This document shows positions 1 through 64,000 of a stretch of 64,000 nucleotides of DNA, piece after piece. The DNA lies in contig JALHMH010000012.1 of NCBI GenBank assembly GCA_022844165.1, positions 56,056 to 120,055 on the forward strand. The letters run 5' to 3'. The translations under genes were made by a program, and so were the position numbers. The notes beneath the pieces were generated by a model that was given only the letters and a program-made list of their open reading frames with translations, made no database searches and had not been told where the DNA came from. Source of the DNA: Lysobacterales bacterium. GTDB taxonomy: Bacteria > Pseudomonadota > Gammaproteobacteria > Xanthomonadales > SZUA-5. Within the stretch, counting starts at the first letter, position 1. Each line of letters begins with the position of its first letter.

Positions 1-458
1 ATGCCAACCGCGCTGGACAATGCGCCGATGCCAAAGCCGCTGGGCAGCAGCCACAGGCGACTGGCGCTTTTCGGATCGCCGCGCGGTCGCATCATCTGCC
101 AGGCGGCAAAGAAACAGAAAATGGCAACAATCAGCGCGAGCGTAGTGCGCGACAGGCTGGCCACAATCAGCGCGCCGCCGCCGCTGCCAATGAGCAGGCC
201 AGGGAGCAGCCACCCGAGCGCGGCCACATCGACTCCTCCGCGTCTAAAGTGCGCGTAACCGCTCGCTGCCCCGGTCAAAACGATGCTGGCCAACGAGGTT
301 GCGACCGCAGCATGCAACGCGAAGGCGGGTGGCACGCCTTGATGCGGCAAGAAGGCTGCCAGCACAGGCACAATGACCAGGCCGCCGCCGACGCCAAGTA
401 GTCCGGCGAGCAAACCAGCAATCGCGCCCAGGCACAAAAGGACAAACAGATCGGGCAT
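1..458 (-). CDS. Sulfite exporter TauE/SafE (TSUP) family membrane protein, 3' end outside the window
   Basis: Not in the ORF track. Manual translation from ATG at 458 gives MPDLFVLLCLGAIAGLLAGLLGVGGGLVIVPVL...HAAVATSLASIV, with the TSUP G-x-GGG and A-x-ATSL motifs. The frame is open to the window edge. Confidence 0.85.
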   Translation of the reverse strand, partial: MPDLFVLLCLGAIAGLLAGLLGVGGGLVIVPVLAAFLPHQGVPPAFALHAAVATSLASIVLTGAASGYAHFRRGGVDVAALGWLLPGLLIGSGGGALIVASLSRTTLALIVAIFCFFAAWQMMRPRGDPKSASRLWLLPSGFGIGALSSAVG

Positions 459-538
459 AAGCGACTTGGGTTCAGCCCTTCGAATTTGCAACCAGAACGT
501 GGGTTAAGATTCGGTCTCGAGACGTTGGTGCCGGCCCA

Positions 539-1951
539 TCACCTTGTCAGGAAAGCAATGAGCCGATCAGCGAAGTTGCGATACGGCGGCTTTAGCAAGG
601 ATAGCGACGACCATCGCGCTTGATAAAAAACGGGCTTTTGTTTGGAGAAGGTCAAAAAGCCATGGTGACCGTGGTAATGGCCGATCCCGGATGGCCCAAC
701 GCCGCCAAACGGCAGCGCTGATTGTGCGATGTGCAAAACACAGTCGTTGATGGTCACCCCGCCGGCGATGGTGCTGTCGAGTACACGTTTCGTACGTTCG
801 CTATCGAGGTCGAAGTGATAGAGCGCCAGAGGTCGATCGTGGTCGTTGATATAGGCGATTGCTTCATCGAGCGAGCGATACGGCAAGATCGGCAAGATCG
901 GTCCGAAGATTTCTTCGCTCATCAGTCTAGATTGTGCCGGCGGATTCAATACCAGCGTCGGCGGGAAAATGCGGTTGGCCGGATCGAGCGCTTCGTTCGC
1001 CGGATTGATCTGGATGATCTGCGCGCCACCTGCTTGTGCTTCTTCGAGCAGTTGCTGCAATCTCAAGTAATGCCGGTCGGTCGCGATACTGGTGTAGTCC
1101 ACGCTGGAACGTAGCGACGGATAGCGTTCGCTCAGTTCCTTTCGCAGTGCCTGCGTGAGCGCCGAAATCTGATCCGCCGGCGCGAGAATGTAGTCCGGCG
1201 CGATGCAGGTCTGCCCTGCGTTCAAGAACTTTCCCGCCGTGAGGCGCGCTGCGGCGGTGGTCATCGGGTAGTCCGGCGCGATGATCGCGGGCGATTTTCC
1301 GCCCAGTTCCAAAGTCACGGGGGTCAGGTTTTTTGCCGCCGCCTGCATCACGATGCGGCCAACGCTGGTTGAGCCGGTGAAGAACAAATGGTCGAAGGGC
1401 AGGGTGGAGAACTGCGCCGCCACATCCGGTCCACCCAACACCACGCAAACCTGGTCGCTGGGAAATACCTCCGCGAGCATCGCTTTGAGTAATTCCGATG
1501 TGCGCGGGGTCAATTCGGACGGCTTGAGCATCGCCCGATTGCCCGCTGCGATGGCCGCAACCAAGGGCATCAGTGCCAGATTCACCGGGTAGTTCCATGG
1601 CGAAATGATGCCGACCACGCCGACCGGCTGAAATCGAATCTCGGAGCGGCCCGGCAGGAACTGCCAGCTGGTCGAAACCCGCCTGGGTTTCATCCAGCGC
1701 TTCAAGTTCTTAAGCGTGTAATCGATGTCATGCAACACCGTCATCACGTCGCTCAGCAGCGTCTCGTGGCGCGAGCGGCGCCCAAAATCAGCGCTGGTAG
1801 CAGCCACGATATCTTCAGCTCTGGATTTTACCGCTGCTCTCAGGCGCTTTAAGTCGGCGATACGATCGGCATAGCCCAGGGTACTGCGAGCTTGCGCGGC
1901 TTGCAGGCGTTTGAGTTCTATCAACAGTGAGTCGGGCGTCGAGCCGTCCAT
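539..1951 (-). CDS. Aldehyde dehydrogenase, class 3 / coniferyl-aldehyde dehydrogenase-like
   Basis: Motifs PWNYP, LKPSE, FTGST, LELGGKSP, NAGQTCIAPDY, EEIFGP. Start moved to MDGSTP (1951) because the longer ORF overlaps potF. Confidence 0.9.
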   Translation of the reverse strand: MDGSTPDSLLIELKRLQAAQARSTLGYADRIADLKRLRAAVKSRAEDIVAATSADFGRRSRHETLLSDVMTVLHDIDYTLKNLKRWMKPRRVSTSWQFLPGRSEIRFQPVGVVGIISPWNYPVNLALMPLVAAIAAGNRAMLKPSELTPRTSELLKAMLAEVFPSDQVCVVLGGPDVAAQFSTLPFDHLFFTGSTSVGRIVMQAAAKNLTPVTLELGGKSPAIIAPDYPMTTAAARLTAGKFLNAGQTCIAPDYILAPADQISALTQALRKELSERYPSLRSSVDYTSIATDRHYLRLQQLLEEAQAGGAQIIQINPANEALDPANRIFPPTLVLNPPAQSRLMSEEIFGPILPILPYRSLDEAIAYINDHDRPLALYHFDLDSERTKRVLDSTIAGGVTINDCVLHIAQSALPFGGVGPSGIGHYHGHHGFLTFSKQKPVFYQARWSSLSLLKPPYRNFADRLIAFLTR

Positions 1952-2048
1952 AACGATTGAGCCGTTAAAAGGTCCAACGCAAGTGTACGGCTTTTCAGTC
2001 GAGCCAGCTTGTCGCATGATCGGGGCTGGTCGGCACTGGAGCGTTTCG

Positions 2049-3131
2049 ATGAAAGCATGGTTGGTAGCGACTCTGACGTTGGTGGCACCGGTTGCAATCG
2101 CGCAAAAACAGGTGAATGTGTACAACTGGTCCGATTACATCACCGAAGATGCATTGCGCTCGTTTACTCAGGAGACCGGCATCAAGGTGGTTTACGACGT
2201 CTACGACAATAACGAGGTGCTTTCCGCCAAGTTGCTGGCGGGCAGAAGTGGATACGACCTGGTGTTTCCGTCGGCGCGGCCTTTCGCCGCCCGGCATGTC
2301 GCGAGTGGGTTGTATCTGCCGCTCGACAAATCCAAGTTGCCGAACTGGAAAAATCTCTACCCGGATGTGCTCAAAGGCTTGGCTTCGATCGATCCGGGCA
2401 ACGCGCATCTGATGCCGTACATGTGGGGTACGACCGGCATCGGCTACAACGTCGACAAGGTCGCGCAAGTGATGGGCAAAGACTTCAAGGTCGATTCCTG
2501 GAAAGTGTTGTTTGATCCTGCAACAGCCAAGAAGTTGTCTTCCTGCGGAATTGCCCTGCTGGATGACGAAGTCGAAGGTCTGGGTGCTGCGCTGATCTAC
2601 CTGGGCAAAGCGCCCAAGAGCGGTAATGTGGCGGATTTGACCGCGGTCACCAATTTGTACCAACCCATTCGGCCTTCGATTCGCTACTTCTCATCGAGCC
2701 GCTATATCGATGATCTGGCCAATGGCGACATTTGTATTGCCATGGGCTACTCGGGCGATGTCCTGCAGGCGCGCGATCGTGCGGCGGAGGCTGAAAACGG
2801 CGTCAACATCGCTTACGCGATACCCAAAGAAGGGGCGATCCGCTGGGTCGACAGCGCAGCCATTCCTAAAGACGCGAAAAACGTCGCCGAAGCGCACGCC
2901 TTTCTGGACTATCTGATGCGCCCGGCTGTGATCGCCAGCATTACCAATTACGTCACCTATGCAAACGGCAATCAGGCAGCAACGGCGAGCGTCGATCCCG
3001 ATATTCGCAACGATCCGGGCATCTATCCGCCGCCGGCCGTCGCTGCAAAATTGATCGACGACACGCTTCCGAGCAACGCTGAGCAAAGGCCGCGCGTGCG
3101 TGCATGGACCAAAATCAAAACGGGGCGTTAG
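2049..3131 (+). CDS. potF: Putrescine/polyamine ABC transporter substrate-binding protein
   Basis: Signal peptide, then VNVYNWSDYI, YDVYDNNEVL, PYMWGTTGIGYN, GYSGD, IPKEG. First gene of the pot operon. Confidence 0.93.
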   Translation: MKAWLVATLTLVAPVAIAQKQVNVYNWSDYITEDALRSFTQETGIKVVYDVYDNNEVLSAKLLAGRSGYDLVFPSARPFAARHVASGLYLPLDKSKLPNWKNLYPDVLKGLASIDPGNAHLMPYMWGTTGIGYNVDKVAQVMGKDFKVDSWKVLFDPATAKKLSSCGIALLDDEVEGLGAALIYLGKAPKSGNVADLTAVTNLYQPIRPSIRYFSSSRYIDDLANGDICIAMGYSGDVLQARDRAAEAENGVNIAYAIPKEGAIRWVDSAAIPKDAKNVAEAHAFLDYLMRPAVIASITNYVTYANGNQAATASVDPDIRNDPGIYPPPAVAAKLIDDTLPSNAEQRPRVRAWTKIKTGR

Positions 3132-3134
3132 GCT

Positions 3135-4277
3135 GTGGCACAGGCGTCGCGGCGGCCAGCCGCGCTGGAACCTTGGCAGGACGCCAACGCGCGGCCGTTT
3201 TTGCGCATCCAGAACATCACCAAGACCTTCGGCAATACCTATGCAGTGGACGATGTGTCGTGCGACGTTTACCAGGGAGAGTTCTTCTCGCTGTTGGGCG
3301 GATCCGGCTGTGGTAAGTCCACGCTATTGCGCATTCTGGCGGGCCTGGAAACCCCCAACAGTGGGCGCATTTTGATCGATGGCGTCGATGTGACCAACAT
3401 GCCGCCCTACGAGCGGCCGGTGAATATGATGTTCCAGAGTTATGCGCTGTTTCCGCATATGACCGTGGAGCAGAACATCGCTTTCGGACTCAAACAGGAT
3501 CGGATGCCGAAGGCGCAAGTGGCAGAGCGCGTCGATGCGATGTTGGAACTGGTCAAAATGCGCGAGCTCCGCGCGCGGCGGCCGGATCAACTATCCGGCG
3601 GCCAACGCCAGCGCGTCGCACTGGCCCGGTCGCTCGCTAAACAACCCAAGCTCTTGCTACTGGACGAGCCCTTGGGAGCGCTCGACAAAAAGCTTCGCGA
3701 GCACACGCAGTTTGAACTGATGACGATTCAAGAGCGTGTCGGCACAACGTTCATTACCGTCACGCACGATCAAGAAGAGGCGATGACCATGTCGACGCGT
3801 GTGGCGGTGATGGACGCCGGGCGCATTGTGCAAGTCAACACGCCGGCGAACCTGTATGAGTTTCCGGCAAACCGCTTCGTCGCCGAGTTCATTGGATCCG
3901 TCAACATCATCGAAGGGCGGGTGATCGAGCAGTTGGATGGCGAGGTTCGGATCCAGGCCGATGGCTTCGAAAACAGCTTCGTCATGGATCATCTCGATCC
4001 GTTGCCGCTCGGCACTTCAGTGGCCGTCGCCATTCGTCCGGAGAAGCTGAGTGTGCACGACGAGCGGCCTGTGGAGCGGCCGAACTGGGTGCAAGGCAAA
4101 GTCGTCGATATCGCTTATCTCGGGGACGTGTCGATTTACCACCTGTTGACACCACTGGGTCGCACCGTGCGCGTCCAGATCACCCACGAGCAACGCTACG
4201 AACGCCCGCATTATCGTTGGGAGGACGAGGTGTTCGTCAGCTGGGATTCGGAGGATGGGGTGCTGTTGCTTGGGTAG
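3135..4277 (+). CDS. potG: Putrescine ABC transporter ATP-binding protein
   Basis: Walker A GGSGCGKST, signature LSGGQRQR, Walker B LLLLDEP, C-terminal TOBE-like region. GTG start. Confidence 0.93.
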   Translation: MAQASRRPAALEPWQDANARPFLRIQNITKTFGNTYAVDDVSCDVYQGEFFSLLGGSGCGKSTLLRILAGLETPNSGRILIDGVDVTNMPPYERPVNMMFQSYALFPHMTVEQNIAFGLKQDRMPKAQVAERVDAMLELVKMRELRARRPDQLSGGQRQRVALARSLAKQPKLLLLDEPLGALDKKLREHTQFELMTIQERVGTTFITVTHDQEEAMTMSTRVAVMDAGRIVQVNTPANLYEFPANRFVAEFIGSVNIIEGRVIEQLDGEVRIQADGFENSFVMDHLDPLPLGTSVAVAIRPEKLSVHDERPVERPNWVQGKVVDIAYLGDVSIYHLLTPLGRTVRVQITHEQRYERPHYRWEDEVFVSWDSEDGVLLLG

Positions 4278-4357
4278 GCACGAGATCGCAACGTGGAGTG
4301 TCGATCGTAGCATTCAGTGATAGACGAGTTGATTGACACGGCGAGGGAGGTTGGCGC

Positions 4358-4747
4358 ATGACTTGGAAGCCACTGGATTACTTGGGACCCGATCCGCCAC
4401 CCGATGTTTCGAGAGTCTTCGACCATCTAAATCGGCTCGGATTCTGTTTTCGGCGTGCACCAAGAGGCACCGGAAAGACGCTGCTCTTGCTATTCAATGG
4501 TCAGAAGCTTGCGTATTACAATCGGCGAATTCACTCCCGTGGGGCTTGTGTCGGATACCAAAAAGGAGCGGTGTTGCTGGCGAACAAAAAAGCCACACTG
4601 GAGGAGTTTCGTGCGAAGTTTTCGCCCGGCCACACCGACTTCAGTTTCGACCCCGGTACCGGCACGAATTCGCATCGAGCGTATCTTGAGATCAAGAGCC
4701 GCGAGTTGGCGCTAATTGTTCTGAAGTGCCACGCGGGGCTGAAATAG
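4358..4747 (+). CDS. Hypothetical 129-aa protein between potG and potH
   Basis: GGAGG ribosome-binding site upstream of ATG. Stop is 2 nt before the potH ATG. Fills the potG-potH gap on the operon strand. Confidence 0.6.
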   Translation: MTWKPLDYLGPDPPPDVSRVFDHLNRLGFCFRRAPRGTGKTLLLLFNGQKLAYYNRRIHSRGACVGYQKGAVLLANKKATLEEFRAKFSPGHTDFSFDPGTGTNSHRAYLEIKSRELALIVLKCHAGLK

Positions 4748-4749
4748 AC

Positions 4750-5742
4750 ATGCAACCCTTCTCCTGGGCCCAGCTCTGGTTCGATGTGTTCCGCCGCATG
4801 TTTGCGTGGCTCGGCAGCTGGCGGCGCGAAATTCATCATCAGCGCGGGCGTGCCATTGTTGTGGGCTTGCCGCTGTTTTGGTTGGGTCTGTTCTTTCTTG
4901 CGCCATTGCTGATCCTGCTCAAGATCAGCTTTGCTGAAGCGAGCTACGAACAACCGCCGTTCACATCCTTGTTAAGCTGGGGCGAAGATCAAATTTTTTC
5001 GCTACGCTTTAACCTCGCCAATTACGCCACGCTGATTGCCGACTGTAGCGATCCGGCAACATCGTTGTACTGCTATGCCTATGTCAACTCGCTGAAAACC
5101 GCGGCGATTTCCACGCTGCTGGCATTGCTGGTGGGGTACCCGATTGCCTACGGTATTGCGAGGTCCAGTCCGAAATGGCGATTGCCGTTGCTGTTGCTTG
5201 TTGTATTGCCGTTTTGGACATCGTCGCTGCTTCGAACGTACGCCTGGATCGGCATCCTGAAAGGCAACGGATTGCTCAACAACACGCTCATGGCGTTGGG
5301 TTTGATCCAAGAGCCGCTGGAGATATTGCATACCGATATCGCGGTGTACATCGGCATTGTCTACGCCTACCTGCCGTTTATGGTGTTGCCGCTGGTCGCC
5401 AATCTGGTGAAGCTGGATCCGTTGTTGCTGGAGGCGGCGGCGGATCTCGGCTGTCGGCCCATTGCGGCGTTTTTCCGGGTGACATTGCCGCTGTCGATGC
5501 CGGGTGTGATTGCCGGGTCGATGTTGGTCTTTATTCCTGCGGTTGGCGAGTTCGTGATTCCAGAACTACTGGGCGGCCCCGATTCGCTGATGATTGGCCG
5601 CGTGCTGTGGAGCGAGTTCTTCACGAACACCGATTGGCCGCTCGCTTCGGCAATCGCGGTGGCGCTGTTGATGTTGATTGTCGTGCCAACCTTGATCTTC
5701 GAATACGTACAGTCGAGAAATTCGCCTGAGGTGCGGCGATGA
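4750..5742 (+). CDS. potH: Putrescine ABC transporter permease
   Basis: LPFWTSSLLRTYAWIGIL, YAYLPFMVLP and EAA loop (LLEAAADLG). Confidence 0.92.
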   Translation: MQPFSWAQLWFDVFRRMFAWLGSWRREIHHQRGRAIVVGLPLFWLGLFFLAPLLILLKISFAEASYEQPPFTSLLSWGEDQIFSLRFNLANYATLIADCSDPATSLYCYAYVNSLKTAAISTLLALLVGYPIAYGIARSSPKWRLPLLLLVVLPFWTSSLLRTYAWIGILKGNGLLNNTLMALGLIQEPLEILHTDIAVYIGIVYAYLPFMVLPLVANLVKLDPLLLEAAADLGCRPIAAFFRVTLPLSMPGVIAGSMLVFIPAVGEFVIPELLGGPDSLMIGRVLWSEFFTNTDWPLASAIAVALLMLIVVPTLIFEYVQSRNSPEVRR

Positions 5743-6545
5743 GACAGCGCCCCTTCGCGTTGTACACGGCGATGGCTTTTGGCTACGCTTTTTTGTATTT
5801 GCCGATCCTCTCGTTGATTGTGTACAGCTTCAACGAATCGCGGCTGGTCACTGTGTGGGCTGGGTTCTCCACCCGGTGGTACGGCGAGTTGTTCCGGAAC
5901 GAATCGCTGCTCGATGCAGCAATGAACAGTTTTGTCGTCGCCACCACCGCTGCGACGTTCTCGGTCACGCTCGGAACGCTCGCTGGTTTGGCTTTGTCGC
6001 GATTAGGTCGGTTCCGCGGACGCACGATGCTGTCGATCATGACCAGCGCGCCCCTGGTCATGCCTGAGGTGATGCTCGGATTGTCTTCACTTCTTCTGTT
6101 TGTATCGATGCAGCAATTGATCGGTTGGCCCGACGGTCGCGGTATCACCACGATCACCATCGCGCACGTGACCCTATGCACCAGCTATGTCACGATCATC
6201 GTGCAATCGCGCCTGGCGCAATTGGACGAAAGCCTGGAGGAAGCCGCCATGGATCTTGGAGCAAGGCCCTGGAAAGTGTTCTTTCTCGTCACATTGCCGG
6301 TGATCGCTCCGGCTCTGATCGCTGGTTGGTTGCTGGCGTTCACGTTGTCGCTCGATGATCTGGTGATCGCCAGTTTTGTGTCGGGTCCCGACTCAACAAC
6401 GTTGCCGATCGAGGTGTATTCCAAGGTTCGACTCGGCTTGACGCCGGAAGTGAATGCGCTGGCAACGCTGATCATCGTCTTCGTGACGGCGGTGATCACA
6501 CTCGTCGGATGGATTGTTCATCGCAGCAAGCCATCACGGACCTGA
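5739..6545 (+). CDS. potI: Putrescine ABC transporter permease
   Basis: YSFNESRLVTVWAGFSTRWY, EEAAMDLGA, FTLSLDD. ATGA overlap with potH. Confidence 0.93.
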   Translation: MRQRPFALYTAMAFGYAFLYLPILSLIVYSFNESRLVTVWAGFSTRWYGELFRNESLLDAAMNSFVVATTAATFSVTLGTLAGLALSRLGRFRGRTMLSIMTSAPLVMPEVMLGLSSLLLFVSMQQLIGWPDGRGITTITIAHVTLCTSYVTIIVQSRLAQLDESLEEAAMDLGARPWKVFFLVTLPVIAPALIAGWLLAFTLSLDDLVIASFVSGPDSTTLPIEVYSKVRLGLTPEVNALATLIIVFVTAVITLVGWIVHRSKPSRT

Positions 6546-6547
6546 TC

Positions 6548-7855
6548 CTACAGTTCGATCGTCACTCGACAACCGGTTGCATCCAGGCGGTTCGAAAGCG
6601 CCAAGGTCCCGGCGTGATTTTCGATGATCTGGCGCGCCAGGACCAGGCCGACCCCACTGCCGCCCGGTTTGGTGGTAAAAAACGGGACGAACAGATTCTC
6701 GGTCTTTGCCAGGCCTTTGCCGTCGTCATCGATTTCGATGCGTACGCCGCCAATGCGTTCCAGTAATCGTGCGCGCACGCCGCCACGCGTCTCCAGCGCG
6801 GCTTCAGCGGCATTTTTGATCAGGTTGATCAGCGCTTGTTCGATCTGATCTTGATCAAGCATCAGCGTCACATCCGGGCCGTCCTCTATGACAACAGGAA
6901 GGCGTTGTTCGAGGCGCGCAGCACGTTGCAGCAAAGCGCGAAGCGATACCTTGCGCTTGGTCGGCGGCGGCAGGCGAGCAAGACGCGTGTAGCCGGCCAT
7001 GAAGCGTGTTAACGAATCGGCGCGATCGCCGATGATCTGTAGCGCGCCCAGAACGTCTTCGCGCCAATCGTGCGGTAGCGGTTCGCGCGCAACGAGACCG
7101 GAGAGAGTTGAGGCCATTGAGCGAATCGGGGCCAGTGAATTGTTCAGCTCATGGCCGAGGACCCGAATCAACCGTTGCCAGGCACCACGTTCTTCCTCGC
7201 GCAGTGCGCGCGACAAGTCGGTGATCGCCAGCAGCTGATGCGGCCGACCACCTTCGCGGAAGGTTGTGCGACGTAGATCGAAGCTGCCAGCGCCGCCAGG
7301 AAATGTCGTCTTGAGCGTCGACGGGATTTCATCTGCGCAACAGTCTTCCAACCCAAGCTCGCTGGCGGTCAGTCCGAGCGCCGATTCCGCCCCTTGAGCC
7401 AGTAAACGCTCCCCGGCCGCGTTGATCAGTTTCAGTTGACGTTGGTCGTCGAACGCAAAGATCGCGATGTCCACATTGGACAGAACTTTGCTCAACAATG
7501 CGCCAGCCTCTTCGACCCGCAGCCGTTGCTCGCGCAATCTACTCGCCAATGCATTGACTTCCCAGAGCACTTCGCCCAGTGCATCCCCGCGTTTGGCCGA
7601 CGTACTGCGCAAGCTGTAATCGCCGGCACGCAGTGCATCAAGCAGATTGACCAACGTCAGCAATGGATGAACGATGCTTCGTCGCAGACGACTGGCGAGC
7701 CAGGCGGTTGCGACGACCAAAGTCGTTGCAGCGCCAAGGCGCCAGTGCACAGCGAAGGTTGTGTGCCAAATCAGCCATAGCGCGACAAGGATCGAGGGCA
7801 GGACCAGCAGCCCCATCCATAGCGCGATACGATGTTCATAGCGGATCGATTTCAT
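6548..7855 (-). CDS. Membrane sensor histidine kinase (2 TM, HAMP, PAS, HisKA, HATPase; NtrY/NtrB-like)
   Basis: H-box LGHELNNSLAPI, N-box NLIKNAAEA, G1 DDDGKG, F/G2 FVPFFTTKPGGSGVGL. Confidence 0.9.
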   Translation of the reverse strand: MKSIRYEHRIALWMGLLVLPSILVALWLIWHTTFAVHWRLGAATTLVVATAWLASRLRRSIVHPLLTLVNLLDALRAGDYSLRSTSAKRGDALGEVLWEVNALASRLREQRLRVEEAGALLSKVLSNVDIAIFAFDDQRQLKLINAAGERLLAQGAESALGLTASELGLEDCCADEIPSTLKTTFPGGAGSFDLRRTTFREGGRPHQLLAITDLSRALREEERGAWQRLIRVLGHELNNSLAPIRSMASTLSGLVAREPLPHDWREDVLGALQIIGDRADSLTRFMAGYTRLARLPPPTKRKVSLRALLQRAARLEQRLPVVIEDGPDVTLMLDQDQIEQALINLIKNAAEAALETRGGVRARLLERIGGVRIEIDDDGKGLAKTENLFVPFFTTKPGGSGVGLVLARQIIENHAGTLALSNRLDATGCRVTIEL

Positions 7856-7983
7856 CGCCGTCCGGTGTGCCGTTACCTAACCGCGTATACAGCGGATTCT
7901 CGGCGCAAAAGCGTATGCGTTGTAGATGCGCAGACCTGAGGCCGCAGGTCGCTTATCGGAATGGACGGTCCGGAAGCCAAGGA

Positions 7984-9372
7984 TCACGTGATCGCTTCGT
8001 CTGCCTCGCCCGGCGAACGAATGCCATATTTCTCCAAACGCCGATACAGCGCCGCGCGCGACAAACCGAGAATGTCGGAAGCACGTTGAACGTTGCCCTC
8101 GGCGCGAATCATCGCACGCCGAACCATCATTTCCTCGGCCGCGTCCAGTGTCATGTGATCGAGTTCGGTTTCGGTTGCTTGCGGTGCCGGGAAGCTGAAA
8201 GCCAGATCATCAATCTCGCCGCCGCGAGCCATCAGTACGGCTCGCTCCAAAACATGCGACAACTCCCGGACATTGCCGGGCCAGCCATAGCCAATCAGTG
8301 CGCGTTCGGCGCTGGGCGAGAGTTTCAGTGCGCTGCGCTGATAGCGCTCGGCGAAACGTGCCAACAGTCCACGCGCCAGTGGGAGTATGTCTTCCTTTCG
8401 CTCGCGCAGTGGTGGCAATCTGAGTTCGACGGTATTGAGCCGAAACAACAAGTCCTTGCGAAAACGACCCTTGGCGACATCGTCGGCAAGGTCCGCGTTG
8501 GTTGCCGAAATCAGGCGTATGTTGGCTCGACTCGTTCGCGACGAACCCAGGCGTTCGAACTCGCCGTCTTCAAGCACGCGCAGCAACTTCGGTTGTTGCG
8601 CAACGGGAATGTTGCCGACCTCGTCCAAAAAAAGTGTGCCGCCATCGGCCAACTCAAAACGCCCGATACGATCCTGCTTGGCATCCGTGAATGCGCCGCG
8701 CACATGGCCGAACATCTCGCTCTCGAACACGGATTCTGCGATGCCGCCCATGTTGACCTTAATCAGTGCTTTGTCGGCTCGCCGCGAATTTTGGTGGAGC
8801 AGGTCAGCGATCAGTCCCTTGCCGGTGCCGTTTTCGCCCAGCACCAGGATGTTTGCGTCCGTTGGCCCAACACGGGCGATCATGTCCAATATCGGACGCA
8901 TCGCGGCCGATTCCGCAACAAAATCCGCGCGCGTGCCTCGCAGGATCTCCACTTCACGTTCCAGTTTTTGCGCACGCTTTCGGGTTGCGCCGAAGTTTGC
9001 CTGATTGCGCAGGATCGACAGCAGGCGCGCGTTGTCCCAGGGTTTCTCGACAAAGTCGTTGGCGCCCCGGCGCATCGCCTCCACTGCAATATCAATCGTT
9101 CCCCAGGCGGTCATCACAACAACTGGCAGTTCAGCGTCCAGCGCGCGGATCTGAGCGAGTAGTTCAAGGCCTTCCTGGCCGCTGGTTGTGTCGCGTGTGT
9201 AGTTCAAGTCCATGAGCACGACCGAAACCGATTTGGTGCGCACAATTTCAAGGGCTGCTTCGGGGCTCATCGCCTGAAGCGACGCGATGCCCTCTGCCTT
9301 GAGCAGCAGACGCAATGCCTCCAAGACGTCACGCTGGTCGTCAGCAATGAGGATCGGTGCGTGTTCGGACAT
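7984..9372 (-). CDS. Sigma54-dependent response regulator (REC-AAA+-HTH, NtrC family)
   Basis: REC (ADD, LMDLN), Walker A GENGTGKG, GAFTDA loop, LFLDEVG, WPGNVREL, Fis-type HTH LGLSRAALYRRLEKYG. Confidence 0.93.
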   Translation of the reverse strand: MSEHAPILIADDQRDVLEALRLLLKAEGIASLQAMSPEAALEIVRTKSVSVVLMDLNYTRDTTSGQEGLELLAQIRALDAELPVVVMTAWGTIDIAVEAMRRGANDFVEKPWDNARLLSILRNQANFGATRKRAQKLEREVEILRGTRADFVAESAAMRPILDMIARVGPTDANILVLGENGTGKGLIADLLHQNSRRADKALIKVNMGGIAESVFESEMFGHVRGAFTDAKQDRIGRFELADGGTLFLDEVGNIPVAQQPKLLRVLEDGEFERLGSSRTSRANIRLISATNADLADDVAKGRFRKDLLFRLNTVELRLPPLRERKEDILPLARGLLARFAERYQRSALKLSPSAERALIGYGWPGNVRELSHVLERAVLMARGGEIDDLAFSFPAPQATETELDHMTLDAAEEMMVRRAMIRAEGNVQRASDILGLSRAALYRRLEKYGIRSPGEADEAIT

Positions 9373-9402
9373 GTCTGAAACTCTGACTGAAAATGGTGTA
9401 GC

Positions 9403-9418
9403 AGCAGTTTACGTGCCA
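9403..9418 (-). promoter_or_regulatory. Putative sigma54 (-24/-12) promoter
   Basis: Minus strand reads TGGCACGTAAACTGCT, with exact GG-N10-GC spacing, about 30 nt upstream of the regulator ATG. Confidence 0.6.
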
Positions 9419-9569
9419 TCGACAGCATCGTCTTCGAAAGAAACTGCTGGACCTGGAAAATGACCACCGTTTAACCTTGCATTTGGGCAGATTCGACACT
9501 ACATGCCATACTCGCGGGCTGCGCGCGTCGCTGCGCCGGAACTTACACTCATTACCTTTAGGAACTCTC

Positions 9570-10049
9570 ATGGCTGACGAAAACACCAACGGCGCAAACG
9601 GGAATGGCACGGCGGATCAAGGTCCGCAGCTGCAGGTGCAGAAGATCTACGTAAAAGATGCGTCGTTCGAAGCGCCGACGGCACCGCACATTTTTCAAGA
9701 GCAGGGCCAGCAGCGCATTGAGTTAAACCTCAATCAGAAGGCGCAGCAATTGGCGCCCAGCGTCTACGAAATTGTGCTGACGGTCACTGTGACCTGTAAG
9801 GTCGGCGAAAAGACGGCGTTCCTCGTGGAAGTTCAGCAGGCAGGCATTTTTGGCCTCCAGGGGTTCGATCCGCAGCAGCTCGATCTGGTCATCGGCACGT
9901 ATTGCCCGAACATCATCTTCCCCTATGCACGCCACGCAATATCGAGCCTGATCGAGCAGGGCGGATTCCCGCCGTTCCTGTTGCAACCGATCAACTTCGA
10001 GCAAATTTATGCCGAGCAGTTGCGTCGAAAGCAACAAGCAGCAGCCTGA
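9570..10049 (+). CDS. secB: Protein-export chaperone SecB
   Basis: QKIYVKDASFEAP, EVQQAGIF, CPNIIFPYAR, GGFPPFLLQPINFE. AGGA RBS before ATG 9570. Confidence 0.96.
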   Translation: MADENTNGANGNGTADQGPQLQVQKIYVKDASFEAPTAPHIFQEQGQQRIELNLNQKAQQLAPSVYEIVLTVTVTCKVGEKTAFLVEVQQAGIFGLQGFDPQQLDLVIGTYCPNIIFPYARHAISSLIEQGGFPPFLLQPINFEQIYAEQLRRKQQAAA

Positions 10050-10053
10050 TTGA

Positions 10054-11076
10054 GTGACGGCCGTGTCCACCATCGCCGTACTCGGCGCCGGATCATGGGG
10101 CACGGCACTTGCCAGTTTGTTGGCGAGAAATGGCGCGCAGGTGAACTTGTGGGGCCGTCGCAGCGGCGGCCTCACGCAGCTAAAGAACGGTTGGCGCAAC
10201 GAGCGCTACTTGCCAGGAATTGACCTGCCCAATTCGCTGCGTTACGGCACCGATATCGGTGATGCTGTCTGTGCCGCGGATTGGGTTCTGGTGGTTGTGC
10301 CGAGCCATGCGTTTGCCGAAACACTGATGAACCTTCGCGACGTTGCCGGCGCACCCAATGGCCTGGCCTGGGCAAGTAAGGGGTTCGAGCCCGGCTCTGG
10401 CGATTTCCTGCATGAGGTCGCTGATCGTATCTTCGGCACTCAGTTGCCCAAGGCAGTCGTCACCGGGCCGAGTTTCGCCAAAGAAGTTGCACTTGGTATG
10501 CCGAGCGCGGTGACAGTCCACTCGGATGACGATGAATTTGCGAAACAGGTCGCGACCTCGCTGCACGGGCCACAGTTTCGAGCCTATACCGGGAACGACA
10601 TACGCGGCGCCGAGTTGGGCGGCGCGATGAAGAATGTGCTGGCTGTGGCCACTGGTATCGCCGATGGTATGGGTTTGGGTCTAAATGCTCGCGCCGGGCT
10701 GATCACCCGCGGTTTGAACGAAATGCTGCGACTCAACAAGCCTCTGGGTGGCCGTGCCGAGACGATCATCGGGCTCGCGGGACTCGGTGACCTGGTGTTG
10801 ACCTGCACCGGCGATTTGTCGCGCAACCGGCGACTTGGGCTCGCGCTAGGTCGTGGTACGCCGTTGCCGCAGGCGATCGCCGAGATCGGCCAGGTGGTCG
10901 AGAGTGTGCAGACCGCGGATGAAGTCATGCGCCTGGCTGAGCGTTTTGGACTGGATTTGCCGATTGCCTCGCAAGTCCGTGCCGTGCTGCACGGCGATAC
11001 GACGCCCGAGAACGGACTTCGCGCTCTGCTGGCGCGAGATCAGAAGCCAGAATATGGCTCGGAATTGGGATTTTGA
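10054..11076 (+). CDS. gpsA: NAD(P)H-dependent glycerol-3-phosphate dehydrogenase
   Basis: [41 protein letters not shown]. Canonical secB-gpsA order. Confidence 0.96.
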
Positions 11077-11184
11077 GGCGAGCGCCTTTGGGATCGCGAT
11101 CCGCCCTGGTTCCAGAACGTCCTTAGGCGCTTGAGCAGGCCGATTCCGGTCTTGCATCCGAATGGTGCCCTGCGGCAGTAACAA

Positions 11185-11214
11185 CAGCAAATCGTGCTTT
11201 GTCGCGATTTGCTG
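11185..11214. promoter_or_regulatory. 10-bp perfect inverted repeat in the DUF4331 operon leader (possible operator or RNA hairpin)
   Basis: CAGCAAATCG-N10-CGATTTGCTG about 40 nt upstream of ATG 11256. Confidence 0.35.
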
Positions 11215-11255
11215 GCCATCAGAGCCAGCGTCTTCTCTCTATTTGAGGATGCGCT

Positions 11256-12647
11256 ATGAGACGTGTACTTTTGATTGTCGCTTTGGCAGCGAGTTCGAGC
11301 CTGTTCGCATCAAGTCATCGCGAAGCGCCTGGCATCACCAGGACGCCCAAGGTCGATGCGACCGATTTCTATATGTTTCGCAGCTACGAGCAGGGTCGCG
11401 ATGGCTTCGTGACTTTGATCGCCAACTATCTGCCGCTGCAAGACGCCTACGGTGGCCCCAACTACTTCTCGCTCGATCCAGAGGCGCTGTACGAGATTCA
11501 TGTCGACAATAATGGCGATGCGGTCGAAGATCTCACATTTCAGTTTCGCTTCCAGAACTTTTCCCAAGACTTGAGGATTCCGGTCAATGGTGTACCGGTC
11601 GCAGTGCCGCTGATCAATATCGGTCAGTTCGGCAATACACCTGAGGCGAATGACGCCGTCAAGAATCTGCTCGAAACCTATACGGTTGGCGTCATTCGAG
11701 GCGATCGCAACTTCGGCGATCCGGTGCTTGCACAGAACGCATCCATGTCGAATGTGACGCGCTTCCGCAAGCCCTTCGACTACATTGGTACGAAGTCCCA
11801 GCCGAACTATGCGCAGTACGCCGACAGTCACATTTGGCGTATCGCAATCCCCGGCTGCGGCGAGGGCAAGGTCTTTGTTGGTCAGCGCAACGATCCTTTC
11901 AGCGTCAATCTGGGCGAAATTTTCGATTTGATCAATCTCAATCCGCTCGGACCGGTGAACGGTGAGAGCAATACCATTGCCGATAAAAACGTCACGAGCT
12001 TGATACTGGAAGTTCCGATCGACTGTGTGCGCGGCAACTCGGACATCATTGGCGCGTGGACCACGGCCAGTCTGCCCGGCAAGGACGGCACGGTTTCGAG
12101 TGCGCGGCGCCCGTTTCGCCAGGTATCGCGTTTGAGCGCGCCGCTGGTGAACGAGGTGGTCATCGGCATTCCGGACAAGGACCGCTTCAACGCTTCCGAA
12201 CCGCGCAACGATGGCCAGTTCGCACAGTACGTGACGAATCCGACGCTTCCGGAGTTGATCGAGATTCTGTTTGCCGCACCGGCGCCGAACCAGTTTCCGC
12301 GCACCGATCTGGTCGCCGCGTTTTTGACGGGCGTGAACGGACTGAACCAACCACCGAATGTGACGCCCGCCGAGATGATGCGGCTGAACCTTGGAATTGC
12401 ACCCAAGGCTGCCGCAGCGCAAAGCAATCTTGGCGTGCTGGGCGGGGACACCGCGGGGTTTCCTAACGGACGGCGCCCAGGCGACGATGTTGTTGACATC
12501 GAACTACGTGTCGCCATGGGCGCGCTGTTGCCCAGTGACGTTGCTCCGGCGGGACAATTGCCCATCACTGATGGCGCCACGGTCAACGCAACGCAGTTCC
12601 GCAGCGCTTTTCCGTACCTGAATACGCCCATTCCAGGCGCCCGTTAG
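11256..12647 (+). CDS. Secreted DUF4331 family protein
   Basis: Signal peptide followed by SSHREAP, D-x-TDFY-x-FRS, FVGQRNDPF, QVSRLSAPLVNEV, GFPNGRRPGDDVVD, FPYL. Confidence 0.88.
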   Translation: MRRVLLIVALAASSSLFASSHREAPGITRTPKVDATDFYMFRSYEQGRDGFVTLIANYLPLQDAYGGPNYFSLDPEALYEIHVDNNGDAVEDLTFQFRFQNFSQDLRIPVNGVPVAVPLINIGQFGNTPEANDAVKNLLETYTVGVIRGDRNFGDPVLAQNASMSNVTRFRKPFDYIGTKSQPNYAQYADSHIWRIAIPGCGEGKVFVGQRNDPFSVNLGEIFDLINLNPLGPVNGESNTIADKNVTSLILEVPIDCVRGNSDIIGAWTTASLPGKDGTVSSARRPFRQVSRLSAPLVNEVVIGIPDKDRFNASEPRNDGQFAQYVTNPTLPELIEILFAAPAPNQFPRTDLVAAFLTGVNGLNQPPNVTPAEMMRLNLGIAPKAAAAQSNLGVLGGDTAGFPNGRRPGDDVVDIELRVAMGALLPSDVAPAGQLPITDGATVNATQFRSAFPYLNTPIPGAR

Positions 12648-12740
12648 CAGGCTGTTGAGAAACAGCCTGCGGGCGCGAACCATGGATGGTTCGCACATGG
12701 GAGAAACGCACAGGAAGTGCGTTTCTCAACAATGTGTTAG
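12644..12740. mobile_element. MITE-like element with IS5-type ends and TTAG direct repeats
   Basis: TTAG | CAGGCTGTTGAGAAAC ... GTTTCTCAACAATGTG | TTAG. Terminal inverted repeats match 13/16, with three internal hairpins. The left half recurs at about 39103-39150. Confidence 0.65.
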
Positions 12741-12753
12741 TCCATCGGCATCT

Positions 12754-12795
12754 GGTTCGGACATTTCGTCACCAGAAGTACGAAATGTCCGGACC
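12754..12795. repeat. 16-bp inverted repeat (hairpin) between DUF4331 and the TPR gene
   Basis: GGTTCGGACATTTCGT-N10-ACGAAATGTCCGGACC, 15/16 match. Confidence 0.6.
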
Positions 12796-12882
12796 GATGT
12801 TGTAACTCACAGCGTCTCGCTTCGGCGAGTCGCGAGTGCGGTTGACGCGCACGATGCAGAAAACCACAGATCGCTCGCCCCT

Positions 12883-13980
12883 ATGCCCATGCTCGGCCCA
12901 CTTTTGCTGATCTCCGCGATCGCTGCAACACCTTATCGCCCGACCGACGATGCACTGGTGCTCGGCCCTGTGACCAGCGATGCACCATCGGCGCTGAAGG
13001 AGCTGCGCGCAATCCAGAGCCCAGGCAGCGCCGCGGAATTCGCGCGGCGCATGTTGCTGCGCGCCGAAGAATCCCAGGACCCAACGTTTGCGCAATACGC
13101 GCTTGCCGCGGTCGAACGCCAGCCCGGTGCGGACGCAGAACAGCGCGTTCTGCGTGCAACAATCCTACAGCGCCTGCATCGTTTCGATGCGGCTCTGGCA
13201 GAGCTCGATGTCGCGCTTGAAGCCCCAGATCCGCCGGCCCAAGGATATTTCGTACGGGCGGTACTGCGCACGCTTCGCGCCGATTATGCCGGCGCACTCC
13301 GCGACTGCGCGGCATTGCTCGGGCGAATCGAAGCGCTGGGTGTTGCTGCATGCGCTGCACTTCCTCGTGCGCGCTCCGGCCAGGCGGAGATCGCATATTC
13401 GGCGCTGGTTGACATGCTCGATGCCAGTACTGGAGACAACGAGGTTACACGTTACGCCCATGGTGTTGCGGCCGAGCTGGCGTGGCGGCTGGCAAAGCCC
13501 GACGCGCTGGAACGGCTCCGTCGCGCGGCCGCGCACGGCAAACCGCTTCAGCGTCTTGCGTATGCCGATGCTTTGATTGCGCTCGGCCACAACGAAGAAG
13601 CGCTGACGGCAATCGATGCAATGCCGGGCGAAGGCGCAATGTTGCGCCGCGCGCGGGCGTTGTGTGCCGTTGGCGACAAGGAGTCGCTGCCAGCGCTCGT
13701 GTCTGCCCTGTGGGCGGGGATTGATGCTCGGGCGCTGCGCGGCGACGCCAGTCACGCTCGCGAAGATGCGTACTTCTTCGCGTACATCGAGCGTGACGCA
13801 AAGCGCGCGCTCAAGGCCGCCCAGGCGAACTTCAAGGAGCAGAAAGAACCGATCGACGCAGAGTTGTTGCTCGACGCGGCGGAACTGGCGGGCGACGATC
13901 CTGCAATGGAATCGGTGCGCCGCTGGCTCAGTACTCATGCCATCGCCGACGCGCATCTTGAACAGCGGTTAGCGCGATGA
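12883..13980 (+). CDS. Exported tetratricopeptide-repeat protein (DUF4331-associated)
   Basis: Short hydrophobic signal, PYRPTDDALVL, Ala-rich helical repeats (RATILQRLHRFDAALAELD, ALKAAQANFKEQKEPID). Start set at 12883 or 12889, after the MITE. Confidence 0.8.
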   Translation: MPMLGPLLLISAIAATPYRPTDDALVLGPVTSDAPSALKELRAIQSPGSAAEFARRMLLRAEESQDPTFAQYALAAVERQPGADAEQRVLRATILQRLHRFDAALAELDVALEAPDPPAQGYFVRAVLRTLRADYAGALRDCAALLGRIEALGVAACAALPRARSGQAEIAYSALVDMLDASTGDNEVTRYAHGVAAELAWRLAKPDALERLRRAAAHGKPLQRLAYADALIALGHNEEALTAIDAMPGEGAMLRRARALCAVGDKESLPALVSALWAGIDARALRGDASHAREDAYFFAYIERDAKRALKAAQANFKEQKEPIDAELLLDAAELAGDDPAMESVRRWLSTHAIADAHLEQRLAR

Positions 13981-15080
13981 GGTTTCTGACGGCACTGTTG
14001 TTATGCGTCGCCGGCAGTGCGGCTGCGCATCAGCCGAGCACCGCGTACCTGGCGCTCACCGTGAGTGGATCCAACATCGAAGGCCGCTTAGACATCGCGA
14101 TCGACGATGCGCAGCGTGTGTTCGCGTTGGACGCGAACAGCGATGGTTTGGCCACCTGGGGCGAGGCGCTTGCCATCGAAACGAACCTGCAACAACTGCC
14201 CGGCGAGGCGCTCGTATTGGCGCTGGACGGCGAGCCGTGTCGCTTCGCCCCGGCGCCGATCGCATTGGTGGAACACAGCGACGGCAACTATCTGGCATTG
14301 CGTTTTACTTCGACCTGCACGCGCAGCGGCGCGCTTGACGTACGCTATAACTGGCTGGTCGATGTCGATTCCGATCATCGGTTGTTGGCGCGGATTGATC
14401 ACGGCGGCGAACAAAGCGCCGTGTTCAGTAGCGAATCGCGGCGCGCGCGAATTGAGCCAGGAGCGCCTCAGGGCAGCGCAGCTTTTGCCGCGTTCTTCTG
14501 GCAAGGCGTGCTGCATATCGGCCTTGGGTTGGACCATTTGTTGTTCCTGAGCTGTCTGCTGCTACCCGCAGTGGTGTGCTATCGCGGTGGGCGCTACGAA
14601 GTCGCCGCCTCTGCGTGGATGGCGTTTGTCGATGTGGTCAAGGTGATTACCGCGTTTACGGTGGCGCACGCATTGAGTCTGACGGCGGTCACGTTCGAGT
14701 GGCTGCGTTTGCCGGTGCGTCTGGTTGAGGCCATGGTGGCAGCGACCATTCTGTTTGCGGCGCTCAACAACGTCCTGCCACTGGCCCGCAACGAGCGCCT
14801 TTGGGCCGTTGCATTCGGGTTCGGCGCAATCCATGGCGCCGGTTACGCTTCGGTGCTGGCGGGTCTGGAACTATCGAGCGCATCGATGTTACTCGCGCTC
14901 CTGGGTTTCAACCTAGGTGTCGAAGGTGCACAAGTCGCTGCTGCATCCATTTTCCTGCCTGTCGCGTATCTGTTTCGTCACCTGAAGCTCTATCGCCTCG
15001 TGCTGACCCTTGGTTCTCTGTTGATCGCCGGAGTGGCGTTGTTATGGCTCATCGAGCGCAGTTTCAATGTGCAGTTCTGA
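13977..15080 (+). CDS. HupE/UreJ family (HupE_UreJ_2-type) membrane protein with N-terminal periplasmic domain
   Basis: Signal AAA|HQPS, HX5DH signature (HIGLGLDH), TAFTVAHALSL, FGFGAIHG, GFNLGVE. Confidence 0.88.
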   Translation: MRFLTALLLCVAGSAAAHQPSTAYLALTVSGSNIEGRLDIAIDDAQRVFALDANSDGLATWGEALAIETNLQQLPGEALVLALDGEPCRFAPAPIALVEHSDGNYLALRFTSTCTRSGALDVRYNWLVDVDSDHRLLARIDHGGEQSAVFSSESRRARIEPGAPQGSAAFAAFFWQGVLHIGLGLDHLLFLSCLLLPAVVCYRGGRYEVAASAWMAFVDVVKVITAFTVAHALSLTAVTFEWLRLPVRLVEAMVAATILFAALNNVLPLARNERLWAVAFGFGAIHGAGYASVLAGLELSSASMLLALLGFNLGVEGAQVAAASIFLPVAYLFRHLKLYRLVLTLGSLLIAGVALLWLIERSFNVQF

Positions 15081-15493
15081 TCGTTTGTTGCCTCGCTGCT
15101 GCCAGCGCTTTCGGTCACGGTGCCGGCTTTCAACGCGATTCGGCGCAGGCCATGGTGTTGCGCTTTGGCTATTCCACCGGCGAACCGATGAGCGATACCG
15201 ATGTGGTGGTCCATGGTCCCGATCAATCGATCGCATTGCGCACGCGAACCGATCGTGACGGCCGGGTCGCCTTTGTGCCAACAACGCCGGGGGAGTGGCA
15301 GGCACAAATCGACGACGGACTGGGACACGAGGTCGCCGCCAAGGTGCTGGTCGATGACGACGGTGCGGTATCGATGCGTGGCGAAGCGCAGCGTGTGGCG
15401 GTCCCACAAACGTTGCTGCTGCTTCTGCTCGCGGCCTCGGTTCTGGGCAACGTGGTCCAGGCGTTCCGGCGCCGATCGTCGTCCAGCAAATAA
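15044..15493 (+). CDS. CbiL/NikL-like accessory protein of nickel/cobalt transport
   Basis: Signal AFG|HG, YSTGEPMS, TDRDGRVAFVP..PGEW...DDGLGH, C-terminal TM helix. Start set at ATG 15044. Confidence 0.65.
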   Translation: MAHRAQFQCAVLIVCCLAAASAFGHGAGFQRDSAQAMVLRFGYSTGEPMSDTDVVVHGPDQSIALRTRTDRDGRVAFVPTTPGEWQAQIDDGLGHEVAAKVLVDDDGAVSMRGEAQRVAVPQTLLLLLLAASVLGNVVQAFRRRSSSSK

Positions 15494-15512
15494 CATCTAT
15501 CTGAGACCTGCT

Positions 15513-17450
15513 ATGAAACGGATTTTGGTACTACTCGCAATCGGCGGCTCGCTCCACGCCCATGACTTGACCACGCTGCCGCAAGTCGAGGCGGTAGGGC
15601 AGTCCAAAAGTCGCATCAATCTGGGCCGCGCGGTTGAACAATTGCCCGCCGGTACGGTGGTGCTCGATAGCGAAGATCTGCAAGCAATGAACATCGGCCA
15701 CGTGATGGACATTTTCCGCACCAGCGCTGGTTTGGTTGTGCGCCATATCAACCAGGGCGATGTCGGCGACGACTTCGGTTTGCGGGGATTTTCGGGTGGC
15801 CACGGTGTCGATGCTGCGGTTTTCGTCGATGGTGTGCCAATCAATCAGGTCAACGGTCGCACGCATGGCCTTGCCGACCTCAACTGGCTGCTGCCGCAGA
15901 TGATCGAACGGGTCGAGATCACCAAGGGTCCGTTTTCGGCGCGCAGCGGCAATTTCGCGTTGGGCGGCGTTGTCAATATCGTGACCAAAGCCGGCATGGA
16001 CGGCGGACAAATCGATGCCACCGCCGGGAAGTTTGGTTTTGGTCAGGCCGTGGTGAGCTATGGCAAAGGTGCGTCGTATTTGACTGGCGAAGGCTTCACG
16101 ACCGATGGATTTCGCGACAACGCATTCTCTGAGCGTACCAGTGTGTTTGCGAAACACAGCTTCGGCAATGATGAGCATCGCTTCAGCGTCGTGGCGCAAT
16201 GGGATTCGCGACGCTTCGGTGCGCCGGCCTATTTGCCGGTCGACGACGTTGTCGCAGGGCGTCGGGCCCGCACCGAGGCGATTAACAACAGTGATGGTGG
16301 CGATGTCGATCACGCTCAGGCCTACCTGACTTACTTTGGCGAGATTAACGATCACACGGCGATCGATGCGCGCGCCTATGCCATTGCCGACGAACGCTCG
16401 CGCTTCGCAGACTTCGGCACCGGGCAGTCGGTGACCTTCACGGAAGGAACCACGTTTGGGCTCAGCGCCGACGTCGAACATTCGTGGGCGTCCTTCCTGC
16501 TGGCCGGGGGTGCCGACTTGCGTTTCGACGATACCGAACGCCTCGCACAGCGCAGCGTGCGCCGGATGCCTGGCGCGCAGACCAGCGATCGCTCGGCGGA
16601 GGTGTTGCAAACCAGCCTTTATGCCGAAGCGCAGTGGGCGCCAGTCGATACGCTCAGAGCGACACTGGGCGTGCGTTGGGATCAATTCGACAGCGACGTT
16701 GAGAATCGTTTCAACAGCAGCGCCAGCGGCAGTGGCAAGGGCGATGCACTCAGTCCCAAGTTTGGCATTGCCTGGCGTCCGGCAGAGTTCGTGGAGTTCT
16801 ACGCCAATCGTGGTCGTGGCTTGCGCTCACCTTCGCAAGTCGAACTCTCGCCGGACACCCGTGGTGCACGATTCCAGGACCTGGAACCCTTCGAGGTCAA
16901 GAGCAACGACATTGGTGTGCGCCTTTCCTGGGGCAGCGCCTTCAGCGCGGAACTGGCCGTCTACGACACCCGAACCAACGGCGAGTTCGTGCAGGTGGCG
17001 CCGGGTGAGTTCGCCAATCTGGGTTCAACCACGCGTGATGGTGTCGAAGGCGAATTGCGTTGGCGCGGTCAGTGGCTGGAGGCATTTTTTGGCGCGTCGC
17101 GTGTCGATGCCGAATTGGTGTCGACGAGCAGTGCCCGCGAGGTGACCGGCGTGCCGGGCAATTCGCAGGTCGCGGGCCTGACCTGGCGACCGGAGACTTA
17201 TGTGTTCGACGTCTACGCTCAGCGCCATGGACGTGCCCCGCTCAACGCGGCCGGCAGCATCTTTCGTGAGCCGGTGGTGTCGTTGTCGGCGAAGATCAGC
17301 CGACAGTTCGAGCGGTTTCGCGCTTTCGCGCAATTCACATTCAATCCAGACGACGAGCGCTCGGAAACGCAGTTCCTGATTAACGGCCGAAACGCGTTCG
17401 ACCCCTTGCCCACCTTCGATGCGCAGATCGGGGTTTCGGTGCCTTTGTGA
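15513..17450 (+). CDS. TonB-dependent outer-membrane receptor
   Basis: Signal peptide, TonB-box-like LPQVEAVG, plug LRGFSGGHG..VFVDGVPIN..HGLADLN..IERVEITKGP..GGVVNIVTK, amphipathic beta strands (LGVRWDQF, SPKFGIAW). Confidence 0.92.
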   Translation: MKRILVLLAIGGSLHAHDLTTLPQVEAVGQSKSRINLGRAVEQLPAGTVVLDSEDLQAMNIGHVMDIFRTSAGLVVRHINQGDVGDDFGLRGFSGGHGVDAAVFVDGVPINQVNGRTHGLADLNWLLPQMIERVEITKGPFSARSGNFALGGVVNIVTKAGMDGGQIDATAGKFGFGQAVVSYGKGASYLTGEGFTTDGFRDNAFSERTSVFAKHSFGNDEHRFSVVAQWDSRRFGAPAYLPVDDVVAGRRARTEAINNSDGGDVDHAQAYLTYFGEINDHTAIDARAYAIADERSRFADFGTGQSVTFTEGTTFGLSADVEHSWASFLLAGGADLRFDDTERLAQRSVRRMPGAQTSDRSAEVLQTSLYAEAQWAPVDTLRATLGVRWDQFDSDVENRFNSSASGSGKGDALSPKFGIAWRPAEFVEFYANRGRGLRSPSQVELSPDTRGARFQDLEPFEVKSNDIGVRLSWGSAFSAELAVYDTRTNGEFVQVAPGEFANLGSTTRDGVEGELRWRGQWLEAFFGASRVDAELVSTSSAREVTGVPGNSQVAGLTWRPETYVFDVYAQRHGRAPLNAAGSIFREPVVSLSAKISRQFERFRAFAQFTFNPDDERSETQFLINGRNAFDPLPTFDAQIGVSVPL

Positions 17451-17493
17451 CGACATTCATCGTTTCCATTGCAGATTCGACAGGAGCATCTCT

Positions 17494-18147
17494 GTGAAAT
17501 ACACAATATCGCTGGCGTTACTGGTTTTCGCGACTCAGGTGGGTGCGCACGATGTTTATGTCGATGCGACCGGTCTGGTCGTGTACGGGCATCCAGGTCA
17601 GCATGAGCCGTATCCTGCCAGCAAGCTGCGTAGCGTTCAGGCGATTGGTGCGGACGGGCAGATACGATTGCCCGGCATCGAGCGGCGAAACGAGATGAGC
17701 TATCTCAACACTGAAGGTGCTGCGGTGATCCATGTTGACTTCGACAACGGCCTGTTTGCCAAGACGCCGGAGGCAGGCAAATTCGTGCCCGGCGGCCGCG
17801 ATCAGCACCCAGGTGCCACCGAGGTTCGAAATTTCGTCAAGTACGGAAGATCCGTCTTCGTTTTCGCCGATCCGGCACTCAAGCCCAGCGGTGCCAAGTT
17901 TGAAATCGTGCCGTTGCGAGCACCGGCCGACGGGTTATTGGCGGTCGAGGTGCGGTTCGAGGGTCAACCTCTCGCGGCGGCTGTTGTCAGTCATGGCGAC
18001 TCAACCAGTGTCGCTGATGCAAGTGGGCGTGTGATGTTGCCGCATGCGCCGGATGCTCCGCAGCTGTATACCTCGCGGCATGAGCAGCCCGGTGTGGGTG
18101 CGGTAGATCGCGTGGTCTACGGCGCGGCATTGTGGGTTGCGCCGTAA
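17494..18147 (+). CDS. Periplasmic DUF4198-like protein (associated with Ni/Co uptake)
   Basis: AGGAG RBS and GTG start, signal VGA|HDVYV, YGHPG, KYGRS, FEIVPL, VRFEGQPLAAA-x-V. Confidence 0.75.
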   Translation: MKYTISLALLVFATQVGAHDVYVDATGLVVYGHPGQHEPYPASKLRSVQAIGADGQIRLPGIERRNEMSYLNTEGAAVIHVDFDNGLFAKTPEAGKFVPGGRDQHPGATEVRNFVKYGRSVFVFADPALKPSGAKFEIVPLRAPADGLLAVEVRFEGQPLAAAVVSHGDSTSVADASGRVMLPHAPDAPQLYTSRHEQPGVGAVDRVVYGAALWVAP

Positions 18148-18292
18148 CGGCGGATCAGTACCAGGGGTCAGGCCAAGCCGGGACAAAGTGGGCAAAAGCA
18201 AGGCGCGCACGCGGCGGCTGCGTTCGGACCCTTCACCCGAACCCGATTTGCCGGTACGCTTCCGCCCCTTGTGCAGGGGAGGACGGCCCACA

Positions 18293-20851
18293 ATGGATCG
18301 CGTTCTGATGATCGAAGCTTCGGCGACGCGACGTCGTGCGTTGTCTGGCATGTTGACTCAGAAGGCGTTTGCGGTGCGTGTGGTGGCGAACTACGCCGAT
18401 GGCCTTACCGCCATTGGTGCCGAACACGCAGCCGCGATCATCGTCAGTTGGCCGGAATACTCGGATCGCCGCGCCGACGAGGTCTTCGCGCTCCTGCGCT
18501 CCCGCGACTATGCTCATTTGCCAGTGCTGGTCATGGCCGACTCGACCGACGCCGGCGCGCTGAGCTGGTTGATGAAACGCGAACACACAGCGTTGTTGCT
18601 CTGGTCAGACTATTCGGACGCGCCGGAAGCCTTGTGCAAGCTGATTCGTCCGAGCGCGAAACCGGCATCGGAAGTTGCCTCTGGCAACGCTCTGCGCGTG
18701 CTCTTTGTCGATGATTCGCCGACAGTACGGATTGCATTTAAACGTTTGCTGGCAGCCGAAGGATATCTGGTTGACACAGCCAATAGCGCCGAAGAAGGTC
18801 TGGCCCGAGCGCTGGAAGACGACTACAACATCGCCATTGTCGACTACTTTATGCCGGGTAACTCCGGTGCCGAATTGGTGCGGCAGTTGCGCGACAATCC
18901 GAAGACCGCGGGTGTTCTTGCGGCAGTCATCACCGGCACGTATTCAGACCGGGTCATTACAGAGTCGCTGAGTGCGGGCGCCGTCGAATGCATGTTCAAG
19001 AGTGAGGCGCGCGAACTATTTCTGGCGCGGATGCGGTCTTTGTCGCGCACAGTGCATGATCGAATGGCAATCGACAACGAGCGTCGGCGATTGCGCGGAA
19101 TTTTGACCTCGGTCGGTGAGGGCGTCTATGGCGTCGACCCAGCTGGTCGCATCCAGTTCATCAATCCGGCTGCGCTCGATATTCTCGGTTATCCGCATGA
19201 TGTCGATTTCAGGGGTCAATCGGCAGCTGAGCGTTTCCATTTCGCTTTCGAAGATCGCACACGCATCCCGCCTGCGGCGTGTTTCTTGAGCCAGTGTTAT
19301 ATCGACGGTAATCAGGTCAGCGCCTGGCAGACGGTTTTTTGGCACCAATCCGGGCGTTCTGTACCGGTCGAATGCACCGTGTATCCGCTCGACATTGACG
19401 GTCAGCGCGAAGGATCCGTTGTGGCTTTTCGCGACGTATCGCAACAGCGTTTACTGGAAGAAGAACTGCGCTGGCAGGCAAGTCACGATTCGCTCACCAA
19501 GCTGCACAACCGGGCGCATTTCGAGCAAGCGCTTCAGCAGGAAGTGGCGCGCCTCAGGCGCTCCGACCAGGTGTCGCTGCTGTTGTTTATCGATGTCGAT
19601 CGATTCAAATACATCAACGATACCCTTGGCCATGCGGCTGGCGATCAGCTGCTGGTCGAGGCGAGCCACCGATTGAAAGCGCGGCTTCGCGTCGGTGACA
19701 CGATTGCCCGCATGGGTGGCGATGAATACGCGTTGATTATTCGCAATGCGCAGGCGCTCGATCCTTTGCAAGCCGGGGATGAGTTCCGGCGAGCACTGTC
19801 GGGTGAGTTGTTCTCGTACGGTGAGCAGCACTATCGACTGTCGGCGAGCATCGGCATCGCACGGTTGGATCGCAACTCGATGTCGCCGTCCGATGCGATG
19901 GCGAATGCCGATATCGCCTGTCATATCGCCAAGAACAAGGGCCGCAATCAGGTCCACGTGTACTCATACGACAGCGATCAACGGGCGTCAATGGACATCG
20001 AACTGAACTGGTCGGTGCGACTTGAAGAGGCGATCCGCGACAACCTTTTTGTCCTTTGTTTCCAACCGATCTTGCCGCTCGCCGATATCGACCTTTCGGC
20101 GTTGCCTGGTGCAGAGGGCGAACTTTGGCAGTCGCATCTGAATCAGCACGCGCATCGCCGCGTCTACTACGAGGTGTTGTTGCGCATGCGCTCGCAAAGT
20201 GGGGCGCTCGTCGCGCCCGATGCGTTTCTGCCGACTGCCGAGCGTTACAACATGATGCTGGATATCGATAAGTGGGTGCTGCACCACGCGCTCAAAGCGC
20301 TGCGTGAGCAGCAGTTGCTGAATCCGAGTCATCGGCTAGGTCTGTCGATTAACCTATCGGCTCAGTCATTAGGCGCCAATGGCATTGGCCGATTTGTGAT
20401 CGACAAACTCGTCGAGTTCGATGTCGAGCCATCCTTGATTACATTCGAAATCACTGAAACCAAGGCGGTCACCAATCTCGACGCCGCCCGCGAGTTGATT
20501 GCGATGTTGCGTGCCCAGGGGTGTCGTTTCGCGTTGGACGATTTTGGCTGTGGCTTTTCGTCGTTCAGCCATTTGAAGCACCTCAATGTCGATTTCCTCA
20601 AAATCGATGGGTCGTTCATCCAGGGATTGCTCGAGGATCCCGTCGACCGTGCGGTCATCGCGGCAATCAACAACATCGCCCATTCGGTCGGCAAGCGAAC
20701 GGTTGCCGAGTACGTGGATCGCCCTGACGTGTTGTCCGCACTGCACAGCTGTGGCGTAGATTTTGTCCAGGGCTACTACGTCGGCCGGCCGATGGACTCG
20801 CTGAATCACGCGCTGGCGCACTTGCCGGCGCGGGAGTTGTTGGTCGCTTAA
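18293..20851 (+). CDS. REC(degenerate)-REC-PAS-GGDEF-EAL diguanylate cyclase/phosphodiesterase
   Basis: Second REC FVDDS/IVDYFMP, PAS (FINPAAL..VVAFRDVS), HDSLTKLHNR, DVDRFKYINDTLGH, RMGGDEY, EVLLR, DDFGCG, LKIDGSF. Confidence 0.92.
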   Translation: MDRVLMIEASATRRRALSGMLTQKAFAVRVVANYADGLTAIGAEHAAAIIVSWPEYSDRRADEVFALLRSRDYAHLPVLVMADSTDAGALSWLMKREHTALLLWSDYSDAPEALCKLIRPSAKPASEVASGNALRVLFVDDSPTVRIAFKRLLAAEGYLVDTANSAEEGLARALEDDYNIAIVDYFMPGNSGAELVRQLRDNPKTAGVLAAVITGTYSDRVITESLSAGAVECMFKSEARELFLARMRSLSRTVHDRMAIDNERRRLRGILTSVGEGVYGVDPAGRIQFINPAALDILGYPHDVDFRGQSAAERFHFAFEDRTRIPPAACFLSQCYIDGNQVSAWQTVFWHQSGRSVPVECTVYPLDIDGQREGSVVAFRDVSQQRLLEEELRWQASHDSLTKLHNRAHFEQALQQEVARLRRSDQVSLLLFIDVDRFKYINDTLGHAAGDQLLVEASHRLKARLRVGDTIARMGGDEYALIIRNAQALDPLQAGDEFRRALSGELFSYGEQHYRLSASIGIARLDRNSMSPSDAMANADIACHIAKNKGRNQVHVYSYDSDQRASMDIELNWSVRLEEAIRDNLFVLCFQPILPLADIDLSALPGAEGELWQSHLNQHAHRRVYYEVLLRMRSQSGALVAPDAFLPTAERYNMMLDIDKWVLHHALKALREQQLLNPSHRLGLSINLSAQSLGANGIGRFVIDKLVEFDVEPSLITFEITETKAVTNLDAARELIAMLRAQGCRFALDDFGCGFSSFSHLKHLNVDFLKIDGSFIQGLLEDPVDRAVIAAINNIAHSVGKRTVAEYVDRPDVLSALHSCGVDFVQGYYVGRPMDSLNHALAHLPARELLVA

Positions 20852-20937
20852 GCGCTGCGTAATCGCGCGTGTTGAAACTTCGTTCCTGAATTTGAGAAAC
20901 TGCGATCGATCCGTCAAACGCCAGCGACCCCGATCGC

Positions 20938-22338
20938 GTGCAGCAACCCTCGTTCCTCTGGCACGACTACGAGAGTTTTGGCGTTGAGCCTCGGCGCGAT
21001 CGACCGGCCGAATTCGCTGCGCTGCGCACGGATACGGACTTCAATCCGATCGCTGAGCCAGTGACGATTCGCTGCCAGCCCACGATCGATTATTTGCCCG
21101 ACCCGGACGCCTGTCGCGTGACCGGGATCGGTCCGATGCAGGCATTGGAAACGGGCTTGCCGGAACCGCAATTTGCGGCTCGAGTGTTTGGCGAGATGTG
21201 CGAGCCGCAGACCTGCGTGGTGGGTTACAACAATCTGCGATTCGACGATGAAATGACGCGCCATTTGTTCTGGCGAAACTTCTTCGATCCCTATGCCCGC
21301 GAATGGCAGAACGGCAATTCGCGCTTCGACATGATCGATCTGATGCGTGCGGCTTACGCGTTACGTCCGCACGGATTGCATTGGCCGCAGCGCGACGACG
21401 GCGCGCCCAGTTTTCGACTCGACGAACTGGCGCCAGCCAATGGAGTGAAACACGAACATGCGCATTCCGCGTTGGCGGACGTCGAAGCGACGCTGGGTCT
21501 TGCGCGCAAGTTGCGGGCGGCGCAACCCAAGCTCTTTGAGCACGCCCTGAGCCTGCGCGACAAGCACCGGGTGTCAGGCATGTTGAACTGGCAGGCGCGC
21601 GCGCCCTTGGTGCATGTTTCGCAGCGGTTTCCTGCGGCCCGCGGTTGTTTGGCGATTGTCGTCCCGTTGGCATTCCATCCCAGACAGTCAGGAAAAATCA
21701 TTGTTTACGACAGCTACCACGATCCTGCGCCCTTATTGACCGAATCGCCGCAGCGTTTGTCTGAGTTGCTGTTGTTGCCCGGCGACGCAGCTTCGCGCAC
21801 GCCGCTGGGCCTGAAGCTGGTGCACACCAACAAAGTGCCGTTCCTCGCGCCGTTGTCGGTCTTGACGGGCGTCGATCTCGCGCGCATAGCGCTTGACCGA
21901 GAACGCTGTATGGCCAACGTATGCAGCGTGCAGAACGCGCCAGATCTGGATCGCAAGGTTCAAGAGATATTTGCATCTGTGGACGAAAGCCAGCGTGCCA
22001 ATGAAGAGGACGTTGACAGCGCGTTGTACAGCGGGTTCGTCAGCGACGCTGACCGCAGATTGTGCTCTCGATTTCGTTCGGCCTCGCCCGAACAGATGGC
22101 GGAGGTCGCATTGGGATTTCAAGATTGCAGATTGCGCGAGTTGGCGTTTCGCTATCGCGCCCGGCATTTCAACGGCACTTTGAGCCCGATCGAAAAGGAC
22201 CTCTGGCGTGCGTACGGTCGTCGGCAACAGCAAAATGGAAAGAGACCGTTTGCCGCCGTGCTCGAAGCCGCAAATCGCTTTGATGATGCGGTTCGCGTCG
22301 ATGTACTGCGCTGGCTGGAACTGGCCAGCGCAATTTGA
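20938..22338 (+). CDS. sbcB: Exodeoxyribonuclease I
   Basis: FLWHDYESFG..PRRDRPAEFA, GYNNLRFDDE, DPYAREWQNGNSRFD, AHSALADV. Confidence 0.95.
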   Translation: MQQPSFLWHDYESFGVEPRRDRPAEFAALRTDTDFNPIAEPVTIRCQPTIDYLPDPDACRVTGIGPMQALETGLPEPQFAARVFGEMCEPQTCVVGYNNLRFDDEMTRHLFWRNFFDPYAREWQNGNSRFDMIDLMRAAYALRPHGLHWPQRDDGAPSFRLDELAPANGVKHEHAHSALADVEATLGLARKLRAAQPKLFEHALSLRDKHRVSGMLNWQARAPLVHVSQRFPAARGCLAIVVPLAFHPRQSGKIIVYDSYHDPAPLLTESPQRLSELLLLPGDAASRTPLGLKLVHTNKVPFLAPLSVLTGVDLARIALDRERCMANVCSVQNAPDLDRKVQEIFASVDESQRANEEDVDSALYSGFVSDADRRLCSRFRSASPEQMAEVALGFQDCRLRELAFRYRARHFNGTLSPIEKDLWRAYGRRQQQNGKRPFAAVLEAANRFDDAVRVDVLRWLELASAI

Positions 22339-22472
22339 CCGGGTGTGCATCAATCGTGTCCGACTTTGAACGGACGCGCGTCCATTCTTGTGTAAGTCAT
22401 TGAATAATCCTTGATTCGACGACTGGCCCGAGGATTGCATCGCGAGCGCAAACCCTCTTTTTTGGCCCGCTC

Positions 22473-23252
22473 ATGTCCACGCGCACAACTCCACTGGTCG
22501 TTCTTGCCGCTACTTTGCTCGCAGTCGTGACGATGAGCTGGGTTTTTATCTTCCCACGGTTTGTCCAGGACATACCGCTGGACACCGTTGAGGCGTCGTA
22601 CAGCGCGCTCGAAGCCTTGTTCGCCGGCCTGGCGTTCCTGGGCTTGTTGTCGACCATCTGGATTCAACGCCAGGAGCTGCGATTGCAACGCATTGAGCTG
22701 TCGCAAACTCGCGAAGAGATGCGTCGTCAGGCTGAGGCCCAAGAGAAAAGCGAACGTGCATTGCATGCGCAAACCGAGGCGTTGCGCGATGAGGCAGAGC
22801 GCCAGGCGCGCGCCTACTTGCGCATATCGCTGGTGCCAACGGGCAGTTCGAGTTGGGCGCTGGAGATCAGCAATGCCGGGCGAACGCCTGCAGAAGACGT
22901 ACAACTGACCGTCGATCGACCGTTGTGGTTATGGGGACGCGACGATCAATTGAGATTATTGAGTGAACTGCCGCTGTTCGCATGCGGCGGCTTCACCATT
23001 CCGCCGGGCTTTACGTTGACCTACGCGTTGCAAGATCGCCGCGTGCTGTCGCACGTTTTTGAGCGTGCTGTCGACCAGCCAACGCAGTTTTCCATCGGGG
23101 CGCGATATCGTACGACCGCAGGTCGTGTTGTCGAAGAACAGAGCCGTTTCAGTTTGGACCTTCTGGAAGAAACCAGCGCCGGCGACAAAGACTTCTGGAC
23201 GCGCCAGGTGGTGCAGGCGTTGCGCGACCTGAAGCCCAAGGAGCGCCATTGA
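22473..23252 (+). CDS. Hypothetical membrane protein (2 TM, coiled coil, beta-rich C-terminal domain)
   Basis: ALFAGLAFLGLLSTIWIQRQELRLQRIELSQTREEM, then ISNAGRTPAEDVQL. Confidence 0.7.
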   Translation: MSTRTTPLVVLAATLLAVVTMSWVFIFPRFVQDIPLDTVEASYSALEALFAGLAFLGLLSTIWIQRQELRLQRIELSQTREEMRRQAEAQEKSERALHAQTEALRDEAERQARAYLRISLVPTGSSSWALEISNAGRTPAEDVQLTVDRPLWLWGRDDQLRLLSELPLFACGGFTIPPGFTLTYALQDRRVLSHVFERAVDQPTQFSIGARYRTTAGRVVEEQSRFSLDLLEETSAGDKDFWTRQVVQALRDLKPKERH

Positions 23253-23303
23253 TGCCGAAGTCGTCGAAACTGAGAAGATCTCAACCGCGATGCGCTTTGC
23301 GCG

Positions 23304-24197
23304 CTATGAATTGCACTGAAAGTACAAGACATCCGTTGGATCCTTGTCGACCGCTTGCCCGAGGCTGATTTTTCCGCCTTTGCGCAATTGCAATTCGTCG
23401 CGGTGCAGGCGCAGTTCGTCGTCCTCACCGAGCTTAACGTAGGTCCCGTTGGTGCTGCGGTCCGTGAGCACAAAGTAACCGCGCTTAAACTCGATGTGCG
23501 CGTGGTTCCGCGACACCCACTCGTTGTCGACCACCAAGGTACTGCTGGGATCGCGGCCAAGACCAAACGGCGGCGAACTGCTGGACAGCTCAATCAACTG
23601 GCCGCGATACCGTAGCGAGATCTTCGCGCCGGCAGGTGCGTCTTCCAGGCGGATGGCGCGCGCAACCATGGTGACGTTCGATGTGTCCTCTTGCCAAACC
23701 ACATCGACGATTTCAACGGGATTGAGTTTTCCGGCGACACGGACATCGCCCAGATGCCGGGTCCGGATGATCGAGTGATTGGTCAAGCCTCGCACAGTCG
23801 TCAGCGTGGTAACGATTTGCTCACGTTTGGCCATCTGCGTCATACGCGCGGCGGTATTGACTGCATCTCCGTAGACATCACCCTCTTCAAGCAGTGCCTC
23901 GCCATGGTGCAGGCCGATACGCACCGCCAACGATTCCTTTTGCCAGGTCGGATCGCCGTGAATTCGCCGCTGCATATCGATCGACGCCATCAGGCCGGCC
24001 ATTGCGCCAGGAAAGGTACACATCAGCTCATCGCCAATGGTCTTAATGACCCGGCCGCCATGCCGGTGGGTGACTTCTGTCAGGGCACCGAGCACGACTG
24101 TCGTGATTGAGCGCGCGCCGACGTCGCCGAGCTTTTCGAAGAGCTTGGTGCTGCCGGCAATGTCCGCAAAGAGGATGGTGATCGGTTGGAGGCTCAT
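23304..24197 (-). CDS. Class III adenylate cyclase with C-terminal FHA domain
   Basis: ILFADIAGST, IKTIGDELM, RIGLHHG, DVYGDAVNTAARM. FHA motifs GRD, VSRNHA, STNGT. Confidence 0.9.
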   Translation of the reverse strand: MSLQPITILFADIAGSTKLFEKLGDVGARSITTVVLGALTEVTHRHGGRVIKTIGDELMCTFPGAMAGLMASIDMQRRIHGDPTWQKESLAVRIGLHHGEALLEEGDVYGDAVNTAARMTQMAKREQIVTTLTTVRGLTNHSIIRTRHLGDVRVAGKLNPVEIVDVVWQEDTSNVTMVARAIRLEDAPAGAKISLRYRGQLIELSSSSPPFGLGRDPSSTLVVDNEWVSRNHAHIEFKRGYFVLTDRSTNGTYVKLGEDDELRLHRDELQLRKGGKISLGQAVDKDPTDVLYFQCNS

Positions 24198-24459
24198 AGG
24201 GCCAATGCTAGGACATGCGACATGGGTGGGCAAAGCCCTGAATTCGTTTGCCGGAGAAAACCGGGTTGCAGATTGCGCTCGATCCGTTCAAAAGTCACGT
24301 AACGCCCTTGCGCACCTTCACACGAGCATTGACGACTTCAAGCTGACTCCAACGCAGCTGCGCAACGATACGCAGGTTAACTGGCGAATCCCACAGGGTC
24401 CAATGAATCTATGCATTTTTTCGTAGCATCGCGATGATACTTTTGGAGCGTGGACAATC

Positions 24460-25842
24460 ATGGCCCTGCACCTCGATTCGCTCCGCCTGCGCAAATTGGC
24501 CGTTTGGGGTTACGGCGCCGAAGGTCAGGCGGCCTTGCGACTATTACGCACGTACTTTCCTGAAAAGAAAATTGGCGTGATCATCGACGTCGACGAAGCG
24601 GCGCGATGGGATTTCAGCGGCGATCCGATGATCGAAGTGGTCACCGAACCGCCCAGCGCTGGCACGCTAGGGCAGTTTCAGTACATCATCAAATCGCCCG
24701 GCATCAGTCCCTATCCACATCGAAAGGCGATGGAGTGGGCGGGATTTCGCGGCACACGATTTATTTCCGGAACGTCGCTCTGGTTTGGCCACCATGCCCG
24801 CGACAAAACCGTGATCATCACCGGCACTAAAGGAAAGAGTACGACCAGTGCGGTGACGGCTGCTTTGTTGCGCGCCAGTGGCGCTCGCGTTGGACTTGCC
24901 GGGAATATTGGGCTGCCGTTGCTGGAGGTGATCCATGCAGATCCGCCTGCCGACTATTGGGTTATCGAATTGTCAAGCTACCAGGCCGCGGATTTTGTTG
25001 GCCATCCGGCGATCGTCGCAGTTCTCAATCTAAGTCCCGAACATCTGGACTGGCATGGCGATGTCGAGACGTACTATAGCGACAAGCTCAGGCTGGTAGC
25101 GCCCGGTGTCGCCGATCTGGCGGTCGTAAATGCGACGGATGCTGAATTGATGGCGCGCGTCGGTGACGTTGAGCATAAGGCGCTATTCAATCATCGGGGA
25201 TTTTGGCACGCACGTGGCGAGGAGGTTTGGTACGACTCCGAGCGCGTCCTGAGTCTCTCGTCGACATCGCTCAAAGGTGAACACAACGCGGCGAATCTCG
25301 CAGCAGCCTTTACGATTGTGGAGTCGTTCGGTATCGATCCGCGTCCTCTGACGCAGGCGCTCCGCACCTTCAAGCCCCTGCCGCACCGGCTGACCTCGCT
25401 CGGTCTTCACGATGGCATCGAGTACATAGACGACAGCATCGCAACGACGCCGACAGCCACGCTTGCAGCTATTCGAGCCTTGGCCCGCGATGATTTGGTG
25501 GTCATTGTGGGTGGCTTCGATCGTGGCATCGATTGGATGGAGTTTGCAGCAAATGTACCGTCGCGATGTGGCCTGGTGATTATCGGTCAAAACGCTGAGC
25601 GAATCGCCGCGGCGATGGCGGCGGCCGGTAAAGGCATGCAGTGCAATCGTGCTGAGAACCTGGAAAGCGCCATTGCTGTGGCGCGGGGCATGTTGCCGTC
25701 CAAGAACGGAGCGATACTCTTATCGCCGGGCGCGCCCAGCTTCGACCAATACGTCAATTATGCGGCTCGCGGTCGCGCGTTCGCTCTTGCGGCCGGGCTT
25801 GATCCGACTGATGACCACATTGCCGGCATGGGCGTTTTCTGA
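24460..25842 (+). CDS. murD: UDP-N-acetylmuramoyl-L-alanine:glutamate ligase, MurD2 (L-Glu)-type
   Basis: KSPGIS, ITGTKGKSTT, GNIG, IELSSYQ, LNLSPEHLDWH, PHRL, LSPGAPSFDQY. It has DDSIATTP where canonical MurD has NDSKATN. Confidence 0.88.
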   Translation: MALHLDSLRLRKLAVWGYGAEGQAALRLLRTYFPEKKIGVIIDVDEAARWDFSGDPMIEVVTEPPSAGTLGQFQYIIKSPGISPYPHRKAMEWAGFRGTRFISGTSLWFGHHARDKTVIITGTKGKSTTSAVTAALLRASGARVGLAGNIGLPLLEVIHADPPADYWVIELSSYQAADFVGHPAIVAVLNLSPEHLDWHGDVETYYSDKLRLVAPGVADLAVVNATDAELMARVGDVEHKALFNHRGFWHARGEEVWYDSERVLSLSSTSLKGEHNAANLAAAFTIVESFGIDPRPLTQALRTFKPLPHRLTSLGLHDGIEYIDDSIATTPTATLAAIRALARDDLVVIVGGFDRGIDWMEFAANVPSRCGLVIIGQNAERIAAAMAAAGKGMQCNRAENLESAIAVARGMLPSKNGAILLSPGAPSFDQYVNYAARGRAFALAAGLDPTDDHIAGMGVF

Positions 25843-25925
25843 GGGTATTTCAGGTCGTGATTTGCCCCTTGGTCGGAACGAACAACCATCGGTTCTATCT
25901 GTCTTGTCAAGTGCGCATCCCTGCG

Positions 25926-27668
25926 CTAAGCGAATTGCAGGCGCGCTAGTTCGGCATACAGGCCGCCCTGGGCCAACAATTCTTCGTGTTTGCCGCTGGC
26001 GAGGATTTTTCCGCCATCGAATACGATGATGCGGTCGGCTTTGCGAACGGTCGCAAGGCGATGCGCGATCACCAGCGTCGTTCGTCCCAACATCAGGCGC
26101 TCAAGCGCTTGCTGCACGGCTCTTTCGCTTTGCGCATCCAGCGCACTCGTCGCCTCATCCAATAGCAGTATTGAGGCATCGCGGAGCAAAGCCCGGGCGA
26201 TGACGATTCGCTGCTGCTGTCCGCCCGAGAGCCGCACGCCACGTTCGCCCAGATACGTGTCGATGCCGTTTGGCAACGACTCCAGGAACTCCAACGCCTC
26301 GGCAGCACGCGCCGCAGTCAACACCTCCTGGCGACTCGCCGATGGCCTGCCGTAGGCGATGTTGGCGAACGCCGTTGTGCCGAAGATCACTGGGTCCTGC
26401 GGCACCAGGGCGAACAAGTCACGCAAGTCGGCGACGCGCATTTGCCGGACATCCATTCCGTCAATGCGGACCGCGCCACCCTGCGGATCGAAAAAACGCA
26501 GCAGTAGCTGAAAAACGGTGGACTTGCCTGCACCACTCGGCCCCACTAAGGCAATCGTCTCGCCGCGCCGAATCTCAAGGTCGATATGGTCGAGCGCGGC
26601 TCGGTCGGGTCTTGACGGGTAATGGAAGACCACATCGTCGAATGTGATGCGCTCGCGTAAGCCCGCTTTCTCTTGCGGTGCGGTCGGATCGGCAATCAAT
26701 GAACGCAATGCCAATAGTTCGGCGAGACGGCCCATCGCGCCGGAAGCACGTTGCACATCACCCCAAACCTCGCTGACCGCGCCGACGGAGCCGGCGGCGA
26801 TGACCGCGTACAACACAAACTGGCCGAGCTCGCCACCCGACAATGTGCCGGCGAGTACCGCCTTGGCACCGATCCACAGCACCATAACCACAGCCCCGAA
26901 CACCAACAAGATGGCGACTGCGGTCAGTGTTGCGCGCATTCGAATACGGCGTTTCGCTGTGGCCAGCGTGCGGCGCACGGCGTCGCCGAAACGCTGCGAT
27001 TCGCGCGCTTCAGCGACGTTGGCCTGCACTGTGTGCATGGCACTGAAGGTCTCGCCGGCAATGGCCGAGCTGTCCGCTATGCGATCCTGGCTTTCTCGCG
27101 AGAGTTTCTCGACGCGTCGGCCAAATAGCAGAATCGGTGCAATCACCAATGGAATGCCAATGACGATCAGTAGCGACAGCTTTGGACTGGTGATGACCAG
27201 CATGATCAGCGCGCCTGCCAACATGACAATGCTGCGCAGCGCAACGGAGGCACTGGATCCGATCACTGTCTGTATGAGCTCGGTATCGGCTGCCAGGCGG
27301 GATACCAGCTCGCCACTACGCGTGGTTTCAAAAAACGAAAGGTCCTGGGTGAGCAGATGGTCGTAAACCGATCGACGCAAATCGGCCATCACTAATTCGC
27401 CAATGCGCGTGACGAAGTAAAAACGCGCCGCCGTACCGATCGCCAGCAGAACTGCGATCATCAGAAGTGCCAGAAAATAGCGGTCGACGAAGGCAGCATT
27501 CGCGGCAGAGAATCCGTGGTCGATCATTTGCCCCACTGCACTCGGGAGCGACAAAGATGCAGTGGCCGCCAGCAGCAGAAAAGCGACGGCCGCTGCAACC
27601 AGGTTGCGGTAAGGCCGCAGGAATGGCAGCAACGCCGCCAGCGGTTTCACACTGCGCCGCTCAATCAT
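25926..27668 (-). CDS. ABC exporter, fused permease/ATPase (MsbA-related)
   Basis: Six-TM N-terminal domain, GPSGAGKST, LSGGQQQR, LLLDEATSALD, IAHRL. Confidence 0.92.
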   Translation of the reverse strand: MIERRSVKPLAALLPFLRPYRNLVAAAVAFLLLAATASLSLPSAVGQMIDHGFSAANAAFVDRYFLALLMIAVLLAIGTAARFYFVTRIGELVMADLRRSVYDHLLTQDLSFFETTRSGELVSRLAADTELIQTVIGSSASVALRSIVMLAGALIMLVITSPKLSLLIVIGIPLVIAPILLFGRRVEKLSRESQDRIADSSAIAGETFSAMHTVQANVAEARESQRFGDAVRRTLATAKRRIRMRATLTAVAILLVFGAVVMVLWIGAKAVLAGTLSGGELGQFVLYAVIAAGSVGAVSEVWGDVQRASGAMGRLAELLALRSLIADPTAPQEKAGLRERITFDDVVFHYPSRPDRAALDHIDLEIRRGETIALVGPSGAGKSTVFQLLLRFFDPQGGAVRIDGMDVRQMRVADLRDLFALVPQDPVIFGTTAFANIAYGRPSASRQEVLTAARAAEALEFLESLPNGIDTYLGERGVRLSGGQQQRIVIARALLRDASILLLDEATSALDAQSERAVQQALERLMLGRTTLVIAHRLATVRKADRIIVFDGGKILASGKHEELLAQGGLYAELARLQFA

Positions 27669-27870
27669 CGTGCGCTTTCATCAATACACGCGCCAGCCAA
27701 AACATCAGTACGGGGTAGCCAATGCCAATGATCCAGAGATCCCAATTGGTGCGAACCTGGTTAAGCGTCTGGTAGGCGGCAAGAGACAAAATCAACAGGC
27801 CTCCCAAAACGCCAGCGGCTCGAAGGGCCAGCACACAAAGGCGTTGCCAGGTCGAAAGAGTCGTTTTCAT
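27661..27870 (-). CDS. Small two-TM hypothetical membrane protein overlapping the ABC exporter start
   Basis: 69 aa (MKTTLSTW...), two hydrophobic segments. The 3' end overlaps the ABC gene start by 8 nt. Confidence 0.5.
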   Translation of the reverse strand: MKTTLSTWQRLCVLALRAAGVLGGLLILSLAAYQTLNQVRTNWDLWIIGIGYPVLMFWLARVLMKAHDD

Positions 27871-28048
27871 CGTCAGAAGATACACGCTGCGCGTTTCCTA
27901 TCGGTGGACATCTGCGGAGTGATCCCGAAATTTCATGCGTGTAGAACGGTTGTTTTACTTTCTACTGTACGTGAGCCCGCCACCCGCGCAGCTTATACTC
28001 GCCAAGTCGACTCGAAGGACACCTCCACGCGTGGTCAGTGTTGCAGTC

Positions 28049-28555
28049 ATGGAAAATGCGTTGAATCTGCGCTCGAGTGGCGAGCAGCGCATCCCGGAGG
28101 GCCTATACGAGCGCGTGCTTGAGTCGGCGAGTAATCTCGTGATTCTGGACACGCCACACGGCGATGATGTGCTGAGTAGTTTTCGTCAGACGGCGCAACG
28201 ACGTGGGCACTCCGTTTATGCCTGGAGCGCGGCGCTCGGCTTGGCCAGCTTGCGTGAGCACGGCATCACGGTGGCCGGCAGTAAGCGCTTGCCGGACGCA
28301 CTGCGCTTCGTTTTGCAGTCGAGCCATTTCGGGGTCTACGTTTTCCCGTCGGACAAACGCGAATTTACCCCGCAGATCATCGCATTGCTGCGGCAGATCG
28401 CGCGGGGCAAGGAGGGCGGCGACAAGCGCGTTGTGGTGATGGGCCATGATATGGAGGTTTCGACCCCCTTGGATCGGCTCGCAACGTTGGTTGTGCACAA
28501 GCACGGACCTTCGCAGCATTTTCGATTGCGTGACGGACGCTGGGTGCGTGGATGA
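28049..28555 (+). CDS. Hypothetical cytoplasmic alpha/beta protein coupled to the GGDEF-EAL gene
   Basis: 168 aa, SVYAWSAALGL, ALRFV..FGVYVF, RLRDGRWV. ATGA overlap with the next gene. Confidence 0.7.
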   Translation: MENALNLRSSGEQRIPEGLYERVLESASNLVILDTPHGDDVLSSFRQTAQRRGHSVYAWSAALGLASLREHGITVAGSKRLPDALRFVLQSSHFGVYVFPSDKREFTPQIIALLRQIARGKEGGDKRVVVMGHDMEVSTPLDRLATLVVHKHGPSQHFRLRDGRWVRG

Positions 28556-31053
28556 GTGACGCGAATCGCAAAGCGGGTGTGCTCATCGTTGCCAGTAATC
28601 GCGAGGATCGTCGCGTGCTCTTCGATTCGTTCGATGGTGCCGAATTCGAAGCCATCTACACGGCTCGCGATGTGGTGCAAGCGCATGGGTTGTTGTCTCA
28701 GGACCCCGATCTGGCGCTGATCTTTGTCGAATTTCTCGATCCTTACGCTGAGATGGAAGGATTGTGCCGCTTACTCGCCGGTCATCCGCGGTGGCGCAAG
28801 GTGCCGCGGATCGGTGTGCTGCCCGTTGGCGCTCTGCCGCCAGGTTCGCAGGGCGGACCGGATGCGCCTGTTGTGAGTTGGATCAAGAGTCCGGTGAGTG
28901 CGGCAGAGGCGCTTCGCCAGGCGCGCGAAGTCATGATGCAGTCGACATCGATTGCGCCGGTTGATTCGGGCAATTGGCTGGAGCACCTGGAAATGCCGGC
29001 GGTGATTGTCGATCCCGCCAGCGATAAACTCCTCAAGGTCAATCACAGAGCGCTTGAACTACTGCATATCGAGGCCGACGCCTTGCCGCATCAATCGAGT
29101 CGGCTACTGATCGGTGAGCTGCCGGCGTTTCGGCCAGAGTCGCTGGGTTTAGGCGAAACGAGAATCGACACGGGTGCCGGACCTCGACTCGTGGGTTTGG
29201 CAACGGTCGGATTGAACGATGGTCAGCAGCTGGTCATGCTCACAGCCAGTGGCAGTGCCTCGTCGCCGATAGAGCTGCTGGCTCAATTGACGCGAACCGG
29301 CATTGACTCGGCTGCAGTGCCGCCCGTGCTTAAGCGACTGATTGCCGATTATGGGCTGGATCTGTTCTACGTCTGTATTGAACGCGGCGGCAACGAGACG
29401 GAACCGCAAGTATTGGCCGCGTACCCGCGCAACAGCGATGGTGGAATGCATAGCGTCTGGCAAACCGACGTTTACCGGCGTGTCCTCAGTTCCGCGGAAA
29501 TAAGCGTTGCGCAGGATGCGGCAACGCTCCAGCCTGAAGCGCTTTTGAAACAAATGCGGTTACAGTCGTTGTGCGCGGCGCCGATGTTTGGTGAAGGTCA
29601 GCGTGCTATCGGCGCATTGATTGCGGGCAGCCGCAAGCCCCAACCGCGCGCGGCGGAGTTGTTATCGGTTCTTCGTTTGGTTGGATCGCATTTGGCGATG
29701 CAAGCACTGGTATCGCGATTCCGCTCCGATTCGCGCTACCAGGGTTTGCACGATTCGCTGACGCGCCTGCCGAATCGTCTGCTATTCAACGATCGATTGC
29801 AGACCGCCTTGGCAGAAGCGGGTCGCAGTGGAGAGCTGTTCGCTGTGCTGTTCGTTGACCTCGATCGTTTCAAGACCATCAACGATAGCCTTGGGCACTC
29901 TGTCGGCGATCAGGTGTTGATCGGTGTCTCCAAACGACTTCGCGCCAGCGTGCGCGCATCGGATACGATCGCACGGTATGCAGGCGACGAATTCACGGTG
30001 GTGCTGCGGCACATCGTACAACGCGATGATGTGCTGCGGGTGGCTGACAAAATTGTCCGGGTATTGGAAACGCCACTGACGCTCTCCGACGGCCGCGAAC
30101 TGCAGATTACTGCCAGTATCGGAATCAGTTTTTATCCTGACGATGGCACGGACGCGGAGACGCTGCTGAAGCATGCTGATGTCGCCATGTACAGTGCGAA
30201 AGGTCTTGGCAGGAATACCTATCAAGCCTATGTCGCGGTACCGGAAGAGTCACATCGCCAGCGGCTTGATCTGGAAACCAAGCTACGTGTGGCGGAACGC
30301 AACAATGAGCTTAGAGCGTATTACCAGCCGCAGATGGATGCTCTGACCGAAGACATACTCGGTATGGAAGCACTGCTGCGTTGGGAACATCCGGAACTCG
30401 GGTTGATTTCGCCCGGCTTTTTTATTCCGATTGCTGAGGAAACCGGGCTGATCGTGCCGATTGGCGAGTGGATCCTGCGCGTCGCATGCATGGACACCAA
30501 ACGTTGGATCGACAGGTTTCAGCTGCCACTGCGTGTCAGCGTCAACCTGTCGGCGCTGCAATTGCGGCAGCCGAACTTGGTGGACATTGTTGCGAGCGCG
30601 CTGCGGGATGCAAATCTCCCGGCTGAATATCTCGATCTGGAAGTCACCGAGAGCATCAACATAAAGGACATCCCGAATTTAATGGACTTGCTCAGCGCAC
30701 TGCGCGAACTGGGCTGTCATATCGCCATCGATGACTTCGGTACGGGCCAATCTTCGCTCGACTACATCAAACGATTTCCGGCCGACCGTATCAAGATCGA
30801 TCAGACCTTCGTGCGCAACATTGGCGTTGATCCTGCAGACGAAGCGATCGTGAAAGCGACCATCGACATGGCACGCACGATGGAACGGATCGTTGTTGCC
30901 GAGGGGGTCGAAACCGAAGACCACTTCAAGTTCTTGAGCGCACACGGTTGTCAGGAGCTACAGGGTTATTTGTTTTGCCGGCCGTTGCCCGCAACCAGCT
31001 TTGAGAACATGCTCGCCGAACGCGCGAAGCTGGTGGCTGAAATTCAAGGCTAG
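28552..31053 (+). CDS. REC-like/PAS/GAF-GGDEF-EAL protein
   Basis: HDSLTRLPNR, DLDRFKTINDSLGH, RYAGDEF, EALLRW, DDFGTGQSSL, KIDQTF, EGVET, QGYLF. Confidence 0.92.
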   Translation: MSDANRKAGVLIVASNREDRRVLFDSFDGAEFEAIYTARDVVQAHGLLSQDPDLALIFVEFLDPYAEMEGLCRLLAGHPRWRKVPRIGVLPVGALPPGSQGGPDAPVVSWIKSPVSAAEALRQAREVMMQSTSIAPVDSGNWLEHLEMPAVIVDPASDKLLKVNHRALELLHIEADALPHQSSRLLIGELPAFRPESLGLGETRIDTGAGPRLVGLATVGLNDGQQLVMLTASGSASSPIELLAQLTRTGIDSAAVPPVLKRLIADYGLDLFYVCIERGGNETEPQVLAAYPRNSDGGMHSVWQTDVYRRVLSSAEISVAQDAATLQPEALLKQMRLQSLCAAPMFGEGQRAIGALIAGSRKPQPRAAELLSVLRLVGSHLAMQALVSRFRSDSRYQGLHDSLTRLPNRLLFNDRLQTALAEAGRSGELFAVLFVDLDRFKTINDSLGHSVGDQVLIGVSKRLRASVRASDTIARYAGDEFTVVLRHIVQRDDVLRVADKIVRVLETPLTLSDGRELQITASIGISFYPDDGTDAETLLKHADVAMYSAKGLGRNTYQAYVAVPEESHRQRLDLETKLRVAERNNELRAYYQPQMDALTEDILGMEALLRWEHPELGLISPGFFIPIAEETGLIVPIGEWILRVACMDTKRWIDRFQLPLRVSVNLSALQLRQPNLVDIVASALRDANLPAEYLDLEVTESINIKDIPNLMDLLSALRELGCHIAIDDFGTGQSSLDYIKRFPADRIKIDQTFVRNIGVDPADEAIVKATIDMARTMERIVVAEGVETEDHFKFLSAHGCQELQGYLFCRPLPATSFENMLAERAKLVAEIQG

Positions 31054-31314
31054 CGAGGCTTCGCCTCGGACCGACGAGCATTGGTGGCTTCGCCAGACAC
31101 GGAACTTGCCAAAACCCCCATTGAGCGCTGCGCGCATTTCCGGCCCGGCGGCACAACCGCCGGTCGTTCGGCTCGGCACACGCCTCGCGGCGTGTAAGCG
31201 CCGATCCTCACCCCCTTGTACTCAAGGGGGCGTCAACTGCCAAAGCCGCTGCGCAGAAAATTTGACTCAAATGTACAGATCCGGCTCCGTCAAGGACTCT
31301 AGCAAGGCTTCGCC
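31050..31314. repeat. Structured intergenic repeat bounded by direct repeats CTAGC(G/A)AGGCTTCGCC
   Basis: 16-nt direct repeats at 31050 and 31299 (15/16). 31050-31163 aligns with the reverse complement of 39174-39279, and 31140-31212 resembles 57866-57937. Contains several GC hairpins. Confidence 0.7.
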
Positions 31315-32693
31315 AGGCGTGTGCATTCAGTCGCCGCCTGTTTCGATTCACTGACTTGCCTTGCGGCGCGCAACCCGCTGCGGTAGGCGCCATGGACTGA
31401 ACCCGGAAAATCGGAGACGGTCGCCTCGCCGGCCATAAATACGCTTGGGCCACCGGGTATTGCGAGCACTTCCAGGTCGGTCAGTGAAGCGCCTGGCGGT
31501 ACGACGCTATAGGACCCTCCGGCGAATGGATCACTCGCCCACCGTGTTCGGATCGCACCATCGGGGCGAGGGATGTTCTTGCCGAAAATAGCCCGTAGAT
31601 CGTCCAAGATTGCGTCGAAGACCGCAGCGTCGGGCAGTGTCTCCAACTTGCGCGAAAACGTGCCTGCAACCAGGGCGACGAGGATCGGTTGTCGGTGCAG
31701 CGGGAACAGGTTGTAGAACTCGCAGCGCGCTTGTGCATCGCTGTCGACGCGCGCGAACGTGTGCGCTGCTTCTGGCCAGAACACGCTTGGGAACTTCAGG
31801 ACGATTTTATTCAGCGCGCCGCTCGCCAGCCGCTTGATCGCCGTTCGCTGACGGGCAGGCAGGGCAGGCTCAAATCGCACCGTTCCAGACTTCAGCACGC
31901 CGAGCGGCAAAGTGCAAATGGCCAGATCGGCGCTGAAGTGGCGTTGAGTCGTTTGCACGGTAACGCCACGGGCGTGCTGCGACACGGTGCGCACAACGTG
32001 GCCTGGGCGGATATCCAGATGTGCCGCCAGCTGCGCAACGATGGCACCAAAACCTTGCTCCAACAGTACATGTTCGCCTGGCCACTCGTCATCTTCATTC
32101 CAGGAACGCAACGCAAGCTGGTGCGCGGATTCGCCGTATTCCGATTCGATCAAACTCCAAAGCTGCCACCGCACCGCAGAACTGATCACATCGTTGCCGA
32201 GCAGCTCAACGGATGCCTGGTCAATGGCCGTTGCCAAATTGGCGTCGTCGTTGACGGCTGTCTTGATCGTTTCGACCTGCTTCAGAACGGCTTCGAACAG
32301 TTCGTCTGCCGCATCGATTTGCTGGTCGGTCAGCGGTTTGCCGCGCGCGTAGAGCACGGATGTGTTCCAGTCCGTTGCCTTCATCGTCATGCGGGCAGAT
32401 TTCGCGAGTTTGGTAAGCGGGTTTCCATCGATGCCCGCAATCCACGCACCACCCAGGTCTAACGGGGATCCCAGCGAGTGATCGGTCCAGATGCGTCCAC
32501 CAATGCGATGGCGTGCTTCCAGGACAATGACGCGGTAGCCGCGTTTTTGCAGTTCGGTTGCGCAGGCGATTCCAGCCATTCCGGCGCCAAGTACAAGGAC
32601 GTCGGCACGTGTCGTCAAAGCACGCCCATGCGCCACGTTTCGTGTCAGCAATGGTGCCATTGCCAGCGGCAGCAACAGGTTTCGGCGATGCAT
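31299..32693 (-). CDS. Flavin amine oxidase (MAO/polyamine oxidase family) with Tat-like signal
   Basis: MHRRNLLL, VLGAGMAG, EARHRIGGR, DLGGAWI, LPLGVLK, RWASDPFAGGSYS, AGEAT..GSVHGAYRSG. Confidence 0.88.
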   Translation of the reverse strand: MHRRNLLLPLAMAPLLTRNVAHGRALTTRADVLVLGAGMAGIACATELQKRGYRVIVLEARHRIGGRIWTDHSLGSPLDLGGAWIAGIDGNPLTKLAKSARMTMKATDWNTSVLYARGKPLTDQQIDAADELFEAVLKQVETIKTAVNDDANLATAIDQASVELLGNDVISSAVRWQLWSLIESEYGESAHQLALRSWNEDDEWPGEHVLLEQGFGAIVAQLAAHLDIRPGHVVRTVSQHARGVTVQTTQRHFSADLAICTLPLGVLKSGTVRFEPALPARQRTAIKRLASGALNKIVLKFPSVFWPEAAHTFARVDSDAQARCEFYNLFPLHRQPILVALVAGTFSRKLETLPDAAVFDAILDDLRAIFGKNIPRPDGAIRTRWASDPFAGGSYSVVPPGASLTDLEVLAIPGGPSVFMAGEATVSDFPGSVHGAYRSGLRAARQVSESKQAATECTRLAKPC

Positions 32694-32832
32694 AACGACG
32701 GATGCCTTTGACGATTGACGGTCGTGCCCGGAAGGCTACATCGCAGAAGTCACGACAGGGCGATGCTTGAGGAATGTCAGTTGCGATCGCCAGAGCGCGT
32801 ATGGCAGATCAAGGTCATTGAGAGTCGCCATC

Positions 32833-34392
32833 ATGCGTTCCTTGTTCGTTACCGTGGGTTTGGTCGTGGCAGATATTGCCTGTGCCGCAACTTCTGTGTT
32901 CTCTGCCAACAACCCGGGCGTCATTGAGGGGCTCGGACGTCAACTCACATTTGACCTTTCGACGCTGACAGGTGAAGTCCGCAGCGCACGCCTGGAGTTG
33001 GACTTCGATTACACGGTTGCCAGAGAACTCACATTGACGCTCAACAGCAATGGCCAGATCTTACCGCTTGCGCAGTTTCCCAGCGTCGGCGGCTCATCGT
33101 CGTTGCGCGGAACCTATCGGTTCGAGGACGGCGCAGTCACGACGTGGCTGCAACTGGAGGCGGCCGCAGGCGGAGGTGTCATCGATTCGCGCGTACCAGC
33201 CCGCGCCTTTCAGAGTCTGGGTGGCGAACAGTGTCTGAACTTGCTCGCCCGATTCATTGAATTCGACATCGATCGGATGCAACCTCTGCGGTTAGACATC
33301 GACCGCTTTGCGGCGCCAGGTCCGGGTGGTGGTTCGATTGCAGCGGCGCGCCTGATCGTCGATACCGAAGCGCCTGACCGCATTGCCTACACCGGTTTCG
33401 ACGAACCATCGGCGCCGATCGTTCGGTGCCTGCGTCCGAGCCTGGACCTCCTCGTCAACGGCATGGTCGATCAGAGCCGCTTGAGCCCTATTGCGCTGAT
33501 CGATTTCGCGGGCGAGAACTTGAGTTGGTTTGTGCGCCAGCGCGTGCCGTTGCTCGACGTAGGGCCGATCCTGTTCGCCAGTTCGGACCAGGAAGTCTAT
33601 GCAGGCCGCTTCGGCGGACGCTCCCGGATGAACTTCGGCGTGTTCGATGCAGCGAGCGGAACGGTCACATTTTCGACCGGCACCGGTGGACGAACGATCA
33701 GTATTGAAGGCGATTGGCTGTCGGTTCCTTATCGAACTTTGCCCGGTGACTACGATGGCGATGGCATCACCGACGTTGCGCTGGCGTACCTGGATGGCGG
33801 CAGCAATCGCTGGATCGCGCGGATTCGCTTTTCGAATACGGGGCAAACCCGGGACTACACGATCGATCCGCGCACCTTCGACCCGAATTCATTCACGTCC
33901 GGTGCCATTGGCTGGGGCGCGGGTCAAGACAGTGATCGCGATGGGCGCGACGAAATCGTTGGGTATGCCGAGTTCTCGGCGGCGGCAGGTATGAGCTATC
34001 TACAGCTGGTGCCCGATCCGAACTCAACCTCCATCACGCTATTTCGTACGGGCAGCTTCGGTCAGCGTGGTGACCAATTGGTGCTTGGAAAGTGGCAGCT
34101 CGCGAGCCACAACGCGATGCGGGTGTTTCGCGTCAATGGCTTTTTGCGGTGGCAACAATTTGGCAGTTCGACAGCCTTCGCCTGGGGTGATCCTGGCGAT
34201 CTACCGATGTCCGTCCATGTCGACAGCGATCTGGTCAATGACATCGCGGTTTTTCGTCCCAGTACAGGGGAGGTTTATGCGATCGCCAGCTCCAACGGCG
34301 CACAGGTGACCATCCCGGCACTGACGGCGCCGGCGCCGCTCATCACGCCATTGGGGTTCTTGCAAGGCGTCACGGCGCCGCTCGAACAGTGA
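32833..34392 (+). CDS. Secreted protein: P-domain-like N-terminus plus FG-GAP/VCBS-like repeats
   Basis: Signal peptide, PGDYDGDGITDVA, DSDRDGRDEI, WGDPGDLP, DIAVFRPSTG. Confidence 0.7.
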   Translation: MRSLFVTVGLVVADIACAATSVFSANNPGVIEGLGRQLTFDLSTLTGEVRSARLELDFDYTVARELTLTLNSNGQILPLAQFPSVGGSSSLRGTYRFEDGAVTTWLQLEAAAGGGVIDSRVPARAFQSLGGEQCLNLLARFIEFDIDRMQPLRLDIDRFAAPGPGGGSIAAARLIVDTEAPDRIAYTGFDEPSAPIVRCLRPSLDLLVNGMVDQSRLSPIALIDFAGENLSWFVRQRVPLLDVGPILFASSDQEVYAGRFGGRSRMNFGVFDAASGTVTFSTGTGGRTISIEGDWLSVPYRTLPGDYDGDGITDVALAYLDGGSNRWIARIRFSNTGQTRDYTIDPRTFDPNSFTSGAIGWGAGQDSDRDGRDEIVGYAEFSAAAGMSYLQLVPDPNSTSITLFRTGSFGQRGDQLVLGKWQLASHNAMRVFRVNGFLRWQQFGSSTAFAWGDPGDLPMSVHVDSDLVNDIAVFRPSTGEVYAIASSNGAQVTIPALTAPAPLITPLGFLQGVTAPLEQ

Positions 34393-34405
34393 GGTTCTCG
34401 CCAGT

Positions 34406-35464
34406 TTAGCCCAGATCGAAAACGCGTACGCCCGGCAGTGTTCGCAGTGGTGCGGTTCCCAACATCTGCGCTGGCGAGGCAAATCCATCCGGTACCTGTG
34501 CCGATAGCGAACGCTCGACACAAGCTAATGCCGCGAGCACCGTAAAGTCGTAAGGATCAGGACCTTCGACAACACTGCGCATTTTTGCGCCAACTTCGTT
34601 CACGACCTCACCGTAAAGATAACTTCTACGTTTGGCACGTTCATTGGGCTTTGGTCCTTCCGGTGCTTTTGCGACGTGGTCCTCCAGCAACGTGCGCAAA
34701 AAGCCCTTCGCGAACATCTTGCTGTTCTTTAAGACAAAGCGCAGTACTGCAGGAAGTGCGGCATAGCTGCTGATGTGCGGGATGCCGGTTGACTGACCGG
34801 CGCTGATGACGTCTGCTCGCCAGGGGAACAGCACGGCGCGCTGCTGTTTGCCGGGGCCAAAATCGATGCTGCGCGATTGGCTGCCCGGTTCGGCGTTGAC
34901 CAGTTGGCCGGACTTTCTCACGACGCCGCCCTGACCGAGGCTGTCGAGGAACGTCCGCATCGTGCCAGCACTCGCGCTGGCGCCAGCAGAGAAAGCCAGC
35001 AACAACGAAACGGCGTTTGGCTGCCGCTGCTTCAAATGCAGCGCCAGGCAGTCTGTTGGCAAAATCCCGAAGCCTGCGCCAGGCAGCAACATCACGCCAG
35101 CTTCTCTCGCTCGTTCATCGAGTCGCTGCAAAGTTCGGTGATCGGCAACCTCGCTGGCGATATCGAGATAGTGTGCCCCGGTACGCATGCACGCCTGGGC
35201 AAGCGTCGATGCCGTCAACGAGAATGGGCCAGCACAATTGAGAACCAAGCGAATTCCGCTGAGCGATTTATCGATCGCATCGCGCGCGGACATGTCGAAG
35301 GCTCGGTGTTTCAAATCGAGAGAATCTGCGAACGTTTTGACGGCCGCAGCGTCGCGGCTCGACAAGATGACATTGTGTCCGCGGCGTCTGGCTTCCGTTG
35401 CGATCAGGCGACCGGTGTAGCCGGTCGCCCCATAGAGCAGCCACCCAGGCTTGAATGTTGCCAT
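34406..35464 (-). CDS. Saccharopine-dehydrogenase-like NAD(P)-binding oxidoreductase
   Basis: LYGATGYTG, VLNCAGPF, HYLDIASE, PGAGF..PTDCLA. Confidence 0.85.
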   Translation of the reverse strand: MATFKPGWLLYGATGYTGRLIATEARRRGHNVILSSRDAAAVKTFADSLDLKHRAFDMSARDAIDKSLSGIRLVLNCAGPFSLTASTLAQACMRTGAHYLDIASEVADHRTLQRLDERAREAGVMLLPGAGFGILPTDCLALHLKQRQPNAVSLLLAFSAGASASAGTMRTFLDSLGQGGVVRKSGQLVNAEPGSQSRSIDFGPGKQQRAVLFPWRADVISAGQSTGIPHISSYAALPAVLRFVLKNSKMFAKGFLRTLLEDHVAKAPEGPKPNERAKRRSYLYGEVVNEVGAKMRSVVEGPDPYDFTVLAALACVERSLSAQVPDGFASPAQMLGTAPLRTLPGVRVFDLG

Positions 35465-35471
35465 AACGTGA

Positions 35472-36905
35472 TCAAGCCAATACGGCGTTGCCGCCGCGAT
35501 TGGCGTAGTGCTCGTGAATCACCCTGGCCATGCTGGCGGTCAGTTTCTTTCCGGTCGGAATGTGCAAGAACTCGTTCGGGCCGTGGGCATTGGATTTTGG
35601 GCCAAGCAATCCCGTCACGACGAATTGCGCCTCTGGGAATCGCTCCTGGAGCATGTTCATGAACGGAATACTCCCGCCTTCGCCCATCGCGGCGGCGCGT
35701 GGCCCGAAGAATTGCTGGGACGCTTCGTTGACACTCGCACGCAGCCATTCGGCCGTCGCCGGGGCGGCCCAACCTGTACCCGACTTTTCGATTTCGAATT
35801 CGATCCTGGCGCCGTAGGGCGGATCCTTTTCCAACACTTCTTTCAGCCGTGCCGACGCCACATCGCCATGCAGAGTTGGTGGCAAACGCACGGACAATTT
35901 GACGGCCGTGTGCGGGCGAAGTACGTTACCGGCATCGGTCAACGAAGGCAATCCATCGGCTCCGGTGACGCTCAGCGTTGGTCGCCACGTACGATTGAGG
36001 ACCAGTTCTGTAAGGTCATTCGCCATCGGTGTCATACCCGGCAAGAACGGAAATTTGTCGTAAACGGCGGAACCTAGAACGGTCGAAGCTTCCTTCGCTT
36101 GTTCGACGCGTTCGCCTGGGATATCCACGTACAAGGCATCGACCTTGATCTTGCCTGTCACCGGATCCTCGATTCGATCCAACAGTTGTCGGAGCAATCG
36201 GAACGAGCTGGGTACAACGCCGCTTGCGTCGCCGGAGTGCACGCCCTCCTCAAGCACCTGCACGCGAAGCGTGCCACCCGCAAGTCCTCGCAGACTGGTG
36301 GTCAGCCAAAGCTGATCGTAATTTCCACAACCCGAATCCAGGCAAATCACCAAACTTGGCTTGCCGATACGCGGCGCCAGGTGGTTGATATAGAACGGCA
36401 GGTCATAACTGCCAGATTCCTCGCAGCCCTCGATCAGAATAACGCAACGAGCGTGATCCAGGCCGCGTTCTTTCAGGGCCATGATCGCAGTGAGCGACGC
36501 ATAGGTAGCATACCCATCGTCAGCACCACCACGCCCGTACAGTTTGTCGCCAGAAAGGACGGGTTTCCACGGGTCAAGACCGACATTCCAACCGACCATT
36601 TCCGGTTGTTTGTCCATATGACCATAGAGCAGGACGGTATCGTCGCCCTTGCCCGGGATCTCGATGTACAAAAGCGGCGTCCGGCCCGGCAGGTCGACGC
36701 GTTCCACAGTCATTCCGGAAACGGGTTGATCGCGGACCCAGGTTTCCAGGAGCGCCATCGCTTCAGCCATATAACCACGATCTGCCCACTGCAGATCGAA
36801 CATTGGTGACTTATTCGGGATCTTAATGTACGTGGTCAATTGCGGGACGATTTGCTGGTCCCACATGTCGGACACGTAGTCGAGCACTTTTTTGGTGTCG
36901 AACAT
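35472..36905 (-). CDS. M20 family metallo-dipeptidase
   Basis: LYGHMDKQP, YGRGGADDG, EGCEESGS, CLDSG, GGSIPF, NAHGPNE. Start set at MFDTKK. Confidence 0.9.
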   Translation of the reverse strand: MFDTKKVLDYVSDMWDQQIVPQLTTYIKIPNKSPMFDLQWADRGYMAEAMALLETWVRDQPVSGMTVERVDLPGRTPLLYIEIPGKGDDTVLLYGHMDKQPEMVGWNVGLDPWKPVLSGDKLYGRGGADDGYATYASLTAIMALKERGLDHARCVILIEGCEESGSYDLPFYINHLAPRIGKPSLVICLDSGCGNYDQLWLTTSLRGLAGGTLRVQVLEEGVHSGDASGVVPSSFRLLRQLLDRIEDPVTGKIKVDALYVDIPGERVEQAKEASTVLGSAVYDKFPFLPGMTPMANDLTELVLNRTWRPTLSVTGADGLPSLTDAGNVLRPHTAVKLSVRLPPTLHGDVASARLKEVLEKDPPYGARIEFEIEKSGTGWAAPATAEWLRASVNEASQQFFGPRAAAMGEGGSIPFMNMLQERFPEAQFVVTGLLGPKSNAHGPNEFLHIPTGKKLTASMARVIHEHYANRGGNAVLA

Positions 36906-37120
36906 GGGCTTTCGCTCTTTGGTGTGCTTTAGTTTGTCGAGTCTACCTTGCCAAGGGAACAGCAGGCGGCGTGCTGGCACTTCAAGTTGCGCTTGCATTT
37001 TTCTAAGTCTGCCTGCACCATACGACCCCGTATGGAGCCGCACGGGGTTGGCTCGCCAACATACAATCAATCAATGCTCGCGGTCGTCCGACCGCGTTCA
37101 CGAATCTTGGGAGGGTTCTC

Positions 37121-39064
37121 GTGAAGTTAAATCGTCTGACGCTTGGCGTCACATCCGTACTGCTGTTTCCTCTGACTGTTGGCGCAGCCGATATCGTTCC
37201 TAAGCAATTGGCGGGGCCTCCGGCAGAATTTGCAGCGATGCAGCCTGCGGATCCGGCAGAAGCGGCGGTGCATTCGAAAAGCGCCTTGTTGCCAGTTAGC
37301 CTGGGCGCCGACAAAGCTGGAGGATTCTCCAGTGAAATCGCTTTGCCCGTCGAGAGCGACAAACTAAGATTCCTGGTCTTGAATGGCGGAGCGTTGGATT
37401 GGTCAACGACGATGCGCGCGCCGAATGGCCGTAGTGAAAAGTCTGCGCGCGCACTCGCCACAGATGCACGCCAGGCCGACTTTGGCATCGATAACGCAAC
37501 CCACCCAGCAGACTATTACGCGTTTGATGGCATCAGTGAGGGCACGTGGAAACTCAAGTTGCGTTCGACCAGCGGAGCGACGCGCAACGGCTTTGTCCTG
37601 CTCGAAGGCGATTCGAGCACGCAATTGGTTTCCTATCTGGCGCATCGCAGGCAGCTGGTCGGCGAGTACATTTTTGTGGTTGCGACGGCGACGAACGAGT
37701 CGTCGGACGAATTGAAGTCGGGCCACAACGCAGCACCATCCATGTCGATGTCGATGCGCGTAACGTATCCAACCGGCGACATTTTGACGATCACGATGTT
37801 CGACGACGGCCAGCATAGCGATGGTGCGGCTGGCGATGGCATCTTTGGCGGCCGTTTTTTGGCGGACAAAGCCGGCAACTACCTGGCACAAGTGCGCCTC
37901 GATGGCACGAACGTCGAAGGGCGGCAGTTCGTTCGCACCGCCGAACATCCGATTCCAGTGGTCGAGCGCTCGCTGTCGCTCTCCGGCCACAAAGCCAGTG
38001 CGAGAACGAATTCTGACAGTGCGCGCCTGACGCTGGCAGTGCCAGTTGTGACGACAGAAAAGTCTCAATCGCACTACCGGGGATATGCGGAAGTTTGGGG
38101 AACCGACGGGGCGGGCCAGTGGGTTCCGGTTGCGTGGGTCTCGGGCATGCTTTCCCCGAGCGACGGCATGCTGGGTTTTGGCCTCGACAAACGCTGGATC
38201 GCACTGGCGGGTGCACGCGCGCCGTTCGAGCTTCGAAATGTGCGTTTCGAGGATACCAACGGCTATGTGACGGTTGCTGACGCGAACCGACTGGCGTTGC
38301 AAATGCCGGACCTGACGATTGACAAGGCCGCGCCCGGAAGTATCGCGATCGATGAGGCGATGACCATGGGCGTGCGCCCGGCGTCATTGAATGCAGAAAA
38401 GGGCACTGGAAAGCGTTTGTTACTGGTCCATGGCTATTGCTCGGGCGGTGTCTGGCCGGCTGCGCAGTTCAGCAATGCGTCGACTTTCCTGGACGCCAAT
38501 CAGAACCGGACTCACGACCAGTTTGCGCGTTTGATCTCGGGCTTCGGCAATACGTGGAACTCATTTGGTGTTGTGGCGCACAGTCAGGGCGGCGCAGCTT
38601 CGCTGCATCTGTACAACTACTATTGGAGCGGGCTCGATCGCGCCACCGGCAATCGTTTGATTCAGTCCGTCGGTACGCCATATCAAGGTACCAATCTCGC
38701 CGGCATTCTGGCGACATTGGGATCCTGGTTTGGCGTCGGCTGCTCATCCAACAATGACTTGACCTACAGCGGGGCAAGCGCCTGGTTAGCTGGTATCCCG
38801 ACTTCGTCGCGGGCGAAAGTGAACTACTACACGACCTCGTTTCGCTCGACGAACTGGTGGACAAACGACTATTGCCAGTTCGCGACGGATCTGGTGCTGA
38901 GCGATCCGGAAGACGGCACCACGGAGCAAGCAAAGGGTCAACTCTCTGGTGCGATGAATCGTGGCCACACAACGGGACAATGCCACACCGCTAATATGCG
39001 CGACCCGGCGCAGTACCTCGACTCGTCACGGAACGCGACGATGAATGCGAATGCCGCGCGCTGA
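37121..39064 (+). CDS. Secreted conditioned-medium-factor-like protein: choice-of-anchor X-type domain plus alpha/beta hydrolase
   Basis: GGAGG RBS and GTG start, signal peptide, MFDDGQHSDGAAGDGIFGG motif, LLVHGYC, nucleophile elbow AHSQGG, GTPYQGT, EDG, CH. Confidence 0.75.
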   Translation: MKLNRLTLGVTSVLLFPLTVGAADIVPKQLAGPPAEFAAMQPADPAEAAVHSKSALLPVSLGADKAGGFSSEIALPVESDKLRFLVLNGGALDWSTTMRAPNGRSEKSARALATDARQADFGIDNATHPADYYAFDGISEGTWKLKLRSTSGATRNGFVLLEGDSSTQLVSYLAHRRQLVGEYIFVVATATNESSDELKSGHNAAPSMSMSMRVTYPTGDILTITMFDDGQHSDGAAGDGIFGGRFLADKAGNYLAQVRLDGTNVEGRQFVRTAEHPIPVVERSLSLSGHKASARTNSDSARLTLAVPVVTTEKSQSHYRGYAEVWGTDGAGQWVPVAWVSGMLSPSDGMLGFGLDKRWIALAGARAPFELRNVRFEDTNGYVTVADANRLALQMPDLTIDKAAPGSIAIDEAMTMGVRPASLNAEKGTGKRLLLVHGYCSGGVWPAAQFSNASTFLDANQNRTHDQFARLISGFGNTWNSFGVVAHSQGGAASLHLYNYYWSGLDRATGNRLIQSVGTPYQGTNLAGILATLGSWFGVGCSSNNDLTYSGASAWLAGIPTSSRAKVNYYTTSFRSTNWWTNDYCQFATDLVLSDPEDGTTEQAKGQLSGAMNRGHTTGQCHTANMRDPAQYLDSSRNATMNANAAR

Positions 39065-39102
39065 TTGTTGGCTTTTTTCATCCCGTTCTTCTGCTGCCCA
39101 GG

Positions 39103-39279
39103 CAGGCTGTTGAGAGACCAGCCTGCTGGTGCGAACCGGCGATGGTTCGCTGATGGATCGAGCATGTTGGGGCCCGGCGGCTGCGCCGCCGGGCCGGAAA
39201 CGCGAAGCGCGGGGTTTTAGCAAGTACTTTGCCGAGCGAAGCCAACAATGCTGGGTGGTCTAAGGCGAAGCCTCGCCAG
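39103..39279. repeat. Composite repeat: left half of the 12648-type MITE joined to an inverted copy of the 31050-type repeat
   Basis: CAGGCTGTTGAGAGACCAGCCTGC..GCGAACC..GATGGTTCGC matches 12648-12694. 39174-39279 is the reverse complement of 31050-31163. Confidence 0.7.
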
Positions 39280-39552
39280 GGGTTAATTCTTGGAAAGCCA
39301 GTCCGGACGTGCGCCGGACTCGCGACCTCTGCAACGCACCCGAACCCCATTCAAAAAGGGGGCTTCAAACGCCAAAGTCGTTTCGTGGAAACATGGTCCA
39401 CGTTGCCAGCTTCCGCTCGGATAAGGGTTTTGGACGGTTCACGCATTGAGCGGCAAGAACGCGAATGACATCAACATTGTGTTGTCGACCGAACTGCGCC
39501 TACAATGGGCGGCTTGCCTGGCGACTACATTTCGCCGCAGCTCTCACGTTTT

Positions 39553-39595
39553 GCTCGGATGTCCGACATGGCAGAGGCCCGACGGGCATCTGGGC
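39553..39595 (+). promoter_or_regulatory. Putative rpsO (S15) leader hairpin
   Basis: 13-bp stem GCTCGGATGTCCG/CGGGCATCTGGGC with three G-U pairs, just upstream of the AAGGAG RBS of rpsO. Confidence 0.45.
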
Positions 39596-39631
39596 TTGAC
39601 GCTTATCTTATTCATAGACAAGGAGTTCATC

Positions 39632-39901
39632 ATGCCTCTGACCGCAGCCCAATCGGGCGAAGTGATCAAAAACCATGCCCGTACCGCAAATGACACTGGA
39701 TCGCCGGAAGTTCAAGTCGCGCTGTTGACTGCTCGAATTGAGCAGTTGTCAAAGCATTTTGAAGGTCACAAGAAAGACCATCATTCTCGTCGGGGGTTGC
39801 TCAAGCTCGTCAACCAGCGGCGTCAGCTGTTGGCGTACTTGAAGCGCAAGGACGATGCCCGCTACCGCGCATTGATCGGAAAACTGGGCCTGCGCCGCTA
39901 A
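39632..39901 (+). CDS. rpsO: 30S ribosomal protein S15
   Basis: [46 protein letters not shown]. Confidence 0.98.
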
Positions 39902-39916
39902 GCCGAATTAAGCGAA

Positions 39917-39990
39917 CGCCAGCGAGAACGAGACGAGCGACACGATCACCAGACTCACTGACTGATCGGGTCGCTTCGTCATTTCTGGCG
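39917..39990 (+). promoter_or_regulatory. Long hairpin in the rpsO-pnp intergenic region (candidate RNase III site)
   Basis: CGCCAG..GACGAGCGAC..GATCA pairs with TGATC..GTCGCTTCGTC..CTGGCG. Same position as the RNase III-cleaved pnp leader in E. coli. Confidence 0.55.
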
Positions 39991-40035
39991 ACCGTAAAAG
40001 TTTCACAGACGAAAACGACAAAGGAAGAAGAGAAC

Positions 40036-42138
40036 GTGGCAAAGGTCACTAAATCGTTTCAATATGGCGCCCACACGGTCACGATCGAGACGGGTGAGAT
40101 AGCGCGGCAGGCATCGGCGGCCGTCATGGTCAGCATGGGGGACACCGTGGTTCTGGTGACCGTTGTTGGCGACAAACGCGCCAAAGAGGGCCGCGATTTT
40201 TTCCCGCTCACGGTTAACTACCAAGAGAAATTTTATGCTGGCGGGCGCATTCCTGGCGGCTTCTTCAAGCGAGAAGGTCGGCCGACCGAGCGCGAAACGC
40301 TGACCTCGCGTTTGATCGATCGGCCAATCCGGCCATTGTTCCCCGAGGGCTTCTTTCACGACGTGCAAATCATGGCCACCGTGATGAGCATGGATCCTGA
40401 GATTGAGGGCGATATGCCCGCGATGATCGGTGCTTCGGCGGCGTTGGCATTGTCGGGACTGCCGTTCGCGGGTCCGATTGGCGGTGCCAAGGTTGGGTAT
40501 ATCGATGGTCAATATGTTCTGAATCCAACAGCTTCCGAGTTGAAGACCTCGAAACTGGAACTGGTCGTAGCGGGTACCGATAAGGCCGTTTTGATGGTCG
40601 AATCCGAAGCGCAGCTCTTGAGCGAAGATGTGATGCTTGGCGCGGTGATGTTTGGGCATCGTGCGTTGCAAGCCGCGATCGGCGCGATTCGGGAATTGGT
40701 CGCGGAAGTGGGCGTGGCGACATTCGAGTGGGCCAGGCCGGCCGAAATGCCGGCATTGGATGCTGCGGTCAAAGCGGTTGCCGAAGGCCCGCTCAATGCG
40801 GCCTACGATATTCGCGTCAAGCCTGACCGGCGTGCCGCGGTTTCGGCCGCCAAAGCCGACGCGATCGCGAAATTGGGGGACGCCAACGCTAACGATGGCG
40901 GGTGGACAAACGCCCAGGTTGCGCGCAGCTTCGAGAACCTCGAGTACGCACTGGTCCGCAATCGCATCATCGAAGGCCGACCGCGAATTGACGGCCGCGA
41001 TAGCACAACGATTCGACCCATCGCCGTGCGTACCAGCGTGCTGCCTCGCACCCATGGCTCGGCGTTGTTTACGCGCGGCGAGACGCAGGCCATCGCGACA
41101 GTAACGCTCGGAACGGGTAAGGACGCCCAGTTGATTGATGCCGTCGAAGGCGAGTCCAAAGAGACCTTCATGTTGCACTACAACTTCCCGCCGTTTTCCG
41201 TGGGCGAGATCAGCAACATGCTGGCGCCGAAGCGCCGAGAGATTGGCCACGGCCGCTTGGCCAAACGCGGCATCGCGGCTGTCATGCCCAGCGGCGAAGA
41301 ATTTCCGTATGTTGTGCGAGTGGTTTCCGAAGTGACTGAATCCAACGGCTCAAGCTCGATGGCATCGGTATGCGGCGCATCGCTTGCGTTGATGGATGCT
41401 GGCGTGCCGATCAAGGCGCCGGTGGCCGGTATCGCGATGGGTCTCATTAAAGAGGGCGATCGATTTGCTGTGATCAGCGACATTCTGGGTGATGAGGATC
41501 ATCTGGGTGACATGGACTTCAAGGTCGCCGGTGCGCACGAGGGCATCAGTGCGCTGCAGATGGACATTAAGATCGATGGCATTACCGAAGAGATCATGAA
41601 GGTTGCGTTGAGCCAGGCGCGTATGGGACGGCAGCACATTCTGGTCGAGATGGCCAAGGATCTGGACAAGCCGCGACCCGAAATGAGCCTGTACGCGCCG
41701 CGCTTGTTCACCATGAAGATCCATCCTGACAAGATTCGCGATGTGATCGGAAAGGGTGGGGTTACGATCCGCGCAATCACGGAAGAAACCGGAACCTCGA
41801 TCGACATCCAGGACGACGGTACCATCACCATCGCATCGAACAATCAGGCTGCGGCCGATGCGGCGCGCAATCGTATCGAGATGATCACGGCCGATGTTGA
41901 GCCCGGCCGAATCTACGAAGGCAAGGTCGCCAAGCTCATGGACTTTGGAGCGTTCGTGACGATCTTGCCCGGCCGCGATGGTCTGGTGCATGTTTCGCAG
42001 ATTTCCAACGAGCGTGTCGAGAAGGTGTCGGACAAGCTCAAGGAAGGCGATGTGGTGCGAGTCAAAGTGTTGGAGGTCGACAAACAAGGTCGCATTCGAT
42101 TGTCGATCAAAGCGGTGGACGAGGAAACGGTGGCTTAA
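40036..42138 (+). CDS. pnp: Polyribonucleotide nucleotidyltransferase (PNPase)
   Basis: [53 protein letters not shown] and S1 domains. Confidence 0.98.
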
Positions 42139-42160
42139 CTTCCTTTGTTGCCCGAACTGC

Positions 42161-42189
42161 AAAAGAGCGCCGGCAACGGCGCTTTTTTG
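42161..42189 (+). terminator. Rho-independent terminator after pnp
   Basis: AAAAGAGCGCCG-GCAA-CGGCGCTTTTTT: GC stem, GNRA loop, U-tract. Confidence 0.85.
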
Positions 42190-42331
42190 TTAGTCCGTCC
42201 GGCAGCGTCGACTGATGCAGACCACGCGCGCGTGGGCCGGACCGCGCGCTGTCTGTGTTTCGGAACTTCTTTCCGGTTCTTGTGCCGAAGAACGCGTAGC
42301 CTTCATCGCGCCCAACTACGACGACTATTGC

Positions 42332-44491
42332 ATGCATTTGATCCAACCCAAGGTTCTCGATCGACTAGCCGAACACGCCGAGTGTTTTCGCCGAGCCAGA
42401 CCATTTCGCCACCAGGTCATTGATGACTTCCTTGATCGGGGGTTTTGCGAGCAGCTACTGGCAGATTTTCCCGCGTTCGATGCGCGATATGCGAAGAACG
42501 AAGTGGGCGCCGTCGGCGAAAAGGCCGTGCGCATGGATATGCCTTCGCTCTCTCCGGCATTTGCCCGGCTCGACCGCTATTTGCAATCGCGCGAGTTCCT
42601 CAGCACGATCGAGCAGCTGACTGGCATACCGGAACTTCTCTACGATGCGGACTACGTGGGCGGAGGCACTCATGAAAACCGACACGGGCAGGGTCTCGAT
42701 ATTCATGTCGATTTCAATGTGTTGCCAGCGCGGGGCTGGCACCGTCGGTTGAACTTAATCGTCTATCTAAACCCAGAGTGGGAAGAATCGTGGGGTGGCG
42801 CTTTGGAACTGCACGCCGATCCTTGGGCCGGTTCGGGGCCGTTTCTGAAGCTCGCTCCAGCGTTCAATCGGTGTGCGATTTTCGAAACCAATGAAGTCTC
42901 GTGGCATGGATTCGAGCGCATCGAATTACCAGAAGACCGTCGCCATCTCACACGCAAGTCGATCGCCGTGTATCTGTACACAGCAACGCGGCCGGCCCAG
43001 GAAACCGCGCCTTCGCACGGCACGATTTATGTGCCAGCCGGACTGCCTGATGACGTCCGCCCGGATAGCGTGCTAAGCCACGAGCAGTGGTTGCAGCTGC
43101 GCCGTCGGTTCGCGCAGATGCGCAGTCAGCTCAAGTTCCTCTACCAGCGTGAACTTCAGGCCAGTGCGCAACTGGAGGCCGCCGCCCGCGCACTTTCCGA
43201 AGCGCAAGCAGCAGTGGCACTACCGCTGTTGGGCAGCGCTACAAGCAGTGGTGTTTCCGGATACTGGCCGGATGGCTGGATGACTGTGCGGTTAGCTGCA
43301 GAATTGTATCTTGCGCGTGGCGTCACTGAAGTTTCATTCGAGCTTTGGGCGCCCCCGCAACTGGCCCGCGAGCAAGTGCTGGTGATTACGTTTGGTGACG
43401 ACAACACGACCGCCACAATTGCGCCGGGTCAGCGTGTCCGTTTGCGTGCGCCCGTGCATGCCCGTGCCGGCGCTACGCTTGCGCTGCGCATGGATGCCAG
43501 CGAGAGTTTTCTACCAACGACCGGTGATGTGCGCAGGCTGGCTCTGAAGCTCATTGCAATCGAAATGACGCATGACGACAGCAAGAGCGATTGGCTGCTT
43601 AGCGCTGCTGTGAGTGCCAGGAAAGCGATCCGTGTCGCGACGGAGACGATTCGCACGGCGCATCCCAACGGTCATTTTTACTCGCCCGTCTGTGATCCGG
43701 CGGATCTCAAGAAGCGCTCGGAAGAACTCTGGCCGCCGTCGCCTGCGTTGCCGATCGGCATCGATTTTCAACCAGCGCGCCACGAGCAGATTCTGCGCGA
43801 GTGGTTTCCGCGTCATCGGCCGGCGTACGACTACCCCGAAAGTGGCGCCAGTGATGACGAGTTGACGCACTTTTACACGCGCAACTCGCAGTTCTCCTGG
43901 CTCGATGCGCGTGCGCTGTTTGTCTTGCTCTGCGAACTCAAGCCCAAGCGCATCATAGAAGTGGGCTCGGGATACTCGTCGCTGCTGATGGCCGATGTGA
44001 ATCGACGTTTTCTGGGTGGCAGCGTCGATATCCGCTGCATCGAGCCTTATCCGCGCCCGTTCCTGACACGCGGACTGCCGGGCATCGCCGAGGTCATCGT
44101 CGAGCGCGTCGAGCGCGTGCCACTGGCGACTTTCGAGTCGCTCCAGTCTGGCGATGTGCTGTTCATCGACTCGTCGCACGTCAGCAAAACGGGCAGCGAC
44201 GTCAACACGCTGTTCTTCGATGTGTTGCCGCGTTTGCGACAGGGCGTCATCGTGCATGTGCACGACATCTTCTTGCCGTCGGAATACTTGCAAGAATGGG
44301 TGCTCGAGGAAAACCGCAGCTGGAACGAGCAGTACCTGCTGCGCGCAATGCTGATGCATAGCGAGGCATTCGAGGTTCTGTTCGCGTGCAACTATGCTGC
44401 GCTTCATCACGCCGAAGCGCTCGCCGTGGCGCTCGGCGTACCGCCCGAGAAAGCCTTCGGTGGGGGCAGTTTCTGGATACGCCGACGATAG
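42332..44491 (+). CDS. Fused 2OG-Fe(II) oxygenase / beta-sandwich / class I SAM methyltransferase (Methyltransf_24-like)
   Basis: N-terminal PFRH..IDDF, GGGTH, HVDFN, RRLNL, SWHGF, RKSIA. C-terminal PNGHFYSP, IIEVGSGYSS, LFIDSSH, VHVHDIF, WNEQY. One continuous frame. Confidence 0.8.
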   Translation: MHLIQPKVLDRLAEHAECFRRARPFRHQVIDDFLDRGFCEQLLADFPAFDARYAKNEVGAVGEKAVRMDMPSLSPAFARLDRYLQSREFLSTIEQLTGIPELLYDADYVGGGTHENRHGQGLDIHVDFNVLPARGWHRRLNLIVYLNPEWEESWGGALELHADPWAGSGPFLKLAPAFNRCAIFETNEVSWHGFERIELPEDRRHLTRKSIAVYLYTATRPAQETAPSHGTIYVPAGLPDDVRPDSVLSHEQWLQLRRRFAQMRSQLKFLYQRELQASAQLEAAARALSEAQAAVALPLLGSATSSGVSGYWPDGWMTVRLAAELYLARGVTEVSFELWAPPQLAREQVLVITFGDDNTTATIAPGQRVRLRAPVHARAGATLALRMDASESFLPTTGDVRRLALKLIAIEMTHDDSKSDWLLSAAVSARKAIRVATETIRTAHPNGHFYSPVCDPADLKKRSEELWPPSPALPIGIDFQPARHEQILREWFPRHRPAYDYPESGASDDELTHFYTRNSQFSWLDARALFVLLCELKPKRIIEVGSGYSSLLMADVNRRFLGGSVDIRCIEPYPRPFLTRGLPGIAEVIVERVERVPLATFESLQSGDVLFIDSSHVSKTGSDVNTLFFDVLPRLRQGVIVHVHDIFLPSEYLQEWVLEENRSWNEQYLLRAMLMHSEAFEVLFACNYAALHHAEALAVALGVPPEKAFGGGSFWIRRR

Positions 44492-44497
44492 TGCTCG

Positions 44498-44887
44498 CTA
44501 AGGCCTCTTCGGGCAGCGATTCAAAAGCCACGCCGTTGGTGGAAACGTCAACCACGGCGTCAAATAAAAGACTGTGAGGTACCAGAAGGAAGACAGGTAC
44601 CCAAAGCCATGCCCCAGGTAGACACCGCAATAGAGCGTGTCGAGGATGGCAAACGGAACGGTAAAGTACAGTGCAATCCAGAACGCGCGATTGCGACGTC
44701 GTTCAGCCGAGTGCGGCGCCAGCACCGCGACAGCAACGAGCGAAAAACCGACGGAAAGAAGCACACAGCCCACGGCGACAAACACCGTTGAGTACTGCTG
44801 ATAGTAGGACGGTAATCCGGCAAGCCAAAAAAGCGCCCAAACGACCACCGCCTGAAACAGAAGCTTGATGTGATGGCGACGCGACAA
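44498..44887 (-). CDS. Hypothetical four-TM membrane protein
   Basis: 129 aa, hydrophobic, directly downstream of fabI on the same strand. Confidence 0.6.
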   Translation of the reverse strand: MSRRHHIKLLFQAVVVWALFWLAGLPSYYQQYSTVFVAVGCVLLSVGFSLVAVAVLAPHSAERRRNRAFWIALYFTVPFAILDTLYCGVYLGHGFGYLSSFWYLTVFYLTPWLTFPPTAWLLNRCPKRP

Positions 44888-44941
44888 TTCAGCAATTCCT
44901 TGTTGGAGTCAGAGCGGCTTGGGCGATCGTGAGTAAATTTC

Positions 44942-45730
44942 TCATCCCACCAACTCGCCCATACTCACATGGCTGTAGCCACCATCGACATACAGCACTT
45001 CGCCAGTGACGCCGGCCGCCAGATCCGAGCATAGGAATGCGGCCGCGTTGCCAACGTCCTCAATGGTAACGTTGCGGCGGATGGGCGACGTTTTTTCGAC
45101 GTGATCGAGCATCTTGCGCAGGTTTCCGACGCCAGCTGCGGCGAGCGTCTTGATTGGCCCTGCCGAAATTGCATTGACACGGGTGCCTTCCGGGCCGAGG
45201 TCTTGAGCCAGAAAGCGGACCGAGGCTTCCAGTGAGGCTTTGGCCAGCCCCATCACGTTGTAACTGGGTAGCGCGCGCACTGCGCCCAGATAGCTTAGCG
45301 TGAGCAGTGCGCCTTGGCGCGATTGCATCAGCGGGCGTGAGGCCTTCGCCATCGCCGCAAAACTGTAGGAGCTGATTTCATGGGCGATTTTGAATCCGTC
45401 ACGCGTAACCGCATCGACGAATCGACCCTGCAGTTGCTCGCGCGGCGCAAATGCGATCGCGTGCACGACGACATCGATGCTGTCCCAATGTTCGCTCAAG
45501 CGCGCGAACATGCGTTCAATATCGCCTTCATTGGCGACATCGCAAGGAATCACCGGGCCACCACCGAACTCGGCAGCGGCATCGTCCACACGTTCTTTAA
45601 GGCGCTCGGTCTGGTATGAGAATGCGAGGCTTGCGCCTTGTTTGTGCATCGCCTGGGCGATACCCCAGGCGATTGAGCGGCTCGATGCGATGCCCGTAAT
45701 CAATGCGCGTTTGCCAGCCAGAATTGCCAC
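44942..45730 (-). CDS. fabI: Enoyl-ACP reductase FabI
   Basis: [51 protein letters not shown]. Confidence 0.96.
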
Positions 45731-45808
45731 GTCGTCCTCCGATCCTATACGAAGGTCGACAGTATGCTTTCAACTCCGATCCGGGTGTTGATAGATCGAC
45801 GCAGTTGC

Positions 45809-46981
45809 TTACCCGCTACTTAAGCGGATTTCTTGTCCCAGCCGCAGCACTGAACGCTTGCTCAGGCCATTCCACTGCATCAAATCGCCCAATTTGACTC
45901 GGTATCGGCGTGCGATCGTCCAAAGCGAATCTCCAGACACCACTCGATGGACTCTCGTTTTCGACACCGCAGCGTTGTCATTTGGAACCGCGCGCGGCCT
46001 GGCCATGGCAAATTGCCTCGCGGTGTCGGCTGCTCGAAGGGTTTCCAGCGCAACTTGACTGACCAGCAGCGGTTTGTCCGGTCCGGCCATCCGGCGCTGG
46101 CTTGCTGAGCGGTTAATGGCGCTGGCAAATTTGCTATCCATGCCCGCCAATAGGAAAACGCTTTGTGGATCGATCGGATAGCTGGGTGTGAATTCCGCGA
46201 GTCTGCTGTCGACCGCGAAGGTGGGGAGTTCCAGATCGAACCGTTCGGGTTCGCCTAACAGACAACCGAGTGCTTTAACCTTGTCAAGGTAGTCGCGAGT
46301 GGTCTTGGTCAAACCCAGGCCATCGAGCGAAGTGAGCGTTTGCATGTCGCGGCCATTCAGCGCTTTGCGAACGCGATGATCGCCGGCGTTATAGGCGGCA
46401 TACATCAGTTTAGGGTTCCGCTCGAATTTGTCGGCATTCGCCTTGAGCAGCGTCAATGCCGCGCGGGTTGACGCAATGACATCCGTTCGTGGGTCGGCAC
46501 CACCATCGGGCTTGAGGCCCAGATGCCGTGCTGTAGCCGGCATGAGTTGCCACAGGCCCAGCGCACCACCCGGACCACGCGCATCCGGCCGGTAATAGCT
46601 TTCGACGATCGGCAGCAACATGGTCTCGCCTGGCAAGCCGAGTACTTCGCTCCTGGTCAATACATAGTCCATCAGTGGCAGGGTAGGTGCGAGCGTTTGT
46701 GCAAAGCGTTTTCGGCTGGCGGCATAACGACCGATCCATGCCTGGACACCTGGCGTCAATTCACACGGCTGCCAATGACGGCGATCGCGAAAACGCGTCC
46801 AAAGATCGCGCTCAGTGGCAACGAGGTAGGTCTTTGCAAGTGGCATCGGAGGTGGCAATGCCTCCGTAATCGCCTGGGGCAGAACCGGTGTGGGCAACCC
46901 TGTTGGCGGTGATTTCAGCGTCGGTAGCGACGCACACCCGGCCAGGCTGGCAAGCGCCAGGATGAACAATCTGATGATCAA
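45809..46981 (-). CDS. mltD: Lipoprotein lytic transglycosylase with LysM (MltD-like)
   Basis: Lipobox LAGC, catalytic IVES, GLWQLM, AAYNAG, C-terminal LysM HRVVSGDSLWTIARRY. Confidence 0.85.
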   Translation of the reverse strand: MIIRLFILALASLAGCASLPTLKSPPTGLPTPVLPQAITEALPPPMPLAKTYLVATERDLWTRFRDRRHWQPCELTPGVQAWIGRYAASRKRFAQTLAPTLPLMDYVLTRSEVLGLPGETMLLPIVESYYRPDARGPGGALGLWQLMPATARHLGLKPDGGADPRTDVIASTRAALTLLKANADKFERNPKLMYAAYNAGDHRVRKALNGRDMQTLTSLDGLGLTKTTRDYLDKVKALGCLLGEPERFDLELPTFAVDSRLAEFTPSYPIDPQSVFLLAGMDSKFASAINRSASQRRMAGPDKPLLVSQVALETLRAADTARQFAMARPRAVPNDNAAVSKTRVHRVVSGDSLWTIARRYRVKLGDLMQWNGLSKRSVLRLGQEIRLSSG

Positions 46982-47059
46982 GCGGCTGACTCGGTGCCGA
47001 TGGGGCGCGGATGGTCACATCGCCGTCGGCCAAAGGTCAATGTGCAGCGCACACCCGTT

Positions 47060-47761
47060 ATGCTTCCGCACATGATTGATTTAGCCCCCGATGCCCAAGA
47101 CCCACGTATCGCCTCCCGCATCGAGGCGACGTGCGAGCGCTGGATAGAAAGCCACTGGCGCGACTGCGCCGGCCTGGCGCTGCGGTTGTCGCATGATCCG
47201 CCGGATGTCGTTGAGCGCCCGGGGCGCACTCGCTTCGATGCGCAACTCCACGGTGGTGATATGGTCGCACCGGTTCGATGTTCGATGCCCTGGTTGCCTT
47301 TCGACGATGGCGCTTTCGGTTTTGTTGTGCTCGATCGATGTCGCATCGGGCCGTCGCATTGGCCGCAGTTGCTGGAAGAGTGTTTTCGCGTCGTTGCCGG
47401 TAACGGGCGATTGTTGATTGTCAACGTCAATCCTTTTGGTTGGGCAGGTTGTCTGGATCGTTTTTCTGGTCGCCAGCTTGCTCCTCCCATGTACCGCCTG
47501 CGTCGCGAGTTACGCGTGCAAGGCTGGGCCGACGTTAGCTGCGAGCGCCGGCTATGCTGGCCACCTCTCCCGGCCGTACTGATTGATTCGATTGGCGATG
47601 GGATGGACCTCGTTGGGCAGCGCTTCTGGTCGACCTGGTCCAGCCTCTATGGACTGTCTGCGCGGCGCGAAGAAAGCAACATCATCCGGATACCGTTGCG
47701 TCGCGGACAGCAAAGTCGGGCGGCGGTGACCGCCGCTCAGGGGCTACGTCGTGTCGGCTGA
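47060..47761 (+). CDS. YafS-like class I methyltransferase-fold protein (degenerate)
   Basis: LPFDDGAFGFVVL, LLEECFRVVAGNGRLLIVNVNPFGW. Canonical position upstream of rnhA. Confidence 0.7.
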   Translation: MLPHMIDLAPDAQDPRIASRIEATCERWIESHWRDCAGLALRLSHDPPDVVERPGRTRFDAQLHGGDMVAPVRCSMPWLPFDDGAFGFVVLDRCRIGPSHWPQLLEECFRVVAGNGRLLIVNVNPFGWAGCLDRFSGRQLAPPMYRLRRELRVQGWADVSCERRLCWPPLPAVLIDSIGDGMDLVGQRFWSTWSSLYGLSARREESNIIRIPLRRGQQSRAAVTAAQGLRRVG

Positions 47762-48212
47762 AAGTGACAGTTGTGCAGTTGTCATTTATTGCGACGGTGC
47801 GTGTTCGGGCAACCCCGGGCCAGGCGCATGGGCAGCGCTGCTGATGTCTGGTGGGAAATCCCGCGAAATCTCCGGTTACGCTGCGGACACCACCAACAAT
47901 CGAATGGAGCTGATGGCCGCGATTGCCGGGCTCGAGGCGCTGAAGCGGCCGTGCTCAGTGCGCGTTTTCGCCGACTCGAAATACGTGTTGGACGGCATCC
48001 AGAGCTGGATGCCCAACTGGATTCGACGCGGATGGAAAACCGCGAGTGGCAAACCGGTCCTGAATCGCGATTTGTGGGAACGGCTTTGTGCTGCAGCCGC
48101 GAAGCACAACGTGAGTTGGTTCTGGGTTCGAGGACACAACGGCGATCAGTACAACGAGCATGTGGATCGCCTCGCGCAGAAAACACTCAGGGAAGCGCGA
48201 TGCGCCAGCTGA
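47751..48212 (+). CDS. rnhA: Ribonuclease HI
   Basis: IYCDGACSGNPGPG, TTNNRMEL, DSKYV, N-x-DLW, WVRGH..NEHVD. Confidence 0.97.
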   Translation: MSAESDSCAVVIYCDGACSGNPGPGAWAALLMSGGKSREISGYAADTTNNRMELMAAIAGLEALKRPCSVRVFADSKYVLDGIQSWMPNWIRRGWKTASGKPVLNRDLWERLCAAAAKHNVSWFWVRGHNGDQYNEHVDRLAQKTLREARCAS

Positions 48213-48907
48213 CGCTAGACACCGAAACCACCGGCATGGATGTTGGTGCCGGGCACCGCGTTATCGAGATTGGGTGTGTCGAAATCGTTGGCCGGGTCGT
48301 CACCGGGCGTTCGTTCCATCGCTATTTGAATCCCGGTCGAGAAAGCGAACCCGGTGCGCTGGCGGTGCATGGGCTAACGACGGAATTTCTCGCCGATAAG
48401 CCGTGTTTCGCCGATATCGTCGACGACTGGCTGGCGTTTATTGACGGGGCAGAAGTCCTTGCGCACAACGCCAGCTTCGATATCGGATTTCTTGAGAGCG
48501 AGCTCAGGTTAAGCGGTCGCGATGCCCGATTGCCGGACAGTTGCAACATCATCGACACCTTGAGTCTGGCGCGAGAGATGCATCCGGGGCAGCGCAACAG
48601 TCTCGATGCCCTGTGCAAACGCTATCAAGTCGATGCTTCGCAGCGGCATGTGCATGGCGCGCTTCTGGACGCGCGCCTGCTTGCCGATGTGTATTTGGCC
48701 ATGACCGCGGGTCAGGGAACCCTGGAACTGGCGCGTGCGCCGGATCGTGTGACGCTGCTCGATGTCGCGTTGAGCGACATCAAGGTGGTGCGTCGACAGT
48801 CTTCTGAAGCCGAGTTGGCGGCGCACGTTGAATATTTATCCTCGTTGGAGCAGCGTGCCGGGAAGCCGTCGATCTGGCGGACGCTGGCTTCTGCTGATGC
48901 CCCTTAA
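48200..48907 (+). CDS. dnaQ: DNA polymerase III epsilon subunit
   Basis: LDTETTG, HRVIEIG, AHNASFDIGF, NSLDALC, HGALLDA, MTAGQ. True start MRQLTL at 48200. Confidence 0.96.
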   Translation: MRQLTLDTETTGMDVGAGHRVIEIGCVEIVGRVVTGRSFHRYLNPGRESEPGALAVHGLTTEFLADKPCFADIVDDWLAFIDGAEVLAHNASFDIGFLESELRLSGRDARLPDSCNIIDTLSLAREMHPGQRNSLDALCKRYQVDASQRHVHGALLDARLLADVYLAMTAGQGTLELARAPDRVTLLDVALSDIKVVRRQSSEAELAAHVEYLSSLEQRAGKPSIWRTLASADAP

Positions 48908-48961
48908 CGCCGTTCCGCCGATGTAGACTTGTCGTGATGAGCCAGCGCCGCGAGGGGAATC

Positions 48962-49993
48962 TTGGAGTTTGATCAGCAAATGGCGGGCGACGCGATTGCA
49001 GCTAAAGCGAGGCGCATGCTCGCTCTCGCAGGGCCCGATCAGAACAAGCGCGCACGAGCAGGAGATTTGCTGAGAATCGCCAGCGAAATTTCGGGAACGG
49101 ACTACTATCTGCAGGACCTGGTCATTGATGACGGCGAAATCGACGTCAAAACACGAGAGTTAGCCGCGCACGAGGTGTACTCGCTGGCGCTCAGGCGTGT
49201 CAGCGAAGGCACAATGAAAACGCTGGAGGCGCCAAGGCCAGGGTGGATCCGGGGCGGTGATGACTTCGGCGTGCCGATCAATCCCGATGTAATCCACTCC
49301 GCCATCGCTTTGTACGATATCGCGCTCGGTCTGCATCGCAATGATGAGTGGTTGTACAGCAAGGCTTTTTTGCATGAACGCGTGCGCGACTACGCTGGCG
49401 CGGTGGCTATCTTTGAATCGCTGGGTGGCGATTTTGCGCTGTACGGTGCCGAACAAGCCCAGCGCTGTCGCGCGAAGGCCGATCACTCAGCCGCTGACTC
49501 CGCGTTTGACAACCTCGATCTTTCTGCAGCGAACTCTGGGTCGGCCGATATCGTGCGTGCAGTACGCACGCAGTTGAACGCAGCTTTAAGTAAGGTCTCT
49601 GATAAATCGCATGCAATTCAAGATTCGGTCTCGAGCATCGTCGAACGAACGGAGCAAGCGGCACAAATTGCGCAGCGATTTGCCGAACATCTGGCAGATG
49701 GCGACTATGTCGCGGCTCGTTCGCTATTGGCGCGCAATTTGCGTCGGCTTCACGCTGGAGAGCTAAAGGCGAACTTTGAGGCAATGATGGGAGGCAGCGC
49801 CGTTGGAACTGGCGATCCGGCCGATGTCTGTGTGATGGAAGCATCGTCGGATATGCCAGATCTTTCGCCGTACGACCTTGCCTGGGTCTATGTGACGATC
49901 AGCACGGACACCGCACACGAGGCAGTCACGGTGATTGTGACCCGCGAGCAGATCGGGCCACGCATCCGTCTTCTGGAGTGGGGTCGCCCCTAA
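48962..49993 (+). CDS. Hypothetical protein with TPR-like helices and a C-terminal alpha+beta domain ending EWGRP
   Basis: AIALYDIALGL..WLYSKAFLHERVRDYAGAVAIFESL is TPR-like. GAGGGG RBS before TTG. Confidence 0.65.
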   Translation: MEFDQQMAGDAIAAKARRMLALAGPDQNKRARAGDLLRIASEISGTDYYLQDLVIDDGEIDVKTRELAAHEVYSLALRRVSEGTMKTLEAPRPGWIRGGDDFGVPINPDVIHSAIALYDIALGLHRNDEWLYSKAFLHERVRDYAGAVAIFESLGGDFALYGAEQAQRCRAKADHSAADSAFDNLDLSAANSGSADIVRAVRTQLNAALSKVSDKSHAIQDSVSSIVERTEQAAQIAQRFAEHLADGDYVAARSLLARNLRRLHAGELKANFEAMMGGSAVGTGDPADVCVMEASSDMPDLSPYDLAWVYVTISTDTAHEAVTVIVTREQIGPRIRLLEWGRP

Positions 49994-50107
49994 CCCGGCG
50001 CTCACGCGATTGCGAATTGCTACATTTGGTCTGCCAGTCTTCGAGCGTTCCGTTTTTGTTGTTGCGTCGCCTAGAATGCGGTTCTTCGCGATAACGGATG
50101 CTGCTGC

Positions 50108-52729
50108 ATGAGTCGTGCTGGCGCCGCCATGGATTTCTTGCCGTTTTCGCGGCTGACTCAGTCGAGTATTGCGCCACGTGTGCGCAGCCTGCTGGAAGGC
50201 ACTTACCAGACGATCTGGCCGCAACTGGAAGCTGGGATCGACAAGGCTCTGACGGAACTCGATCAGGAATTATTCAAGCACGCGGAGCGTGCGCCGAACG
50301 TCAATGAGCAGAATCGTAGCTTCGAGGGATTGCGCGAGTTTCGGCGTCACCGTGGCGAGTTTCAAGCGCTGTTTCGTGATGCGATACAGCGGAATCTTTT
50401 GGCATTAGTTGATAGCAGCGTGCAAGATGAGTCGCTGCAACCGGTGAAACGAAAGGTGGAGTTGTCGCTTGTTGATGTCTCCGAGCTTGAAGAAGAGCTG
50501 GTGTTAAGTGAGATCGCCGCCAAAGCCGAGATTCGCGCAAGTGCGGGTCTGCAATATTTGGCCTATCGATTTGGTGTTATTGCCGGACGAGCGCCAGTGG
50601 AGCTGGAAAGTCTGCCGCTCGGGCCGCACAAGATTTGCGCCTCTTTGCGTTCTGCGGCGCGCAAATTTGAAGTGCCGGCTTCGCAAAAAGTGATGTTGTT
50701 TCGTCAGGTCGATCGAACCTTGTTCGCAGATCCTGTGCGCACCTACGAGTCGATCAATCGTCATCTCATCGAACATCGAGTTTTTGCCCGGCTGAATCTG
50801 GCGATGAAGCGGGCATCGGCAGTCGCCGCTTCGGACGCCAAATCCGTCCAAAAGACTGAGGCACCGAAACCAGAATTGCCCAAGTCCGATCCCGTCGCTG
50901 ATACGCAGCAGCCTGGGCAGGATTTGGCGAACCAGGCGCAACGGTACGCTCAGCCGCCGCCGATGGAGTCTCCCGGAAGTGATGCAGCGCCACAGGCGCG
51001 ATCCGCGGCGCTGATGCCCGGCGCGCCGCGGCCATCGTCGCCGCCGGCAGCCGCGCCGAACCTGGCACTGCCGCCGATGGATGGGCCTGCGGCTCAAGCC
51101 TATATGCAATCACTGCAGCATTCGTCCCGCGAGGCCTTCAGGGAACCCGCCCCCGTCGGCGACTCGCAACTCGACGCGCAGTTTTTTGCCACGTTGCGGG
51201 AATTGCTCGGTGGGCGGCGGCACTCACATGGTTCGCCTGAGACACACGCAGGCCCCGAGGCGCACGGGAGCGCGCGTCCAATTGCCGATACGCGCGACGT
51301 ACAGGCCATTCTGAGCGTGCTTCAGGCGCAGCCGGTTTCTCCAGTCATGGTCGGCGGCAAGTGGAGCAATCGCAGCATCGGACACATCAAACAGGACTTG
51401 ATGAATCAGCTGCGAACGATCAATGACGGTGCTCCACCGGTACTGAGTGGCGAGGACTCCGATACCGTCGACCTCGTGGGTTTCTTGTTCGATCACCTGC
51501 TCGCAGACTACCGCCCCAACAGCATGAGCCATAGCCTGATGAGCAGGCTACAGGTGCCATTGTTGAAGGTGGCATTGAAAGACAAGAGCTTTTTCACGCG
51601 GCGCAATCATCCGGCGCGACAATTATTGAATTCGATTGCTGAGACCAGCGCTTATTGGGTTGAGGATGAGGAACAGGATCGACCTGTCATCGAGAAAATG
51701 CAGATGGTGGTCGATCGCGTCATTAAAGAGTTCGATGACGATGTCGGTGTGTTTGAGCGGCTCTTCGATGATCTCGGCAAACACATGGGCAGTCTGCAGA
51801 AAAAAGCAGAAGTTGCTGAGCGTCGTCATGTGGAAGCGGCACGCGGACGTGAGAAGTTAGAACTTGCCCGGGCCGCTGCCCAAGAGGCTGTGCAGCAACG
51901 TATGTTCGAACGTGAGCCCCCGGATGCGGTTCGCGCGCTGCTGGAGACCGCCTGGACTGATTCGATTGCCTTGTCCCTGTTGCGTCAAGGCGTCGATAGT
52001 CCGAAGACACGCGAGCGACTGCAAATCGTCGATCAATTGGTATCTGTGTTTGCCGATAAGCGCACCGCAGATGCACAAAGACATGCGCTGGAGGATCTGC
52101 GAGCGCCGTTGGAGGAAGGTTTGGCGGCCGTTGGGTTTCACGAAGAAGCCATCGCCAAAACCTGGACAGACATCAGCCGCCTGGTGCAAGCGCCAGCAGA
52201 ACACGGGGAACAGGCGACACATTCCATCGTCGAGCTGATTAAGCAGAAGCCACGCCTCGGCGAGGAGGCCAGGAGCGGCGTGACGGTCATACCGTCCGAT
52301 GAAGAAAAGGCACAAATTGATTCGCCGCCTGCAACGGGCGCCGTTGCCAGCATCCTGCAAACTTTGCGCAAGCCAGATCGCCAGCCGGTGGGGCCCAAGG
52401 AGCAGGCGATGATCGAGCGCATCAAACAGATGCCGTTCGGAACCTGGTTTGAGTTTGAAGTCAATCAGCAAGGTGAGCGCGTGCGGCGCAAGCTGTGCTG
52501 GTTCAGCCCCGTTACGGGACGATGTTTGTTCCTGAACGCGCGGGGAGTCAAGGCCGAGGAACGCATGATCGACCAACTCGCGCGCGACATGCTGCGCGGC
52601 AGCGCAAGAGTGGCGGAAGAGGTCAAAGAAAATCTCATCGACCGCGCATGGAAGGGCATCATGGGCATGCTCAAGGGCGTGGTGAAATCCAAAGAAGCCG
52701 CCGCCGATGCGCCCGCAATCGTTCAGTGA
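50108..52729 (+). CDS. DUF1631 family protein
   Basis: ELSLVD..LEEEL, RLQVPLLKVALKDKSFF..HPARQLLN, C-terminal GTWFEF..RRKLCWFSPVTGRCLFLNARG. Confidence 0.85.
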   Translation: MSRAGAAMDFLPFSRLTQSSIAPRVRSLLEGTYQTIWPQLEAGIDKALTELDQELFKHAERAPNVNEQNRSFEGLREFRRHRGEFQALFRDAIQRNLLALVDSSVQDESLQPVKRKVELSLVDVSELEEELVLSEIAAKAEIRASAGLQYLAYRFGVIAGRAPVELESLPLGPHKICASLRSAARKFEVPASQKVMLFRQVDRTLFADPVRTYESINRHLIEHRVFARLNLAMKRASAVAASDAKSVQKTEAPKPELPKSDPVADTQQPGQDLANQAQRYAQPPPMESPGSDAAPQARSAALMPGAPRPSSPPAAAPNLALPPMDGPAAQAYMQSLQHSSREAFREPAPVGDSQLDAQFFATLRELLGGRRHSHGSPETHAGPEAHGSARPIADTRDVQAILSVLQAQPVSPVMVGGKWSNRSIGHIKQDLMNQLRTINDGAPPVLSGEDSDTVDLVGFLFDHLLADYRPNSMSHSLMSRLQVPLLKVALKDKSFFTRRNHPARQLLNSIAETSAYWVEDEEQDRPVIEKMQMVVDRVIKEFDDDVGVFERLFDDLGKHMGSLQKKAEVAERRHVEAARGREKLELARAAAQEAVQQRMFEREPPDAVRALLETAWTDSIALSLLRQGVDSPKTRERLQIVDQLVSVFADKRTADAQRHALEDLRAPLEEGLAAVGFHEEAIAKTWTDISRLVQAPAEHGEQATHSIVELIKQKPRLGEEARSGVTVIPSDEEKAQIDSPPATGAVASILQTLRKPDRQPVGPKEQAMIERIKQMPFGTWFEFEVNQQGERVRRKLCWFSPVTGRCLFLNARGVKAEERMIDQLARDMLRGSARVAEEVKENLIDRAWKGIMGMLKGVVKSKEAAADAPAIVQ

Positions 52730-52737
52730 GGTGAGAC

Positions 52738-53079
52738 ATGGTCAATAGGCGTTCAGTTCGCAAACGCGTCGGCGAAGCGATCATGATCAGCAACTCGATG
52801 ACTGGGGAGTCCTTAGGTCGCGTTGGCAACCTGTCCGTGGATGGCATGATGCTGATTACCAGCCACGACGTGCAGGACGAGTGCCTTTACCAGGTGCAGT
52901 TCCAGTTGCGCGATCGCGAAGGTCTGGCGCACAAACTGGAAGTCGGCATCCAGTGCTTGTGGAGCGAAGCCGCGCGTGTCGAGCGTACCTATTGGGTTGG
53001 ATGCAAGATCATTGATATCGGCGAATCCGAGCAGCGCCTGCTGGATGATTGGGTCGAACGAACCGCCGAAACCGTGTAA
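52738..53079 (+). CDS. Stand-alone PilZ domain protein
   Basis: RxxxR (RRSVRKR) and N-x-S-x-x-G (NLSVDG) c-di-GMP-binding motifs. Confidence 0.85.
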   Translation: MVNRRSVRKRVGEAIMISNSMTGESLGRVGNLSVDGMMLITSHDVQDECLYQVQFQLRDREGLAHKLEVGIQCLWSEAARVERTYWVGCKIIDIGESEQRLLDDWVERTAETV

Positions 53080-53224
53080 GCCTGAGGGCACGCGGGGGCG
53101 CGTTTTGCCGGTCGTTTTCGCAAGGCGGTCATAGAGATGTCCATCCTTTGAAATACTGATTGCGTCTGCGCGTCACGCGGCGCAAGTAACGTGCGTTCAT
53201 TCTCTGACGAATGGACGTCTCCCC

Positions 53225-54565
53225 ATGTTGCTCCGGTCTTTTCTTTTCTTGAGTGCGGTTGCGCTCGGTGCTGCGGCGGGTGCCCAGGAGCCTCTGCGAT
53301 TGCATGGATCCAATACCCTGGGTTCGAAACTTGCGCCGAGTCTTGCGGAAGCTTACGCCCGGGCGCGCGGATACGTCGGTGTCGAAGCCGTGGAGACCCA
53401 GGATCTGGAATTTCGGATCACAGGCAAAAGTACTGCTGGTGAGTTCGTGGGTGAAGTGCGTGCTCACGGTACGAATACCGGCTATGCAAACTTACTGTCG
53501 GGCGAGGCAGATGTCTGGATGGCATCCCGTGCGGCCAGTCAGGCGGAGATCGACGGCGCAGCGGCGATCGGCGACCTGGCGTCTGCCGAACAAGAGCATG
53601 TTGTGGCTCTCGATGGACTGGCAATCATCGTTCATCCGGACAATCCCATTGCGCGAATCGATGTTGCAAAGGTCCGCGATGCATTCGCCGGCCGGATCAG
53701 CAACTTCGCACAGCTGGGCGGCCCCAATCGCCCAATCGCGCTCTACGGCAGAGACGAAAAGTCGGGCACGTTCGACAGCTTCAAAGCCATGGTATTGGAC
53801 GGCGTCGCGATATCCGGAGCGGCGCAACGATTCGAATCCTCCAGCGAGCTGGAGTCGCGGGTCGCCAGCGACCCCAATGCCCTTGGGTTCGTCGGATTTT
53901 CCTATGTCAAGAACAGCAAGTCGGTTGCGGTATTCGCCGGATCGACGCTGCCGCTGAAACCGGACGCGCTTTCGGTCTCCACCGAGGACTATCTGCTGGC
54001 TCGGAGACTGTACTTTTACACCCGCCGCGATGCACCGCGTGCCGTCATTGACTTCATCGAATTCGTCCAGAGCGAAGCAGGGCAGGCCGTTGTGGCAAAG
54101 ACGGGTTTTGTTTCGCAGAACATTTTCCTTTCGCAGGTGGTGCCGCTTCCGGGCAATCCGGAGGGCTACTACGATGTCGTTGATCAAACCACGCGCCTTT
54201 CTTTGAACTTCCGTTTCCGGCCGAAGAGTTCCGTCCTCGACAGTCGCGCCTACCGCGATATCGATCGCCTTAGTGCATTCATGAAGGCTCAGGAGAACCA
54301 GGGCAAACAGCTGCGGTTGGCTGCTTTCGGGCTGCATGAATCGGGGGCGAAGATCATCACCTCTCTGACCGTGAACGATCGCGTCGACTTCCTGTCGCAA
54401 GTTTTGGCCGCAAAGGGAGTGCCGACCTACATGAGCCGAGCCTTTGTCGATGGAGTTGCCGTAGCGCCACTCGATCGGCCGGAAGCCCGTGCGCGCAACG
54501 AACGAGTCGAAGTGTGGTTGTACGACCCTCAGGCACCGGAGCGGAGCGGCGACGCGACCTTCTGA
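53225..54565 (+). CDS. PstS-like substrate-binding protein fused to an OmpA-like domain
   Basis: LHGSNTLG, MASR, VALDGLAIIVHP, YGRDEKSGT, RRLYFY, C-terminal LNFRF..RNERVEVWL. Confidence 0.85.
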   Translation: MLLRSFLFLSAVALGAAAGAQEPLRLHGSNTLGSKLAPSLAEAYARARGYVGVEAVETQDLEFRITGKSTAGEFVGEVRAHGTNTGYANLLSGEADVWMASRAASQAEIDGAAAIGDLASAEQEHVVALDGLAIIVHPDNPIARIDVAKVRDAFAGRISNFAQLGGPNRPIALYGRDEKSGTFDSFKAMVLDGVAISGAAQRFESSSELESRVASDPNALGFVGFSYVKNSKSVAVFAGSTLPLKPDALSVSTEDYLLARRLYFYTRRDAPRAVIDFIEFVQSEAGQAVVAKTGFVSQNIFLSQVVPLPGNPEGYYDVVDQTTRLSLNFRFRPKSSVLDSRAYRDIDRLSAFMKAQENQGKQLRLAAFGLHESGAKIITSLTVNDRVDFLSQVLAAKGVPTYMSRAFVDGVAVAPLDRPEARARNERVEVWLYDPQAPERSGDATF

Positions 54566-54688
54566 CGCAACCGCTTCATACCGCCGGCGCGAGCGTGTTG
54601 GCTTACCGCGCGCCGTGGACAACACGCGGCTTTTCTTTGGATCTTGGCAAGAGCAGACTGCACGCCCCGGTTTGTGGACTCATGGCTC

Positions 54689-55444
54689 ATGTCTGCGTTG
54701 TTTGATCTCACTGGAAAGACCGCTTTGATCACTGGTGCAAGCCGCGGGATTGGCGAGGCCATTGCAAGGCTGTTGGCTGCTCACGGGGCGCACGTCATCG
54801 TTACCAGCCGGAAAATCGATGGTTGCGAAACGGTCGCAGCTGAGATTCGAGCAGAGGGCGGAAAGGCGTTGGCGCTGGCCGCGCATATTGGCGAGCCGAG
54901 TGCGATAGACGCACTTTTTGCGACGCTCGATGAGCGTGGCATCGCCGCAGATATCCTGGTCAACAATGCAGCCGCTAATCCCTACTTTGGACCCATGTTG
55001 GACATGGGGTTGGACGCCTACGCGAAAACCGCGGATGTCAACATTCGCGGCTATTGGTACACCACGCAGCAAGCCGCCAGGCGCATGGCAAGCGGTGGCT
55101 CCATTGTCAACATCGCCAGTATCAACGCAAAACGCCCGGCGTTCGGTCAAGGTGTGTATTCGGTCACCAAAGCCGCGATCGTTTCCATGACCGCCGCGTG
55201 GGCGAAAGAACTGGCGAGCAAGAGTATTCGTGTCAACGCCGTATTGCCCGGTTTGACCGATACCAAATTCGCCAGCGCAATTACCCAGACGCCGCAGATG
55301 TTGAACATGATTCTGCCGCTCATCCCGCAGCGACGTGTCGCTCTACCGAACGAAATTGCGCCAGCGGTGCTGTACCTGGTCAGCCCGGCATCCAGCTATG
55401 TCACGGGCACGGATATCATCGTGGATGGTGGTTTTTTGGCCTGA
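54689..55444 (+). CDS. Short-chain dehydrogenase/reductase
   Basis: TGASRGIG, LVNNAA, catalytic YSVTK, RVNAVLPG. Confidence 0.92.
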   Translation: MSALFDLTGKTALITGASRGIGEAIARLLAAHGAHVIVTSRKIDGCETVAAEIRAEGGKALALAAHIGEPSAIDALFATLDERGIAADILVNNAAANPYFGPMLDMGLDAYAKTADVNIRGYWYTTQQAARRMASGGSIVNIASINAKRPAFGQGVYSVTKAAIVSMTAAWAKELASKSIRVNAVLPGLTDTKFASAITQTPQMLNMILPLIPQRRVALPNEIAPAVLYLVSPASSYVTGTDIIVDGGFLA

Positions 55445-55540
55445 TGGATCCGGTCGGTCTCGCCTCAGTCAGCCAGTGGCGCCTGAGCATTGCTTCTCAG
55501 GCGCAAGCGAAGCGTTGTTGGCTACGCGCGCATGTCTGCG

Positions 55541-56002
55541 TCAAATCCGCTGACAGCTGACGCGACCAAAAACACGCCAGTCTTCGCCCGCGGCAATCGC
55601 ATCTTCGATGTCCATGCCCGTTTCGGTCAGCGTATATCGCGTTCGGCCTGACATTTTTTCGTTGCTCCAGAGCGCTGTCAGGGTTTGCTCCGTCATTGAC
55701 GCTTCAATTTGGTGCTGCGAGCCCTGGCTATCGAACCACGTGCCGCTCAATTTGCCATCGACATCAACGTAATAGGCGTGACCCTCGAAGGTCTGCGAGC
55801 CGTCGTCGGTGCGCATGTCGTTGCGCCACATGAGGCGCACAAAGCGCTGCTCCAGCACCGGTTCCCAAACCATCGCGATCTGGGATTCGCGGCCATTGAC
55901 GCCACCCTGGCATTCCCATTGTCCAAACAACGGCTCAAAGGCACCGGCATCGCATGGGCCGGACATGAGTGTGGCAATCAAGAAGGCGGAGGGAACTCGC
56001 AT
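55541..56002 (-). CDS. Secreted beta-barrel hypothetical protein (DUF1579-like)
   Basis: GGAG RBS, signal peptide, LFGQWEC, GTWFDSQG. Confidence 0.6.
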   Translation of the reverse strand: MRVPSAFLIATLMSGPCDAGAFEPLFGQWECQGGVNGRESQIAMVWEPVLEQRFVRLMWRNDMRTDDGSQTFEGHAYYVDVDGKLSGTWFDSQGSQHQIEASMTEQTLTALWSNEKMSGRTRYTLTETGMDIEDAIAAGEDWRVFGRVSCQRI

Positions 56003-56030
56003 GGCCTTACTCCCAGGATGGCGATGAATA

Positions 56031-57737
56031 CTACTTCGGCAAAACTTTGATCGGTTGGCGCGCAATAACGCGTTCGGATTCATCGAGTACGTAGCGCAGC
56101 TCATAATTGCCAGGCTCGTCCGGGGCGGTCAATTGCACTTCGCTTTGACGTCCGGTAGGGCGCGCGTAGTCGCGATAGGCGCCAGCATCGCTGCCGACGG
56201 GCGCGAAACCAATCCAGTGACGACCGCCCGAAGGGCCTTCGGCATTGACGACGATGACAGCCCCAGCGGGCACTTCGCTCGGACCTTTGATGCTGGCTTC
56301 CGCTTCGGTTACGGTAATCGCGTGGCTATGCAGGACTTTTTCGGATTCATTGAGGACGAATCGGATCTCGTAGGCGCCCGGTTGCGCCGGTACGTGCAGG
56401 ATGGCCGTGGTCACTTCTCCGTCCGGACGCACATAATGTCGGTAGCTGCCGGGCGGTGAGCCGGCCGGTGCGAACCCTATCCAATGCGCCGGGTCGTTCG
56501 GGCCGCGGGCGCGCACGGTGATATCGCTGCCGGCTTCGGCACTGGCTGGCGCCTCGATCGCGCCGCTCGCCGGCAGCACCCGAATCGGCTTTGCGACCAG
56601 TACGCGCTCCGATTCGTTCAGCACATAACGCAGTTCGTAATCGCCTGGTTCGGCGGGTGCGGTCAGTTCAATGATCGAGGTGGTGCCTGTGGGTCTCTCG
56701 TAATCGCGGTACGTTCCGACCGGCGAGCCCTTCGGCGCAAATCCGATCCAATGTCGTGCATCGAACGGGCCCTTTGCTGTGACCGTGATTTTGGTCACCG
56801 CCATGACTTCGTCTGGCGCGACAATGCTTGCGTCAAGGTCGGTGATTTCGATGCTCTGTTTCGCAAGTGCGCTGGAGTTGCGCAAGGCACTGATATAGCG
56901 CAACTCGTACGCGCCGGGTTCAGCGGGTGCGGTGACGCCGACGCGCGGCTTGTCTGCCACCGCCCAGGCGTAGTCGAACTCGCGCCATGAGGAGCCGGCC
57001 TGCTGCACGATGGCCACGTAGTCGCCTTGATCGGCAGGTCCCGTCCATTCGATTTCAATCGGGCTCGAAATCGGCGCTGTGGTCGGCCCTTTGATCGTCG
57101 CCGTTGCTGGCGGAAGAGCAGGGCGGGTGCTGACTTTCGCCAGCGTCCCCAGTGCCGTCTTCAACTCGCCTGCGTCGCGTGCATTGAAGTAGCGGCCACC
57201 CGTCGTGTCGGCGAGGCATTTAAGCTGTGCTTGATGCGCGGGATTGGGCACATCGAAGCCAATCACATGTGCGGTGAAATCAACGCCCCGCTTCTCCAGT
57301 TCGGCGCCCACCTGGCAGGGATCCATCTCGCAGGTCTCTTCGCCGTCGGACACCAGAATCACAGTGGCTTTTTGTTCGCTCAGCTTGAGCTGCTCGGCAC
57401 CGTGGATGACGGCTGCCGAGAGCGGTGTCATGCCGAGCGCATTCAGGCCATTGACCCGGGCCATGAACATGCCAGGATCGAGCGGGCCATACGGGATCAG
57501 GGTTTCGATATCGGCGCAGTCGCCTTTGCGACGGTGGCCGTAAGCGACCAGACCCAGCGCGTCGTCGCCGGACCAGGTGCTTACCAGGTCTTTTACGGCA
57601 GCGCGTGCGATCTCCACCTTGCTGACACCACCGATCTGGCCCCACATGGAGCCGGAGGCATCCAAAACCAATACGACGTTATCCGCCAGAGCGATCGGCG
57701 AGCCCAGGAGGCCAGCGGTGAGAATCCACATGCGCAT
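56031..57737 (-). CDS. Secreted vWA-domain protein with four tandem Ig-like repeats
   Basis: MIDAS DASGSM, YGHRRKGDC, GMTPL, SDGEETC. Repeats WIGFAP.GS..G.YR.Y.RP.G...PG.YE.R.VL.ESE. Confidence 0.85.
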   Translation of the reverse strand: MRMWILTAGLLGSPIALADNVVLVLDASGSMWGQIGGVSKVEIARAAVKDLVSTWSGDDALGLVAYGHRRKGDCADIETLIPYGPLDPGMFMARVNGLNALGMTPLSAAVIHGAEQLKLSEQKATVILVSDGEETCEMDPCQVGAELEKRGVDFTAHVIGFDVPNPAHQAQLKCLADTTGGRYFNARDAGELKTALGTLAKVSTRPALPPATATIKGPTTAPISSPIEIEWTGPADQGDYVAIVQQAGSSWREFDYAWAVADKPRVGVTAPAEPGAYELRYISALRNSSALAKQSIEITDLDASIVAPDEVMAVTKITVTAKGPFDARHWIGFAPKGSPVGTYRDYERPTGTTSIIELTAPAEPGDYELRYVLNESERVLVAKPIRVLPASGAIEAPASAEAGSDITVRARGPNDPAHWIGFAPAGSPPGSYRHYVRPDGEVTTAILHVPAQPGAYEIRFVLNESEKVLHSHAITVTEAEASIKGPSEVPAGAVIVVNAEGPSGGRHWIGFAPVGSDAGAYRDYARPTGRQSEVQLTAPDEPGNYELRYVLDESERVIARQPIKVLPK

Positions 57738-57772
57738 GGTGTTTGGATTTTCCTTTGTCCGTAGCCTGGATG

Positions 57773-58010
57773 CTAGTGTGGTGTTCCGTCATTACCTTGA
57801 ACTACTTCCGCGTCTTTTGACCCCATGCAGCGTTGCTTCTCGTCGCCATAGAAGAGCTATGTCGTCCGGCCCGGCGGCGCAGCCGCCGGTCGTTCAAGTC
57901 GGCTCGCGGCATGCCGCGAAAGCCACCGACTTTCACCCTCGTCGCGCCTTGCCTGACGCCGAAATCCATCGGAAATATTGTTCAACTCAATGACGGGAAC
58001 ACCACACTAG
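57773..58010. mobile_element. IS630-type MITE (238 bp) carrying an internal ~73-bp structured cassette
   Basis: Ends CTAGTGTGGTGTTCCGTCATT / AATGACGGGAACACCACACTAG are inverted, with one indel. The body is homologous to 63394-63558. Confidence 0.85.
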
Positions 58011-58187
58011 TCGATGGCTCCAAACACTGGGCGTTTCTCATCAGTCGGGTACTGAGATTTCAAGTCAAAGACAAATGGGTTCTCTTCCAGCAACTGGCAG
58101 GAGAGCCTCGCGAACGGTTTGCGGCCGCCGAATCCGGACCTCCCGCCAGGCAAGCGCCGTCGACGCTCGCCGGCGGCGCGACTGCCG

Positions 58188-58661
58188 TCAACGCGTCGTC
58201 GGGTCGTTTAACACCTCGCCCTGCCGAAGACGCCGTTCCACCTGTTCCTTGTTGGCTTCCGCGATGCGGCGACGCTCGGCCACCGTCTCGCAGACTGTCG
58301 CGGAGAGATTGCTGCCAGTGACACGGCGACGTTCGCACACCTTGCGGCTGTCTTCGCCGGCGCGGGTGAGTATGGTGTTGACCAGCTCCTGGTCGTTGAA
58401 GATGGTGACCTTGTCCTGCTCTTTGAGCTTGTCGACTGATCCGGCCCCCGCCAGTAGCCTGGAAATGCGATCCAGCGACTGTTGTACCTGACGACGCTCT
58501 TCCTTGTTGATTTCCGCATAGGTCTTGCCGTCGTTCAGATGTTCATCAATCTGCGCACGCTGCTTCTCGAAGTCGCCATCGGTCAGGGCAAATTGCGTCT
58601 GCGCGGCGACCGGCGCAGACAAACCGGCCAAGAGAGCGGCCCCGAGAATTAGTCGTAACAT
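58188..58661 (-). CDS. Secreted hypothetical protein with C-x11-14-C module
   Basis: Signal MLRLILGAALLAGLSAPVAA, IFNDQELVNTIL, VCERRRVTGSNLSATVC. Confidence 0.75.
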   Translation of the reverse strand: MLRLILGAALLAGLSAPVAAQTQFALTDGDFEKQRAQIDEHLNDGKTYAEINKEERRQVQQSLDRISRLLAGAGSVDKLKEQDKVTIFNDQELVNTILTRAGEDSRKVCERRRVTGSNLSATVCETVAERRRIAEANKEQVERRLRQGEVLNDPTTR

Positions 58662-59030
58662 GGCGATGTTTGTCGGATCGTTGTGGATTGCGAGAATCCT
58701 GCCAGAGCGCGCGCAGTTGGAAACAACGATTTCGTTTCGTCCGCAATGACATTCAGTTGCGCTGAACGCTTGCAGGCTATGTTGCGCCGGGGCCACGCCT
58801 TCAAATCGCACGGATCTCAGGCGCGGCCGCCTTGGTCTCGTCAGCGCATGGCCAGTCGCCCTGGCCCGTTCGAACGCCTGACGAGTGGCCACGAAGCGGT
58901 ACTCCCGCGCGGCAACTGATACATTTTCCGGATCGTCAGCCGCCAGATTCAGTCGGCCCGTCGCCGCCCAACATTGCACCATCCGACGACCAGGCTGCTA
59001 GATTCACAATTTCGCTTGAGGATCATCGAA

Positions 59031-59861
59031 ATGCGCGCTGCAATTGCGATGTTGTTGTTCAGCTCACCGGCGTTTTCGCAGGTCGACTTCGCTCTGGTCG
59101 ATGGCTTCGAGTTCCTGGCGCCATCGGCGTTCCGCTATACCGACCTTGATTTGCGGGATCCACACGTGTTTTTCGCCGCAGGTCCGTTCTGCGCCGACTT
59201 CACCGACAATCCGATTCCCCTGACGACATTTTCGTTCAATGGTTCTATTGCCAGCAGTTTTGTCCAGGACACCAATCCAGCGGATGGCATCTTGGATGCA
59301 AGCAGCATGCTGTTCTTCCGGCCATTGCGGCTCGACGGCGTGATAGCGCGCGTCGACTCGGGCAGTGCCAGTTGTGCCGCACCTGCGCCGCCGACCAGTT
59401 GTGCGCCCGGTATCCAAGAACCAACCCCATTCAACTACGCGACACAGTTCGGCGGCACCTGTTTGTCCGCCCTGCCGGGTACCACAGGCTCGCCGGCCTA
59501 CACACCGAGCATCACCGCGCCGATGGCACCGTGTTTCGTGACCAATGAGCGCACGCTGACGATCGACAACAACGGTACGCCGATCACTTTGCGTAACGCG
59601 CAAATCGCTGCGACGGTGGTTGGCACCGGCACCCAACTCAGCCAGGGCTTGCTGCGCGGTTTTATCAGCGAAACCGATGCAAACGCCATCTTGATCGATA
59701 ATCCTCTATCGCCCGGCCAGACGTTCCCGTTGTCGAGTCTGCTGCCCGGCGGCACCGGCAACTGCAGTACGCGCAACGATAAGGACACCGTCGATGGCGT
59801 GGTTGGCTGGTGGTTCTACTTTAACTTCAGCGCTTCGCCGGTGGCCTACACGGGTCCTTGA
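59031..59861 (+). CDS. Secreted Cys-containing hypothetical protein
   Basis: GAGG RBS, signal peptide, FALVDGFE, AFRYTDLDLRDPHVF, six Cys. Confidence 0.7.
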   Translation: MRAAIAMLLFSSPAFSQVDFALVDGFEFLAPSAFRYTDLDLRDPHVFFAAGPFCADFTDNPIPLTTFSFNGSIASSFVQDTNPADGILDASSMLFFRPLRLDGVIARVDSGSASCAAPAPPTSCAPGIQEPTPFNYATQFGGTCLSALPGTTGSPAYTPSITAPMAPCFVTNERTLTIDNNGTPITLRNAQIAATVVGTGTQLSQGLLRGFISETDANAILIDNPLSPGQTFPLSSLLPGGTGNCSTRNDKDTVDGVVGWWFYFNFSASPVAYTGP

Positions 59862-59907
59862 GTACCTGAGGCGTAGGCTTAGGCAATCGGTCTTGGAAGG
59901 TATTTGT

Positions 59908-60693
59908 ATGCTTAAAGCCATCGCAATATTGTTGCTGCTGCCTTCGGTGGCGCTCGGACAGATGCCTGGCGATGTGCGTTACATGCAATACGATGGCACC
60001 GCGTTCGATCTCGATAATGGCAATGTGCGGTACATCGAATCACACTACGTCAAGCTCGACGGCGATCAGGCGGCCGACCGACTCGTACTTTATCGGTGTA
60101 CTGATGGCCAGGCCTTCGCAAGAAAGCGAGTCACGACAAGAGGCGCAAGTGCATGGTTACCGTCATTCGAAATGTACGATGAGCGAATTCGATACCGTGA
60201 GGGTTTGACCGAACTGGACAACGCGCTCACCGTTTTTTACCAAACGGACGATGAAAACGAAAAGGCGGCGCTGCAGGCGCCGAGCGATCTGGTCGCGGAC
60301 GCCGGGTTCGATCGTTTCGTCGTCGATAACTGGGACAAGCTCGCCGCAGGCGAGACGCTGCGCTTTAACTTTCTCGTGCCCAGTCGTCTGGACTTTTTGA
60401 GCTTCAAAGTGCGCAAGTTGGAATCCTTCTCCATCGATGGTCGCAAAGCGATGGTATTTCGCCTGGGGCTTACCGGTTTGTTGGGTCTGATCGTTTCGGG
60501 CATCGACGTTGCTTACGACGCCCAAACGCGGCTGCTGCTGCGCTTTTCGGGGCTCAGTAACGTTCGCGACGAAGACGGCGACAACTATGTGGTGCGTATC
60601 GACTTTCCGCCCGACGATCGGCAAATGGGCACATCGCCAATGGCTTTCGATGCCGCTGCCGAGGAGACTTTGGTGAGTGCATGCAAAACGTAG
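59908..60693 (+). CDS. Secreted hypothetical protein
   Basis: Signal peptide, LVADAGFDRFV..WDKL, FLVPSRL, LLRFSGLSNV. Confidence 0.7.
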   Translation: MLKAIAILLLLPSVALGQMPGDVRYMQYDGTAFDLDNGNVRYIESHYVKLDGDQAADRLVLYRCTDGQAFARKRVTTRGASAWLPSFEMYDERIRYREGLTELDNALTVFYQTDDENEKAALQAPSDLVADAGFDRFVVDNWDKLAAGETLRFNFLVPSRLDFLSFKVRKLESFSIDGRKAMVFRLGLTGLLGLIVSGIDVAYDAQTRLLLRFSGLSNVRDEDGDNYVVRIDFPPDDRQMGTSPMAFDAAAEETLVSACKT

Positions 60694-60711
60694 TGTCTGG
60701 CAGGCAGGGCC

Positions 60712-61764
60712 GTGGATTCGCTTAGTCAGATTGCGCTGGGTGTCGCTGTCGGGTTAGCGATCGCACCGGCGAACCAACGACGCCGCGCTGTACTGTATGG
60801 CGCCGCGCTCGGCACGCTTCCAGATCTCGATTCGCTGATTGCCTTCGGTGGCCCGGTTGAGAACTTCACCTACCATCGCAGCTTTTCGCATTCGCTGCTC
60901 GTCCTGCCGTGGCTGGCGCTGCTGTTGCACGCCATCGCCGGACGTTTCGATCCGCAACTCCGCCTGGCGGTTGCACGTTGGCGCGCAATTTTTCTGTTCG
61001 CGCTGATTTCGCATCCGTTGCTCGATTGGTTTACGGTTTACGGCACGCAGTTGTTCTGGCCACTGGATCCTACGCCTTATGGCCTCGGCAGCATGTTTAT
61101 CATCGATCCTCTGTACACGCTGCCTCTCGTGGCGGCAATCGTCTGGGCGCTCCGCGCACCGCGTACCCAAGTGAGGCGAATCGCTGCTGGTGGATTGATG
61201 TTCAGCAGCTTGTACCTGGGTTGGTCAGCGTTGGCGCAGTCCTTGATCGAAACGCGAGCCCGCGAACAAGCCGCCGGCGCACCGATGCTGGCGTTACCGA
61301 CGCCATTCAACACGTTGCTATGGCGAGTTCTCATTCGCGAATCCGGGCAGTATCGCGTTGGTTACCTGAGTGTGCTTGATCGCAGCGACGTTCTGACGCC
61401 GCAACGAACGTTACCCAGCGACGATGCGTTGGCGCAGGCATTGCGATCGCATTGGACCTACGACCGGCTCAGTGGATTCACCCACGGTTTCTACGCGCTG
61501 CAACGCTGCGACGACAAGGTTGTGTTCTCGGATCTGCGTATGGGCGTTGAGCCCGCCTACGTGTTTTCTTTCGAGATTGCCCGGCTAACGGATGGCGAAT
61601 GGTCCGAAATACGTCCCGCCGGAGCGGTCGGCGAACGTAGCGGCAAGGATGCCGGCGCTGTGTTCGCCTGGATGCGCGCACGCTTCGCCCGTGAGCCTGC
61701 GGCGTTTGCCACCGATCCGTTTGACCTGATCAGTCGTACATCCTGTGTGATGTCGCAGAATTAG
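60712..61764 (+). CDS. Membrane-bound metal-dependent hydrolase (YdjM/LexA-binding family)
   Basis: MDSLSQ, TLPDLD, HRSFSHS, SHPLLD..TVYGT, FIIDP. Confidence 0.87.
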   Translation: MDSLSQIALGVAVGLAIAPANQRRRAVLYGAALGTLPDLDSLIAFGGPVENFTYHRSFSHSLLVLPWLALLLHAIAGRFDPQLRLAVARWRAIFLFALISHPLLDWFTVYGTQLFWPLDPTPYGLGSMFIIDPLYTLPLVAAIVWALRAPRTQVRRIAAGGLMFSSLYLGWSALAQSLIETRAREQAAGAPMLALPTPFNTLLWRVLIRESGQYRVGYLSVLDRSDVLTPQRTLPSDDALAQALRSHWTYDRLSGFTHGFYALQRCDDKVVFSDLRMGVEPAYVFSFEIARLTDGEWSEIRPAGAVGERSGKDAGAVFAWMRARFAREPAAFATDPFDLISRTSCVMSQN

Positions 61765-61819
61765 TCCAAATCAGATGTATTTTGGCCCGAAACAGCAACG
61801 CCGTGCGGAGAGCTTGATG

Positions 61820-63196
61820 TCATTGCCTTGTTGGAATGGACGTCTGCCTGGGCTGTTCATCGATGGCTGAGGAGCAGGTGGATGCCTTGGGCTGAGCTGT
61901 GTTCCGAGTATCTGGCACCATATCTTTCTTCATCATCCACAGGAACAACACAATGCCTGGAACTGCTGCGACGACGGTGAGCAGATAAAAGGGCACATAC
62001 CCGAGCGATTCGATCAACGCACCGGCCGTGGTTCCGGTGACAATGCGGCCGACGACGCTCGATGCAGCGGAAATCAGCGCGAATTGCGCAGCAGTGAACC
62101 GCAGATCGCAAAGCCAGGAAAAGTAGGCGACCACGGTAACGCCACCGATTCCGCTGGCGATGTTCTCGAACAACATGGCGCCAGCGAGGCCCCAGTTGCT
62201 GTGTCCGTGCGCGGCTAATGCGGCAAAACTGAAGTTACTCAGGCACATCAGCACCAAGCTGACCAGTACCGCATGTCTCAAACCCATCCGCGTGTACATC
62301 GCGCCACCGATGAAGATGCCAATCAGGTAGGCCCAAAACCCAATGCCGACATCGTATATCGCGACTTCGTCGTTGCTATAGCCAAGATCATTGAGCAACA
62401 AACGCAGGGTGAGTTGCGATAACGTATCGCCGATCTTGTGCAGCAGAACGAACGCGAGAATCAGTGCGGCGCCCTGGCGAACAGAAAATTCTCTCATCGG
62501 CGCGACAATTGACTTGAGCCATTCGCCGGGATCTTTCGGCGTCGGCTGAACGATGCGTCGTTTTGGCTCGCCAAGTACGAGAGCCGTCAACATTGCCGGC
62601 AATGCAAACGCGGCGCAGGCCAGATAGGCAACTTCCCATCCAACGCGCAAGGCCAGCAGCAGCGCCAGCGCGCCGGCGACGGCCGACCCGATGCGCCAGC
62701 CATATTGCGACATGCCGGAACCCACGCCAAGCTGTTCGGGTTTCAACGTCTCAATGCGGTAGGCATCGATGACGATATCGAAGGTTGCGCCAGCGATTCC
62801 CACCAGCAGTGCGGCGACGATTGTCCGTTGCAGGCTGGCAGTAGGATCAACGAGCGCCAGATTCACCACTGCCGCAATCACCAGCACACCTGCCAACAGC
62901 ATCCACATCACGCGTTGCCCGTAGCGATTTGAGCCGGGCAACCGCGCGCTGTCAACCAACCATGCCCATAGCCACTTCAGGTTGTACATCAGGAACGCCA
63001 GCGAAAACGCCGTAATCGCCTTCTTGTCGATGCCGTCCTGCGCTAACCGGGTGGTCAGCGTTGCGCCGATCATCGCGTAGGGAAAGCCAGAAGAAATGCC
63101 GAGCAACAACGCGGCTAACGGCTCGCGTTCCGTATAGGGCTTGAGTGAAGCCAGTAATTTGTTCAATTCGCTGGCCTCGGCGGAGTGTTTCGGCAT
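61820..63196 (-). CDS. ampG: AmpG family muropeptide MFS permease
   Basis: LGISSGFP, LKWLWA, ATFDIVIDAYRIE, GWRIG, FTAAQFAL. Start is 63196 or 63232. Confidence 0.88.
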   Translation of the reverse strand: MPKHSAEASELNKLLASLKPYTEREPLAALLLGISSGFPYAMIGATLTTRLAQDGIDKKAITAFSLAFLMYNLKWLWAWLVDSARLPGSNRYGQRVMWMLLAGVLVIAAVVNLALVDPTASLQRTIVAALLVGIAGATFDIVIDAYRIETLKPEQLGVGSGMSQYGWRIGSAVAGALALLLALRVGWEVAYLACAAFALPAMLTALVLGEPKRRIVQPTPKDPGEWLKSIVAPMREFSVRQGAALILAFVLLHKIGDTLSQLTLRLLLNDLGYSNDEVAIYDVGIGFWAYLIGIFIGGAMYTRMGLRHAVLVSLVLMCLSNFSFAALAAHGHSNWGLAGAMLFENIASGIGGVTVVAYFSWLCDLRFTAAQFALISAASSVVGRIVTGTTAGALIESLGYVPFYLLTVVAAVPGIVLFLWMMKKDMVPDTRNTAQPKASTCSSAIDEQPRQTSIPTRQ

Positions 63197-63393
63197 GAGG
63201 CCAGGAACCTGAGCGCGGGTGGCAGCCTCCATGGATCAGGGCAACCACCCGATGCGAAGCAATACAGCCTTACTGCGCAACTCCATGCGCCATCGCCGTT
63301 CTCATGGCCCAGTCCGGACGCACTTTTCGTTTCCATTGGACACTCAGCGATGGGTTTGGGAACTTGCTAAACCTGATGCCGTGACCGGTGTCT

Positions 63394-63558
63394 CTAGTGT
63401 GGTGTTTCACAAGTAACTTGAACTATTTCCGCGTCTTTCGCTGCCATGCTGCGTTGCTCGTTGGCGCTATGGAAGAGCGATGTCTTCTCCTCGCGCCTTG
63501 CCAAACGACGGAATCCACCGGAAATATTGTTCAACTTACTTGTGACACACCACTCTAG
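63394..63558. mobile_element. IS630-type MITE (165 bp)
   Basis: Ends CTAGTGTGGTGTTTCACAAGTAA / TTACTTGTGACACACCACTCTAG are inverted (21/23). Shares internal blocks with 57773-58010. Confidence 0.85.
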
Positions 63559-63627
63559 ACAGCCACCGTCGCAGCACTGCAACATTCACAGTTGAGCCGT
63601 TCTTGAGCACCGATACAACCACATTGC

Positions 63628-63885
63628 ATGCCCGATTTCCTGCTGCGTAACATCGACGAGCGACTCGCAATCCGTATCAAGGAGTATGCGCGAGAGAAAG
63701 AGCGTCCGCTGAACGAGGCGTTATTGACCTTGCTCGCGCGCGGCTTGGAGGCGGAAGCGACGCACGCTGCGATGGGCGGCACGCGGGCAATCGAAGGCGA
63801 GATGCGCACCTTGGGCGGCAGTTGGAGTGGCGATGAAGCGAGCGCGTTTCAAGAGGCATTGCGTGCGCTCGAGCGAATCCCCTAG
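63628..63885 (+). CDS. Ribbon-helix-helix (Arc/FitA-like) DNA-binding protein
   Basis: FLLRNIDERLAIRIKEYAREKERPLNEALLTLLARGL fits the beta-alpha-alpha RHH pattern. Its stop codon lies in the CTAG at the IS630 end. Confidence 0.7.
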   Translation: MPDFLLRNIDERLAIRIKEYAREKERPLNEALLTLLARGLEAEATHAAMGGTRAIEGEMRTLGGSWSGDEASAFQEALRALERIP

Positions 63886-64000
63886 TGTGGTGTCCCAAAA
63901 ATAACTACCATTAAATAGTAATCAATTTCCCTGCCGCACGAGCTACCGCTTCGATGATCGCATCGGCGCTCTTGCGCCAGATGAAGGGCTTGGGATTGGC
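63882..64000 (-). mobile_element. Right end of an IS630-family insertion sequence (cut by the window edge)
   Basis: Terminus CTAGTGTGGTGTCCC next to the 3' end of a transposase gene. Confidence 0.8.
63911..64000 (-). CDS. IS630-family transposase, C-terminal 29 aa
   Basis: Manual translation ANPKPFIWRKSADAIIEAVARAAGKLITI*. PKPF-x-W-x-K-x-AD-x-I is the typical IS630 C-terminus. Confidence 0.8.
   Translation of the reverse strand, partial: ANPKPFIWRKSADAIIEAVARAAGKLITI

Follow-up and report, generated by a model that had tools for sequence, protein, structure and literature searches.

Six genes in one orientation, led by a gene for a DUF4331 protein, lie at positions 11256-18147 of the window (the 64,000-nucleotide stretch of DNA analysed here) and raise the question of what their products do together. 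The DUF4331 family is widespread, very conserved and unstudied, and a text search of the literature for 'DUF4331' returned no match. The first-pass annotation read the cluster as a complete transition-metal capture and import system. Our analysis favours, with a probability of roughly 55%, an ECF18-sigma-controlled envelope system for the capture and import of a divalent transition metal. The metal is most likely Cu(II) or Ni(II), with Zn and Co as further candidates.

ORF and family searches confirm the co-oriented cluster, with every gene present as first described (Table 1), and the Pfam check matched DUF4331, HupE_UreJ_2, the TonB-dependent receptor (Plug and barrel) and DUF4198. The likely starts of the TPR, NikL-like, receptor and DUF4198 genes, the last a GTG, were chosen by signal peptides and homologues. 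The genes had been called closely spaced or overlapping, which holds for most junctions: the TPR and permease genes overlap by 4 nt, the permease and NikL-like genes by 37 nt, and the remaining gaps measure 19 and 43 nt. The DUF4331 and TPR genes, however, are 235 nt apart. This gap harbors a repeat element with copies on at least nine other contigs at 95-100% identity (blastn-short, among the best 40 of 140 hits), which is absent from the locus of the same-genus genome G001. The RNA of the gap (12640-12885) has a predicted fold of -122.6 kcal/mol (z -8.38). G001 contains all six genes in unchanged order and G003 contains four, so the arrangement exceeds chance.

Table 1 Features of the DUF4331 cluster in window coordinates.
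Feature	Position	Strand	Details
P1, ECF18-type promoter-like motif	11153..11183	+	TGCATCC-N17-AGTAAC; ~100 nt before DUF4331 start
Leader hairpin	11185..11214	+	12-bp stem; between P1 and DUF4331 start codon
DUF4331 protein	11256..12647	+	463 aa; PF14224, E 4.7e-143, full length
SSHREAP	11310-11330		invariant; after DUF4331 signal peptide
Repeat element copy	12644..12740	+	REP/MITE-like; inside the DUF4331-TPR gap
Exported TPR-family partner of DUF4331	12883..13980	+	365 aa; homologues
Anglerase-type permease	13977..15080	+	PF13795 (HupE_UreJ_2), E 7.2e-37
HX5DH of permease	14514-14537		HIGLGLDH
P2, ECF18-type promoter-like motif	14943..14971	+	GCATCC-N16-CGTATC; 73 nt before NikL-like start
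NikL-like protein	15044..15493	+	149 aa; NF058648, E 2.8e-9
DDGLGH of NikL-like protein	15311-15328
Small TonB-dependent receptor	15513..17450	+	645 aa; Plug E 2.4e-18, barrel E 1.2e-30
DUF4198/NikK-type periplasmic protein	17494..18147	+	217 aa; PF10670, 41.4 bits, cut-off 34
GHPG of DUF4198 protein	17587-17598		second putative metal ligand

The permease encoded by gene 3 is composed of a signal peptide, AAA followed by His18, an Ang-1-like β-sandwich (about residues 18-165) and the HupE/UreJ-2 membrane domain. This is the 'anglerase' architecture of 2025, an N-terminal-His domain fused to HupE/UreJ-2, which the first-pass annotation missed; the intact HX5DH that it did report is present, along with the PF13795 match. 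The AF2 model (pLDDT 92.0) has its best Foldseek match in 9GCE, the Cu-bound RbAng-1a (E 2.3e-5, target TM 0.59), and sequence comparison with 9GCE, by single sequence or 37-sequence profile, gave no match. The next Foldseek matches are the Zn proteins ZrgA and PA4063. Since the closest folds include Zn proteins, the Ang-1-like domain does not single out Cu or Ni. Among 37 sequences H18 is nearly invariant, and D44, D52, H134, H180, D186, H187, H231, E251 and H286 are invariant.

The NikL-like protein has a signal peptide, a predicted mature end HGAG and a C-terminal membrane anchor. Its earlier assignment as a CbiL/NikL-like anchored protein stands as to DDGLGH and the anchor, but its match to the NikL family NF058648 reaches 37.2 bits, far under the cut-off of 100; gene 4 is therefore NikL-like and not a NikL equivalog. 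It also matches CarboxypepD_reg, weakly. The TonB-dependent receptor has no signalling extension and a predicted mature end HDL. In agreement with the earlier description of plug histidines, its first 180 residues contain six (residues 15, 17, 63, 78, 97 and 118). It lacks a closely related characterised protein; the best PDB sequence match, to the colicin I receptor (1.6e-15), covers the plug only. The DUF4198-like periplasmic protein, upheld by a PF10670 score above the cut-off, has a predicted mature end HDVYV, and its best PDB match is the Ni-bound 9gcb_A (E 1.1e-15). In 9GCB, Ni is reported to be held by His1 and His18 (PMC12537917); the GHP histidine aligns with His18, and both metal ligands are kept.

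Sequence features place DUF4331 outside the cytoplasm: a signal peptide, a pair of invariant cysteines (C201 and C257, alignment A1) and, among members from other lineages, fusion to SLH, CHRD or alpha-carbonic anhydrase domains. AxA followed by SSHRE[AG]P occurs in 76 of 77 loci and in the window; the N-terminal region has X-X-H in 55 and SSH in 50 of 61 sequences. The histidine is predicted to take position 3, or 1, of the mature end; here, as for the neighbouring proteins, the -3/-1 rule alone served to place the cleavage site. The AF2 model (pLDDT 92.9, pTM 0.91) shows a large two-part fold that has no PDB match at E <= 1e-3, and its sequence matches nothing in the PDB at E below 0.6. The window's TPR protein has no Pfam or NCBIfam match of its own and is so named solely because 29 of 31 aligned sequences match TPR_19, and the window sequence is one of the two exceptions. 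The exported TPR protein of the first reading is thus sustained by homologues (24-35% identity to 30 partners at other loci), but not by a domain match of its own.

A neighbourhood survey of 80 DUF4331 loci from about seven phyla shows that DUF4331 co-occurs with HupE2, TonB receptors and DUF4198. A TPR gene lies within 6 kb in 57 loci, and the DUF4331-TPR-HupE2 triad is found in 53. TonB receptor genes lie within 6 kb in 21 loci; the sequence near DUF4331 gives 22 receptor hits in 854 kb, 17 of them co-oriented, compared with a single hit in 464 kb at greater distance. DUF4198 is nearby in 12 loci, yet in none of the 53 with the triad, and the NikL-like gene is in none of the 80 other loci, occurring elsewhere in G001 only. 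That the last three genes are never near DUF4331 elsewhere is accordingly untrue of the receptor and DUF4198 genes. As for completeness, the six-gene form is whole in G000 and G001, that is, in this genus only, whereas elsewhere the triad occurs without DUF4198 or the NikL-like gene. The conserved unit is DUF4331-TPR-HupE2, with the last three genes as an add-on, and the six-part relay was assembled locally rather than conserved as one machine. In addition, 43 loci adjoin an ECF sigma factor gene, three have NikR nearby, and in two (L059 and L050) permease and receptor are separated by a His-rich ORF.

The motif upstream of DUF4331 matches the ECF18 consensus GCATCC / CGTAT (Table 4, PMC13492112). 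TG[CA]ATCC-N16-18-[CA]GTA is present in 33 of 78 upstream regions (77 loci and the window), against a mean of 0.12 and a maximum of 2 in 200 shuffles. The -10 element of P1 deviates from the consensus, with AGTA instead of CGTA; G001 has CGTAAC at the same place. A scan of the genome itself places motif sites before this operon (C12:67209), the NikL-like gene (C12:70998), a paralogous DUF4394-DUF4331 operon on C37 and an ECF sigma gene on C51. P2 suggests that the NikL-like gene may have a separate but co-regulated transcript. It falls within the 3'-terminal part of the permease coding sequence, so that its conservation in G001, which has an equivalent site, may reflect the protein. Beyond the leader hairpin, whose stem survives G-U changes in G001, a second stem covers the ribosome-binding region (11175-11260: -33 kcal/mol, z -3.45). 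The C51 sigma factor is the only candidate in the genome, none being adjacent to the cluster; it pairs with a short ChrR-cupin protein and lies beside KatG. RskA_C anti-sigma genes adjoin many DUF4331 loci. Neither ECF sigma control nor the N-terminal histidines featured in the first-pass annotation.

We propose that the cluster would be switched on by an ECF18-type sigma factor whose gene lies at another site in the genome. Passage through the outer membrane would fall to the TonB-dependent receptor, which may take up the metal as such or as a small chelate, and in the periplasm the DUF4198/NikK-type protein would bind it via His1 and the GHP histidine. From this protein it could pass, by way of two further carriers with a predicted N-terminal His each, the membrane-anchored NikL-like protein and the Ang-1 domain, to the HupE/UreJ-2 channel with its HX5DH and so to the cytoplasm. 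DUF4331 and its exported TPR partner would form the conserved core, DUF4331 being a putative high-affinity metal holder in the periplasm or at the surface, with a site at His 3 (ATCUN-type) or His 1 (His-brace-type) of the free amino end. Three parts belong to or resemble metal-binding families, which supports in part the metal relay first proposed, although its six-part form is local. Published metals are Cu and Ni for Ang-1-HupE/UreJ-2 and Ni and Zn for DUF4198 proteins (PMC12537917, PMC12663993): RbAng-1a is reported to bind Cu with a Kd of 74 nM and Ni with 220 nM, and IsDUF4198 to be stabilised most by Ni (both PMC12537917), while Zcp, a DUF4198 protein of Neisseria gonorrhoeae, is reported to bind Zn (PMC12663993).

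Where the metal goes is the point at which other readings enter. No urease, NiFe hydrogenase, CbiM/NikM or NikR was found in the genome (99.97% complete), which extends the earlier claim of no urease or hydrogenase in the window to the whole genome and agrees with the claimed lack of an ECF/ABC core. Nickel thus lacks an evident use in the cytoplasm; the Ni-SOD search of the genome had no positive control. The lack of a classical nickel enzyme fits a reading in which DUF4331 is itself an exported metalloenzyme, matured with help from the TPR protein and supplied by the other genes with metal in the periplasm, not the cytoplasm. Its identity of 53-63% across about seven phyla, a level that suits an enzyme better than a plain binding protein, its many invariant Asp, Arg and Asn residues and a large two-part fold absent from the PDB point the same way, as do one relative fused to an alpha-carbonic anhydrase of periplasmic type and the report that Zcp serves extracytoplasmic clients and not uptake (PMC12663993). 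We nevertheless regard this reading as unlikely, as HupE/UreJ-type proteins are described as importers (PMC2667541, PMC12537917), loading a periplasmic enzyme needs no inward permease, and searches with DUF4331 brought up neither a catalytic motif nor an enzyme-like fold.

Control by a stress-type ECF sigma factor paired with an anti-sigma factor of RskA- or ChrR-like type, and the position of the C51 candidate beside KatG, would also suit a stress module that sequesters excess or redox-active periplasmic metal, with DUF4331 as a sponge and no acquisition. ATCUN-type sites bind metal very tightly. Furthermore, the RskA-linked ECF290 is placed in a clade tied to metal efflux (bioRxiv 10.1101/2019.12.11.873521). 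Yet the receptor and permease are import parts, family and ORF searches found no efflux pump, P-type ATPase or RND gene in the cluster, and NikR, a regulator linked to nickel metabolism (PMC12537917), stands beside three loci, which makes pure buffering distinctly improbable. That the system handles no metal at all, the receptor importing an organic nutrient that DUF4331 binds or processes and the histidines being incidental, is very improbable. The distance of the receptor from any characterised relative, the many invariant Arg residues of DUF4331, which could bind an anionic organic ligand, and the failure of Pfam, NCBIfam and PDB sequence searches to find a recognised metal-binding domain in DUF4331 would allow it; two neighbours, however, match metal-bound crystal structures with ligand residues kept, the permease HX5DH is intact, and NikR and His-rich proteins occur at related loci.

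Metal capture and import, the reading we prefer, places the cluster among several known systems. Gene 3 has the same architecture as the anglerase-permeases (RbAng-1a, PDB 9GCE; Franco Cairo et al., Nat Commun 2025, PMC12537917), sharing the signal peptide, a His as first mature residue, the β-sandwich and the PF13795 membrane domain; unlike 9GCE, the window's domain has an EF-hand-like loop (14130-14165). The consulted sections of that paper place most Ang-1 neighbours under 'unknown function', with no mention of DUF4331, TPR or sigma factors, and the words 'tetratricopeptide', 'TPR' and 'sigma' are absent from its main text. The promoter motif agrees with that of the ECF18/ECF19 sigma factors with RskA-like anti-sigma (RpoT, RpoP, SigK), whereas the sigma candidate here is on another contig with a ChrR-cupin partner; the sections of the ECF18 literature examined describe no DUF4331 target for any ECF18 member. 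As in ATCUN and histidine-brace sites, the DUF4331 histidine would fall three residues, or one, after the predicted cut, but the nearly invariant Ser-Ser before it is required by neither motif, and beyond its amino end the protein has a fold without a solved relative.

Gene 6 resembles IsDUF4198 (PDB 9GCB, Ni; PMC12537917), with His1 and the second histidine kept, and typical DUF4198 neighbours are reported to be TonB receptors and NikR (PMC12537917). Zcp is matched at E 0.6 only. DUF4198 proteins are the NikK of NikKMLQO; the shorter window protein is an 'orphan NikK', a kind left unexplained in the consulted sections of Zhang et al. 2009 (PMC2667541). The NikMQO core was not found in the genome. 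Both the NikKMLQO nickel ECF importer and the window have NikL-like and NikK-like genes together, although the NikL score in the window falls well short of the curated cut-off. Here these genes flank a TonB-dependent receptor rather than NikM/Q/O, and a secondary permease takes the place of the ATPase-driven core.

The six genes of the cluster are all co-oriented, and profile searches against Pfam and NCBIfam bear out the families named in the first-pass annotation for DUF4331, HupE_UreJ_2, the plug and barrel of the receptor, and DUF4198. The DUF4331 protein spans its whole profile (positions 1-421 of 421) with 477.9 bits against a Pfam cut-off of 27 (E 4.7e-143), and the permease reaches 126.9 bits (cut-off 24.5, E 7.2e-37). 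The receptor scores 67 bits for the plug and 108.3 bits for the barrel, both above their Pfam cut-offs, and the DUF4198 protein scores 41.4 bits against 34. The other two labels hold in part. The second gene matches no Pfam or NCBIfam family with its own sequence, but 29 of 31 aligned partner sequences match TPR_19, and for this reason it is named TPR by homology. The fourth gene, called CbiL/NikL-like at first, scores 37.2 bits against the NCBIfam NikL model, whose curated cut-off is 100; it thus falls outside NikL membership and is filed as NikL-like only. The HX5DH and DDGLGH motifs that had been claimed are both present.

Coordinates of the cluster, its sequence features and the loci compared with it
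Feature	Sequence	Coordinates	Assignment or remark
P1, ECF18-type promoter-like motif	window	11153-11183	TGCATCC-N17-AGTAAC
DUF4331 gene	window	11256-12647	PF14224
Repeat element	window	12644-12740	
DUF4331-TPR gap	window	12648-12882	235 nt
TPR-family partner gene	window	12883-13980	homology to TPR_19-matching relatives
HupE/UreJ-2 permease gene	window	13977-15080	PF13795 (HupE_UreJ_2)
Predicted cut, permease	window	14019-14039	AAA then H
EF-hand-like loop	window	14130-14165	DANSDGLATWGE
HX5DH signature	window	14514-14537	HIGLGLDH, permease residues 180-187
P2, second such motif	window	14943-14971	GCATCC-N16-CGTATC
NikL-like gene	window	15044-15493	NF058648, below cut-off
Predicted cut, NikL-like protein	window	15110-15127	AFG then H
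DDGLGH motif	window	15311-15328	
TonB-dependent receptor gene	window	15513-17450	PF07715 + PF00593
Predicted cut, receptor	window	15555-15569	LHA then H
DUF4198 gene	window	17494-18147	Pfam DUF4198
Predicted cut, DUF4198 protein	window	17542-17556	VGA then H
Response-regulator/PAS/GGDEF/EAL gene	window	18137-20851	
NikR ORF	L033 (Nitrospiraceae)	14358-14816	NikR_C, E 1.8e-32; between permease and TonB receptor
His-rich ORF	L059 (Lysobacterales)	13996-14568	HGHDHPH, HGHG runs
His-rich ORF	L050 (Lysobacterales)	3843-4415	HGHDHPH, HGHG runs
Lipoprotein-like ORF	L027 (Acinetobacter)	11486-11737	
Lipoprotein-like ORF	L034 (Acinetobacter)	11489-11734	
Lipoprotein-like ORF	L039 (Acinetobacter)	11429-11680	
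DUF4331-TPR pair	contig C14 (L017)	6870-10018	third, distant DUF4331 (89 bits), then TPR_19 protein
Paralogous operon	contig C37 (L016)	1475-6176	DUF4394 + Calx-beta protein, second close DUF4331, small chlorite-dismutase/DyP-like protein
Sigma factor region	contig C51 (L108)	1937-11489	ECF sigma gene, 155-aa ChrR-cupin partner

Housekeeping or unrelated genes (Pfam) border the cluster; SecB and GpsA precede it, and it is followed by a response-regulator/PAS/GGDEF/EAL protein and exonuclease I. No terminator-like site separates the cluster from the response-regulator gene. No copy of this gene was detected in the 4.2 kb examined downstream of the cluster in G001, a genome of the same genus, and given this absence the gene probably lies outside the module. 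Within the cluster, the gap between the DUF4331 and TPR genes forms strong hairpins (MFE -122.6 kcal/mol, z -8.4). The repeat element located there has 95-100% identical copies on at least nine other contigs among the matches listed (best 40 of 140), and the G001 locus is without it. Possible effects of the element are an uncoupling of the first gene or a more stable transcript of that gene. A small lipoprotein ORF of the Acinetobacter kind was sought in the gap; none is found in the window, and the gap represents a repeat-element insertion.

Genome contigs were scanned for DUF4331. The scan matched 597 stretches, 330 of which encode a relative, and the best 80 of these 330 were examined with 10-kb flanks, neighbour families within 6 kb being scored with iterated family-specific profiles. 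TPR proteins occur near DUF4331 in 57 of the 80 loci, HupE/UreJ-2 permeases in 56 and both in 53; these counts therefore identify the DUF4331-TPR-HupE2 triad as the conserved core. Its carriers include Marinobacter and Massilia species (loci L040 and L035). TonB receptors are present at 21/80 loci, including 14 of the 53 with the triad, and DUF4198 at 12/80, all without the triad, while NikL-like genes were found within 6 kb of DUF4331 in none of the 80. The linkage to which the first-pass annotation had pointed is thus recovered for the permease and the receptor, but for DUF4198 only at triad-less loci. The receptor association is local: the 854 kb lying no more than 6 kb from DUF4331 contain 22 matches (17 of them co-oriented), the 464 kb further out one. 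Five of the 80 loci have none of the scored neighbours, and two of these five (L066 and L092) carry less than 2 kb of contig downstream of DUF4331. G001 keeps all six genes, beside gpsA, and the related genome G003 keeps DUF4331, TPR, permease and receptor. The receptor/NikK/NikL part has been added in a lineage-specific manner, and its components join DUF4331 in other combinations elsewhere. In Acinetobacter, DUF4331 is followed by a small Gly/Asn-rich lipoprotein-like ORF, TPR, a TonB receptor and a 290-aa ORF, with no HupE/UreJ-2 permease. In two Lysobacterales genomes, a His-rich ORF sits between permease and receptor, in place of the window's NikL-like gene.

DUF4331 comprises 5,069 cluster representatives matching at E <= 1e-3, and shows 53-63% identity across the phyla compared (Pseudomonadota, Acidobacteriota, Nitrospirota, Melainabacteria, Verrucomicrobiota, Planctomycetota and Myxococcota, as named in the record titles). 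Its AF2 model is of high confidence (pLDDT 92.9, pTM 0.91). In a Foldseek search of the PDB, this model matches nothing at E <= 1e-3, the best being generic beta-sandwiches with a TM of about 0.1; the sequence finds nothing below E 0.6 in the PDB and no usable match in the ESM Atlas. A full-text literature search found the term DUF4331 in no paper, supplements, which might name PF14224 as a neighbour, lying outside that search. Longer DUF4331 proteins from other lineages (P0127, P0156, P0207, P0233, P0242 and P0252) bear C-terminal fusions to CHRD (2), SLH (2), alpha-carbonic anhydrase (1) and FlgD-Ig-like (1) domains. The CHRD, SLH and FlgD-Ig-like fusions are surface-anchoring or secretion signals, and the alpha-carbonic anhydrase is a fusion to a zinc enzyme. 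Because of these fusions and of a Cys pair that is invariant in the alignment, DUF4331 is placed outside the cytoplasm. The prediction of a DUF4331-TPR complex scored 0.00, which gives no verdict and counts neither for nor against binding. The pairing holds even in a remote paralogue, as the distant DUF4331 on contig C14 of the same genome is followed by a TPR_19 protein; no permease is present there, and related genomes more often carry DUF4331 of this distant type.

At the amino-terminal end of DUF4331, a variable AxA followed by an invariant SSHRE[AG]P is found in the window and in 76 of the 77 loci that could be read (of the other three of the 80, one is truncated, one split and one without an identifiable start). 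In a more diverse set of 61 relatives, 55 retain X-X-H and 50 retain SSH. Both ATCUN-type and His-brace-type sites are well known as amino-terminal binding sites for Cu(II)/Ni(II), the former being defined here by a free amino end, a third-position His and a second residue other than Pro. Depending on the true cut, His21 would be residue 3 of the predicted mature protein (ATCUN-type) or, with cleavage after ASS, residue 1 (His-brace-type).

The four downstream exported proteins each have a His directly after the predicted cut. In the permease, this arrangement recurs among homologues as AxA then H, and H18 is at least 90% conserved, with cleavage predicted by the -3/-1 rule only. The receptors of four other loci (L023, L029, L033 and L086) likewise begin with HD. 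The N-terminal beta-sandwich of the permease has as its top Foldseek match 9GCE, the Cu-bound anglerase RbAng-1a (E 2.3e-5, probability 1.00, target TM 0.59, 14% identity), followed by the Zn proteins ZrgA and PA4063. At the sequence level, the permease alone finds nothing in the PDB at E <= 1, and its profile yields weak unrelated matches only, 9GCE not among them; the domain is therefore called Ang-1-like. As modelled, gene 3 joins an Ang-1 fold to a HupE/UreJ-2 permease. D44, D52 and H134 are invariant in 37 sequences, together with H180, D186, H187, H231, E251 and H286 of the membrane domain, in which the HX5DH signature lies on the first membrane helix. The Ang-1-like domain also contains an EF-hand-like loop, in which D52 is invariant and E63 nearly so among homologues; over this stretch, calmodulin-like proteins give weak matches to the profile of the family. 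The loop may be a calcium site.

The best solved relative of the DUF4198 protein is 9GCB (chain A, E 1.1e-15), the structure of IsDUF4198, in which Ni is held by the N-terminal His and His18 (PMC12537917). The His of a GHP motif aligns with His18, and the predicted mature end is HDVYV, its His1 position resting on predicted cleavage. With its Pfam score, putative N-terminal His and second His as in 9GCB, the protein fits the DUF4198/NikK type. Zinc is the metal bound by Zcp, a further member of the DUF4198 family, whose clients are periplasmic (PMC12663993).

Of 78 regions preceding DUF4331, 33 contain the motif TG[CA]ATCC-N16-18-[CA]GTA, compared with a mean of 0.12 and a maximum of 2 in 200 shuffles; the motif equals the ECF18 consensus, -35 GCATCC and -10 CGTAT (Table 4 of PMC13492112). 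P1 starts its -10 part with A instead of C, where the G001 counterpart reads CGTAAC. P2 is located inside the 3' end of the permease gene, 73 nt before the NikL-like start, and is also kept in G001. A looser pattern matches the 4.68-Mb genome 69 times, four of them exactly where the model predicts, namely before this operon, the NikL-like gene, the DUF4394-DUF4331 operon of contig C37 and the ECF sigma gene of contig C51. The C37 operon, preceded by GCATCC...CGTAAC, adjoins a two-component system and a sulfatase; the C51 pair has the motif upstream and, as its neighbours, a KatG-like catalase-peroxidase and a 1,065-aa TonB-dependent receptor. ECF sigma factors lie near DUF4331 in 43 of the best 80 loci and anti-sigma ORFs in 34-41, RskA- and ChrR-seeded profiles converging on the same ORFs (34 and 41 of 80) and being counted as one class. 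Pfam searches of the window reveal no sigma or anti-sigma gene adjoining the cluster, and tblastn finds no RskA-type anti-sigma gene in the genome. The C51 sigma factor is the genome's best match to the DUF4331-adjacent sigma factors elsewhere (33-35% identity), and we infer that it is a candidate driver of both cluster halves, although unlinked. The ECF18 paper on P. syringae does not mention DUF4331. Between 9000 and 21000, Rfam yields no match of any kind at E <= 1, hence no cobalamin or NiCo riboswitch; a sigma-70 promoter scan gives 0 sites, and terminator-like sites are no more numerous than in shuffles.

Taken together, we read the cluster, with a probability of about 0.55, as an ECF18-controlled trace-metal capture and import system with DUF4331-TPR as its conserved core, and the metal relay proposed in the first-pass annotation is to this extent supported in part. 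As to the metal, nickel is suggested by the 9GCB relative, by the kinship to NikK and NikL and by NikR genes in three of the best 80 loci (L033, and weaker NikR-like ORFs after the cluster in the betaproteobacterial-type L077 and L083). Copper is suggested by the amino-terminal His motif and by the Ang-1 relative, RbAng-1a binding Cu more tightly than Ni (Kd 74 nM vs 220 nM; PMC12537917), and zinc by ZrgA, PA4063 and Zcp. Searches of the 99.97%-complete genome detect no urease, NiFe hydrogenase or CbiM, and no PF08753 match for the NikR of NikR-controlled nickel uptake; the Ni-SOD search of this genome was run without a positive control. These absences weaken the idea of nickel destined for cytoplasmic enzymes and keep alive the alternative that DUF4331 is itself an exported metalloenzyme client, which we consider unlikely overall. 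Protective sequestration of the metal appears somewhat less likely still, and a non-metal function is improbable.

A fuller version of the import reading is more tentative, falling short of even odds. It holds that DUF4331 would be an extracytoplasmic metalloprotein of a new fold, binding Cu(II) or Ni(II) through a free amino-terminal Ser-Ser-His; that together with TPR and the anglerase-permease it would form a conserved ECF18-type target regulon in at least seven phyla; and that the outer-membrane receptor and orphan NikK-/NikL-like parts were recruited in the genus of the window. If true, protein-based trace-metal capture and import would be the first physiological role for ECF18-type sigma factors and anglerase-permeases. 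DUF4331 adjoins two families for which metal binding was first demonstrated in 2025, under what appears to be a dedicated sigma-factor promoter. If it holds, the reading would offer a new protein fold for bacterial copper/nickel handling, the missing partners of anglerase-permeases and a target set for ECF18 sigma factors. It would also account for the NikK/NikL genes that Zhang et al. noted in 2009 as orphans, lacking a NikMQO core, and left unexplained (PMC2667541).

In the portions of the literature consulted, no description was found of the DUF4331/TPR core, its ECF18 link or the NikK/NikL-receptor combination. Compared with the NikKMLQO ECF nickel importer, the cluster has NikK- and NikL-like parts but not the NikM/CbiM of that system, PF01891 having no match in the cluster or in the 99.97%-complete genome, which sets it apart from such importers. 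In its general plan, the cluster belongs to a known kind of system, composed of a receptor, a periplasmic binder and a permease.
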